Part shown: positions 1 through 64,000 of the stretch, piece by piece
How the letters are laid out: every line of letters starts with the position of its first letter
Numbering within the stretch: the first letter of the stretch is position 1
Assembly (NCBI RefSeq): GCF_032191835.1
Contig: NC_083229.1
Span: forward strand, 75,454,001 to 75,518,000
Origin: Heteronotia binoei
Taxonomy: Eukaryota
DNA length: 64,000 nt
Direction: 5' to 3'
Made by a program: the position numbers and the translations under genes
Notes under the pieces: generated by a model
Seen by the model: the letters and a program-made list of their open reading frames with translations, nothing else
What the model was told of the DNA's origin: nothing
Databases searched by the model: none

Positions 1-95
1 TATTGTCTATTGTGATTTTATTGTTGTGAGCCACCCTGAGCCTGCTTTGGTGGGGAGGGTGGGATAAGAATTGAATATAATAAATAATAAATAAA
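1..95 (+). mobile_element. 3' tail of an L2-type LINE/SINE
   Basis: TTGTGAGCCACCCTGAGCC...GGGAGGGTGGGATAAG followed by an (AATA)n-like tail. Related tails occur in reverse orientation near 4255-4320 and 6115-6200. Confidence 0.5.
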
Positions 96-2038
96 TCTGA
101 GGTCTCTGGGATGTCTTTATAAGATTTCAAACAATTACAGCCATGAGGGGGTGTCATGAAAGCAAGAGGGACTATTTTAAAACAAAGCCAAGTTATGTTG
201 TGGATAGAAACCAACCCTGCTATTTCTCATTTAAATTCATTGTACCACAGAAGGCAGCTAAGTGAGGTTGACACTTGGAAGGGAAACCATCAAGGAAGAC
301 TTCAGATAAAGGCAAACTACCACTGCTTCTCATATGCCTTAAAAGCCTCTTGCTGGGGTAACCATGTGCTTTTTGTTCTGATTCTGCTAATTTTGTTATG
401 AATTCTTACTTTATTTTTATTGATGTTTTATTCTGTCTTGGATTAGACTTTAATTAGCTATCCCAAGAAAATCTAGCAGAGGGATAGGATACAAATGTTT
501 TAAATAGATGTCCACTTTTGGAACTAGAGGAGGTAATTTTCACTGCCATACTAAACACAGTAATACACTTCTAAGCCCTTTGATTTAAAAGGATTTATAA
601 GGGTGTAACTCTTTTTAGGATTGCACTAATAGAACTGCAGCTTCAGAACCTTCAGAGAATTCTAATAAGGAAAAATTCCGAAGCATCTCTAAAGAAGCTA
701 ATAGGTTAGGTGGCATAGACATAGACATGTCTATGTCTTAAATAATTGATTGAGAGATGTATTAGAAATACTCCTATTTCTACTCCTAGTCTCTCTATAT
801 TGATTGAACTGATCACCCTATTTCAAAATTGCTACAGAATAGAAATAAACTATGAGTAAAGTAGGGATCATTAGAACTCCTTGATGAGAAATGGTGGTGC
901 AGTTTATCTGAATGATTGCTTCCCACAATTTGTTCATTCATCTTTATATTGGATTGCATCAAGGATGATTAGATCAAATGATTGCAAAGTTTTCAAAGGG
1001 AATTGATAATTAATAACTTTTGAAAGTATAACTATGTATCTCACCATATTCAAACAGCACAGGGAAGAAAAACACTTTTTCACAAGAAAGAAAAGGGAAA
1101 GAGACACAATATGTATAGATACATTATGCACATATATTAAAATATAGAAACAGAGGTATTTTCTAAGATTAGATTATTAACTACAGTTCAGATTTTCTGT
1201 AGTAACACTGGAAGAGATGGAAAAGTGTGAATATGGAAGAATTGGAAAGACAGTACTTTCAGTAGCAGGTATCATAACTACTAAACCTTCTGTTATGTAA
1301 ATCTACTGTGAGTCAGCAAGGCTACAACCCAGCCCAGTTATGCTTGTGCCTCATTTTATTATGCCTCATTTTTATTATACTAAGTTATTATACTAAGTTA
1401 AATGAATTCCTTTCTGCTGACTAGATATAATATTTATATTGCCCTTGCCACTCAATCCAGCTGAATGCATATACAACTCAAGTTAGATAGCTGGTGGTAG
1501 AGCTAATTGATGGTATAGGAAGGAAGGGAGGGTAATTAAATCTAGGTCCTACCTGCAATAGCTGGTTGATTTTATAACTGGGGCTGTTCACTCACAGTCC
1601 CAAAAGGTACACTGGCCTAGAAACAGGTCTCAGTTTGGGGGGAGCTTTCTGGAGTGCTGTTCCAGAAGCTCTAAAACACCCCTCCCCTCACTCTTCTCTC
1701 ACTGTCAGCGAAGTGTGGACCAGCTGGGCTTTCCTCCTGCTTTTCCAGCCTTGGCTTGTGTGAGAGATGATCAAACAAGGACCACTTTGATTTTTGTCAC
1801 CTTTACCCAGTACCTCAGGAAACCAAAATTAACCTTGTAAGAAATAATAAAGGCACTGATAGTGTTTTTAAAGTTCAAACAAGTAATAGAGAGGACCGGT
1901 GTTTATATAAATCAGTTAGTAGACAGAAAATCAAGTAATACACTCAAGAGCATTTGAGAACACATCTGATGTTGGCAGGCTGATATTAGAAAATATAAAA
2001 ACAACAGTGTTGTCTCAAACTGGAATAACACTCTTGAC

Positions 2039-4252
2039 CAGGGCTTTTTATGTAGCAGGAACTCCTTTGCATATTATGCAGACATCCCTGATTTACAGCA
2101 CAATTCAGAGGGGGAGGGGCGATGGAAAGTCTTTTGGGAGCAGACGAGCCGCTACGTGAGAGCAGGAAGGGTTTGCACGGACGTACGACCAGCGCTGCCA
2201 CAGTGGAGGGGAGCTACGTGGGCAGTGGGGCCGCCTGAGTGCCACTCCATCTGAGGGCAGCGGCACCTGAGGGCTGCACCCAAGCGTGGGCGGAAGTGAG
2301 GCGGAGTGTGGCATCCAGGCGGAGGAGGGAGTGGAGTTGAGGGCACGGCCAGGCTTAGGTGGCTTCCTGAGCAGTTTGGCCCATGACACAACCCCCCGAG
2401 AGGCACAACGTTACACCTGCAAAAACAGCAGCATGTCCCATAGGCACTTGTTGAAACCAAAAACAAAGGTCGCCTCTGCCACTGCAGAAGCTCGCAAACC
2501 TCTTAGGGAGCAGCATGATTGCCTTGCCAATCCCCTCGAGCCACGGGCTGACAAGCCTCCTCCCCAGAACCCAATTGCGGTCTCCCCCCTCCTAGAAATA
2601 CTTCTGCTTTGGCCTCACACAACTCAGTTGTTAGGAAGAGGAACGTGTGGCAGGAAGTTCTGCCAGCGAGCTCCTGGCCATACAGAGTGAGGGACAGGCA
2701 GGCACATTGGTGACAGGTTTTGCACTGCACAGTTGCTTTGACAATATCTTTGATTTGCGAGGGGGAAAGAGAGGTCTCTCCCCTGGGGCTAACTGCTCTT
2801 GTTTCCAGGTCTCCACAGGTTCCGGGCTCCCGGAGGCTCTGCATGCAAGCGAGGACTGTTGCCCATGGCTGGGTAAGCTCCACTGTCCCTCATTGTCCAG
2901 TTTGACTGGAAGTTTGGAGCTGAGAACAGACTGAAGAGGAGTTCAGTTCAGTTCCTGAGACAGAGCTGGTTTATTTTGAGCTCTTGTGTGGTTGAGAGTT
3001 TAATTGTGAGAAGAGGCTAACTGTAGCTTCTTTCTGGGAAAGGCTGTGGCACAATGTGTCACAAGGCAGAGGGAGACTGAAAGACTCTGCTGAGGCAGAC
3101 TCCTGGTTTTAATATAGAACACCAAAATACACACACTGTGAGAGAGACAGAAGGGTCTAGTGGCTGTGTGAAAATTCCAAAGGCAGACAAGGATCGTAGC
3201 TGGGAGGGGACTTAACACAAGTGGATGAGGTGCTAGTGAGAAGAGCCCTCAAGGGTGTTATTGTCCTGGATATTGCTAGGGGAAAAGGGTCTGTGAGGGG
3301 AAATTCTGTCAAAAGCTCAGACAGCCCTCTGTATGAGTGAGATAGTGTGTGTGGAGATATATTTTGAGAAGCCAACTACATTTAAAAGTCTTTCTCTAGT
3401 CAAGAGCAGGGCTTTTTTGTAGCAGGAACTCCTTTGCATATTAATCTTTAAAGCCCTATATGGTCGAGCACCTATCTATGGGATCACCATTTCCCATATG
3501 TTCCCCAGAGAGCACTGCATTCAGGAGCACAAAATCTGCTATCCATCCATGGACCAAGGGAGGCCAGACTGAGCTCTACATGAGCCAGGGTCTTCTATGA
3601 CAGCGAACTCCTGCACTTGGTACTTCCTGCTTGTCTGCCTGCCATTGGCAGAGTCTCTGACAGCGGGAAGGTGTGAGGGGATTGACAGCTTCTCCGTGGT
3701 TTCATGACGGCCTGTCTTGCCCCCACCCCTGCCTCGCCACCAAGCCAGACTTCTCATGCACACATGCCCAGCCTCACTCCTGTCCCCTCCCTGTGTTGGT
3801 GGGATGTCTCTCCTTTGCCTTTGATTGTCTGCTCATCATTGGCTCCGTTCTCTGTTTGGGGGTGGGTTGGGGATGGCTATCAGCCTCTCTGGGGCTGCCT
3901 CTCCCCATCCCTGACTGTCATGAGCCGCGGTACATGTGCCAGAACTGGCCAATGGGAGATGGGCTGGCCCTCCCCGCCGGCTGCCTTCACCTCCCTTTCA
4001 TGTCTATGCCAACGGCATTGCCATGGCAACCATCTCCCTCATGGCAAACTATGCCTTTCTCCTCCCCACACTCCAGCGTGCCAAAGTCCTCAGGAAGTCT
4101 ACTAGTGGTGCGGCAGCTATGCCACAGCCGGCCGCCACTTATGTCTGGATTCGGATGCCCGCCTATCTTCCTGGAGTTTACTGTAGGGCCCTGTACTAAA
4201 AACCTGGTAGGCTCTTGAAGGATTGGCTACATCAGGAATGTGTGGCCTAATA
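2039..4252. mobile_element. Fragments of the CAGGGCTTTTTT-ended hAT MITE family (left ends at 2039 and 3407, right-end piece ~4205-4252)
   Basis: CAGGGCTTTTT(A/T)TGTAGCAGGAACTCCTTTGCATATTA at 2039 and 3407. GGATTGGCTACATCAGGAATGTGTGGCCTAATA near 4220. Same termini as the complete copy at 38675-38841. Confidence 0.6.
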
Positions 4253-4880
4253 TTTATTTATTTATTTTACTTTAGATTTTTATCCTGCCCTTTCTGCAAG
4301 CAGACTCAGGGTGGCTAACAATCATTTTAAAACAACAATATCAGATTACAATTTTAAAAACAATAAAACTTAAACAGTTAAATAATTAAAACTACATAAT
4401 TGATGCTACACAGAAAAAAAATTATACAGACGGATCACAGCTTTCATTCTTCAGTATTCTAATTATATTGATATTGTAATTTCTTCTGTTTTCTGATGGT
4501 GGTCCTTCTGGTGGTCTTAGTTCCTCATAACTGGTATTGCGCAGCAGCTTAAAGGTGGCAGCACTCTCCCATTTAGATATTGTAGGCTAGTCAGAAGTTC
4601 AGTTTTACAGGCCCTGTGGAATTGGAAGAGATCCCACAGGGCCCTAATGATCTTTGGGAGGGCGTTCCACATCATTAACCAGACTCAAATTTTGTTCTAT
4701 TACTTCAGACCAGCACTGCTACCCACCCAAATCTGTTTCTGTCCCAGAACACTCAAACTCCTCACAAAGACTGTAATTCCAAGCTGGGGCTGTCATTCCA
4801 GTCCTCGAATGCTCATACTACAGGGACTGTCATTCTACTCAGGGGGCCATCATTCCTGGCTCAGAACACTGCTTTGAGTC
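4253..4880 (-). mobile_element. 5'-truncated L2-type LINE 3' end
   Basis: (TTTA)n tail at the left, and sequence similar to the 6110-6660 copy. Confidence 0.6.
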
Positions 4881-6109
4881 CTGCGGACCATCATTCCACT
4901 ATGTGTGTGTGCAGGCTCCCTGGTGCCCTAGGCAAAGCTAATTTCTGCCGCCCCCCCACCCCCACTGATAACAATTTTTAAAAACTTGAAATTGCTCTAA
5001 CAAGTATTTGGACGGAAGACCTCCTTGGAATAACAAAGTTGGGAGGGCAGGTGTGTGTGTGAAAATTAAAACAAACTATAGGAAGGTCACCTGAAGCAAT
5101 GGGAAGCAGAACTACCTTCAGTTCTCTTATTCAGTGGGTTTACTCCCAGGATATAGGCCCACCAACCTCCACCCAGAATTACAACTGTTCTCTGGACTAC
5201 AGAGATAATTTCCTCTGTATGGAATGGCTTTTTTTTGGGGGGGGAGGGGGGTGGACTTTGCATGCCACTGAGCTCTCTGCCCTCCTCAGGATCCACCCCA
5301 AATACCCAGGAATTTACCAGACAGTGTTGTCAGAGTTGTTATGAATTGAAGCCCATATATCACAGTTCTGCTACCCAAATACAAAGATAGCTGTATTGAA
5401 AGCATATTGCCAGCCTTTCCCCCCCAACACACATGCATGCACACAAGTCCTGTTCACAAGTTACAGTGAACACACATACTGTCTTGTTATTTAAATATGC
5501 ATTGAGTCATTCTCTTGGTATGAAGTCCTGAAACCAGCATTGTAGAGCTGGAACTGAATAAATGGCTTGCTAGAGAGACCGAGGAAGGAAGTGGTGGGGA
5601 GGGCTTAAAGGAGGAAACATTCTTTCCCTGTGGGGGGGGGGAGTGGGTTTTACCTTGTGAATTACAAAGAAGAACATGAAGAGCTCTTTTAACTGGAGGG
5701 GGAGGCTGGGGACTACTTCTGCCACCTGCCCTGCACTCCAGGATGCTGCAGAGGCTGGGGAGCTGGTTGGGGCCCCCATGTTAGGGGGCCTCACCCAGAG
5801 TTTGGGGGGCTCTTCCCCCATAGGCCCCCTCGTAGCTATGGGGCTGGGAAAACTGCTAATTTCTTTGCAGGCCCAAGCCAGAGGAAGATCTGCAGCATGT
5901 GAAGAAGAAGCAGCCCTCCATTTGTTTAACATTTGGGACCTTCTTATCTTTCTTCTTTGTGCCAATGGAAGCTGTTGCTAAAAATGCCTTTGTTGTGAGT
6001 GCCGACCCTGAGGGGGCACGGAAGATCCTGGCTCATCAGATGCTGATATATTATCATTCAGTTTTATCATTAATTGTACAGTTGTTGATGTTATAATAAA
6101 TGTTTGTTA

Positions 6110-6660
6110 TTTATATATTTTATTTATTTACTTTAAATTTCTATCCCGCCCTCTCCTCAAGCGGAGGCTATCCCACTCTCTCCGCAAGGGTGGCTAACAA
6201 CATTCATATTTACAAGTTAAAACTAATACAACATATTTACAATTTAAAACCATTTCGTAGTGCTGTACCACTGCAATATAAGCAGATTCTTCTTTTCTGA
6301 TGGTGATCACATAGTAACTCTGTAATGATGTGGGGTGGCAGTTCTCTCCTGGCTAGGATCAAAGGCCTGTTGGAACAATTTGGTCTTACAGGCCCTGCAG
6401 AAAGTAGAAAGATCCCGTGGGGCCTTTATGGCCTCCGGAAGAGCATTCCACAGTTCTGGTGCTGCCACCGAGAAGGCCCTAGCCTGTGTCAAGCACAATC
6501 TAGCCTCCTTTGGTCCAGAGATGGACAGTAGATATTTTGTCCGTAAACACAGTGCACTCTGAGGAACATGTGGAGAAAGGCGGTCCCACAGATAGACAAG
6601 CCCCTGACCATAGAGGGCTTTAAAGGTTATATTGAAACCATTTAGCATCTTGAATTGAAT
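6110..6660 (-). mobile_element. 5'-truncated L2-type LINE 3' end (ORF2 C-terminus and tail)
   Basis: ORF 6307-6648 ITFKALYG...RAFSVAAPELWNALP...FCRACKTKLFQQAF is a typical L2/CR1-clade ORF2 C-terminus. A (TTTA)n tail lies at the left. Confidence 0.75.
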
Positions 6661-8222
6661 GGAAGCATTTTTTTTTTAGGCTTGCCAGCTCTGAATTGGG
6701 AAATACCTGGAGCTTTTTGGGGTGGAGCCTGAGTGGTGGGCATTGCCTTCTGATGCACTTCTGGTTATGTCTGGGGTGTGACATAAGCAAATGAGTTATG
6801 CTAATAAGCTCCGACATCTCTTTTTCTACCAAAGACCTCTTACAATTACTATAGCTAAAGTCTGAAAAAGATAGATTAATGCCATTGTATAGACAAAATT
6901 AGTTACAAAGGACCCTGAGCAATTGATTGGAATTATATTTCCTGATAGGTTATCAGTTATTCCTTCACCATTTTGCCACAAGATGAAGACAAACAAATGA
7001 ATAAATGATCTTTGTATGAAACATTTCTGTATTTCAGCCCTACAATGATAGCACTTCCTTGAAAGCATTTTATTGGAAAACTGACTGAAGCCAAATATTT
7101 CAGATGAAAAACAAAGATTGCATTTTATGAAGACAATATAAAAACCTTCACTTTGTACTAATCAAAATCTGATGGATTTAAAACAACATCAAATTATAAT
7201 ACAGTGAAAAGGAAAGGGAAATTTCTGTACATTTTCCCCATTGATAGTAATGTCTCCTTATGTGTAAATTGCATCAGTTACTTGGGAGGATCTTAGAAGG
7301 AATCATATATTACCATGGGATGATCACTAGCAGTTAATACCCAATGAGAAAAAATGAGCCAACACTCTTAGACATAAAAGTAACAAAGAAAACATAGCTA
7401 GAGTTTCAAGTGTGTTTTTAATCTCTGAACCATGAACAACAGGAAAAAATGTGTGCATGCTTGTAGTTTCTTCAAACAATTATAAAAAGAATAGTGAAGC
7501 TAAAATTTCCCTTAACAAAGGTCTCAGGATAACATTGCGGTTGTAGCTCAGAGGACAAGATTTAGAAAAAGGTTAAATGAAATCTTTTCAAAAGGTGAAA
7601 ATAAATACATAAGTGAGGTTTCAAGCATTTGTATTACTGATTTCTTTTTCATAAATTCTTTGGATTGGGGTCATAGCATTAGATACAAATATTCAATTTT
7701 GGCATATTTATTTTCTTGTTTTTCTAAAGTCCTCTTACATGTAATACAGAGAGAATCAATTTCTCTCACTGTAAAAGCATAGACATTTATCCATTTTGCA
7801 GCTAGCACAACATAGTACATATTGCCCCCCCAGTCGGAAGAACGAGACAACTCGGTATATGGTGTAAAACAGGGCAACTTTATTGAACCAACAGCCTGGG
7901 GCAACCTAAACTAACCGGGGAGGCGAAGGGAACTCCTAAACCCTTCCCTGACCCGATGGGGCGAGCCACCCAGCCCCCAGCAGTAGCCGGGTAAACTAGC
8001 TGCTGCCAGGCCGGAATGGTCGGGTGTAACCTCCAAATGGCGCAGCCGCCCTCCGATGGACGGCTCGCCAACGAGGTAACCCTGTAGCGAGAAAGACAGC
8101 AGAGGGCCGTTTAAACCCAGCTGCCGTCCATCCCCCGCTACTTCCCTTAACGGGGAAAACCATGGGTGGTCACCAAAACAAACCTGCCTTAAAATCCCGC
8201 CACCACCATGCCAAGCCTCAGC

Positions 8223-8824
8223 TTAGGCACTTGGGCCCACAGGGAGGCCTAAAGCCAGCCGGAGCCCCAGGTGTATGTCCAACAAAAACGCCCTGTTGCC
8301 CGCAGCGGACAGGTGGACACCGTCTGGTCGATACAGGTCCACCTTATAAGACCTAATGACCGGGTGAGGAAGGTAGACACCAAGGCCCCCAGCGAGCGCC
8401 CTCCGCATCGCCCTGTTAGCCTTGCGTCGAGCCCTCTCGACCCCGGCAGGGTTTAATGCCGACCTCCACACCCGTCGCGGAAGGATGGCGGACCACAAAA
8501 TCAACACATCAGGCCACCTGCTCCGCAACACCCGGAGGTCTTCGATCGCCTGACGTGACAGGGCCCTCCCCTGCACCAGGCCCAGATCGTTACCCCCGAG
8601 GTGAATCACCAATATCCGGGGCGGAGGGCCGTCCCTCTCCCGGAACAGCAGCGGCAGGAGGCCGTCCCAACGCAGGCCCCGGCGCCCCTGCCATTCCACT
8701 ACTGCCCGCTCGCTGAGGCCCAGCTGCGAACCGAAGGGCGATCGTCGAGCGAAATGGGCAGCCCAAAATATCATGCTGTGGCCGGCGATCAAGATCCTTG
8801 TCCTCTCGCCCCGCGCCACAGCAC
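8223..8824 (-). CDS. SGNH/GDSL-family hydrolase (esterase) of the YR retrotransposon; open frame, probably a spliced exon
   Basis: Block I ILIAGHS, block II GRRG, block III VIHLGGNDL, block V DGVHLS, with no stops. Preceded by a polypyrimidine tract and CAG ending at 8825. Confidence 0.85.
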
Positions 8825-9868
8825 CTGAAACAAAGAAACACAAAAACATGGTGAGAATAACAACCAACCCCTCAATGGGTGATGGGCCGTGGACCTCCAC
8901 CGTCCTACCTTCTGGATGGCAGGTCCCGGATACCCCATGGCTGCAGCCGTCGATGCGGCCCCAATGCGAAAAGAGTGAGTCCCAAACTGGACCCCGCCCA
9001 AGCCAAGCTTGACCAAAGCCCGGCTGGTTATGGACCAGAACTGAAATTTGGTCAATGGCGACCCATCGATGTGACGAAATAAAGGACCAACGTCGTCACC
9101 TCGAACAGCAATGTATTCTTTCAAGGCGACCACCGGGCAGATATCAATATCGTCACACAAACCCAGGGTGATGCTCACCCCGCGCTGTCTCTGGTCAGTC
9201 TTAGACTTACGTATTGATATGACCACGGAGTCTCCCCGAATACTTACATCGCCCGACTGAAGGGCCCGCTGGGACCGATCCTGCCGAGAGCTGACCACCA
9301 GCTCACTCACTCTGAGCGCTCCAAAAAATGCAATAATTGACGCTGCCTGAAAAAGCGCCGACTCGAAACTGGAAGAACAAACTGAAGGCCAAACTGCCCT
9401 GAGCCCCTTCAACACAACGGGGGAAAAGGGTTGCCTCGTATCGGGTCGCGGGCCTTGCTCACGCGCCCAGCCCTCAAGCATTTTGCGCAGTCTGAAATCA
9501 TCAGACCTGTCAGGTAAACCCTTGATTTTTGCATGAAAAGCAAGGGCTGCCAACTTGGACCTAATCGTCTTAACGACCAGCCCCTTACCTTTCAGGTGCA
9601 CACAAAACTGCATGAGGTGGGCCACCGGGACGGGCCACCGGTTAGACAACCCCGCCTGCTCCCTGAAGGACTGGAACTGGTACACCGAATGATCGTAGGC
9701 CTTCCGGGTAGAAGGCGCCAGCGCTAACTTCATTGCTCGGTCGGCCTTGAGTCTCCAAGCCACCACATCTCTGGGGGCATCCGCGCCGGCTGGAGATCGG
9801 CCTCTGGTGCAAGAAGGCGGAAACGCTCCATCTGTCGACGAGACAGAGCGTCCGCAACTCCATTGCAT
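8789..9868 (-). pseudogene. Tyrosine recombinase (lambda-integrase fold), open frame but lacking the catalytic Tyr
   Basis: FFGALRVSEL (R186), RKSKTDQ (K223), HSFRIGAA (H298/R301), GRW (W324). The expected YxxYxRP after GRWRSTA is absent. Confidence 0.85.
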
Positions 9869-11340
9869 ACACCGGGCACATGTTTAGCAAGAAACAAAAC
9901 ATTTAACCGTAAACAACTTAACACGAACGCCCGAACCAGGCGCATAACTGGAACCGACTTGGACGACAATGTATTAATAACGTGGACCACCGCCAAATTG
10001 TCACACCAAAAGTGGACAACCTGGTTGGCCAAATCAGAACCCCATAACTGAAGTGCAACTACTATAGGAAAAAATTCCAAAAAGGTTAAATTCCGGCAGA
10101 GGTCACTGGAAAGCCACTCGTCAGGCCATTCTTCAGCGCACCAATGCCCCCAGAAATAAACGCCGAAGCCGACGGACCCAGAGGCGTCTGATATGACTTG
10201 AAGCTCAGCCTCGAGCTTCAACTCCTCGCGCCAAAAGGACACCCCGTTAAAGTTGACCAAGAAACGTTCCCAAACCCGCAAATCCTGTCGCATGCCTTGA
10301 GTGATCCTAACTCGGTGGTGGGGGCGCCGCAAGCCAGACATGGCGTCGCACAAACGCCGTAAAAACGCTCTACCAGGAGCCACCACTTTACAGGCGAAGT
10401 TGAGGTGGCCCACCAGTGACTGAAGCTCGAGGAGCGACAACTTGCGCTGACCCAATGCCGTCGACAACATCTGCCGCAACCGGTCAATTTTTTCAGCCGG
10501 CAACCTGGAAGCCTGCTGAACAGAATCTAACTCAATGCCTAAAAACGTCAACATAGAGGCTGGGCCTTCAGTCTTCTCATGGGCCAGCGGCACTCCCAAC
10601 TCAGACGCTAAACCCAGGAAGGACTGGAGCAAGTGGGCACACTGGCCCGTCCCGCGACGGCCCACAAATAAAAAATCGTCAAGGTAATGGGCCGTGGAGG
10701 TGGAACCGGACCGCTCCCGCACCGCCCACTCGAGGAAAGTGCTAAAACGCTCAAAAGCCGAGCATGAGATGGCACATCCCATCGGTAGGGCTCGGTCCAT
10801 ATAAAACTTCCCTTCAAATGTGAATCCCAGGAGTTCGAAATCATGCGGGTGGACCGGCAACAGGCGAAATGCTGACTTAATGTCGCACTTCGCCATCTCC
10901 GCTCCCGGCCCACAGCTCCGCACGATCCTGACGGCCTGATCGAATGAGGTGTATCTCACAGTACAGAGAGAATCAGGAATGGCATCGTTCACTGACCCCC
11001 CTTTCGGATAGGAAAGGTGGTGAATCAACCGGAACTCCCCAGGGGCCTTCTTAGGCACCACCCCCAACGGGGATACCCTTAAATTGGGAACTGGGGGAGC
11101 GTCGAAAGGGCCTAGAACTCAGCCCTCCTTGCATTCCTTCATGATTTTCTCACGAACAACCTCCTCCATTCCTTTAACAGAATGTAAGTTCTTGGCCATG
11201 CAGGGGCCCCTGGGACCTTGAAAGGGAATACGAAAACCACGGCAGAAACCTTCCAACAAATAAACTCGATCACGGGGGCGCGGATAGGACACTAACAACC
11301 TCCTAAGAACCGTCACCTTGATGGGGCTGGGACCCTTTTC
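9730..11340 (-). pseudogene. Reverse transcriptase + RNase H (DIRS-type) with one in-frame nonsense codon at 11119-11121
   Basis: SPLGVVPKKAPGEFRLIHHLS, KCDIKSAFR, LPMG, YLDD, SDAS, LEFFP, CDN, ADALSR. The upstream part (SPIK...GFRIPF) is in the same frame, separated by TGA where copy 2 has Arg (EGRVLGPF). This fits CGA>TGA CpG decay. Confidence 0.9.
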
Positions 11341-12823
11341 CAGATGCTTGGCTGCTGCCGCTGTTACCGGGCCGCTTGGCCCCGCCTCGAGGCTTCGTTT
11401 TGCTGCAGGAGGCAAGAGAATGGGAATCGCCGCACAAGGGGCATTCGTGCTTGTATTTGCACGGCTTCCTGCTGCAACCCCCTTGGGACGAGAAATCCCA
11501 ACACACCAGCCGGGGTTGAACCGGCTGCCCCGCTGAGGCGCGGGTACCGGAAGTCGATGCGTGCCGATTGACGAGGTGGCCGCTATCGGACCTGTCACCA
11601 AAGTTAGGCTTAGCAGGTGACATGAGCTGTAGCCACAGCTGCTGGTGAATGTGGTCCCAGGGGAGGGTGGGGTTCAGCGCCGCCCTCATCCGGAACTCCT
11701 CGTCATACTGCAACCATGCAGCACCGGAGAAGTCCGTGTAGGCCTTATAAATAATGTCTAAGTATTGAAAAAGAGGAGAACCCCGTAGAGGTTGCGCACG
11801 TGCAATAACCCCAGCATAGATTAAAAAACCGGGCAACCAATTGGCCCAGTTCCGCTCCACCTTACGACGTTTGATCTTCTCCTTGTCTTTCTCATCTAAA
11901 TCGTCCTTGTCCTTCTTTTCTAACTCACGAAAAAGAAGGCCAAAGACATCAACATATTCGCCCCGGAGAATTCTCTCACGGGTGGCTGTCGTGAGGTGGT
12001 CACCTAATGGCATAGCAGTGTCGCCAAACGGGCGGCAGTGGAAAGGCACAGAGCCCATCAAATTAGGTGAACAGTACCACCCACCCCATTGGGGGGCCGG
12101 CCAGCCCATCGGCGACACGCTGCCCCATTGGTGCCCCCAGGGCAACGAACCCAAAGGGGGCTGTTGACCGGCGGAGCCAGAAGGGGCGGTAGGCGTAGTC
12201 ACAGAACCAGCTCCCTGGGCGGGAGGCCAAGGCAAAATTTGCCCTTGACCCGACAAGCCGGCTAAAGCTGCAGCGTCAGGCGCGAACGCAGGGCCAACTG
12301 GAGACCCGTGGCCGAAATTGGCAGGCGAACCAGCCGCATTCAGTGGGAACCAAGGGGTCCAAGTTCCCCACGGCCACGAACCTGGATGGCCCGGGGGCCC
12401 CTGCTTACCAACTGGCTCCATGCCTGCGGGTGTCCCGGCTGGAATGGCCCCGTCTGAACCGCCTGGGCGGGCGGGCACCTCAGGAGGGTTACCTTCTTTA
12501 CCATCCGAACTGTCATCAGGAGGCACCGGTCCTGGCACGCCAGACGGTCCCGGCTGGGCAGCCATTTCCTGCAAAGAAGAGAGACGAGCCAGAACCTCCT
12601 GTTCGAAGGCCCTGGTGGACGTCCTGGCTGCTTTGCGCCCGCGCGCCGGGAGAGAAGACTGCGGATCGACACCATGGTGTCTTTCCAATGCCTCAAGGCT
12701 GGCCACAATAGCCTGCCTGGTTTGGGCCTCCTGCTCAGCTCCAGGGGGACCGCCAGGGCGAGGTCTCTTCTGACCAGCCTTTAAGGGCTGCTTGCCCTTT
12801 GCCTTTCCCTGTCCCTTAGGCAT
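11303..12823 (-). CDS. ORF1/Gag-like protein of the YR retrotransposon (~506 aa from ATG 12823)
   Basis: Intact ORF with MPKGQGKAKGK start and Pro/Gly linker. The conserved core LGDHL...WLQYDEEFRMRAA is shared with copy 2. C-terminal Zn fingers C-x8-C-x4-C-x3-H and C-x2-C-x3-H-x4-C. Confidence 0.85.
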   Translation of the reverse strand: MPKGQGKAKGKQPLKAGQKRPRPGGPPGAEQEAQTRQAIVASLEALERHHGVDPQSSLPARGRKAARTSTRAFEQEVLARLSSLQEMAAQPGPSGVPGPVPPDDSSDGKEGNPPEVPARPGGSDGAIPAGTPAGMEPVGKQGPPGHPGSWPWGTWTPWFPLNAAGSPANFGHGSPVGPAFAPDAAALAGLSGQGQILPWPPAQGAGSVTTPTAPSGSAGQQPPLGSLPWGHQWGSVSPMGWPAPQWGGWYCSPNLMGSVPFHCRPFGDTAMPLGDHLTTATRERILRGEYVDVFGLLFRELEKKDKDDLDEKDKEKIKRRKVERNWANWLPGFLIYAGVIARAQPLRGSPLFQYLDIIYKAYTDFSGAAWLQYDEEFRMRAALNPTLPWDHIHQQLWLQLMSPAKPNFGDRSDSGHLVNRHASTSGTRASAGQPVQPRLVCWDFSSQGGCSRKPCKYKHECPLCGDSHSLASCSKTKPRGGAKRPGNSGSSQASGKGSQPHQGDGS

Positions 12824-13029
12824 GATGGGTCCCCGGCACCAACACAGGCAACAGCAGTAGCTAACCACTTAGCCTCCGAACCACTATCTGAAACAGAGGG
12901 GGGGGAGGGCTATACCCAGGGACCCCTAAGGACCCCTGGCTGGCGAAATTGTTGAGGGGGGGGAACCCCCAAACCACTTTTACCCACTCCCCCACCGAAG
13001 AGGGCTAACTGGATATAAAGGCCGGGCCC

Positions 13030-13745
13030 TTAGTCCTCCGGCAGGTACCCGCCTAAAGGCCACGCCCAGAAACCTGTCCCCCAATGCCTAGCACGAGAGA
13101 CCAAGAGGAAGAAGAAGGGAAACCTGACACGGCCGATAGCCGCGGGATAAAGCCCAGAGGAGCGCGAGGCCGCCGGCCCCGACGCGGGCGAAAGCCGCGG
13201 GCGGGGCGCCGCTCTCGCGCCGATCAGCTGTGCCAAAAAGCCGCGTAGACAGGCCGCTCCTGTGCCGAGGCCCGAAGGCTCCCTCTCGACGCGGCCGCGA
13301 GCCGAACGCACAGAACAGCGCAAGAACCCGACGCGGGCGAAGCCGCGGGCGGGGCGCTGCTCTTGCGCCGCTCGACTGCGTCGGCAGGCCGCTCCCGGCT
13401 GAAAGCCGCGGGCGGGGCGCTGCACTCGCACCGATCAGCTGCGTCGGCAGGCCGCTTCCGGACAGAGGCCTGACAAGGCTCGTCCTCCCGGCTCTGAAGA
13501 GGGCCGTTCAACCAGCGACCGCGAGGCCCCGACGCTTCAGAGGGAGGTAGGGAGAAGCGTGCTCTCAGTCCGAAAACGGCCAGCGAAGTGCGTGGCCGGG
13601 GGCGTGGTTGGGCTAAAAAGCCCTAGCGCCACGCCCCCCAGCATCCCCGGATGAAAGAGCCGTTTGCCTCGCTCCATCCGGGGAGGCAAACTCGGCCCCC
13701 GCCCTAAAGCAGGCTGCAGCCGGCGCGGGCGGGAAAGGGCCGGAT
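13030..13745 (-). promoter_or_regulatory. CpG-rich 5' UTR/internal promoter of copy 1 with three imperfect ~55-65 bp repeats and a terminal hairpin
   Basis: GAAAGCCGCGGGCGGGGCGC-type repeats near 13190, 13340 and 13401. Inverted repeat at 13657-13693. Confidence 0.55.
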
Positions 13746-14834
13746 TTCCATGGTGTTTACTGCTGGGAACTCAAAGATAAATGTACACTTGTCAAATAAT
13801 CATATCTATATAAGAGCAGTGCATTCTCATTATACAAATGCTCATTTTTCTGATGCAAAAATGTAACACTGTCTTTTGCAGGTATCTTTGAAACCTGTAT
13901 TCTGTCAGATAAACAATAATTTGCAAAGCTTCTGAAGTCTGCTGCAGTAACTTCCTCTTACTCAATAAAGTAAGCCCAGTTTTGCTGAAATTTCCTCAAG
14001 CTACAAGGTAAACAAAGTATGTGCCAAGGAATAGACCATGTATGCCTTGCAAATATTCACAGAGTGGTGTATGTTCTCTGTTGGCTTCAGTAGTAGGGCA
14101 TAAATGAATATTGATTTTTCACTTTAAAGAAAATTGTGGTTATATTAAGCGGTTTTCCCACATCCCCCCCCCCCTTTCATTTCAATTCCCATACTGTTTT
14201 GGTTTTTCCTCTGATTTCCGCAGGCATTTTTGTGCCCTTAATTTTCCACTTTGTTCCCTCCCCCCCAATTTTTTTCCAGTTTTTTTGAACCCACTTTTAC
14301 CCCAATGTTTTCCGCAAAGCTCATCTGAATTGGCTTTTTTCTTGGTGTGTAATGTTTCTAGTGGTTTTCCTTGACCTACCCACATCCACTCACCTCCAGC
14401 CCACTTTTCAATGATTGGACAATCATCACTGTTAAATCACTCCCTCTCCCCTCCAACACAGCAATTTCAGTTTTTCAGTACAACGCTACAGTTGTCTTGA
14501 ATTCTCAGTTTTCATTTTGAAAATGTAAGGCTCTATCCATTTCCCTTGAAAAGAAAAACTTGCTTTTTCTTTTAAAAATTAAGGCTGGGAATTCAGAGAA
14601 CTAAAGTATCAGTGCAACATGATACTATTATGTCTATATTTTGGTTTTTTTAAAAAAAAATAAGGCAGTGACATGACACCATCGATAACAATGCTGCTAA
14701 CAACAGCACCCTCTCTTGGAAATCCTGACTGTTTAAGCCACATGTGGAAGAAAATAAACTGACTCCACAACTGTAAAAATGCACAGGGAAGGCAGACATG
14801 CAGAAGAACCCCACCCAAACCAATTCCAGTGCCT

Positions 14835-14910
14835 GTAACTCCAGTATGTGGAAAAGGTCTAAGTCTCTCCCAGTAACTCCAGTATGTGGAAAAGGTCTAA
14901 GTCTCTCCCA
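14835..14910. repeat. Perfect 38-bp tandem duplication
   Basis: GTAACTCCAGTATGTGGAAAAGGTCTAAGTCTCTCCCA x2. Confidence 0.85.
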
Positions 14911-15019
14911 CTGAACAATGTGAAGTTCCAGGAGATCACAGTGGTTTCCTCTAAATGAGATCATGTTAGACACTTAGGGTGACTTTGGGATATTTGTCTC
15001 ATTTTACAACTATACAAAG

Positions 15020-15900
15020 GCCCTATATTGGACCACGTCAGCTGGTTCTCTCAGGAAGATGTTGACAAGGTCCTGGCAACTGTGAGGCCAACCACTTGCC
15101 CCCTTGACCCATGGGCTGGTCAAGGCCTACAGGAATGGTAGTTAGGTCCCCTGGGCAGGCCCGGCACTAGGGGTTCCAGTGCCTCAGGTCCAAACCTGCA
15201 CTCCTGCTCCCCTCCAAGTTGTTTTTTTGCACAAGCTAAGCATGTGCAGCCCAATGACATCACCAGAAGTGATGTCATTGGACCACGTGCGCTTGGCCCA
15301 CCCCTGTGCTCGGCCCTCTCCCACTTCAAAGGGAGCTGGAAAGACCTCTTCCCAGCTCCCTCTGAAGCAGAAGAGGGCTGGCATGGGGCAGGTTGAAAAG
15401 ACAGTGGGCATGGGGCAGGTTGAAAAGACTTGCTGCCATGCCCCCCAACTTCGCCGAGCCAGCTCTGAGTGTGCCCACTGTCTTCCCGACCTCACTGAGG
15501 CTTTCTGAGGCTTTGCTGCTTACACTGGCTACTGGTTGAGTACTGAATCCACCAAGCTGCTGGTATTAACCTTTAAAGCCTTATGCAGCCTGTGACCAAC
15601 ATATCTGAAGAACCACCTCTTCCCATATGTGCCATGAAGAGCCTTGAACTCACTGGATCATCCCCTATTAGTTATCCCAGGCCAAAAGGACATCCACCTA
15701 ACCTTGACCAAGGTCAGGGCTTTCTCTGTAGGGCCTGCAAAACAGAGCTGTTCTGCCATTCCTTTAGGTGAGGTGGTGGGCATCCACCTCAATTGGCCTC
15801 CCAATCTACTGAAGCACCCATTGATTCCACCTACATGGCCTTCATAGGTCTTCCTTATACAATTGCTGCAACTTTTTGGATTTTATTGTTTTAGTTATTG
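15020..15900 (+). mobile_element. Degraded L2 fragments interrupted by a ~300-bp insert (~15180-15480)
   Basis: GTATTAACCTTTAAAGCC...GCCTGCAAAACAGAGCTGTTCTGCCATTCCTTT resembles the L2 C-terminus seen at 6307-6648 and 50590-50905. Confidence 0.5.
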
Positions 15901-16140
15901 TAATGTAAGGTAATTAATTGTAATGAGATCTCTGACTCTGCTTTGTTGTGACCCACCCTGAACCTGCATTGGGAAGGGCAGAATAAAAATATTAAAAATA
16001 AATAAATAAGTGATGGAGTCAAATACAGTCCACAAGTAGGTAGCTTATTCACTAACACAGCATCACATTTCCAGAGACAGAGAGACCCTGCAAACAAAAG
16101 AGCAGGACATACCACGGCTGCTGATACCAGGATTACATAT

Positions 16141-16195
16141 GAACATAAGAAGAACCCTACAGGGTCAGACTAGTGATCCATCTAGTCTCAAAGAG
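16141..16195 (-). mobile_element. CR1 LINE 3'-end fragment
   Basis: GAACATAAGAAGAACCC...GTCAGACTAGTGATCCATCTAGTC is the reverse complement of a CR1-type 3' UTR ending in TTCTTATGTTC. Confidence 0.55.
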
Positions 16196-17627
16196 TGGCC
16201 AACCAGTTTCTTGGAGGTCAACAACAAGGCTTAGAAATTGAGACCACCTTTAGAAGTTGCCTCTGGACACTTGTATTCAGAGGTTTACTTCCTCTAAATG
16301 TGAACTAGTCACCATGTCTAGTAGCTGCTTATAGAATGATTCTCCTTGGATATTGTCTGCCCAAGGTCATCATGAACACTGTTTAAAATCAGCTACATTA
16401 CTGTGTGCATGTGTCCTGTTTTTGTAATGCATAGTCATTCATTTTGCTGGTGCAAGATCAAAAATTAATAGATCAAGTTATAGTTGGCAGCAGATATTGT
16501 GAAAGGCTGGCAATGTAAACAGTTAAGCAATTCAGCTTTCCAGCTCTCCAACAAGACTAAAAAAAACATGAAAAAAGCCTCCTTTTAAGTGTCCCCCCCT
16601 TTTGGGATAAAATGGATAGAAGAAGAGGAAAGAACAGCCAAACCTAAACAATATAAGAACATCTGTGCACAAGTCTGAAGAAATGACATGATCCAAAACA
16701 CCCTGCATCTGAAATGCTGCTGAACATGTTTACATTATGAAGTGATATATAACTCCAGAACATGATAGTTTTCAGGGGTCCTGGGGTCTTATTGAGTATT
16801 CTGATCTTAGAAAATTACATTTCCCAGGGTTTACAAATCCAACTATTAGTCCAGGCTGAAAAAAAGGAATGGTGCTTAATTGCAATGCCACCAGGCATCA
16901 CAGACTGAATTTTCATATTCTGATTCAGGTAATACAAACACAATCTTGCTATGTGATGCCTTTATAATTTTAGTGGGATTGATCCCAACTGGGATTAAGT
17001 ACCATGTTGATTTTTTGTGTGCAAATCATTAAATCTAAAATGACACTAATAATTATTTTCCATATATCTCCAAACAACCTTCAAATAGTAATGATTTTCA
17101 GTACTTCTAGTTTAGAACAATTCTCCTTTTAATTAGGCTATACTGTAGATTGATCTGAATGAATGAATCTGGAGTTGAATGCTTAATTCAGGTTTAATCT
17201 GTGCACTGTCAATTCAAACAATGAAAGAATATTAATCTTTTTGAGGATCAAACAAAGAAGTCATTACTAACTAAAAACCATTTTGCCAAGCTAAGAACAA
17301 TAACTGTTCTCAATATTGAAGTTTTGGACTTGACCTATTTATAGAAATAATTATAGATATTACATTGGCTAACACTTATTCCTCAGTTCATTTGTCAGCA
17401 TTTGATAAAACTGATATAGAAAAAGTTTAAATGCAAGAAATAATACACTAGAAGAGGGGAAATATGTTTGAGGATACTACACATTGAAAACAAATATTTG
17501 TGAACACATGGAACCAGCAATACAACTAAATGGTCCTAAATAACTACAGTTTCAAGCACAAGACAAGTGGCATGAATCTATTGAAAATTACCCTTAGACT
17601 GTGAACAAAATCCCTGCTGTATCTTTT

Positions 17628-18122
17628 TTTTTTTAAACTTAAAATTTTTATTTTATAAAAAGCAGTAAACAACAAATTTCGACAAATATATAACATTACA
17701 GTACAGAAAACAATACACTCACACATATTTAAGGGGAGAAGGGAAAATAATAATAATAATAAAAAAATACCTCCGTAAGCGGTTGCACAATTTCTTATAA
17801 AAAGAATCGTCTTGTTACATTCAAGTATTATTCAATATATAATAAAATTTAGGTACTTCTTTGGCATCATACATTTCTTTGATGAACTATTATTTACAAA
17901 GTCCAAAAAAGGAAACCATTTCTCTACAAAATTTTCTCCTATCCTAGGATTATCCCCTAAAGTGAGTTGGGAGGCAATTTTGTCTTGGATTATAACTTCC
18001 CACACCTTCTGAAACCATAAAGTTAGCGATGGCAATTTAGTAGTTTTCCAATTTTTTGCAAGAAGTAGTTTACCTGCTAAGAGTAGTAATGAAATAAGTT
18101 CTGATTTTAATTTGGGAAAATC
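17628..18122 (-). mobile_element. 5'-truncated L1 (~0.5 kb)
   Basis: Poly(T) at the left, ORF2 C-terminus KVWEV...EKWFPFLDFV, TSD GTATCTTTT at 17619-17627 and 18123-18131. Confidence 0.8.
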
Positions 18123-18743
18123 GTATCTTTTATTACATCATGATGTTGAAAATTTGAACTTGTATCCCTTGTTTGAAGTTTGCACATTGGGAAATTAGCT
18201 TAATGTTATCGTTGGTGTAGTATCACCTTACATCACATTCTCCAGAAAACTGAATTTATGGGCTTCTCTTTTTTGGGGTCAGTTCTGTTCCATATGGGTT
18301 TATCTCTTGATTTCAGCATGCTTTTTAGTGACTTTAGTTTTCACTTTGTCCCCCCCCCCATTTTTTTTTTAAGAATACTTTTAACCCCATCTTTTTCTGG
18401 AAGTAGATTTTGAGTCATCTTTTTTATCATGCATCACGTTTCTATGCGTTTTCTTTGACCTACCCACTGCCATGTACTTCCAGCCCACTTTTTAATTATT
18501 GGACTGTTGTCATCATCAAATTATACTCCTTCCTCCCATTCCATCCTGAAGATGAGTAATGTTATTTTTTTTAATGATAAAATATTGATATATGATTATA
18601 CTGTGGTAATACTAGCTTAGCAAGTCCTCTGAACTTCAATGAAGAAGAAGAAGTGTCTAGTCTCTTTGCTGGCTGAGATATATGGAAAAGGCATATCTCC
18701 ACAAGAGAGGGGATAGAGACTTCCTTTAAAAAAAAGCCTTGTG

Positions 18744-21700
18744 GGACTTCCGGTTTCAGTGACCCAAGCTAAAGAGTGACCGGGGTTTGCTCCCATGGAT
18801 TGCTCTTTAATCAGACAGTAGAGGGCCCCCTGGGGACTGGGGGCTTGAGTCATAGACCTCGGGGAGGTCTGTGCAGGTTGGTGGCTTGAAGAAAGGGACG
18901 GAAATAACGGTGGCAGCTGTATTCTGATCTCCCTCATCGCCGCATACCTTGCTGTCCTGATCGCCATCTTGATGGTTGAAGGGTTGAACACCGGACTTTT
19001 CTTTTCTTCCTTACCCTTCTTCATTTTTTCTGCCTTTTCAACGCTGAATTCTGCATGAGCTGAATTGAACAACTGAAATCGCACTGCAGGATTGTAAGTC
19101 TCTTTCATTTATTTATGGAGTTTAGAGAAAACAGAGCAGTGGCAGAGGCGAGTGCAAAGGGGGAAAGAGGGGGGGGGATTACCCGGCTCCTTCTTCCCCT
19201 GTTTCAAGGCTTCGAAAAGAATCTGCTAGATCTCTGTATCAATATATCAAAGTATGATCTTGCTCTGGATTAAAATTTAAAGAGTTTACACCATTTTTAT
19301 TCAAGGAGAAACTTTATATTTATCAAACTGACTGAGTCCCACCCCCACCCCCCGCCAAACAAAAAGTTTCACTCTCTGAGCTACAGTGGAGTGGATTCGT
19401 ACAGTGAGCACACTGGGAGGTGAGCTCTATCTTTTTTCTTTGACAACTCTGGACATAGAGTCAGAAAGATTGGGAGTTTATTACAGGACATAAGATTTAT
19501 ATTCTGAATAAAACTTTGTTGGTCTTAAATGTCCAAAATCAATGGAGAAGAGGATAATGTGTATTGGGTTCTGTTGAATAAATCTCTGCCGGATTTAAAA
19601 GGTCAGGAAGAACGTTCTCAGTGGATTGCAAGGAGAAGTTGCTCAGGGCAATTTTGAATTGTGTGGGCTTTTTCTGTTGGGTTTACTGTAGTGGATTATA
19701 TTTTTGTTGTGGAATATATGGGTCTTTCTTTGGTTTTGTATTTTTTTTCTTTTTCTATCGTGGGCTTCCCATTTTTTGTTGGATTATAATTTTGCCTTTG
19801 GGGTTTTTTTTAAAATGTTCCTTGGATTTTTGGGCTCTTTTGGGTTTTTTCTATGTTTCTTTACCTTTTTCTTTTTTGTTCCATGTTATTTGGCCCTTTT
19901 TTGCCTTTTGGGCTCGTTGAATATAAGATCGCCTGTTGGTTTGTTTTTGGTTCTCTATATGGTTTTTGAAGGAGGGGAGACTGCCTGGAGATGATTTTCT
20001 GATCTACAACTTATAGCTGGTGTATGGTTTTGGAGAAGCTCTTTATTTGGCATGGGTCCCTTGGATTTCTTGGATTATTGCCTGTAACTTTCTTACATCA
20101 GACACTGGCCTGAATTATTGGAAAATTAGGACTGGCTGAATCATCGAACCTATCTTGAGGTCATAAGCTAAGAGACTTGTGTAGTTTTCTAGACGTGGTT
20201 GTTTACTGAGTTATTGGATAGTTGAGAGTGTGTTATGGTAACATTGTATTGTTGAAAGTTCTTCAGCTATTCAATTTCTGACTTTATATGGGCCGGAAAG
20301 AAACCAAGGATTAAGATGAAGATTTTAATAGATGCTAAAGAGAGAGGTGGTTTTCAACTCCCGGATTTAAGATTGTATCATGATGCGGTTTGTTTGACAT
20401 GGATCAAAGATTGGATAATGCTGTTAGATAAAAAAAACCTTTATGGTTAGAAGCTCATGGGAATAAATTCAGCTGGCACGCGTATTTGTATTATGGGAAG
20501 AATAAAATGGATGGGTTTTTTTCTCACCATTATATCAGAAACAGTTTACTAAATACTTGGATAAAATATAAGAAATATGGAGACAAGAGAAAACCGCTGT
20601 GGATAGTGCCAGCAGAAGTAATAAAAATAACAGCTGAATCCGACGAAGAAAGCGAGATGTCATATAATCAACTGCTTAAGATTCAAGGAGATAAAATTGA
20701 ATTAAAATCCTCAGAAGAGTTAAATAATGTATGATTGGTTTCAAATGCAACAAATTAAAAGCTTGATGGAAAACGATATTAAATTGGAGGGAATTAGACG
20801 TGAGCAAACAGAACTGGAAAGGGTCCTGCTTGGAGATAATGAAAAATTGATATCGAAAGTATACAAATTATTATTGAAATGGTCTACAGAAGAAGATGTA
20901 GTAAAGTCTCAAATGGTTACATGGGCAATCAATGTGAACAGAGAAATACAAATGGACACGTGGGAATACCTTTGGAAGAACTCGATGAAGATTTCAAATT
21001 GTCAGAGTATCAAAGAGAACTGTTTTAAGATGATGTATAGGTGGTATATGACGCCAAAAAAGCTGGCTAAGATGAGTAAAAAGATGTTGGATAGATGTTG
21101 GAAATGTAAAAAACATGAAGGTTTTTTCTTTCATATGTGGTGGACTTGTGAAAAAGCGAAAGAGTACTGGAAGATGATACAACAAGAAATCTCCAAAATT
21201 TTGGGTTATAACTTCAAGAAAACTGCAGATACTTTTTTGCTTGGATTAAAATTAGAAAAATTTCCAAAGGAAGACAGGACTTTAATTTGGTACTTGCTCT
21301 CAGCTGCTAGGACATTGTACACGCAGCTGTGGAAACAAGAAAAAATACCAGAGAAATGGGACTGGATTATGAAAGTTTTATCGTGGAGTGAGATGGACAA
21401 ACTAACTAGAACTCTAGGAGACTATGATTTAGACATATTCAAAAAGGAGTGGAAGAAATTTAAAGGATATATAGAGAAAGAGTGGAATATAAAAAGACAT
21501 TGGACAATTTTTTAGTATTAATGAGAAAAAAAATATTGAACTATGATCGGTTAGTAGTACCTTTAGTATTGAACTTAAATCTATAACTTTGAGGAAGTCA
21601 ACATTGGAGGGAGTGGGGATTGAAATACCATATGGGTTAGTACAGAAAATTTTATAATTAAGTTTTGTAACCATATGTTATCAATAAATTGTTAAAACAC

Positions 21701-24700
21701 GAAAGTTCTTCAGCTATTATTTCCAGTTTCTCTAACTTGTTAAATTAAGAGACTAGCAACAGTTTTTAAACAAATTACTATTGTGTCAAAATATTGATAG
21801 TTTCTGCCAGATATTAGTAACTTATCGTTACTAGAAGAAGTGGAGAAAAAGCTATGATTTGCTAAACAAAACTTTTTTGAATTCACCAATAAACCTGGAA
21901 GATGGTTGGTGAACAGACTGAGAAAAGAAGGTGCGAAAAGAGTAATAATGGTCTTGAGAGATGAAAATAATAAAGAGAAATTTCAAAGACAAGAGATAGG
22001 GCAAATTGTGGAGCGATTTTATAAGAAGCTGTATGAGTCTAAGCAACTCAGTGAAGAGGAGTTGATAGAATATCTCAAAAAGAATAACCTGAATAAATTT
22101 ACTGAAGAGCAACGGAAAATTTTGAATGAACCAGTGACAATAAGAGAATTAGGAGAAGCCATAATGAATCAAAAGAATGCTAAATCACCTGGACCAGATG
22201 GTCTCTCTGCAGAGTTCTATAAAGCATTTGAAGATTGTTTATTAATACCATTTAAACAATTGATAGAAGTGATCCAAAAAGAAGCGGAAATTTCAAAATC
22301 ATGGCAAGAAGCAGTAATATCCTTAATTCCAAAAGAGGGTGTGGACTTGAAAGACATAAGAAATTTCAGACCAATTTCATTGTTGAATGTGATTACAAAA
22401 TTTTTGCAATTTTTGCTCAATGTTTGAAAAAGTATTATCAATGGTTATACATCAAGACCAGGCAGGATTTCTTCCCAGAAGATATTTGAAAGATATTGTG
22501 AGAACAATATGTAACCTAATTGAATATTATGAAACACATCCAGAGAAGTAGGCCGTATTAATAACCTTGGATGCAGAGAAGACCTTTGATAATATTCGCT
22601 GGCAATTTATGATACAACAGTTGAAGGGAAGGGAATGTGGTGAGGACTTTTTGAAGGTAGTACAATCAATTTACTCTGTTCAAACAGCCAAGGTGAGAGT
22701 TAATGGCGAATTATCAGAAGCAATCCCCATACAAAAAGGAACTCGACAAGGCTGTCCATTATCTCCGCTACTATTTATTTTGACTTTGGAGATATTGAAT
22801 AATCAGATTAGAGAAGATTCAAATATTAAGAGGGCCTCAATTAAAGGTGAACAATTTAAATTGAGGGCATTTGCGGATGATCTGGTTTTTATATTGGAAC
22901 AACCAGTGGATTCAATCGGCCACTTGATGGATAAAATTGAACAATTTGGTGTCTGGGCAGGCCTGAAGATAAATTATAATAAAACAAAAGTTTTGGCCAA
23001 AAATATGACAACAGAACCAATTCAGTACTTTCAGCAAAAGTCAGCTTTTTTGCATGAGAAAAAAGTGAAATACTTGGGTATCAACATCCATGTAGTAATT
23101 TAATAAATGCAGTGATTTAAAGATGGACAATTATGACAAACAACTTATAGAGATTAAAAAAGACTTGGAAAAATGGCAATATTTGAATATATCATTGATG
23201 GGAAGAATAGCCTCCATAAAAATCAATATTCTACCAAGACTGTTATTTTTATTCCAGACTATACCGGTGTTTCTGACTAATGCCTTCTTTCAAGAGGTGA
23301 ATAAATTGATTTCGGGATTCATATGGAAAAAGAAAACCAAGAATCAAATTAAAACAATCCAAGACACTGAAACAAGAGCAGGTTTGGCTTTGCCAGATTG
23401 GCAACTGTATTACAAAGCTTCAGTGCTATCCTGGGTAAGAGATTGGGCACTTCTAAGTGACAGAAGACAATTATTGTTAGACTAACAATAATTACTAACA
23501 ATTATTGTTAGACCTTAATATGGGTTGGCATGCTTACCTTTGGTATCAAAGATTAGAAGGTCACTCATATTTTAAAAAATCACTAGTTCAGGAAATCCTT
23601 ATACCAGGTTTGGTCACGGCTGAAACCCAAAATTTATCAGAAAATCCCGAAATGGGTCTCTCCAGTTGAAACTTTTACTTCACCAAATCTTATAAAATCA
23701 AACCAGCTATTTAAATATGAAGATCTGTTGAAAAAGGATAACGGTTTGAAATCAAAAGAAGAATTGAAAGATATTGGTATTAAAATGAGTTGGTGGATGA
23801 GACTGCAAACAGAATCCAGATATGCCAAAGATAAAATAATGGGTTTTAATAAAGAATACTATGCATTTGACAAAATATGTTTGGGTCCTCAAGAGCAACT
23901 AATTTCGAAGATATATTCTTACTTACTACAAATGAGAATGCAAGATGAGATTGTGAAGGACTGTATGGTCCAGTGGGCTAAATATCTGGGCCGTAGTATT
24001 ATGTTAGATAAATGGGAAGTGTTATGGAAATCTAATATTAAAATGACTAGATTGGTAGCCTATAAAGAAAATTTGTACAAAATGTTCTATAGGCGGTATG
24101 TAACCTCTCAGAAACTTGCAAAGATGTATCCTAATATGTTTAATAAGTGTTGGAAATGTGAAAAGCAGGTGGGGTCATTTTTCCATATGTGGTGGATATA
24201 TGATGTGGTGAAAGACTTTTGGAAGATGGCCCATGAGTTATTACAAAAATTTTTGAAGACACAGATTCATTTCAAACCAGAACATTTTTTATTGAACATT
24301 TTGCCGAACACATATACAAAGGAGATGAGACACTTAATTGTCCATTTAACACAGCAGCTAGAATTCTTCTGGCACAGAAATGGAAGCTTCAGGACATTCC
24401 CTCCAGATCTGATCCGATGAGCAAAATTCTGGAGGCGGCGGAAGCAGATTATTTATCTCAGCTGTTGGTGGGGAAGTCAAAGGACGATGCAAGGAAATGT
24501 TGGGAGAAGCTATGTCTGGCTAGACATGTAAGACTCTGTGGTGTAAACTCACATTTTTATTATATATCCAAAGATACCTAATCTATATAGAGAGGAAATA
24601 CTTTGTATTTGGAAAGATATTTCTAGATTTGATTTACAATCGGATAAGATTTTTTTTCTTTAACAGATTATGAAAATAAGCAAAAATTGTTATTATTACT

Positions 24701-24834
24701 TTTTAAAGAAGATTTAAGTTCATGCAGAAAGTACTATAAGTGTAATTTGGAATGTTTTTTTTTTACTTTTATTTTCTAATTCCCTTTCACCTGTTTTCCC
24801 CTTATTCTGAAAACTAATAAAACTTTTAAACCCT
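18744..24834 (+). mobile_element. L1 with 5' end but no recognisable ORF1 or endonuclease; degraded ORF2 (linker-RT-C-terminus) at ~21830-24560
   Basis: Perfect 16-bp TSD AAAAAAAAGCCTTGTG (18728-18743, 24835-24850) at a TTT/AAAA site. Starts GGACTTCCGG. RT motifs KSPGPDGL, RPISLLN, DAEK, GTRQGCPLSP, FADD, YLG across frameshifted ORFs. AATAAA near 24816. Confidence 0.85.
20272..21700 (+). mobile_element. 5'-truncated L1 nested inside the 18744-24834 L1
   Basis: 18-bp TSD GAAAGTTCTTCAGCTATT (20254-20271, 21701-21718). ORF2 C-terminus with CWKC...HMWWTC knuckle (20727-21515). AATAAA near 21683. Confidence 0.9.
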
Positions 24835-26030
24835 AAAAAAAAGCCTTGTGAAGTTAGTCACAAAATCTTTTTGTGTGTCATTTTTGTGTGTGAGGAGGTT
24901 AGACTTCTGTATATGGTCCTGTTACCTAACAATGTCCAACTTTTACACACTGGGAATCCTGGCAATATGGGAACACCCTTACAAACTGAGAGATTCCATC
25001 ATTTTTAGCTGCTTTTATGGTCTGAAAACTGTTTTATAGATATTGTTTGAGACTAAATGTTCTTTTTTGATGGTTTTATGTTTCTGATTTGTTTTTATGG
25101 CTTGTTTTAATATTAGTAAGTCTTGTGTTGCACCTTGTATAATTTTATTGAATTGTTGTACTTTGTGAGCTGTCTGGACTAGATTCTAGAGAGGTAGCAT
25201 ATACATTTTCTAATTAATTAAATACATAATATACATCTGTACCCAGTGTTGGTTCCTCATTTCCAGTCCATGTTTTCCCTTTCTACTTGACATAGATTTC
25301 ACATTCAGAGCCAATATATACATGCATAGATTGCTTCAAAGAGCCACAAAGATTTGGCATAAGGAGTAGTGGTAACCGCAAGCATATGTCTAAATCTCTA
25401 AACATGGAAAGCTATATGCATTCTGTGACTGTCTGTCCAAGACTTCAGTTGTTATGAGTGAGAATCATGTGCCTGCAGCCCTCAGCGTAGCGGCTGGGCT
25501 GCAGAGGCACGAGTTTGCCTCCCCGGACGGGGAGAGACAAAGGGCGCCCATTTAGGCGCACAGGCTGGAGGGCGAGGTCTGGCTGATTGACAGGCAGACC
25601 TGCGCTCCTCTCAGTCTGCATCGGGCGCGGCTTCGGCAGACGTCTTTTGGAGGCTTCCCTGGCTTCGGGCTTTCCTGCTTTGAAGGATCGGTCGGCAGCG
25701 GATCGGAGGTGCAGGCGGTGTTGCAGGACACGTCGGGGGAAGCCTCGGCTATTGTCGGGGTTTCTCCGCTCTGGCTGAGTCTTCCCAGGAGTTTGGAGGA
25801 TGGTGGTCCAGCTTGGGCTCCTGGGATCGTGGTTTGTGCGGGGGCTGATGGTCAGGGCGGTGTTTCACGTCCCTGGGGGGTGAATTGATCTGAGCAGCAT
25901 TGGGTTATCCCCTTTTGCTCTTGGGTTTGTTTTTTATTGCTCCCTGGTATCCTGGCTTAACTGGGGATAGTTGGGGGGTTGGATTGCAACCCTTGAGGCA
26001 GCCCCTTAGGGGGTTTTCTTCAAGGTCCTC

Positions 26031-26156
26031 CGTGGTGCAGAGTGCTAGGGCTGCAGTACAGCAGTCCTAAGCTCTGCTCACAACCTGAGTTCGATTCCTG
26101 GCGGAAGCTGAGTTTTTTAGGTAGCCAGCTCGAGGTTGACTCAGCCTTCCATTCTT
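26031..26156 (+). mobile_element. tRNA-derived (Sauria-like) SINE 5' portion within the 5' UTR of copy 2
   Basis: A-box-like GTGGTGCAGAGTG, B-box-like GAGTTCGATTCC, then GAGGTTGACTCAGCCTTCCAT, recalled as the Sauria SINE core. Confidence 0.65.
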
Positions 26157-26541
26157 TTGTCTGGTTGGGGGGCTGGTTTGTGACCTTTGAGGCAGACCCT
26201 TCAGGGTGTGGCCTGGGGGTATGGTTAGAGCCTGGTGGGTGGACATTGTGTATATTTTCTGCCCGGTAATAGGGCGGGCAGCCATCTTGGGTCCATTTAA
26301 TTGAGGGGGCGGCGGCGGCCATTTTAGGCAGCATTTTGCCCGGCAACAGGTCTGTCAGCCATCTTGGGCTTATTCAACAGTGGGGGTGGTGGCGGCCATT
26401 TTAGGTTTCAGTTTTGCCCAGTAACAGGGCTGTTGGCCATTTTAGGCTCCAATTTGCCTGGTAACAAGGCATCGGCCATTTTGGGGCTCATACATCAGAA
26501 GGGTTGATGTAGAGTTCTTTAAGAGTTTTTGTGTTGTTATC

Positions 26542-27913
26542 ATGGCTGGTGGTAAGGGGTCTGGGAAGGCTAAGGGCAAGAAGCCAGCGCCCAAGACACC
26601 TAGGGCACTGCCTAAGAGACCTCCTCCTCCTACATTTTCGTCTGATGAGGAGGGTGATGGGGTGGTGGAGGCTAACATTATGAGCAGACTGAGGGCGCTT
26701 GAGCAAGCGTCAGGTCTGCCTTGTCCTGGGGGGCTAAACGGTCCTGAGACATCCAGAAGGGGTCGCCAAGCCAACATTTTAACTAGGCTTTCTTTCCTTG
26801 AGGGCAGGTCTGCTGGTGCATCTATGGATGCTGGGTCCACTGGGGTGAATTCGGCAGCGGCTGCTGGAGCGTTTGGTCTGGGGATGGCGGTTGTTCCTTC
26901 TGGATGGGCTGGTAAGTTGGCCAGAAATTTACAGGTGGGTAGTGGTCAGGTTTGGCCATGGAGTCCTTGTGGCCCCACCTTATTGGCTGGACAAGGGTGC
27001 CCCTCGTCTAGTTCAGGCATGCCTTCTGCCTCTGGGTTTGGGTCCCCTGTTACCTGGCCTGGGTTTAGTGGGCAAGGGGGGCCTTGCGGGGCTTGTGTGT
27101 GTGCTGGTCAATTGGGTATGGCTAGCCCCTTCATCGGGGCACCTTTCCTTTATGGAATGGTGCCTTTTGCTTCTTTGCCCTTTGTTGCTCTACCATTGGG
27201 TGACCACCTGCTCCCCGCAATGCATGAGAAAATATTAAAAGGGGAGTATGTTAATATATTTTCCTTGCTCTTTAGGGAATTGGAAAAAAATATAAGGAGG
27301 ATTTAGATGAAAAAGAGAAGGAAAAATTTAAAAGTGTAAGGTGGACAGAATCTGGGCCAATTGGCTTCCAAGGTTCTGTATATATGCAGGGGTGGTCGTC
27401 CGGGCGCAGCCTTGGAGGGCTGCGGCCCTTTTTCAGTATTTGGATATTATATATAAGGGCTATATGGCCTTTAGTGGCCCGGTGTGGCTACAGTATGACC
27501 AAGAGTTTCGGATGAGGGCTGCCCTTTATCTGTCTCTTCCGTGGAACAGGATCCACCAGCAGCTTTGGCTGCAGGTTATGTCCCCTGCCAGGCCTAATCT
27601 GGGTGACTGCTCCGACAGCGGCCATTTGGTAAATAGGTCCTCCTCTGCTGTGTCGGCTTCGTCAGGCTCTCCCCGCAGTGCTGCGGGGCAGGCGGTTCAA
27701 CTCCGCTTGCTCTGCTGGGAGTTCGGTTCCCTCGGGGTTTGAAATAGGAAAGCGTCCCAGTTTAGGCACCAATGCCCATTGTGCGGGGGATTGCATTCCT
27801 TTGACAGCTGCTCCAGAGCCAGGGGATGTAAGAACCCGAAAAAGCCTGGGGGAGCTAGAGGAGCCTTTCCAGCTAATATAGGGCTCCAGCCCGATAAGGG
27901 TGGGGCCTCTTGA
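26542..27913 (+). pseudogene. ORF1/Gag of copy 2, frameshifted (26542-27306, 27341-27742, then Zn-finger tail)
   Basis: MAGGKGSGKAKGKK start, LPLGDHLL...ILKGEYVNIFSLLFRELEK, WLQYDQEFRMRAA, LCWEF. All are homologous to copy 1. Confidence 0.85.
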
Positions 27914-29486
27914 ACAGTGGCTGGCAGAGTATCCCAGAAGAGCCGATAGTTTGTATTTGTTGGGTGGTTTTAGGTTTGGTTTTAGGATCCCATTTCATGG
28001 GCCTAGAGTTCCGTTTCTTTCAGGTAACCTTAAGTCTGTGCTGGGTTTAGAGTACGTGGTTAGAGATAAAATTGCTAAGGAGCTAGGTGAAGGAAGGGTG
28101 TTGGGTCCCTTTTCATGTCCTCCAGTGAGTACTCTTAGAGTCTCTCCTCTGGGGGTGGTACCCAAGAAGACGCCTGGTGAATTTCGTTTGATTCACCACT
28201 TTTCTTTTCTGAAAGGAGCATCTGTGAATGATGGGATCCCCGAACACTTATGCTTGGTTAGGTATACCAGCTTTGACCAGGCCATTGCTGTGGTACGGCG
28301 TTGTGGGGTTGGGGCTGAAATGGCGAAATGCGACATTAAGTCAGCCTTTCGCCTTTTGCCTGTTCGCTCTGCTGATTTTGAGCTCTTGGGGTTTCGTTTT
28401 GAAGGGCAATTTTACAAGGACAGAGCATTGCCAATGGGCTGCTCTGTATCATGTTCGGCTTTTGAATGTTTCAGCAGATTTTTAGAAAGGGCTGTGCGGG
28501 TGAAAGTGGGTTTGCAGGACGTCGTTCATTATCTGGACAACTACATCTTTGTGTGTCCTTTAGGATCAGGGCGTTGTGCTCAGCTGCTGTCTGGCTTTGT
28601 TGAGCTAGCTGAGGAGCTGGGGGTTCCGCTAGCACCTGAGAAGACTGAGGGACCAACCCAGAGGTTGACCTTTTTGGGGATTGAGATCGACACTATTGCA
28701 CAGTTGTCGAGGGTGCCCCTTCAGAAAATAGTTGAGCTAAGGGCTAGGATTTCTACCTTTCTTCTTAAGAGGAAAGTTACGTTGCTGGAGTTGCAGCAGC
28801 TGATTGGGCACCTCAACTTTGCTTGCAAGGTGGTTGCTCCTGATAGGGCTTTTCTTAGAAGGCTGTGCGATGCTATGGCAGGATTATGCCTGCCTCAGCA
28901 TAGAACTAGGGTTACACGCAGCATGAGGGTTGATTTGGAGGTTTGGCAGGAATTTTTGGAGTCCTTTAATGGAGTCTCTTTTTGGAGGGACGATTTGGGG
29001 CTTGAAGCTGAGCTCCAGGTCATGTCTGATGCTGCGGGATCGTTAGGTTTTGGGGTCTACTTTCGTGGACATTGGTGTACGGATAGTTGGCCTGACTCTT
29101 GGGCGATGATGGGTGTGAACCGAGATCTTACATTTCTTGAGTTCTTTCCTATTTTAGTTGCGGTTTGGCTGTGGGGGAAGGATATGGCCAATCACACGGT
29201 GCATTTTTGGTGTGATAATATGGCGGTTGTCCACATCATTAATTCCCTTACATCCAAATCCAGGAGGGTTATGCGGTTGGTGAGGGCCTTCACTCTGCGC
29301 TGTTTGCAGCTTAACATTTTGTTTTTAGCCAGGCATGTTCCGGGTGTGAGTAACGGGGTGGCTGATGCTCTATCTCGTAAACAGATGGAGAGGTTTTGTC
29401 AGCTGGCCCCGGAGGCCGACAGAGAGCCGGTTGCAATGCCCCAGGAGCTATGGCTGATTGGAGAGCCGATGTGTGCAGAGCGATAG
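27900..29486 (+). CDS. Reverse transcriptase + RNase H of copy 2 (uninterrupted frame; YLDD reads YLDN)
   Basis: 528-codon open frame with GFRIPF, SPLGVVPKK, KCDIKSAFR, LPMG, HYLDN, SDA, CDN, ADALSR. Confidence 0.9.
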   Translation: MGPLEQWLAEYPRRADSLYLLGGFRFGFRIPFHGPRVPFLSGNLKSVLGLEYVVRDKIAKELGEGRVLGPFSCPPVSTLRVSPLGVVPKKTPGEFRLIHHFSFLKGASVNDGIPEHLCLVRYTSFDQAIAVVRRCGVGAEMAKCDIKSAFRLLPVRSADFELLGFRFEGQFYKDRALPMGCSVSCSAFECFSRFLERAVRVKVGLQDVVHYLDNYIFVCPLGSGRCAQLLSGFVELAEELGVPLAPEKTEGPTQRLTFLGIEIDTIAQLSRVPLQKIVELRARISTFLLKRKVTLLELQQLIGHLNFACKVVAPDRAFLRRLCDAMAGLCLPQHRTRVTRSMRVDLEVWQEFLESFNGVSFWRDDLGLEAELQVMSDAAGSLGFGVYFRGHWCTDSWPDSWAMMGVNRDLTFLEFFPILVAVWLWGKDMANHTVHFWCDNMAVVHIINSLTSKSRRVMRLVRAFTLRCLQLNILFLARHVPGVSNGVADALSRKQMERFCQLAPEADREPVAMPQELWLIGEPMCAER

Positions 29487-29632
29487 GTCTAGCCATAGCA
29501 CTCGGAAGTCTTATGAATGGGCTGTGCGGCAGTTTGAGGACTTTCGGGCAGCCTTCCACCTCTATTCAGAGGTTGGGGCGTTGGCATTCATCGGCCTATA
29601 AGGCCTATGTGCGGCCTTTGCTTAGGCCGTGA
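29396..29632 (+). pseudogene. Tyrosine recombinase remnant: N-terminal ~30 codons joined to the C-terminal GRWHSSAYKAYVRP; ~730 bp core deleted near 29548
   Basis: WRADVCRAIGLAIA / TRKSYEWAVRQFEDFR aligns with aa 38-69 of copy 1 YR, then jumps to QPSTSIQRLGRW, which aligns with aa ~313-324. Confidence 0.85.
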
Positions 29633-29692
29633 ATGAGTTGGGTTTCGGGGAATGTTCTGTTTGGTTGGTGTTTAACTGTTTTTTCTTTTTAG

Positions 29693-30305
29693 ATGCTGTT
29701 ATTCCTGGCCAGAAGAGCCGGAGCCGAGTTCTCATCTGCGACCATAGCCACGTGTTTGGGGCCGCTCTGCACGCACGGAGAACTGTGGTGGGCTCTCAGC
29801 TGGGACTCAGCTAGCATGCTGTTATTGAGTGGCAGGGGTGCCGTGGCCTTCAGTGGTCAGGCCTGCTGCCTTTACTGTTTCGTGATAGAGTGGGTCCTCC
29901 TCCTCAGGTCTTAATAGTTCACCTGGGAGGTAATGATCTGGAGTTACTGAAGGGCAAGGCCTTAGTTTGGCAGGCCCGTGATGATTTTTTGCACATTCGG
30001 GAGCGATGGCCGGGGACCATCATAGTGTGGTCAGCTATGCTGCCCCGCCTGGTATGGCATTGTGCTTTGGACCCTGCCGCGGTAGAAAGGGCCAGGTACA
30101 GGGCTAATTAGGAGCTTTAAAAAAAAAGCTGCTCGAGAAAGGGTTGGGCCACTATTTGCCCCATCCGGATATTTTGGTAAAATGTCCTGGCCTCTACAGA
30201 GGGGATGGGGTCCATCTCTCGGAAAAGGGTAATATGCTTTTCCTGAGAGATTTGCAGCAAGGGTTGCGGGTGGCTTTGGGCCTCCCAGTGGGCGCTAAGC
30301 CCTAA
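29693..30305 (+). pseudogene. SGNH hydrolase of copy 2 (stops at 29812 and 30109, frameshift in the A-run ~30118-30127)
   Basis: VLICDHS, LIVHLGGNDL, WSAMLPR, DGVHLS, and C-terminus LGLPVGAKP* versus LGLPVGPSA* in copy 1. Preceded by a polypyrimidine tract and TAG ending at 29692. Confidence 0.85.
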
Positions 30306-32039
30306 GTAGAGACTTGGCCTTAGTAGTGGCATGTTTTTGGGGTTTAGGGCGCTATGCAGCCAGGGGAGGACTGTGAAGCATCCCCCTTTTGGGGAATTTG
30401 GGGTCTGGCATGATCAATCCTGGGGTTTGAAGACCCGGGTGGAGATTGCAGACTGCTGGGAGACTTGGCTAGAGGGTACTTTCTGGCGAGACGTGCGTTT
30501 GGGTTTGGGCCCTCTGGTGTGGGCCTCCCTGCTGGGCCTGCTCAGAGGGAGCTGAGGCGCTTTGCTCTGGCCGGGGGGCTGGGTCTCTCGCCCGTTATGG
30601 CAGGGGACCGGTCGCGGTGACCCCTAGCCCTGGCCAGGCTGCTGGTGGGGTACCCTTGCTGTTTGTGAGGTTAATTAATAAAGTGGCCCAATTTTATTCC
30701 AATCACTTGGTGTCTGTCTCATTATTTCGTCCTTGGGGGGGCAAATTAGCTGGAAAGAAATATTAAGGTGGCTGCTGATAGAACCGAGGAATATGGACAC
30801 TTCTTCTGCCATCCCCCATTCCCATTTACAGAACCAGTCACATTAAAGCTAGACCAGATGCCAGAGAGAGGATGGCCTTGATTGTATGTGGCTTGTGTTG
30901 GGTATCAAGAACAATTTTGGGATCCTGCTGGTATATTGTCTGCTTAGTTTACCAGCAGGATCTCTGGTTAAGCTGATGGAAGTGGTGCTGAGAACCCCAA
31001 GGATTATGGTCCTTGGGGATTTCAGCATGTATGCTGAGGCTGCTTTGTCAGATCAGACTCAGGACTTCAGGGCCACTGTGTCAACCATGGGTCTTTCTCA
31101 AATTGTAATGGGCTTACAGCATGAAAAAGGCCATATGCTGGACCTTCTTTTCTGAACTGAATGACTTGCCATGATCTGGTTAAGGAGATTGAAATTTGGT
31201 CCTTATAATCAGAATACAGTCTTTTGAATGCATGGTTGAGCTTACTGCCTTCTCCCTAAAGGAACAGTAGACCAATTCAGATGATCCATTATCAGAGATT
31301 AATGGACTCTGTTGGTTTCCAAGTGGCTATGGGGATTTTGAGAGCACCTCTGGTAATTCTGTGGATGCCATTGTAGTTAGGTGGAAGCATAGGTTCATAG
31401 AGGCTATAAAATAGAGTTGCTTCTTGAGGTCCTCTTCCACATTCTGTGAGGCCCTCAGCTCCTTGGTTTACCAGGGAGCTGGGTGACATGAAGCAGAGTG
31501 GAAGAGGACTAGAGTGACATTGGACAAAGACTGTGGATGAATTAGACTATGTCATAAAAGGTATTTAAAGGCCCATGAGTGGTGATAACAGCAGAGAGAG
31601 AGACTTTCTTCTCTGTTGCCATTGTGTCAGCTGAATCTTGTCCAGCTCAATTGTTTAAAATGGTTTGTGACTTGATACCACCATACTGGTGGTGAAAAAT
31701 TCCTCCCCCCAGCTGTGATGTTTTTGCAAAGTTCCTTGCTGGATTGTTTCAGATTGTTTCTGGCTATGAATGCTGATAGGGTTTTTGGGAGTGTGAGGGC
31801 CATCATGTGTCCTCTGAACCCATGACCATAGTGATGTTTAAAATCTTGCCAGAAAAAGGTATTGGAGCCATTGGTGAAAATCATCAACTCCTCCCTGATA
31901 GAAGGGCCTCTCCCTAGGCCTTTGAAGAAGGCAATTATTAGACCTCCGCTTTAAACGCCCCCCCCACACACACACACCTTTATCTACTAGAGATAAGTTG
32001 GCTAATTACAGGCCAGTCTCCAATTTACCTTTTCTAAAG

Positions 32040-32718
32040 AAAAGGTAAATTGGTGTTATGGTAGAACAGGTGACAGAATGGAAGTTTCTGGGAATTACCA
32101 TGAAACAGGATCTAACATGGGGGGCAAATACTTTAGCTCTAGAGAAAAAGGCCCAGCAACGACTATACTACTTAAGACTCTTAAGATCACTACAACTGTC
32201 AGGAAGTCTGCTGGTTGCCTTTTATCGTAGTTCCATTGAGAGCATTTTATCTTATTGCCTCTGCGTGTGGTTTGGGAGCTGCACGGAAGCAGAGAGAAGG
32301 GTGCTCCAAAGAGTGACGAGAAGAGCACAAAAGATTTGTGGATGTTCTCTCCCCTCATTGGTGGATCTGTATAATATGGGATGTAAAAGGAAGATACAAA
32401 TGATCCTAAGGGACCCTTCACATCTGGGCCATTTGCTATTTGAGATCTTACCGTCAGGTAGACGATATAGAGTGTTGAAGGCTAGGACAAACAGATTTAA
32501 GGACAGTTTCTATCCAAGTGCTGTGGTTAGGTTAAATGCAGGGTTATGAAGGATTATCTGTTTTAGATGTATTTAAATGGTTTAAATGGTTTTAATGGTT
32601 TAAATGGTTTTAGATGTATTTTAAATGGTTTATGAATATGTGTGTTTGATGTGTTGGTATGTTTGTGGAAGAGCACCTCATTTCGTTGCTCTCTTTTTGT
32701 TGAGAACAATGACAATAA

Positions 32719-32799
<81 letters not shown>

Positions 32800-32800
32800 A
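32040..32800 (+). mobile_element. 5'-truncated Rex1/Babar-type LINE with a (CTAT)n tail
   Basis: Intact ORF 32058-32549 KFLGI...KAQQRLYYLRLL...FYRSSIESILSYCLCVWFG...LPSGRRYR...TNRFKDSFYP matches the Rex-Babar C-terminus pattern. AATAAA then (CTAT)n. Splits the L2 motif LPFL|KMIE. Confidence 0.8.
32721..32798. repeat. (CTAT)n microsatellite, ~19 units (LINE tail)
   Basis: Directly visible in the sequence. Confidence 0.95.
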
Positions 32801-35800
32801 GATGATAGAGTGTGTAGTGGCAGAACAGCTCCAGGATTTCCAGAATAACACATCTGTCCTTGACCCATTTCAATTTGGTTTCAGACCTGATTTTGGTACC
32901 AAGACAGTTTTAGTTGCAGTGGTGGTCAATCTTTGTTGAAGTTGGATAGGGGACAATCATTCCTATGGACATTGTTGGACCTCTCAGTGGCCTTTGATAC
33001 AGTTAACCACTCCATTCTTATCCGTCGGCTTCAATATGGGGTAGGTATTAAGAGTATAAACCTTCTGCGGTTTCACTTTGTCTGACCAGACACAAAGAGT
33101 CTCCACTGGAGGTGGGGGTGGAATTTATCTTGTGGGGTACCACATCCACACTATTTAAAATATATTTGCGGTCTCTGAATGAGATTATCTGGAGCTTTGG
33201 GGTTGGGTGTTATCAATATGCAGATGACATATTTGGAGTCTTTGGTAACAAAATATACATCTGGGTGTCATTGATATGCAAATTATACCCAGCTCTATTT
33301 TTCATTATCCAACCTCCAGATGAATCCATCTTGGTTCTGAACCAGTGTTTGATAGCTTGATGTCTGGTGGTTAAGGAAGAACAAACTGAAGCTGAATCCA
33401 GACATTGATATTAGACAATGATACTAGACACAGAGATCCTGAAATATATTCAAGGCAGGTCTATGACTATTTGCTTCTGCTGGTCTAGGGCCTTCCTTCT
33501 CTCCTGCGAAAGAGGCAGCTCAGTGCCTCACCTGGTAGCCTCAGCTGGCACATTCCTGAGTGTGTAAATTCCTCCTTCTTTTCAATTTATACTATAATTA
33601 CACAAACACAGTGATATAAACATTACCCAATGAACACCACCACTCCTTTATAATTAGCAATCAATATTTAACCAATTGCATAACTCAATGATTTGATTGT
33701 GAAAGCTATGAACTATATGTCTATGAATGAAGCTATTGAAATTGGGTTCTGTATTACAGGCTGAAAACTGAGGTAAGACTTGAAACACCTTGGAATATCT
33801 AGAATGGGTGTCTATTGGAAAAGTGTAGAATCACTGTGGAGTCATATAATGGAACTTTAATTTATGGGGGGTGGGGGGGTTAAAGAAAATTATGAGAGAA
33901 GGATGTACACCAGCTAAGGATTGTACTAGTAGGAAATTTGTTTTTGTGCCTGAAATTTGTTAATGAACTTTGTCTATGTCTATTGTATAAACGCTTTATA
34001 CAAAGTGATATAAGAATTTGAGAATGGAATTGAATATACATTTAATCAAATTTGGAAATATTATTCTACTCAGTGGTCTTTTAATTGCCAGGGGCTAATA
34101 ACATAGCATGACAAATTCACATGGTAATATTTACAGTTGAGGAACTATCTCACACAAAAGCAGAAAAATCCATGTATTAAGTATAATGTTTAGACTAAGC
34201 TTTAATCATCATGAATCAGTGAAACCCAAGAACTGGGGTGTTTGTTTGCACAGCAGGAAACTTTCTTATAATGATTTCTGTTATAACAAAATCGCCTTTT
34301 GTAAACCCATTTCCCTTTCTTGTGAAATGAACAATTACATTTTTAATATGGCTTATGTCTCCTTGTTTAGTTATCTGATGTTTAATTCTAATTTAGAAAA
34401 TTTGTTTTGGATTTATAATTATTTGTTTTTATTTCCTGCTGATATATTGTAAGACATCATAGATTAAGGTTCTTTTCATATTCCACTGTCTCTTATTTAC
34501 CACCAACTGAAAATTTAAATGTAGATTGCTTTTCAGTCGTAGTTGATTAGAACAGGATTAGTCATGGTGGTCATGGTGCTAAATATGCTTAGGAAAGGTA
34601 AACAGCAGATTCTGCTATAAGTTCCTTTACCCATCATGGGTGTCTTTGAAATATGCTGCAATGCTTAACAGTTCAGATAGGAAAGTAACTAGAAATATTT
34701 GTTGCCAGAACAAGTGAACTGAATGACCTGGAAAAGGGAAGGCTTCAGAGTTTCAGTTACACAAATGATCACATATGTATTCATTTCACTGGAACAAATG
34801 TGATATAAGGAGTATAATTAGATGCAGAACTGCTATATCAGTGAGACTAGCAGAACGAAGGCATGACAAATTTATTTTGTACTGTAAGAGAGACAAAAAT
34901 TGTTTCTCCAAGATTATGATATAATGTGGGGATGTGCAATCACACTTTAACTTACTGAGTTAATTTGAATACACCTCAGTCTTTAATTATGGTAGTAGAG
35001 TAAATTACTCTATGGTAATAGAGTAAATTAGAGTAAATTCTATAGAAAAATAATATAAATTGATCATATTTAGTAAAATTCAGGTCTGTCCATTGTTCTG
35101 ATGCTAGGTTAACCAGCTTAGAAATCAATATGACTTAGAAGTCAGAGGGAAAGGATGTAAGGAAAGAGTGAGCAGAAACAGAACTGACAAAAATGCTCAT
35201 CAGTGAACAGAGGTACATGGAGAAATTTCTATTAAGGAACTGAGCTAACTTTTCCTTTCTGTAATATTGTTTATAACATTTATAACAATCACTTGCTTGG
35301 GAACTTATAGCCCAGGACTTCTTCTGGAATGCCAACTGATATGCAGAATACAGAAAATAGGGCCCAGAGAAAATGGCAATTTCAGAGCTTCATAGGAAGA
35401 AAAAACTGAAGCTCCAGAGCACACACTATAGAGTTCAGTGAAGGCCTAGGAAGTGGTAGTGAAAGCAGCAAAGAAATCTTACTTTTCTACCACCATTGCA
35501 TGTTAGTTCATATACAGTGCAATTGCTTAGGATTTCACCAAGTGACCTCTTTAATGATAGAGTCCCAAAGTGATAGTGATTTGTTATTCAGCTGTGATAT
35601 ATTTGTAAACTTCTTTGTGAGTTTAGTCTCAAAGCTTTGACTGGAATTCATCGCTAGTATTAATGCAAATAGTGTGACGGAGATTCCAAGGGCTTTGTCT
35701 GGTCTATTGATGGAGGCTGTAAGTAGTGATTAATGCCACAGTCATCTCTAGATTAGTGTTAGCCAAAATGCCTTTTTCAAATTAATTTGGGGAATTTTAG

Positions 35801-35979
35801 TCAATTAGGTAAGATGGCAAAAATTAGTGGGGTTTAGTAACCTATCTATATGAGAGTCAGTATTCCTCAAGAGCCCTTAAGTCATCAAAGATTTCAGGTT
35901 TTCACGGCTGGTAACATCATTAGGGTTTGTAGAGTCTTTCGGGATCAAATGCCATGTTCTACTGGAGAAAGTTTTCCTT

Positions 35980-36020
35980 CCAGACGTTTCGTTCTCAGCT
36001 GCGGAGAACATCCTCAGTGG
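35980..36020 (-). ncRNA. Minimal type I hammerhead ribozyme-like motif (Penelope pLTR)
   Basis: cca-CTGAGGA-t-GTTCTC-cgcagct-GAGAAC-GAAA-CGTC-tgg: CUGANGA core, 6-bp stem II, GAAA, palindromic ACGU stem III, GUC site. Confidence 0.6.
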
Positions 36021-36605
36021 CGTTGCAGCCGGAGCAGGCGCTCAGACCTTCTTGGCTGCTGTGCATTGAGTGGAGCCAGGGCTGCTGGAGAGCTACTATT
36101 TCTAGGCTGGAGGGGGTGTGATGAAAGGGCAATAGGTTTGTGGATGTGCCCATTGTTTGGTGGGGCTTCCTGGAAGGGTAGTGATAAGGAAACTGGCTGT
36201 TGAATGTGACCATTGTTCTGTGTTAATTGCTGGGAGGGTTGGAAGGGGTTTGAAGATAAGGAAGATGGTTGTTGACTGTGCTGATTGCTCTGTGGAATTT
36301 GCTGGTTGTTCTGAGACTTTCTGCAATTTATAGTCTGTAGGGTGTTTTGCAGAGCTGGGTACCAAGATTGATGGATGAAAATTCCAACCCTCCCAGCAAT
36401 TAACACAGAACAATGGTCACATTCAACAGCCAGTTTCCTTATCACTACCCTTCCAGGAAACCCCACCAAACAATGGGCACATCCACGAACCTATTGCCCT
36501 TTCATCACACCCCCTCCAGCCTAGAAATAACAGCTCTCCAGCAGCCCTGGCTCCACTCAATGCACAGCAGCCAAGAAGGTCTGAGCGCCTGCTCTGGCTG
36601 CAACG

Positions 36606-36646
36606 CCACTGAGGATGTTCTCCGCAGCTGAGAACGAAATGTCTGG
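36606..36646 (+). ncRNA. Second hammerhead-like motif (ACGT mutated to ATGT)
   Basis: CCACTGAGGATGTTCTCCGCAGCTGAGAACGAAATGTCTGG. Confidence 0.5.
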
Positions 36647-37984
36647 AAGAAAAACTTTCTCCAGTAGAACACGGCACTTGATCCCGAAAGACTCTACAAG
36701 CCCTTAAGTCAATGATGAGATTTTGGATATAAAGTAAATTAGTTTCATTCAAGGAAATTCAAGCATACAAGGGAAAATAATACATTCAGCACACACAGTT
36801 CAGAACCAGGAAAATAGCTAGAAAAGACAGGGATGTTTGCATTAGCAGGAGTATCGTTGGCGGTAATACATTACCTGTCCAGGCGAGAAAAAGATTCAGC
36901 AGTGAGAAGGAAGGCATGAGATGGCCAGCACCACGTGGAGAAAGGACCCAAAATGATCAGGAATAGGGGTGACTCCTTCAGCAAGGTAACTATCAAGAAA
37001 AAGTCACACCTGAATGGCAAGAAGATCTGCCTTATAGCCAATTTCATAACCTGGGGCAGGTTCTCATGATGGGATTTCCTGGCAGGTTAATGGTTCCCAG
37101 GAAATTTAACAGTAGTACCCAGGGAGTTATTAATGTGCCTCTGAATAAAAACATATACCAAATAAAGAAAACCAGAATGGACAATTTAGGTCTGATGGGT
37201 TGATGTGGTGACAGGGAATATGGGGGAAACAAAGGGATCTGGAAGGGTGGAGATGAGTAGCAGGATTTGGTTGATGATGAATATAAGATGATGAAATTAG
37301 TCCAATGATGTTCTATTGACAGAGGTGCTATTTTGAATTGGTGGCAGGAAGAGTCCTTTGCCCACCAGTAATCATTATGGTTGCCTCACATCAGTTCCTT
37401 TGACTTTGACTGGGCAGCTGACATCTGCATGATGCAAGGATCCTGGAATGCAGTATGTGGTGAAGACACAGTCTCATCATGGCTGCTGCAGGAAAATAGT
37501 GTGTCATTTTAAAATCTCCAGGAACATGGTTCCTCTAGGTCTGCTGTTGGTCTTGTCTTCTATGAAGACAGGGTTGCAGGCATCTGCAACAGGGACTGGG
37601 CAGCTAAGGAATGAAGCATGGTCTGAAGTCCTTGAAGTTTATATGGGCAAAGCAGCCCACAGCATAATAGTTCCAGCGATGGGTGCTTGAACCTGGTTTG
37701 GATCAGCACCACTGCAGTGTGAGAGGGTCAAATACCCCAAAAGCTGGACTGGCATGACTGCCAATCTGTATATAGTACAAAGTCAAGTGTGGGGGTTTCT
37801 GGAAATCATGGCTCTTTTGCAACACTAGACTATTACAATTTGTACTACTCAGGGCTGCCCTTGAAGATGCACCAGAAGCTTCACATTATCCAGAATGCAG
37901 CTGGTAGGTTTTTGACCAATGCATTATAGATCCAAAACTGCTTACTTTGTTGTAAACCAATTGGGGGAACACAGTATATGAACA

Positions 37985-38674
37985 AAAAAATCACAAACAA
38001 AACGGTGAACAAACAAATAAAGCAATTGTAATTATTATGAAATAGAAACCAAGTCTAATATAGAAAGTTTACAATAATGATATGTCACAATATAAGTATA
38101 TGATAACACGAATTCCGAAGATGCCAGAAGCACAGACGTTGTAAGAAATATACAGTAGGGAAGTCCTCCTGCACACTGCTAAAATTCAATATAACAAATG
38201 CAACCACCTTTATAAGTTACAACAAGCACAACAAAATGCCCAGCTGTAAATGCTATCAATGTGACTTCTAGAGGCAGTTGCATGCTGATTATTGTTAGCT
38301 CTTCTCATGTACAAGAATTGGTCAAGATTAAAGAAGAGATGTCAGTTTTGGGGGGGGGGGGGGAAGTTCTACTTGAAACAAGCTTTATATTGCATGCCAG
38401 TCCCGCAATGTAAGAGAAGTCCTCCTTGGGTTCTTACGAACTTTTCCAGAGACATTTCTCCTATGGCTATTGAATTGTTGCTGTGTGTGGAAGAACTTCC
38501 CTACTGTATATTTCTTGCAACAACTGTGCTTCTAGTATCTTTGGAATTTGTCTGAGCATATAGTTTTGTTGTGACTTGTATCATTATTGTAAACTTTTTA
38601 TATTAGACTTGTTTTCTACTTCATAATAGTTATAGTTGTTTTATTTATTTGATCACAGTTTTGTTTGTGATTAC
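37985..38674. repeat. Old fold-back element with ~200-bp diverged inverted arms (~37985-38190 and ~38470-38674)
   Basis: AAGAAATATACAGTAGGGAAG versus CTTCCCTACTGTATATTTCTT; AAGTCTAATAT..AAAGTTTACAATAATGATA also present inverted. Confidence 0.65.
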
Positions 38675-38841
38675 CAGGGCTTTTTTGTAGCAGGAACTCA
38701 TTTGTATATTAGGCCACACCCCACTCATGTAGCCAATGCTCCTGGAGCTTACAGTAAGCCCTGTAAGCTCTCGGAGGGTTTGCTACATCAGGAATGTGTG
38801 GCCTAATATGCAAAGGAGTTCCTGCTACAAAAAAGGCCCTG
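38675..38841. mobile_element. Complete 167-bp hAT-superfamily MITE
   Basis: Long TIRs (CAGGGCTTTTTTGTAGCAGGAACTC / GAGTTCCTGCTACAAAAAAGGCCCTG) and perfect 8-bp TSD GTGATTAC (38667-38674, 38842-38849). Confidence 0.9.
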
Positions 38842-40499
38842 GTGATTACTTTGTTGTAAGGCAACCAAAGCCTCAGTTGTTGAGAGAGTTGTGGAATATA
38901 AATTTGACAAAATAAATAGAGTGGCTACAGAAGGTAGATACTCTAGGAATCCTGTTTCATCTTTGATATACCATAGAAACTAGTAGAAATTGATTCATCA
39001 CCCATAAAGGTACTATAGGCCAGAGGCTGGTTAGGATTGCAAAAAGGAGACCTTAGTTTGATTCTCTATAAACAGTGGCCTCTATCTTGATTTGATGCCC
39101 TCTGAATACACATACTAGTAAGGGGACCACCTCAGGTGGGGAAAAGTAACATAGCTAGAAGTGACATTATTTATTAAGATGAATGTTAGCTACTGCCTAT
39201 TGCTGGGAATGAGATAGGTTTCCTAGTAGGAAAGAAGATCACTCACTCCAGGCTCCTCTTCTCCACTGTTGTTTCTGCAGGTGGTGTGAGAAAGCAAAAG
39301 TTGTTGGTGATGGCATGACATCAGTTCAGGGGAAAACCCAAAAGTAATGTCAGTCTACTCTAGAAATTGCAGTTTATTCCTAGATAGGCATGATGGCACT
39401 TTCAGGTTTTCCATGGAAATCACATTATTACCCAACTGTATGCCCTATGTCCCATTCTCCCAGACTCCTTCCAGTTGCCTGGCAACCCTAGATTTAGAGC
39501 TGCTGGCAGTGTAATTAACACAGCAATGATGCACAGCCTGATTAAAGAGTAGATAAAGGTTTTTTTAGGAACTAATATACTTGACAGTAAAAAGGAGAGA
39601 CAGAGATAGGTTCCTCGCAACATCTCTATTTGAAAGAGTGGCAGAAACTAAGTGTGGAACTTCCATGAAGAAGAAGGAAATTGCCCTAAGAGTAGCAATC
39701 TGGAATGGCAAGGAATGACCCTTAATAGGAGAGAAGGTGCTGACTATCATATCTAATTGTCTTCTTGTTGCACCTGTCAGGGTTTTCTTTGTATACCAGA
39801 AATTGTCTTAACCAACAAAAGCAAGTATCGAATTTTAATTAGTCTGTTACATTTTTATCCCTTTCTGCAAGCTGTTCAGAATAACGTAATAGTCATTTTT
39901 GTCCACACTGAGGCCATATGCAACTGCAAGATATGTTGTGGTGTTTTCTGGGGCCATACAACACTAAACCCCACCCCCATGCTCCTGGGAGTTGCCAGTC
40001 TTTGCATCTCACAGCTGCTATCAGACCCTCATAGGGGTTTTTTATTTAAAAAAACAAGCAAAAAACTACAAAGGCCACCACCCTCTCATTCATATCTAAA
40101 GAAGGGGCTCTGTTATCACCATTAAGTGAGTGCCGGTGAGGAAAATTAAGCTGGGCTCACTCCTTTTCCATAACCCAGTTTACTCTGCTTCTTAAAGCAT
40201 TTTTACCTCAGTCAGGCTTACTTCACTACTAGGGTGGCCAGACCGTCCCGGTCTCCCGGGACTTTCCCGGTTCTGGCCCCCAATTCCCGGCTCCCGGGCT
40301 GGGTATACCGGGACCATTAGAGGTCCCGGTTTAGCTAGCCAGAGAGCCGGGGGCCGCGCGCGCGGGCGGGGAAGGCGGCGAGTGAGGGAGGGAGCGACCC
40401 TGCGCGTGCGCAGATTGCCCTGCGCGTGCGCAGATTGCCCTGCGCATGCGCAGGGACGCTCCCTCCCTTACTCACTGCCTTCCCCGCCCGCGCACGGGG

Positions 40500-41465
40500 C
40501 CCGGCGGTGGCGGCGGAGGCCCGGGAGGGCGTCGGAAAGGCCCGCGCTGGTCGCTGGAGGGCCTCCAGCGACCACCGCGGGCCTTTCCGAGGCTTCCCCG
40601 GCCTCTACCACCCCCCCCGGTGCTCCTCCGCCCGGGAGGGCGTCGGAAAGGCCCGCGCTGGTCGCTGGAGGGCCTCCAGCGACCACCGCGGGCCTTTCCG
40701 ACGCTTCCCTGGCCTCTACCACCCCCCCTGTGCTCCTTCACCCGGGAGGGTGTCGGAAAGGCCCGCGCTGGTCGCTGGAGGGCCTCCAGCGACCACCGCG
40801 GGCCTTTCTGAGGCTTCCCCGGCCTCTACCACCACCCCCGGTGCTCCTCCGCCCGGGAGGGCGTCGTAAAGGCCCGCGCTGGTCGCTGGAGGGCCTCCAG
40901 CGACCACCGCGGGCCTTTCCGACGCTTCCCCGGCCTCTACCACCACCCCCCCCCCGGTGCTCCTCCGCCCGGGAGGGCGTCGGAAAGGCCCGCGCTGGTC
41001 GCTGGAGGGCCTCCAGCGACCACCGCAGGCCTTTCCGAGGCTTCCCCGGCCTCTACCACCCCCCCCCCGGTGCTCCTCCGCCTGGGAGGGCGTCGGAAAG
41101 GCCCGCGCTGGTCGCTGGAGGGCCTCCAGCGACCACCGCGGGCCTTTCTGACGCTTCCCCGACCTCTACCACCCCCCCGGTGCTCCTCCGCCCGGGAGGG
41201 CGTCGGAAAGGCCCGCGCTGGTCGCTGGAGGGCCTCCAGTGACCACCACGGGCCTTTCCGAGGCTTCCCCGGCCTCTACCACCCCCCCCGGTGCTCCTCC
41301 GCCCGGGAGGGCGTCGGAAAGGCCCGCGCTGGTCGCTGGAGGGCCTCCAGCGACCACCGCGGGCCTTTCCGACGCTTCCCCGGCCTCTACCACCCCCCCC
41401 GGTGCTGGCGGAGGCCCGGGAGGGCATCGGAAAGGCCTCTTCGCCGCCGCCGTAGGTAAGGGGGC
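40500..41465. repeat. GC-rich ~110-115 bp minisatellite, 8 full units plus a partial one, each with a ~65-nt hairpin
   Basis: Unit starts near 40521, 40631, 40741, 40852, 40968, 41081, 41191, 41302, 41415. Core TCGGAAAGGCCCGCG-ctggtcgctggagg...cctccagcgacca-cCGCGGGCCTTTCCGA. Confidence 0.9.
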
Positions 41466-41486
41466 CGAAAGCGGAGGGTGGGGGCT

Positions 41487-41894
41487 NNNNNNNNNNNNNN
41501 NNNNNNNNNNNNNNNNNNNNNNNNNNNNNNNNNNNNNNNNNNNNNNNNNNNNNNNNNNNNNNNNNNNNNNNNNNNNNNNNNNNNNNNNNNNNNNNNNNNN
41601 NNNNNNNNNNNNNNNNNNNNNNNNNNNNNNNNNNNNNNNNNNNNNNNNNNNNNNNNNNNNNNNNNNNNNNNNNNNNNNNNNNNNNNNNNNNNNNNNNNNN
41701 NNNNNNNNNNNNNNNNNNNNNNNNNNNNNNNNNNNNNNNNNNNNNNNNNNNNNNNNNNNNNNNNNNNNNNNNNNNNNNNNNNNNNNNNNNNNNNNNNNNN
41801 NNNNNNNNNNNNNNNNNNNNNNNNNNNNNNNNNNNNNNNNNNNNNNNNNNNNNNNNNNNNNNNNNNNNNNNNNNNNNNNNNNNNNNNNNNNNNN
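41487..41894. other. Assembly gap (408 N)
   Basis: Run of N. Confidence 1.
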
Positions 41895-42490
41895 CCCAGA
41901 GTGTTGGACTGGATGGGCCACTGGCCTGATCCAACAGGGCTTCTCTTATGTTCTTATGTGACGCAGAGTGTTGGACTGGATGGGCCACTGGCCTGATCCA
42001 ACAGGGCTTCTCTTATGTTGTTATGTGACGCAGAGTGTTGGACTGGATGGGCCACTGGCCTGATCCAACAGGGCTTCTCTTATGTTGTTATGTGACGCAG
42101 AGTGTTGGACTGGATGGGCCACTGGCCTGATCCAACAGGGCTTCTCTTATGTTCTTATGTGACGCAGAGTGTTGGACTGGATGGGCCACTGGCCTGATCC
42201 AACAGGGCTTCTCTTATGTTCTTATGTGACGCAGAGTGTTGGACTGGATGGGCCACTGGCCTGATCCAACAGGGCTTCTCTTATGTTCTTATGTGACGCA
42301 GAGTGTTGGACTGGATGGGCCACTGGCCTGATCCAACAGGGCTTCTCTTATGTTCTTATGTGACGCAGAGTGTTGGACTGGATGGGCCACTGGCCTGATC
42401 CAACAGGGCTTCTCTTATGTTCTTATGTGACGCAGAGTGTTGGACTGGATGGGCCACTGGCCTGATCCAACAGGGCTTCTCTTATGTGAC
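41895..42490 (+). repeat. 67-bp tandem array (~9 copies) of a CR1-type 3' terminus
   Basis: Unit GCAGAGTGTTGGACTGGATGGGCCACTGGCCTGATCCAACAGGGCTTCTCTTATGTTCTTATGTGAC, period 67 (41963, 42030, 42097...). Confidence 0.9.
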
Positions 42491-42620
42491 AATACTGACT
42501 TTGGTGGACCCAAGCACTGATTCAGTGTAAGGGAGCTTTGTGTTTGTGACTGGAGTAGACAATACTGACTTTGGTGGACCCAAGCACTGATTCAGTGTAA
42601 GGGAGCTTTGTGTTTGTGTC
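42488..42620. repeat. 70-bp period duplication (2 copies)
   Basis: GACAATACTGACTTTGGTGGACCCAAGCACTGATTCAGTGTAAGGGAGCTTTGTGTTTGTG at 42488 and 42558. Confidence 0.85.
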
Positions 42621-42628
42621 TTCTAGTG

Positions 42629-43535
42629 CAATTTTGTTCTCAGATCCTGTATTTACTTCATCAGTATATGGGATAAGGCACTTTCTCAACTGTGCTGCAT
42701 AATGCAGCCTATTTATTTTGTCCTGTTGGCTCTGTTGGCTCTATCTGCGCCACCTTCATCACTTTCGGGGTGTGGATCCCCCAGTGGAGTGGTCTCCCGA
42801 CTCCCTCCGCCGGCTGTTTCTGATAGCCCTGCGCCCCCTCTTTCATTTGATATGTGTCCCGTGCGGGTGCCACCCTCCCGCCGGGAGATGCCGCAAAATG
42901 AGTCCCCTTGAGGCTTATGGCGGCAGGGCTCGGGGGAAGCGAGCTAGACTGCTGTTCTTTTGAGGGGTTATAGAGTGTTTCGAGCCCGTCCCTGTGGCAT
43001 CGGTCCCATCATTGTGGGGCCCAGGGGGCCGGCGCAGCGGCACGCTGAAGCAGCCTGTCGGTCACTTCCGGGTTCCTGTCCTGCATCTCGACCGGTGTTA
43101 TTAGTGACAGGCTGCTTCGGCGTGCCGCTGCGCCGCCCCCTGGGTCCCACAACGATGGGACCGATGCCACAGGGACGGGCTCGAAACACTCTATAACCCC
43201 TCAAAAGAACAGCAGTCTAGCTCGCTTCCCCCGAGCCCTGCCGCCATAAGCCTCAAGGGGGCTCATTTTGCGGCATCTCCCGACGGGAGGGTGGCACCCG
43301 CACGGGACACATATCAAATGAAAGAGGGGGCGCAGGGCTATCAGAAACAGTCAGCGGAGGGAGTCGGGAGACCACCCCACTGGGGGATCCACACCCCGAA
43401 AGTGATGAAGGTGGCGCAGATAGAGCCAACAGAGCCAACAGGACAAAATAAATAGGCTGCATTATGCAGCACAGTTGAGAAAGTGCCTTATCCCATATAC
43501 TGATGAAGTATATACAGGATTTGAGAACAAAATTG
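42629..43535. repeat. ~907-bp palindrome: ~430-bp near-identical inverted arms with a ~46-bp spacer (~43060-43105)
   Basis: CAATTTTGTTCTCAGATCCTGTATTTACTTC... mirrors ...GAAGTATATACAGGATTTGAGAACAAAATTG. Mirror-image ORFs 42702-42911(+)/43253-43462(-) and 42960-43196(+)/42968-43204(-). Confidence 0.95.
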
Positions 43536-44579
43536 TTTCCGGCGGTGATATTTGGGGGATTTTTGGGGACGTCACAGGAAGTGCTGTGAAGTCACTTCCT
43601 GTTTCCGGCAGTGGCATTTGGGGGAAATGATGTCATTTGGGGGAAATGATGTCACAGGAAGTGATGCCACTTCCTGTTTCCGGTGGTGGCATGACGTCAC
43701 CGGAAGTGACGTCACTTCCTGTTTCCGGCGGCGCGCGCACTTCGCGCACGCGCACCCCTACCTCCCCCCCCCCCCAGTGTCCCTGGCTAGCCTTCAGACA
43801 TTATGGTCACCCTATTCACTACTGAAGCTGAGTTGGGGGGGGGGGGCGGGATGCTTCAAACAACACAGCACAGTGAAGTGGACACAAGACAGGGCAGAGT
43901 TTAATTTCCCATGCCTCAACACTACACTTTTGTTTACAGATTGACATATTGCCCCCTGCTTTACATGTAAGGTGGATTCATCCAAATGGGTTCCTTAATT
44001 AGTATTATTTGTGTCTACTACTTCCTTTCTTGAGCTGCCAATGGTTTGCCTCAGCCTACTGTGTAAATAAATAAATAAATAATCACCCCACAAAACAGGA
44101 ACAAACTATTCCTGAATTTTGACTCAAAGGCACGGCCAGCTCACCCACTAGGCAAACTAGACATTTGCCTAGGGCGTTGGCAGGGCATGTGTGTGTGCCA
44201 AATTGGCCCTCCCTCTCTCCATGCCCTAGACAAATTCCTAGTTTGCCTCTTCCTCTGCCCTCCTGCCCTTTCCAGCTCACCCACTGGCCCGTCCCCTCCT
44301 CAGTAGCTCACACGCCATCCTCTTCCTCCTCCCACCCAGCCCTTTTCCTCCTCAGTAGCCTGCCTGCCCCTTCCCCCCAATAGCTTGCCTGCCATCCTCT
44401 TCCTCCACCCACCTGGCTCTTCTCCTCCTCCTGGCTCCTCCTGGCTCACCCCTTCCCCCCCCCTCACTCACTCACTATCTTCTTCCTCCACCTGGCCCTT
44501 CCCCTTCTACATAGCTTGCCAAACCCATTTCCTCTCTGTGAGCTTCCCAGAGGCCACCTCTCCTCCCCAGCATGCTCAC

Positions 44580-47500
44580 AGAAGCGATGCCAGCCTCCTG
44601 GTTACACACTTCAGTGGGGATTGTAGTACAGCATTCTCAAGATGAGACCCAATCATTACAAAAAAGATATGTCTGAAACAAAGGAAAGGCTTTTACTCCT
44701 GAAGTCAGCAGCTAAACAAGGAAACCTGAAATTTCGTGGGATGGCTGAGGGGCTGGAAGGAATATTTGAGCTAACCTCCTTTATGGGCACCTGGATTGCC
44801 TCAGAACTGTCACTGGAACAAGCCCCTACCTCTCTGATCATGAAAGCTTATAGGCTGGGCAACCCACACAATCCAAGACAAATTATGCCCAGAGAAATCG
44901 TGCTTTCTGACCTATGGCTGAGGAAACAAATTCTGGATGCTGCCCATCTGAATGGCACCCTCAAGTTCAATGGTGCTGACATCCAGGTTTTCCCCGACAT
45001 ACCAGCAGGAGCTCTCATGATTTGCCGCAGTCTTAAAGCCACTACTGCTTGTTTACAAGAAAGAAATCTCCAATACAAATCGCTAGCATCAGGGAAACTC
45101 TCAGTCATGCACCAGAGTCGACAGCTCTTAGCCTGGGATGAGGACAGTGGCAGGCATCTCCTTTGTGTGCTGCATCTGGATCCTGAGCTAGAAGGAGAGC
45201 ACTCAGCGTAGAAACGCAAGCTGTCATCACCCACTTCTTCACAGAACAGCACAAAACAACATGTCAGATAGACTTGCCTTTGTACAACCTTCAGAATTTC
45301 TGATCATGTTACTGAGTGACTTTGGAGAGTCTATGTAGCTTTATTTCTAACTTCAGGTTTCATGCAATTCTGTTACTAAGTTGTTATTCATAGTTCAGGC
45401 TAGGCAGGAAGGGGGGAGGGGGAAGAGTTATCGAGACTATAGCCTCTGTTAGTTTGTTGTGGGATTCTTACACTTTTACAAGTTGTAAGTGCTGGGTTTT
45501 GACTAGCTGATCACATACTTAGTGTTTTATTAGGAAAGCAACTGTTGATCCGCAGCTAATTGTCAGTGTGTGGAGTAGAAGACGTATCTGAATTTTGTTT
45601 CATTTAGATTTTTTTAAAGAATATAGGAGTATTGGGGTTTCTGTTGTAAATGGGGTGGGATGGGGTGGTTTAACTGGGTTTTAAATCAATTTTCAACAAT
45701 AATTACTGCTGTGGATTAATTCTGTTGTCTAGAAAGTAACTATATAATTTAACTGATCTCTTTCTATGTGTAGGACACTTCTAATCCAGTATTATCTGCT
45801 TTAGTGACTCCACATTTTGGTTTTAGATTCACAGCTTTAACTCTGCCATTCTCCAGAACACTACTAGTGGAACAGAAATCTTGTTTTTGTAAGTAAATTA
45901 GCCAAATTTTAACACTATTACATCTTAAAGGGTTTTTCTCAAAGCATAGGCACTCTTTATACTTAAAAATTTTTGCAGCCTTGTCTTCTGCTTATTCAAA
46001 CTGTTATACACTCTATCTTAATCATGGACACTGCTTTAAAAATAACTTCTTTGAATGTCCATGGCCTCAATAATAAAATTAAACAAAAACGAATGACCAC
46101 AGACATTTTGAAGTCTAAACTAAACCTGAAATATTATTTATACAAGAATCGCATATTAGATCTGAGTCAGTGCCAGTTCTTAAAACTGCTTGGTACACAG
46201 CACAATATCAAGCTCCCAGCTCATCTAAAGCCAGCGGTGTTGTGATTTTAATTGCCAAAACAATACCTTTTCTGCTTTGTGATAAAATACAGGATGACCA
46301 TGGTAGGTTTCTATTTCTCAAATGTTCTATTAATGGTCAGACTTTGACACTGGCATCAATCTATGTGCCTAACTCTGGTCAAATAAAATTCTTGGAAGAT
46401 ACTTTGAAAAGCTCAGCCAATTTCAATAAGGAGTCCTTATCATAGGTGGTGATTTAAATTTTCTGGTAGATTTACAATTGGACAGGTCAGGCAAACCAAT
46501 TCAGCGGCAGCAACACAAAACTGATGCCAAAACTAAACTGCATACTTGGGAAAATATCGACTCTGTGATGTATGCAGACATTCACACAAGAGAGACAGAG
46601 ACTACACTTTTTTATCTTTCCACTTTAACACCCACACTAGGATTGACTATGTTCTAATCTCACAATCCTTGGTGGATAATCTGGTTTCCTCTGACATAGG
46701 AATCACTATATGGTCTGACCATGCCCCTGTGAACTGCAAACTAACAGGATTGGGGACTCAGCAGCGTGAATACAATTGGGTATTTAATAAATCTATTTTA
46801 TTTTATGAAACTTACAAAAACAAGCTCTCCACTACAAAATTATTGGGCTGATAATATTGATTGTCAAGTTCCTCTACCGATAAAATGGGAGGCTCTGAAA
46901 GCTGTCCCCCGAGGCATGTCAATTTCTTTGGCTTCTCACCTAAAACGGGATAGGAAGCAGAAAGTTAAATTGTTAACATAATCCATAAAGTCATTGGAAG
47001 AAGCTCACAAGACTGGTAGCAAAATATATATATAAAAGACTCTTAGCAGAACCCAAAGTTCTCAGGACACTTGAGACGTCTCACATTCAGAAGAACTTGC
47101 TCTACATGAAACAACACTTTTGGCAAAAAACTCCCAGGAACTTAAAGATACTCTCCTGGAAGGTGAAGGAAAAAAGATCAATGAGGCATATTCACCAACT
47201 AAAAGACAGCTCAGGGAAGCTGCAGACTGGAACAAATAAGATTGTTAAGGTTCTTGCAGATTATTATAAGTCGCTTTATTCAGCTACACAAATAGATGCC
47301 CAGTCCATTAAAAATTCTCTCCTTTCATCTGCAAAACACTATCTGATTTGCACAAATCTTTTTTGGACCAACCTATAACTAAACAAGAAATTCAGGATAC
47401 AATAAAGCAATTAAAATCTCACACGGTCCCAGGCAATGATGGGTTTGGTCCTGAATTTTATAAAGTTTTCAATTCTGAGTTGGCTGATTCAATGACATCT

Positions 47501-50190
47501 TTATGCGATTACATTTTAGAATATAAAGAACTCCCTCTGACTTGGTCAGAGGCCAATCTGATACTGATCCCAAAAGAGCACAAGGACCTGACAAACCCAT
47601 AATCCTATCGCCCAATAGCTTTATTAAATGCAGATGCTAAATCTTTACAAAAATCCTTGCCAATAGACTACGAAAAATAATCTCAGACTATGTCTGTTCA
47701 GATCAAACAGGTTTTATTCCTCAGAGATCACTAACTGATAATGTCAGAAGAACCTTAAATGTGATTAATCATTATAAAAATCATAAAATGGAAGCTATGA
47801 TACTAGCCTTGGATATCGAAAAAGCTTTTAACTCCCTTGATATAAGTTACCTGAAATCCCTTTTATCGCTGATGAATTTTGGCTCTAATTTTTTAAATGC
47901 CATTGAGGCAATTTATGCTAACCCTTTGACCACAATAAAAACAAATGGCGCTTCCTCACATAAATTTGTTCCTCAAAGAGGCACTCAGCAGGGATGCCCC
48001 CTGTCACCTCTGCTCTTCCCCCTAGCCATGGAGCCTCTTGCAGAGGCAATAAGGAGTAACTCCCTTATTAAGGGAGTCAAGATAGGTAATACTGTGCATA
48101 GGGTTAGTCTATATGCAGATGATCTTGTATTATATATTCTGAACCCTACAGATTCTATTCCAGCTTTACTATCAACTGTATCTGACTTTTCAGAGCTCTC
48201 AGGTCTACACATTAACCAAAATAAAACAGAATTGTTTCCAATTGGACTTTCTGATACTGTTGCTGGCATCCTTAAATCCCAATATAATTTTCATTTGATT
48301 ACAGACTCCTGGCATCATTTAGGGGTCCAGGATCCCTTAGATCTTTCTAAACTGATCCAATATAATTTTGAGAAGGTAACACAGAATGTGAAGGCACAAT
48401 TGAAAAAATGGTCTAAGATGAATTTCTCCTGGGCTGAAAAGCTACACTTGATAAAAATATTTATCTTGCCCAAATATCTTTTTCTTTTTAATCTCTTCCA
48501 GTGCACATCCTGAAATCTACAGTGCTTTCATGGCAGAAACTGAGTGTAGATTTTTTTCTGGGCCTACAGGAAACGCAATTTCTGCTACCACTCTGTATAA
48601 ACCAGCAAAGAAGGGGGGGTTGGATATGCCTAATTTAATGCTATACTACAAGGCCTCCAATATCGCAAACATTATACAAGGGTTTTCTAATGAGTCTCCA
48701 CATGGTTGGAGACAAATAGAGGGTACTTACACTTCCCCATGCTCCTGGGAAGACTATTTTTGGATCCTCCCTAAGCATAGGCACAAACTGCCAATAGCCA
48801 ATCATTTTTTGAAGTCCTCATTAAATATCTGGGACAAAAACCGGAGACTTTTACTTCCTGGAATTTCACAATTCTCGTCCTTTTTGAACCAAGCATGGTT
48901 CCCTCCAGGTAGAGAATTACAGGCTTTTGAGAATTGGCATCAGAAAGGCATAACTAGATTTATAGATCTTTTAGACAAAGGGAAAGTAGTGGAAAAATCT
49001 AATCTTGAGACCAAATTGGGGGAACCAATCCCTTGGTTCCGTTATTTCCAACTCAGGCATCTGCTAATCACAATGGTTCATCATAAAAACTCGATCAGAC
49101 CGTTTACAGCTTTTGAAATCCTGCTAAAGAATCAAAAATCTAATGAATCAGGACTGGTGTCAAAACTGTATAAAATACTCCTAGGTGATACCAAATAAAA
49201 AATACCAGATTATTTAAAATTATGGCAAGAAGACTGTCAAAATAGAATAACAGAGGTTTGGGAGCAATTTTGGAATACCTTTAGTTTCACTTCAAAAAAA
49301 TTTAACATATGATTCCAGGCTCTAAAAATGGCTACCCATTGGTATTATACTCCTAAACAACTCTACTGCATGAAAGCTATTACTAGCCCTTTCTGCTGGA
49401 AAGATTGTGGACCAGGTGGTGACTTCATACATCTGTGGTGATCCTGCCCTAAAATTCATAATTTTCTTATATTAAAAGAAATTAAGGAAATCACTGGAGA
49501 ATCTCTCCCCTTTCATCCAGAGACTGTTCTGTTAGGCTGGTGGCCCAATGCACCATCAAACAAATTTTCTGTAGACAGGACTGCCCTCTTGCTGGCAGTA
49601 GCATGATTGGAGGTTGCTGCACACTGGAATGACAAGGCTCTGCCTTCAATACATGCTTGGAGAACCCGACTGTGGGATTTTTTCCTACTAAGTAAAATCT
49701 CAATTTATAGTGCTGATGCTCTGACAGAACGTATTCAAGAAAAAATTACCATGTTCTGGTTCCAAATAGTGGAATATCTCACCAAACATAATAGTCTCTT
49801 CCCCAAAAAAACATTTTTATCATGATATGCTCTATTTCTAATATGTTCTGGGCTCACTTTCTCTCCTCTGGTCTGAATATAAAAAACTGTGAGCTCTAAT
49901 TAGTTGAGTTTGATTAACTGGATTTCTTAATAGAATATTGGGACAGTTGTTTGTACATTCCTACAGTATAATCAGTCAATAGAATGCATTTTCACTGGAT
50001 GCTCTTCAGTATAATTGTATAACTTCTTGGTTCTCTATTTTATGGATTACTCTTTCTTTTTTCTTGTTTTTTTAATTTGTTTATTATATCCTCAGTAAGG
50101 CTTCATTTATTATATGTTTATTATATCCTCAGTAAGGCTTCATTAAAGTGTTCTTTATTGTAAACTGAAACTCTGTTAATAAAAATCTGA
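44580..50190 (+). mobile_element. Older, heavily frameshifted L1 (ORF1 C-terminal part 44642-45211; ORF2 from ATG 46024 to ~49825)
   Basis: ORF1 similar to 51654-52682 (AYRLG...IFPD). APE motifs SLNVHGLN, SIYVPN, RIDY, SDH. RT motifs PGNDGF, LDIEKAF, QQGCPLSP, YADD. AATAAA and A-tail near 50178-50205. Confidence 0.85.
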
Positions 50191-50559
50191 TTAATTTAAA
50201 AAAAATTCATTTTATTGGTTTCAGTCCAGTTTTCCAGCCTGTCAAGATCATCCTGGATCCTGACTTTGTCTTCTACTGTATTTACAACCCCTCCAAATTT
50301 AGTATCATCTGCAAATTTAATAAGCATTTTCTCTATTCCTACATCCAAATCATTTATGAAGATGTTGAACAAAAAAGGTCCCAGGACAGATCCTTGAGGC
50401 ACTCCACTTGTCACTCCTTTCCAAGAGGATGAGGAACCATTCACAAGCACTCTTTGGGTGCTATCTGTCAACCAGTTCATCTGGCCCTGAGGACTTAGTT
50501 CCATTTAAAGAAATTAGGTGTTTATGTACTACCCATAAACAGATCATGTGCTGCAACTC

Positions 50560-51180
50560 CCTTCCCTCATCATCCCTCATCATTGTGTGCTGCAACTCCC
50601 TTTCCTTGATTTGCTTCAAGGTTTTGGTTCTAACATTTAAAGCCTTATATGGTCTCAGGCCAACATACCTGTGGGATTGTCTTCTTCCATATATGCCCAG
50701 GAGGTTGTTATGTTTGACCTCCCAACATCTGGTGGCCATCCCCAGCCCAAGAGACACATGCCTTGCCTCAATTAGGACCTGGGCTTTTTTGGTCCTGACC
50801 CCAACCTGGTGGAATCAGCTCCCTACAGAGATCTGGGCCCTACCTGGCTTATTAGCCTTCCATAGGGCCTGTAAAACGGAGCTGTTCCACCAGGCTTTTA
50901 GTTGAAGCTGTGGGCATCTATTCTTGATTTGCTTGGCCTCCCCTATTGGCACTGTCACATGTGTTACAAAATGGATTACCATCTGCCATCTCTATGAGGT
51001 AGCATGATGTGAGATGGTCAGGCTGGGCAATATGTGATATGGTAAACTTCTCTGAGTGCTGTTGAGATTTCTGTTTTTAAAATGTTTTTATTGTATTTTA
51101 TTGTTTTATCATATGCTATACTTCGCCCTGGGGAGTGGTATGGGTGGAATAGAAATATACTAAAATAAATAAATAAATCA
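50560..51180 (+). mobile_element. L2-type LINE 3' end
   Basis: FKVLVLTFKALYGLRPTYL...WWNQLP...RACKTELFHQAF plus an (AAAT)n tail. Confidence 0.75.
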
Positions 51181-51653
51181 TATATTCAGGTTTTGCCATG
51201 CTGAGCACCATTTCCCTCATAAAAGAAGAATGAGAAAAAAGTAGGAATTGAGCAGTTCTGCCATTTCTTTATCATCTGTTACAATTTCACTTTCCTGTCC
51301 TTGCAATGGACCTACTATGTCCTTGCTCTTTTTCTTACTCTGAACATAAGAAAAAAAACTTTTTTGTTGTTTTTAGCATCTCTCACCAACCTAAGATCCT
51401 ACTAAGCTTTAGCCTTCCTAACTCTTTCTCTTCAAGCAATGGTTATTTGTTTATATTCATTCTTTGTTAGAAGACCCTCCTTTCATTTCCTAAATGAGCC
51501 TCTTTTTTATTTCTCAAGTCTTTAGAGAGCTGCTTATGGGGGGGCGTGGCTTCGGCGCGAATGGCGACTGACGTGTGAGGCTCAAGCTCCTGACCTGATC
51601 CCCTCACCCTCCCTCATCGACGCAGGTTTCCGCACTCCGCCTTTTATCGGATT

Positions 51654-52682
51654 ATGGGAAAATCATCCCATAAAAAGAATAAGCCAATTTTAGCTAGTGC
51701 TCGGCTCCTCAAATCATTCCTAGATTCTAGCTCGCAAGCAGATCGCTCCCTGACAAGGCCTCACGAAACAACAAAAATGGCAGATGGCGCTGTCAGCTCA
51801 CCTCCCTCAACGGACTTGCTTACAACGAAAGAGTTTCACAATACTCTGAGTTCATTCCAGTCAGAAATGCTTGATAACATGGCAGCTATACTGAAACCGA
51901 TCACAGATCAGATCAGCACTTTACAAATCACTCTGAAAGAAGCTACAGCCACAGCTAATTCGGCGCTAGAAACGGGCCTAGCGAATCAGGATGACATCCG
52001 CCATCTTCAAAGGCAAGAACGCTGGGCCACAGACAAAATCTTGACACTCGACAATAAAGCAGGGGAGCGGCACGTTAAACTGAGAGGTTTTGAGGAACAT
52101 GAGGAAGGTACCTCAGATCTTGCTAGTTTCTTAGCATCCTGGCTATCTACAGCTCTTCAGTTGGAAGACGGCATTGCCCCACATATCGTTCGTGCTTATA
52201 GGCTAGGCTCAGCTTTCTCCCCACGTTACCGTGGCTCCCGGGATGTCATCATAGAACTAGCTGATATCCGTGTCAAAAAGAAGATTTTAGACACTGCCAG
52301 AAACCTGAATGGTCTAGCTTTTAAAGACAAGAAAATTCTTGCCTTCCCAGACTTGTCTGCAGAGACTCTACAGAACAGACATTTCCTCAAGCCGATAGCC
52401 CAAAAACTAGCTGCAGCAAACATCCGCTATAGATGGTCGCTGTCAGGCAGGCTCGTTGTTCACCATCAAGGGAAAAATTGGACGGTTGAAGACCCTGAGG
52501 CTGGCTTATATTTACTTCAGTCACTCAACCTAGATGTACCAATGGAGCTGGATCGCAAGTCACAAAAGCGAAAATGGACTTTCGCATCACCACCTAAAGA
52601 CCGCAAGATCTCAGTTTGTTCTCCTGAGCCAACTCATGCTTCAGATCCTATGCAATCTCTACAATCCGTAAACTCTCTATAA
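51654..52682 (+). CDS. L1 ORF1p (342 aa, intact)
   Basis: Heptad-like region then RRM/CTD-like motifs (VKLRGFEE, RAYRLG, RDVIIEL, LAFPDLSAET). No stops. Confidence 0.85.
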   Translation: MGKSSHKKNKPILASARLLKSFLDSSSQADRSLTRPHETTKMADGAVSSPPSTDLLTTKEFHNTLSSFQSEMLDNMAAILKPITDQISTLQITLKEATATANSALETGLANQDDIRHLQRQERWATDKILTLDNKAGERHVKLRGFEEHEEGTSDLASFLASWLSTALQLEDGIAPHIVRAYRLGSAFSPRYRGSRDVIIELADIRVKKKILDTARNLNGLAFKDKKILAFPDLSAETLQNRHFLKPIAQKLAAANIRYRWSLSGRLVVHHQGKNWTVEDPEAGLYLLQSLNLDVPMELDRKSQKRKWTFASPPKDRKISVCSPEPTHASDPMQSLQSVNSL

Positions 52683-53557
52683 ACCTGTGTCACCTTATTA
52701 TCTTTCTTTGAAGAAATGAATAATATGTTTCATGTTATCTGAGGGTGGGTGGGTGGGAAAGGGTAGTGTGGGTTTTGACTCTCCAGCTCCCCCAAAAATG
52801 GCGGGGATGTGTAGTGGAAGGGTATGAGGTCCCCTGTCTCGGGTGGTTCCCTGGGACCCGCAGGTTTTCCCCATATGTTTATTTCTGGTGGTATTGTTCA
52901 CCTTACTTGCTAAGGGATCTGTCCTCCTGCACATGCCTTTCCATCTCGCATACAAACATAACTTGTTTGCAGGAGGAACAGAGAAGGGGGGAGGGGGGAG
53001 GAAACATGGTGCATTCATTGTTGTTACCTTCACTATAGTGTTAACTATGCTAGCTACTGTTCAACTTGTTACTTTGGTATGCCATCTGCTGTTCAAGTAA
53101 TGTCATTACACGGCTGTCTGTATGCTCTCTCTAAACTCCTTTTTCTTTTTAGCTCTTGTTTGTTTGACATGACACTAATGCACTTTGATCGCTTTAGAGG
53201 TGGTATGTGTATGCTTTCATGCCCCATAGCTTTGTCTTTTGGATCATGGGTCCTTCCACCCTTGGGTTCACCGCATTTCTTTTTTAAAAGCCAGTCAAGT
53301 GGACATAAGTCACCGCAACACTTTGGCCCACTCCTCGTGATTTATATATTTCTGGCACCCTGTCACGTAACCATCGCAGTCTTATTTCTGGGCATCGTTT
53401 TACTTATATTTGCATACTCATCATTTTACTGTGCTGCTATGGGGTCCTATGCAGCACTTTCTTGCCATAGACCTCATGCTCCACTCCTACATTACCTTTG
53501 TCTTGTCTCTTATCCTCAATGGGAGATTTCTCCCACCATCTACTTACTTTGGTCTAA

Positions 53558-56500
53558 ATGGCTCCAGATCTAAAGGTTCTTTCACTGAACTGTCGAGGGC
53601 TTAATAGCAAAATTAAATCTAGACGCATCCTCTCAGGCCTGAAGAAGCGGGCTCTAGATATTATTCTTTTGCAAGAGACGCACCTAAGAAATGACACTAA
53701 TCTCTTATTTCACTCCGCTCACTTTCCCCTGACCTTTACCGCTCCTGGCTCCTCACATGCTAGAGGAGTCGCTATTCTATTCTCACGCTCAGTTCAATTC
53801 TCTTGTCTGGCCACTGAAAAGGATGATCGTGGTAGATTTCTATTTGTTAAAGGTAGGCTTAATGAAGAAGTCATAACCCTGGCTGCTGTTTACGCACCTA
53901 ATTCGGGACAGCTGGACTTCATTCGCGAGGCTATGTCCAAACTAAGAGCTTTCCAGGAAGGCCCTCTAATTATCGGGGCTGACTTTAATTTCCTTATGGA
54001 CACCCGGCTAGATAAAAAAACCAATCGCCTGCCTCCTCATCTCCTCCCCAGCCAGTGCCCCTCGCCCTCAGGTCTGCAAAAAATAATGTCGGATATGGGA
54101 CTTACGGATTCCTGGAAGTTTCTTCATCAAAATGAACGAGACTTTACTTATTTCTCATCACAGCATCAAACCCACACGCGCATCGATTATATCTTTATTT
54201 CCAACTCTCTTTGCAACACTCTTGTAGACGCTTCCATTGAATCGAAACTTTGGTCTGACCATGCGCCAGTTCTCTGCACTATAAGGGCAACTGAGCAATA
54301 TGACCGTAGCTTCTCATGGAGACTTGACAATTATTTATTATTAGATAAGGAACTTTCCAACCAAATTGAACGCGAAATTAACGAATTTTTCAGTCATAAC
54401 CTTTCTGGTGACACCCCCGCCAAAACAGTCTGGGATGCTTGCAAAGCTGTCCTAAGAGGTAAGATTATTGCATTGACCGCAGCCCAGAGAAAGAAAAAGC
54501 AACATCTTATTACTGCCCTGACCGCGAAAATCAGAGATCTTGAATTTCAACACAAACATACATGCAACAAAAAAGTTTATCAACACTTGCAAGAGGAAAG
54601 AAAGAGATTAGAAGCCTTAGAAACGCAAAAAATCAAACGCAATTTGCTATTTACTAAACAGGCATATTGCTATCGAAGCCCTAAATTTCACAGGCTCCTG
54701 GCATGGAAAGCCAAACAACAAGCTGCCAATCTGAATGTAAAAGGTCTCAGAGATTGCAAAGGTACTTTATGCACTTCTTCTAAATCTATTTTAGCTGCCT
54801 TTAGCCAATTTTACTCCTCTTTATACCAATCCAAAAACCCATCACCAGACCTAATCTCTAATTTCTTTCAATCTATCACTTCTCTTTCCACTTTGTCAGA
54901 AACTCACAGAAAGTACCTTGACCACCCCATTGATGAGCTGGAACTTGCTGCAGCCATCAAGTCATTGCACACTAACAAATCTCCGGGTCTTGATGGCTTC
55001 ACCTCTGAATTCTACAAAGCTTATAATTCCTCACTATCCTCGTATTTATTAACTCTTTTTAATCATATTCTTGACTCTGGCTCTATCCCCCAGTCCTGGA
55101 GTCTTGCCAAGATTATTGTTTTGCATAAGAAAGAAAGAGATGAACTAGACCCCAAATCCTATCGACCAATATCACTCTTAAACACTGACTACAAGCTCTT
55201 TGCCAGCATTCTAACTAAGCGATTAAATAGTTTTATAGAAAAGTATATTGCCCCAGATCAGGCAGGTTTCATCCCTGGTCATGATCTAACTGATGTCACT
55301 CAAAAAACATTGAACCTGATCTATCACTGTACAGCCAAGGCCGTTCGAGATGCCTGTATTCTATCCATAGACATAGAGAAAGCCTTTGACTCAGTCGAAC
55401 CTCTTTATTTGCACTCTTTGCTCGAAAGAATGGATTTTGGTCCTAAATTTCGCAATCTTATAGATTCCTTTTATTTCTCCCCTTCAGCGCTACTTCGGAT
55501 TAACAACTTAAACTCAGCTATCTTCAACTTGTCTAGAGGCACTCGACAAGGGTGCCCTCTCTCACCCCTTTTATTTGCTCTTGCAATTGAGCCTCTTGCC
55601 ATCAAAATCAGGAATGATACTCGCATTCAGGGTGTCCCTGTGGAGACCGAAGTTTTTAAGGTAAGTCTCTTCGCGGATGACATAACTTTGTATATTACTA
55701 ATCCCTCCTCGTCACTTCCAGCAATTCATTCTCACCTCTCTGAATTTGCCAATGCTTCAGGCCTTACCATAAACTTTGATAAATCTCTCTTGCATTCTAT
55801 TACTCTATCCCCAGCCTCCATCTCCTTTATCAGAAAGCACTATCGCTATAAGTGGGTTAACAAATCTTGGAAACACCTTGGCGTTCACGTCCCACTTGAT
55901 TTTAATACTCTCCCAGCTGTCAATCAGGCGGAAATCTCCAAATCTATCAAATCAATCCTAACCTACTCCGGAAAACAACAATTTTTCACCCTTTTGGAAC
56001 GCATTTACTTAATTAAATCTTTGATCCTTCCCAAGATAGTGTTCTACTTACGCGCTGTCCCTCTGTGTGTCCCGGCCTCCTTGCTACATAAGTGGCAATC
56101 CCAAATAAATGAATTCATTTGGCAACATCGGAAACCAAGGCTCAACTTTGCATCGAGCAGACGGTCTATTTCAATGGGTGGACTGGGGATCCCAGATATT
56201 TTTAGATACCATGACGCTATTATTCTTTCTAATTGGTGAAATATTATAGGTCCTCTTATGTGGTGGACTGGAAGTTGATCGAAAATTCTTATCTTAAGGC
56301 CCCTTCTTTTCAAGAAGAGCTCTGGAATGTTCCCAAACGAGTTAAATCTTCTCTTTCTCCAAATCCTTTTTTAGCTTCCTTATTGCAGGTTTGGCGTAAA
56401 CATCATATTAAGATAGCTCCTCCAACCTCTCCCTTAACCACGTTTGTTGGTCAGCACTGGTTTGCTCCAGGACTGTGTAAAAATTCATTTGTGAAATGGA

Positions 56501-57420
56501 GACGATTGGGGCTGACTCGCTTTGTCGATGTCCTTCTTAATGGGGTAGTAAAAGACAAAGGGACTCTGGAGGCTGACTCCAACCTTCAGCTCCCCTGGTT
56601 TGAGTATCTTCAACTTCGGCATTTACTTGACTCGCATCTCTTTACCCCTCCTTTACGCATTCAACTTACTGATTTTGAAAAGATTTTATTTTGTGACTCA
56701 ATCCCGATCAAAGGATTGATATCAAAGATTTATAAAATACTACTCCACCCCCTTAACGCAGTGCCACACTCTTACCAAGGTGCCTGGGTCCGAGACCTGC
56801 ACATGGAGCTGACTGAGGAGCAGTGGCAGGCTATTTGGTGTTCTTCCATATACAAAACAAAAGCAATGAACGTTCAACTTCAAGCCTTAAAAGTCCTTAC
56901 GCAATGGTACAAAACTCCAGTGCAGTTAGCACACTCATCCTCTATCTCGCCTCTCTGTTTTAAGAATTGTGGCCAGAAGGGCACATTTTTTCACTCTTGG
57001 TGGCTATGCCCAGTCATAAATAGCTTTTGGAGGCAAATCTACTAAGAAGTACTAGCTCTCACTTCACACTCTCCACCATTTATGCCTGAATACGCTCTTT
57101 TGAATCTTATAGGCACCTCAAACACTTCCGAACCTGTAGAGGAATTGATCTCACATATGTTTGTGGCTGCTAAATTTGCAATAGCCCTAGTCTGGAAGCA
57201 GCAATCTCCTCCCTCACAACGGACTTGGTGGTTGAAATTGTGGGATTATTTTGTTTTGGATAAGCTTACTTATGATTTAGACCCCCATCGTTCTCAACAA
57301 ATTGCTTCCCTGAGTTTTATAGAAAAATGGCGTCCCTTTATAGACAAAGTGTTAGCTGATAACAATGTTCCTAGTAACTCATACCATGCTATACTGATGT
57401 CATGTCAATTGTTGTTGTAA
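53558..57420 (+). pseudogene. L1 ORF2p (APE-RT-Cys knuckle) with one frameshift (~56233) and one nonsense codon (57043-57045)
   Basis: SLNCRGLN, LLQETHL, VYAPN, GADFN, RIDY, SDH; KSPGLDGF, YRPISLLN, DIEKAFD, GTRQGCPLSP, FADD; CFKNC...HSWWLC. ORFs 56233-57045 and 57082-57420 are in the same frame. Confidence 0.92.
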
Positions 57421-60400
57421 TTTTGCTCTAAGATGGCCTATGGTGTACGCACCTACTTCCCTGTTCTGTATTGGTACTTGGTGCACACTTACTGATTTGT
57501 TGATGTATTTGTACCATGTTTCTCAATTCAATAAAGCATTTTAAAGATCTAAAAAAAAGAAGAAGAGAGAGAGAGAGCTGCTTATGAAGCCACCTTGGCT
57601 TCATAATCATATATGTCTGATTATGTACAACTTTTCTCTTCCCCAAGACTGCAAATTCCAAAATCACATGGTCACTACTACCCAGCATGCCCACTGCTTC
57701 CACATTATCAACCAGTTCTTCCTTGATGGTGAGAATCAAGTCCAAGATAGCAGATCTTGTTTCCTTCTCCACTTTCTGGAAAATGAAGTTGTCAGCAAGA
57801 CTTGTCAGGAATTTATTTGACCTTTCATATTTAGCAGCATTGGACTTCCAATTCCAACACATGTCAGGGTAGTTGAAATCTCCCATGACCACTGTGTCTC
57901 TTCTCTTGGAGAATTTAGCAATCTGTTGTAGGAGAATCTCATCTAAGTTCAATGCCTGGCTTGGGGGTCTGCTATAGACCACTGTTATTTCTTACTCCTT
58001 TTATTTTTACCCGGAGACTCGCAACTGAACTGCCATGCTCAGATTCACAAATTTCCTCACAAGTATATACCTCCTCCATATAGAATGCTATGTCTCTGCC
58101 CTTCTTTATTTATCTGCCCCTTTTAAATAAATTGTATCCCTCAATCCTAATATTCCAATAGTGAATGTCATCCCACCAAGTTTCGGTAATAGATCATAGT
58201 CCCTTTCTTGTATTAGGACTTCCAGTTTCTCCTGCTTGTTTCCCATACTCTGTGCATTAGTGTAGAGACATTGGAATCCATGTTTTATACACCCTGAAGT
58301 TTTTGTCCCCTTATGTACTTGCAAGTTAATGTTACTTAGTATATGTGCCACTCCCCACAAAACTTTAGCATTCTTATCTCCATTTATTGCCATTATGCTA
58401 GGCTTTGAATTAGGAGATAGACCCCAGCCTACTTCAAAGGTGAGAGAGGTGACTACCCCCCCCCCCCTTAAGGAGGTATTAACAATCTCTTGAACTCAAT
58501 TTGCCAGTGCACCCTCCCACCAGCAGAATTAAGTAAACAGGAAAGGCAGGAGTCATTTAAGCATGTGGTATGCTTCAAACCTACAATGATCCTGTCCACA
58601 TCCTCAGATTGAATAAATTGAAATTTATCCCAAACAGCTGGTTAGTGCTGTGGCACCAGCTGACTTTATCACTGCTAATGTACAGTTCAAGTCAGAATGG
58701 TTGTGAGAGATTTCATCTGCAAAGCGCTGACCAAAATAGTCACAGCAGGCCACATCCTACCTCATCCTACAGGCTAGTACCTCATCCTATAGGCCAGTAC
58801 CTTATCCTACAGGTCAGATTCCAATTAGGGATTCAGAATCTGAACAACTGAACTAGGGCACTAAAGATGCTCTTTTGCCTGGAGCTCCATTTGGTTTGGG
58901 GCTCTGTTAATGTTAGGGCTAGTGAGTATCATCTCCCCTGGAATGTTGCAATTGCCACTGCTCCCTGCTTATGTGCAGCTGCATTAAACAGCTCTGAATC
59001 ATGCTATGTTTTTAACTATATACAGACCATGCCTTTACAGTCTTACAGTCCTTCATCCTTCTGATCCCTTCATCTAGTTGGTCTTCTTAAACTGTGTTTA
59101 CAAAATGGATACTAATATTGAAAGCTAGAAATTTGCCTTAGGCAAATTCAGTGGCTGAAAGATACTGTAAATACATTATGACAATAGTATCATAAAAATA
59201 AATAACCATATTAACAATGTAATTCTAAACCAAGTTATTCCAGTCTAAAGCCATTAGTTTCAATAGGCTTCAACTGGAATAATTTTGCTTATGATTATAA
59301 TGTAAAATGTGTTATTAATCTCTTCTGTAATGACTCTGTCTGAGTGTGCCAGAGAATAATGCTTTTCGTAAATATTTCAGTACAATTTCCCTAAGAACCT
59401 GTGGATACACTGTGGTGCATTTATCAAACATCTACCAGATGACCAATCTTCTAAATCTTTCTAAGAGTCAAAGCTGTTTATCAGCTTCTGATAGTAAATC
59501 TAAGCTCGGAGAAGAAAGTCTTGCCATTTTCTCTTCAGGAATTAAACTCCTAGTGTTATCCTGAGGCAAGAGTCCCAGGGACTGCAAATGGAGTCTGCTG
59601 GTGGGTATTGTGATGAATAAGCTGATGGATGTATGCTGCAGACTAGTTATCTATCTCACCAGGGCTGGGTAGTTTTGGCCTGAGGAGTGTTTATTTGTGT
59701 TCCCTACAGGAATGATGATTTTGCGGATTAAAGATATCTGTATTACTTAGGTACAAAATAAATCCATCCTCCCGAGGACATGTAAGATTCTGGATGTTGC
59801 TGATCTAACATCTTCTAACATGAGATGCTGGTGAGAATGTTCTCTAGAGATGGAATATATTTGAGGGTGACTGACTACAAGCAGCATGAAAACATCTTTT
59901 CTTTCTGTTGCCACAGATATTAGTTCAAAAGAAATTCTCTGTACTCAAAAATTTGCATATTTGAGTAACAGGGACTACTAAGGTCTGCTGGGTATGTGTA
60001 CATGTGCCTCTGCCAACTTGACTGGCATTTGAAAAATCTCCAAGGCTATTATACTGAGCCAGGACAAGGTTCTCAGATCTTAATTTGGAATTTATATTCT
60101 TTATCCAGGGCCTGAATACCTGTTGGATACAATTGGAATTACAGGAAACTGATCTATGTTGGCAGCACAATTTAGAGCAAGTAATTATGTACCAGTAATC
60201 CTGACCAGACTCACAAACCTGATCGGCTTTTACTTTTTTTTTCTTTTTTGCATAATCCCTTGATTTGAAATATTTGAGTGTACATGCTTCTAAAACATTG
60301 TTCTCAAGAGCATACTTTTTAAAAGGTGTAATAACAAGTGAATGCATCAATGAGACTTGATTGAGTTGAAATAAATATTACTTCAAACATTAGCAATTAA

Positions 60401-61607
60401 CAATTCTCTCTTACAAAGAGACTTGAATAAGTTGAAATAAATATTACTTCAAACATTAGCAATTGTGCCATATCAAATGGATTAAAGAGTAAAGATTAGA
60501 AGACTGAACATTAAATATTTGGAAGCAAAGCCAGTGTGAATCAACACCATGGCTTCCATATATAGACGCTTCCAAGTTAAAAATTTTAGGTGTACTCAGA
60601 TTGTGAGTATTTGCCATAAATTTTTTCGCTGATTTTGAAAAAATAAAATCAATAATGAGGAAACAAAAAAACATTCTCTAATCTAGGCTGGGTGGGAGGA
60701 TATACTGTGAGAATCATCATGTCAATCTTCTGCTCATTTTTGTGTGAAAACATGCAAAATGGATTAAGTAATCATCCTAGCATTCTTGATATCATAATAT
60801 ATTATTTATTATAGTCCCAACAAGGATAATGTTAGAATAATGTTGATGAGTGATACCATGATAGGTAGGTGGCAACATAACTGCAAGTGACTTGGTAGGA
60901 ATGGTGGGTTTTGTTTTGTTGGCTTTCTTCCCCTAAGGCTGTTGGATGTTAAAGAAGCAAAAGTTCCCGACCAGAGTATATTTAGGTAGCAGTGACCACT
61001 TTTGCTGGACCTAAATTTCCTGGACCCATCTAGTTAATGCAGGAGAGAAATCAGAATGGCATAGCACAATCTCATCAAATCCTGGAAGCTAAGTAAAGTT
61101 GGTACTTGGATCAGAGACCACCAAGGAAGATTCTGCAGAGGAACACAATGGCAAAACACCTTTGCTTCTTACTTGCATTGAAAGACCTTGCTCTCTTTTT
61201 CAATTCAGTTACCTTTATTGGGATAAGATACATTTCAGTCAGATGAACATTAATGAGGGTACTATTATAGTTAAGACACTTAACTCAGTATAAAATAGAA
61301 CATCATAAAATTAGCCCTAAGTTGGTTTAAGAATGACACTATGTAAATAAACAGCTGCTTGAAGAAACCTAGCCACAGTTTCAGTGACATTTATTTTGGA
61401 ATTATTAAGAAATAATAGTTTCTGAGAAGCAGGTAAGTCAGAGATGCCACTTAAAATAGAAGACAAGATACTCTGCTGAATGTTAGAATAATAAGGGCAT
61501 TTCATTAAGAGATGCTAAACTGTTTCTATAGATTCACTTAAACAAGGGCATTATCTGTTGGAAAAGGGAATGCCACTAAACCTTCCAGTTAAAATTGCTG
61601 AGGGAAG

Positions 61608-61914
61608 TGTTATGTATAAAGGTTTAGTATGGGTTTCCTGCCTGGCTCATTGGAGCCATGAGAGCAGAGCTTGGGGACTTGGGAACAATGGGCAGTAGGA
61701 TCCAAATACCTGCTGCCCTATACCTATCATAGGCCCCCTGCCTGTTTGAATGACCCAATAACATGCTTGTGTGGGAAACAGTAGTTGTATATAGGTTGGG
61801 CCCGTAGGCCTGTTCTAAGTCTTTTTAGTGCAGTCATCTACCATGCTGCCTCTAATAAAGAGCTGTTATCACTGTTGCCTCTTCTCCTCAATGTGTTGAA
61901 CCCACTATTTTATA
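61608..61914 (+). repeat. 5' LTR (~307 bp)
   Basis: Starts TGTTA, has AATAAA near 61854, ends TTATA (probably TTACA) immediately before the PBS. The partner LTR is outside the window. Confidence 0.65.
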
Positions 61915-61915
61915 G

Positions 61916-61933
61916 TGGCAATGAAGGTGGGAT
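61916..61933 (+). promoter_or_regulatory. Primer binding site, compatible with a tRNA-Ser(GCU) 3' end
   Basis: TGGCAATGAAGGTGGGAT versus a recalled TGGCGACGA(A/G)G(G/A)TGGGAT. The differences at positions 5 and 7 look like CpG decay. Confidence 0.55.
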
Positions 61934-62245
61934 CCTGGTAGATGACCCAGCAACCGATACTACGCTGTGCCTCGCAGCAGCAGCTGCTCCAGCTCCGCGC
62001 ATCGCACCACCATCGCTGAAGTAGTTCACCAAGTCAGGACCAGAGATGAGTGAGGAGCAAGCATCCAGCTCCTCCAGCACCTCCGCATCAACAATGGCTC
62101 CTCCAGGGCCCAACCCCGACCAGGCCACTGCGCCTGGCCTGCATGGGCACCTTCCGGAGTTCAATCCCGCTCAGCTGGAGTGGTGGGAGAGATGAGAGAA
62201 GAGGCTAAACTTCTATCTCCTCTACCATGACATCACAATGAGCTA

Positions 62246-62860
62246 ATGAAGAAACAGCTTCTGCTCAGCCTCTGTGGAGAGGACAAACTGGAGTTAGTGG
62301 AGAACCCGATGTCACCCATGTTGCTGACCAACAACACTGCCACCTACCAGATCATCACGGAGAAGCTCACAGAGCATTTCTCACCCTGGCCAATGCAGTC
62401 GGCCGGGCGCCTAGAATTCCACAAGCGGGTACAAAAGGCAGACGAGCCTGTCATCACATTCCTGGCAGAGCTGTGCTGCCTCTCCCTGAAGTGCGCCTTC
62501 GCTAAACTTGACAAAGCTCTACTGGACCATTTTGTGTCTGACCTCCAAAACAAGAAGCTACAGGTGAAGCTGATGAGACACAAGACCCTCACACTGGCAG
62601 ATGCCCTGAGTGAGGCGGCCACCTATGAAAAATTGCACAAAGAGCAGTGCACAACAGGAGCGCAGGCCACCAGTAGGTAAAACATGGAAGACTCCAGTGA
62701 GGAAGACATGCTAAAGACACACCAGGCCTCGAAGTGCCAACTCAGCCTGCCCCGATGAGACTATGGAGTAGCTGCGGGGAAGCCCACGAGCGTCATTCCT
62801 GCAAGTTCAAGAACGCAATCTGCCACACGTGTGGAAAGACCAAACATCTAGCCCCTATTT
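62246..62860 (+). pseudogene. Gypsy gag (capsid-like region and zinc-knuckle remnant)
   Basis: LTEHFSP...RLEFHKRVQ.ADEPV..FLAEL...KC.F...LLDHFV; downstream C..CGKTKHLAPIC near 62820-62860. Confidence 0.7.
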
Positions 62861-62931
62861 GTTGGGTGAGGTCATTGTGCCATGGGTGCACCTCGTGACA
62901 GAAAGATGACTGCCACCACAAGGTCACACTT

Positions 62932-64000
62932 GTGGAAGACATCCAGGTGCTCACCATGGTGGGGGATCAGGTATGCCAGCTTCCCATGCCCTCCTCTGAC
63001 AAATACAAGGTGACTGTACTAATAGAGGACAGTCCCTGCAGTATGGAGGTAGACTCCAGGGCGGGCCAGACAGTTATATTGTGCCTGGGGAGGGAATCCC
63101 AGCTGTCCTTGTACCTGTTCATAGTCCGCGACTTCCAGAAGAGGGGGGTTGCCATCCTGGGGGTGGGAAAGGTCCACATAAAATATGGGCAGTTTGGGGG
63201 CAGGTTTTCCCTAATAATAGTGGAGGGAGATCTGTACAGTTTACTGGGGTGGTCTTGGTTCGAGGCCCTGGGAATTTGGGTAATGGGTATCCACCATGAC
63301 TCTTCCCTGAAAGATTTCCAGAGGGTGTGCGAGGAATTCCCCGCCATTTTCGATGGCACCTTGGGAACATACACCAAAAACCCTGTGACACTACAACTGG
63401 ACCCCAATGTGCAGCCCATTAGGCTGAAGGCCTGGCGTGTCCCCCTAGCACTAAGACCCAAGATTGAGGAGGAGTTAGACTGCTTCAGGGATACTAGCCC
63501 AAGGGATACTGGAGCCAGTGGCAAACGCCAAATTGGAAACCCCAATAGTCACCCCAAATAAGCCCAATGGCAATGTGAGCATTTGTGCTGATTACAAATG
63601 CACAATTAACAAGGCACTCCAAGGCCATGCTTTTCCAGTGCCAGTGGTTGGTCATGTACTGGCCTCTCTAGTGGGGGCTAAGATTTTCAGAAAGCTTGAT
63701 TTGGCTCAGGCATATCAGCAGCTTCCGGTGGATGCCGCCAACCGCAGAGGCCCAAACCATCGTCATGCACAGGGAGGCTTTTCGGGTCAAATGGCTGCAG
63801 TTTGGCATCAGCGTGACCCTGGGGATCTTCCAGAACTTAATGGACTCTCTCCTTAAAGGGCTTCCTGGGGTTCAGCTGTTCTTTGACGATATGCTGATTG
63901 TCACAACCACAGAGGAGGAATTCGCATCCCAGCTCTGGGCCGGATTGCAGCATTTCGACGGGTGGGGTTGAAGGTTAAAAGGAAGAAGTGTGAGTTGGGG
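62932..64000 (+). pseudogene. Gypsy pol: aspartic protease and RT (frameshifted)
   Basis: MEVDSRAG (DSG-like), LYSLLGWSWFEAL, PIVTPNKPNG..ICADYK, KLDLAQAYQQL, QFGIS, FFDDMLI. Confidence 0.8.

Follow-up and report, generated by a model that had tools for sequence, protein, structure and literature searches.

For twenty years the hydrolase reading frame of vertebrate Ngaro elements has been listed as an extra ORF, its function and mode of expression unexplained. Ngaro-type tyrosine recombinase (YR) retrotransposons can carry a hydrolase (SGNH) ORF after the YR gene (Goodwin and Poulter, 2004, as cited in PMC9210276), and the hydrolase has been treated as a separate, overlapping fourth ORF 'with no proven function', splicing going unmentioned (PMC9210276, PMC6681497). 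An element of this type, copy 1, lies on the minus strand at 8223-12823 of the window (the whole 64,000-nucleotide stretch analysed here), which raises the question of how its SGNH frame comes to be translated. The comparisons below argue that the esterase of copy 1 is probably made from a spliced subgenomic mRNA fusing it to the Gag N-terminus, and is not translated alone.

A Ngaro-type element with an esterase frame

Copy 1 is a Ngaro-type YR retrotransposon copy. Its genes run in the order Gag, RT/RNase H, YR and SGNH esterase (Table 1), as in hydrolase-bearing Ngaro elements such as Xenopus DIRS-53_XT and DIRS-54_XT, which it also resembles in having no methyltransferase domain. RT/RNase H and a tyrosine recombinase are present without a DDE integrase, and after YR, Pfam matches Lipase_GDSL_2 alone, which fits the published description of Ngaro (PMC9210276). 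Elsewhere in copy 1, Pfam recovered RVT_1 (E 7.5e-13) and, slightly below the 27.1-bit cut-off, Phage_integrase in the YR frame at 25.2 bits; a Pfam search of the full Gag ORF gave no match. The YR frame has a SAM-like N-domain and the HSFRIG...GRWRS motifs. Past GRWRS its tail is without the A(Y/F)xxY(V/I)RP motif, and copy 2 of the window and all relatives have the catalytic-Tyr motif. The RT frame of copy 1 has an in-frame stop, where a relative (L001) has an intact 633-aa counterpart. With this stop and the loss of the YR Tyr motif, copy 1 is not autonomous and, being defective (RT stop, aberrant YR tail), may be silent. In copy 2 several stops interrupt the sequence and YR is mostly deleted.

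The Ngaro split direct repeats, A1...B1-A2-B2, were searched for in copy 1 and not found; A2-B2 is likewise absent from a relative (L008). Gecko relatives share the arrangement. In two of them (L002 and L007) the repeats are clearly present and 100% identical, which argues that the gecko relatives are recently active elements.

The SGNH ORF spans 8900-8223, with exon 2 beginning at 8824 in phase 1. It matches Lipase_GDSL_2 (PF13472) at E 3e-10, scoring 41.3 bits against a cut-off of 32.9, and the SGNH fold was confirmed by Foldseek. The SGNH/GDSL blocks read IAGHSM (block I Ser), HLGGNDL (oxyanion Gly and Asn) and PDGVHLS (block V DxxH), and across 13 homologues these block columns vary little or not at all. 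The catalytic residues of copy 1 are intact, and its product is a predicted esterase. Among solved structures, a sequence-profile comparison ranks 4c1b, the esterase of ZfL2-1 ORF1p, first (E 1.8e-5; 22% identity in Foldseek).

Table 1. Features of copy 1 and copy 2 in window coordinates; a slash marks an exon boundary.
Feature	Position	Strand	Remarks
Full Gag ORF, 506 aa	11303..12823	-	conserved core WLQYDEEFRMRAALN and Cys/His knuckle
Predicted exon 1, coding part	12409..12823	-	Gag ATG 12823-12821, 138 codons and 1 base; end aligns with gecko and Anolis annotated donors
Third donor candidate ATG/GTAAAG	12501-12496 (exon end 12502)	-	phase 1, in frame, 307 aa
Originally proposed donor candidate GAAG/GTAACC	12487..12492 (exon end 12493)	-	phase 1, in frame, 310 aa
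Candidate donor GTTG/GTAAGC	12403..12408 (exon end 12409)	-	phase 1; homologous to all annotated donors; Gag codons GGT AAG (Gly-Lys)
Predicted intron, 3584 nt	8825..12408	-	remainder of Gag, RT/RNase H, YR
RT/RNase H frame (RVT_1)	9730..11601	-	in-frame stop at 11121-11119
Tyrosine recombinase (YR) ORF	8789..9868	-	frame extends 36 nt into exon 2
3' splice region	8825..8860	-	branch-like CTCAC, pyrimidine tract, AG at 8826-8825
Predicted exon 2, coding part, 602 nt	8223..8824	-	including stop 8225-8223; SGNH esterase; GHS, GGND, DGVH intact
Candidate polyadenylation signal AATAAAGTTGCCC	7872..7884	-	~340 nt past SGNH stop; kept in copy 2 (30677-30689)
Copy 2 exon 1	26542..26911	+	Gag ATG to GCTG/GTAAGT, phase 1
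Copy 2 SGNH exon	29693..30305	+	preceded by ...ttttctttttag/, AG at 29691-29692, phase 1

Splice sites in copy 1 and its relatives

At the protein level the SGNH ORF is most closely matched, at 63-71% identity, by NCBI models 333-347 aa long from Eublepharis, with others from Heteronotia and Elgaria; each opens with ~140 aa of Gag N-terminus and closes with 200 aa of SGNH. At homologous elements such models have two exons, in which the Gag ATG and about 110-145 codons are followed by a 3.5-3.6 kb intron and a 602-nt SGNH exon. Five gecko families are modelled with exactly two exons, the first of 412-430 nt from the Gag ATG and the second of 602 nt, the same length as in copy 1. Their introns (3517-3615 nt) hold intact ORFs for the rest of Gag, RT/RH and YR, and are bounded by a donor of the form G/GTAAGT, G/GTAAGC or G/GTACGG and an acceptor with a pyrimidine tract and AG. 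The same two-exon layout in phase 1 recurs in Heteronotia, Anolis sagrei and one further gecko family, and canonical GT...AG with branch motif and pyrimidine tract, again in phase 1, is kept among ten diverged lineages. Proteins of similar make-up, 330-450 aa long with SGNH behind an N-terminal extension, have been annotated in many squamates, frogs and caecilians and in one newt. The original prediction of a spliced Gag-N/SGNH fusion is thereby upheld in outline, by two-exon models in Eublepharis (7 families/loci), Heteronotia and Anolis with GT/AG and phase 1 conserved; its exact donor is probably 84 nt off.

The acceptor had been placed at 8825 in phase 1, and the branch-like motif, pyrimidine tract and AG found there agree. 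Ten diverged lineages keep the acceptor's position and phase: both copies in the window, seven leopard-gecko families/loci, Heteronotia and Anolis. In them branch motif, tract and AG stay at one codon position and phase while the flanking sequence varies.

On the donor side, three sites in copy 1 resemble phase-1 donors; the exon would end at 12502, 12493 or 12409. The originally proposed site at 12493 is present and, as claimed, its join to 8824 is in frame, giving an open 310-aa frame and a 3668-nt intron; the annotated donors of relatives align with 12409, not with 12493. In an alignment of Gag N-termini, these annotated donors, that of copy 2 and the 12409 site fall in one column, which copy 1 shares with 7 other lineages. 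The column lies ~10-13 codons upstream of a conserved WPW motif among residues that are not conserved, and the nucleotides G/GTA.G persist in it whether the amino acid encoded is K, T or R. The donor at this position is the top 5' splice site-like sequence within the first 660 nt of Gag in 7/8 lineages. In copy 1 the 12409 site likewise has the highest rough score over that span, though the scores of its three candidates (7.4, 6.9 and 5.8) separate poorly. With 12409 joined to 8824 the intron would be 3584 nt and the product 338 aa long, where the gecko proteins measure 337-343 aa. Judged by the alignment, the donor that copy 1 would use probably lies 84 nt downstream, within Gag, of the one earlier proposed.

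The alternative that survives best accepts the splice and has copy 1 use the sites at 12493 or 12502, alone or as alternative 5' splice sites, for products of 310 or 307 aa. Both sites are in phase 1 with open frames, AAG/GTAAC at 12493 has a better exon side than TTG/GTAAGC at 12409, the donor of the Anolis element is CAG/GTAACG, and the 12493 junction, KEG-AVARGER, resembles gecko AEG-AVGRQER. We nevertheless regard this as unlikely: neither site aligns with the annotated donor of any relative, as 12409 does; 310 aa misfits the gecko range into which 338 aa falls; and runs X1 and X2 contain related copies in which the 12502 site has an altered GTA (places 12499-12501).

Whichever donor is used, the Gag N-terminus was predicted to hold two short helices, and an AlphaFold model of a gecko homologue supports them, with two helices of 16-18 residues (38-55 and 80-95) at moderate confidence. 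In copy 1 the product of exon 1 ending at 12409, common to Gag and the predicted fusion, begins with a basic segment, followed by two short helices, at about aa 41-57 and 80-98, and by a variable linker. No homologue of Gag residues 1-111 came up in a word-index search.

Transcripts, gene models and start codons

No RNA runs were listed for positions 8000-13000 of the window, and a search with the SGNH exon returned two metatranscriptomic runs, with small shares. Contigs from runs X1, X5, X7 and X2, matched at 80% likeness, derive from diverged family members and cover exon and intron parts alike, and no joint listed for them falls at any candidate junction. A contig from X5 joining 12568 to 11737 and 11682 to 8838 was considered as a spliced form and rejected; it is likely an internally deleted copy, since 14 nt of pyrimidine tract upstream of the acceptor and part of the Gag core are still present in it.

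These negative RNA results, together with the RT stop, the aberrant YR tail and the failure to find Ngaro terminal repeats in copy 1, would suit a reading in which there is no expression, copy 1 being a dead relic and the gene models annotation artefacts that chain two ORFs through a chance GT/AG. Cross-species protein evidence can indeed propagate an NCBI gene model. Yet lineages whose proteins are just 40-57% identical would not by chance share a column for the top-scoring donor as well as the codon and phase of the acceptor. Several homologous loci, moreover, carry numbered isoforms, which to our knowledge the NCBI pipeline issues only with transcript support. Some host-gene models are chimeras ending in the SGNH exon, which suggests that the acceptor is in use. 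We consider an artefact improbable, and for copy 1 we infer splicing from the sequence.

The SGNH frame had also been said to have no credible AUG of its own before the GHS block. Copy 1 does have an in-frame ATG (8849-8847), situated within the pyrimidine tract 8 codons upstream of the acceptor, and so do L001 and L004 in the short open stretch before it. This ATG is not conserved: in 6/9 lineages just 6-26 codons stay open ahead of the acceptor, none of them an ATG, and the next Met comes past the catalytic Ser. In all intact lineages YR ends with a stop 14-60 nt upstream of exon 2, and YR stands in the +1, the +2 or the same frame relative to SGNH depending on the lineage; no conserved frameshift can therefore join the two. 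Neither a conserved in-frame AUG nor a constant frame relation, either of which would have spoken against the splice, was found. SGNH proteins derived from Logan all begin at a Met past the catalytic Ser or within degraded copies, and are uninformative on the junction.

Synthesis of SGNH without splicing, from its own start (the ATG of copy 1), by reinitiation or internal entry on full-length RNA, or as a YR-SGNH frameshift or readthrough fusion, would suit the three lineages with an ATG and the published view of the hydrolase as simply a fourth, overlapping ORF (PMC9210276), but is very improbable given the lineages that have no ATG, open stretches down to 6-11 codons, a YR frame that shifts by lineage with a stop always between, and splice signals held at one codon and phase in 10 lineages despite variable flanks.

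A proposed expression mode and its parallels

If the esterase is made from a spliced message, transcription would begin upstream of Gag, and a phase-1 donor in the variable linker past Gag's two N-terminal helices would be joined to the phase-1 acceptor (AG 8826-8825) just past the YR cistron. In copy 1 the donor would most likely be GTTG/GTAAGC, with 12409 the last exon base, and the 3584 nt spliced out would hold the Gag core, RT/RH and YR. The predicted 338-aa product would consist of the Gag N-terminus (basic tail, acidic Ser patch, two helices, disordered linker) and the SGNH esterase, while unspliced RNA would serve as Gag/RT/YR message and as template for reverse transcription. Since the fusion would carry exactly Gag's N-terminal module, it may co-assemble with Gag, riding into Gag assemblies or the element's RNP through the shared module and bringing lipid/acetyl-esterase activity. 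Splice use in vivo, transcription of copy 1, co-assembly and substrate are what we infer from these comparisons.

In avian leukosis/Rous sarcoma virus, translation of env starts at the gag AUG and takes in the first gag codons, by way of a subgenomic spliced mRNA. The proposed scheme resembles retroviral and gypsy-type env mRNA in having one primary transcript with a donor in or near the start of gag and an acceptor before the 3' gene, in the use of unspliced RNA as genome and Gag/Pol message, and in a 3' product that begins with Gag residues. It differs in that ~138 Gag codons, a whole structural module, would be retained in the fusion, and in that the 3' gene encodes a cytosolic-type esterase, not an envelope protein, in a YR element without LTRs.

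A second parallel is ORF1p of ZfL2-1, a zebrafish LINE of the CR1/L2 clade, which combines an N-terminal coiled coil with an SGNH esterase (PDB 4c1a and 4c1b; PMC3905857); this esterase hydrolyses pNP-acetate and binds to liposomes with a negative charge (PMC3905857). Like it, the predicted fusion places short helices at the N-terminus of a single chain that continues through a linker into an esterase. The coiled coil of the ZfL2-1 class multimerises; the gecko AlphaFold model gives two helices of 16-18 residues. In ZfL2-1, a non-LTR element, ORF1p is encoded by a single uninterrupted ORF; here the layout would be assembled by RNA splicing in a YR retroelement, its helical part coming from Gag. 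Copy 1, with its Gag, RT/RH and YR, is not ORF1 of a non-LTR retrotransposon, and its likeness to the ZfL2-1 class is one of domain and layout, not of family.

Unlike the hydrolase ORF of published Ngaro elements, that of copy 1 appears as the second exon of a Gag-N fusion. A full-text literature search, which did not extend to Goodwin and Poulter (2004) or a 2015 review, gave no account of a spliced Gag-SGNH in Ngaro. For tetrapod Ngaro elements at large, we see an even chance that a retrovirus-like alternative splice yields a Gag-N/SGNH protein as a second 'Gag-like' product co-assembling with Gag, so that the particle or RNP gains lipid- or acetyl-esterase activity, in convergence with the esterase ORF1p of CR1/L2 LINEs and by a strategy undescribed for any YR retroelement. 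A conserved splice, if true, would explain how the hydrolase is translated, because most copies have no AUG of their own, and would physically place the enzyme with Gag. YR retroelements would then be a second, independent case, beside esterase-bearing LINEs, of a helical assembly module paired with an SGNH esterase, and this would strengthen the case for a role of lipid or membrane chemistry in retrotransposition. Hundreds of RefSeq genes of reptiles and amphibians named 'uncharacterized protein' or 'PAF acetylhydrolase-like' are probably this Ngaro Gag-SGNH product.

Two-exon geometry at related elements

The minus-strand retroelement in the window (copy 1) is a Ngaro-type element, a type already known along with its hydrolase ORF, which published work presents as an overlapping but separate ORF whose function is unknown (PMC9210276; PMC6681497). 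Copy 1 had been predicted to join the N-terminus of Gag to its SGNH esterase by splicing. The acceptor is as claimed, with a CTCAC branch-like motif followed by a pyrimidine tract and an AG at 8826-8825, and exon 2 runs from 8824. The intron is phase 1, because the first two bases of exon 2 complete a codon.

The SGNH frame has its closest relatives (63-71% identity) among NCBI gene models: proteins of 333-347 aa annotated in the leopard gecko Eublepharis macularius as well as in Heteronotia binoei, Elgaria and Rhineura. Their N-terminus is Gag-like, with MPPKKG.G.SKGKQPAKRP, an acidic SSSDDE patch and helices of the types ILxRLxALE and VLxRLSALE, and passes straight into ...EGDG-AV.R.R.RILICGHS.... 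In the DNA of five gecko families (loci L001, L002/3, L005, L006 and L007/8/9), each gene model has exactly two exons. Exon 1 (412-430 nt) starts at the Gag ATG and ends at a donor reading G|GTAAGT, G|GTAAGC or G|GTACGG; the intron of 3517-3615 nt holds intact ORFs for the rest of Gag, RT/RH (633 aa) and YR (308 aa); and a pyrimidine tract and AG precede an exon 2 of 602 nt. Gene models with two exons joined in phase 1 were also found in a further gecko family, L011/12 (CTG|GTAAGG ... tcctag|GT), in Heteronotia (GAG|GTAGGT ... ttttag|AT) and in the iguanian Anolis sagrei (CAG|GTAACG ... ttttcag|AT). The Ngaro split direct repeats (A1...B1-A2-B2) of the gecko elements are 100% identical, indicating that these elements are young. 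Unlike the near-identical gecko copies L007 and L009, locus L008 stops at the end of repeat B1, without A2-B2, and thereby shows a structurally variant Ngaro terminus.

We considered whether the esterase could be translated without splicing. That the SGNH frame has no AUG of its own is not strictly true of copy 1, which carries an in-frame ATG at 8849-8847, eight codons upstream of the acceptor and within the pyrimidine tract. The claim does hold for six of nine lineages, in which the frame is open for just 6-26 codons upstream of the acceptor, contains no ATG there, and has its next Met after the catalytic Ser; an in-frame AUG is therefore not a conserved feature. A conserved programmed frameshift from YR is incompatible with the relative frames, since the YR stop lies 14-60 nt upstream of exon 2 in every intact lineage and the YR frame is variously +1, +2, or the same as that of SGNH with an intervening stop.

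No RNA run matched the stretch 8000-13000 as a whole. Among contigs of the sequencing runs matched by the SGNH exon, we found no junction-spanning sequence; these contigs represent diverged family members only and cover intron and exon parts alike. A contig from one run, X5, was rejected as spliced RNA, as it looks like an internally deleted copy.

The probable donor site of copy 1

The predicted donor, GAAG|GTAACC, is present in phase 1 (exon end 12493), and joining it to 8824 does give an open 310-aa frame. It is not the only donor-like site, however, nor is it aligned with the donors of relatives. The first 660 nt of Gag contain three phase-1 candidates, TTG|GTAAGC (12409), AAG|GTAACC (12493) and ATG|GTAAAG (12502), which we ranked with an approximate position-weight matrix rather than with MaxEntScan.

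When Gag N-termini were aligned, all annotated donors and that of copy 2 (GCTG|GTAAGT, exon end 26911) fell in one column, 10-13 codons upstream of a conserved WPW motif. Copy 1 occupies this column (...MEPV-G-KQGPP...) with the GTTG|GTAAGC site, exon end 12409. The site at 12493 lies 28 codons upstream, in a stretch without counterpart in other lineages. Amino acids around the shared column are not conserved, and the nucleotides G|GTA.G are retained although the second codon varies (AAG, ACG or AGG), a pattern expected of a splice signal but not of a constraint on the protein. Use of 12409 would give an intron of 3584 nt and a product of 338 aa, against 337-343 aa in the geckos; exon 2 of copy 1 is 602 nt, exactly the gecko length. 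The sites at 12493 or 12502 may serve as alternatives in copy 1.

The proposed fusion protein, its possible expression and its distribution

We modeled the gecko homologue P0009 with AlphaFold from a 13-sequence alignment. The model has two helices (38-55 and 80-95), a disordered linker (96-148) and a confident SGNH fold at 150-340 (pLDDT 80-94), and Foldseek matched it to SGNH hydrolases, PAF-acetylhydrolase-like proteins and the ZfL2-1 esterase. Among solved structures, the nearest by sequence profile is the ORF1p esterase of the zebrafish LINE ZfL2-1, 4c1b (E 1.8e-5; E 0.015 with a single sequence). Copy 1 retains intact GHS, GGND and DGVH blocks, and across 13 homologues these blocks are invariant or nearly so.

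These data suggest a model in which a single transcript would start upstream of Gag. Left unspliced, it would act both as the message for Gag, RT and YR and as the reverse-transcription template; splicing from the linker that follows the Gag helices to the acceptor immediately beyond YR would yield an mRNA for the Gag-N/esterase fusion. The sequence AATAAAGT(T/G)GCCC, conserved in both copies ~340-370 nt 3' of the SGNH stop, is a candidate polyadenylation signal. The shared N-terminal module could bring the esterase into Gag assemblies. ZfL2-1 ORF1p, which combines a dimerising coiled coil and an active, liposome-binding esterase in one protein (PMC3905857), offers a functional parallel to such recruitment, and retroviral subgenomic env mRNAs that start with gag codons a formal one to the splice. 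The full-text literature searched contained no description of splicing of the Ngaro hydrolase ORF; two key older reviews fell outside its scope, and a prior mention is possible.

RefSeq already contains the fused proteins, with uninformative names. Searching 1.84 billion representatives with a profile returned 2692 relatives. Annotated proteins of 330-450 aa that combine an N-terminal extension with SGNH occur in squamates (Anolis, Pogona, Podarcis, Hemicordylus, Rhineura), frogs (Xenopus, Bombina, Spea, Ranitomeya, Eleutherodactylus, Leptodactylus), caecilians and a newt. The amphibian cases are known from gene models; the annotated gene ranges in the newt and Bombina, 4.4 and 6.2 kb, are element-sized. 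Two long gene models have a C-terminal SGNH domain: P0053 (Elgaria, 'zinc finger protein 318-like', 1429 aa) and P0056 (Eublepharis, 'SRRM2-like', 2061 aa). Each probably represents a host or mis-merged transcript in which splicing has used the acceptor of the element; if so, this acceptor is able to capture upstream exons.

State of the two copies and other features of the window

Features of the window (nucleotide positions)
Feature	Position	Strand	Remarks
Copy 1 Gag ORF, 506 aa	12823-11303	minus	no Pfam match
Copy 1 RT/RNase H frame	11601-9730	minus	RVT_1, E 7.5e-13
Copy 1 tyrosine-recombinase (YR) ORF	9868-8789	minus	Phage_integrase, 25.2 bits, just below cut-off
Copy 1 SGNH esterase frame	8900-8223	minus	Lipase_GDSL_2, E 3e-10
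Copy 2	26542-30305	plus	~72% identical to copy 1, more decayed
Copy 2 flanks	23728-24420, 32058-32549	plus	open frames resembling other retroelement fragments (LINE-type C-terminal regions)
Tandem array, 110-nt repeat family and inverted repeats (listed jointly)	41830-42633, 40390-41360, 42629-43535, 35922-36704		

Copy 1 is not autonomous, because its RT/RH frame is broken by an in-frame stop (11121-11119, minus strand), its YR has lost a motif, and a search of the copy for terminal split repeats found none. The YR retains a SAM-like N-domain and the HSFRIG...GRWRS motifs, but its tail past GRWRS lacks the A(Y/F)xxY(V/I)RP motif found in copy 2 and all relatives, and its frame extends 36 nt into SGNH exon 2 (aberrant tail region 8789-8900, minus strand). 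The lesions leave Gag, the two splice regions and the esterase exon intact, a pattern that with only two lesions is not significant.

Most of YR is missing from copy 2, in which only the tail GRWHSSAYKAYVRPLLRP is left after the end of RT/RH (29486-29632, plus strand). Several stops interrupt the Gag and SGNH frames of this copy, yet both its donor (G|GTAAGT) and its acceptor are intact.

Copy 1 has GC-rich tandem repeats, with units of ~59-63 nt, 370-640 nt upstream of its Gag ATG (13192-13461), and gecko element L001 has a comparable array upstream of Gag (2050-2469 of that locus); such arrays may belong to the leader or promoter of the family. Outside the elements, the window contains a tandem array built of ~12 units of 67 nt and a family of 110-nt repeats. 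It also holds two long inverted repeats, one of 401 nt at 98% and the other of 323 nt at 97%.
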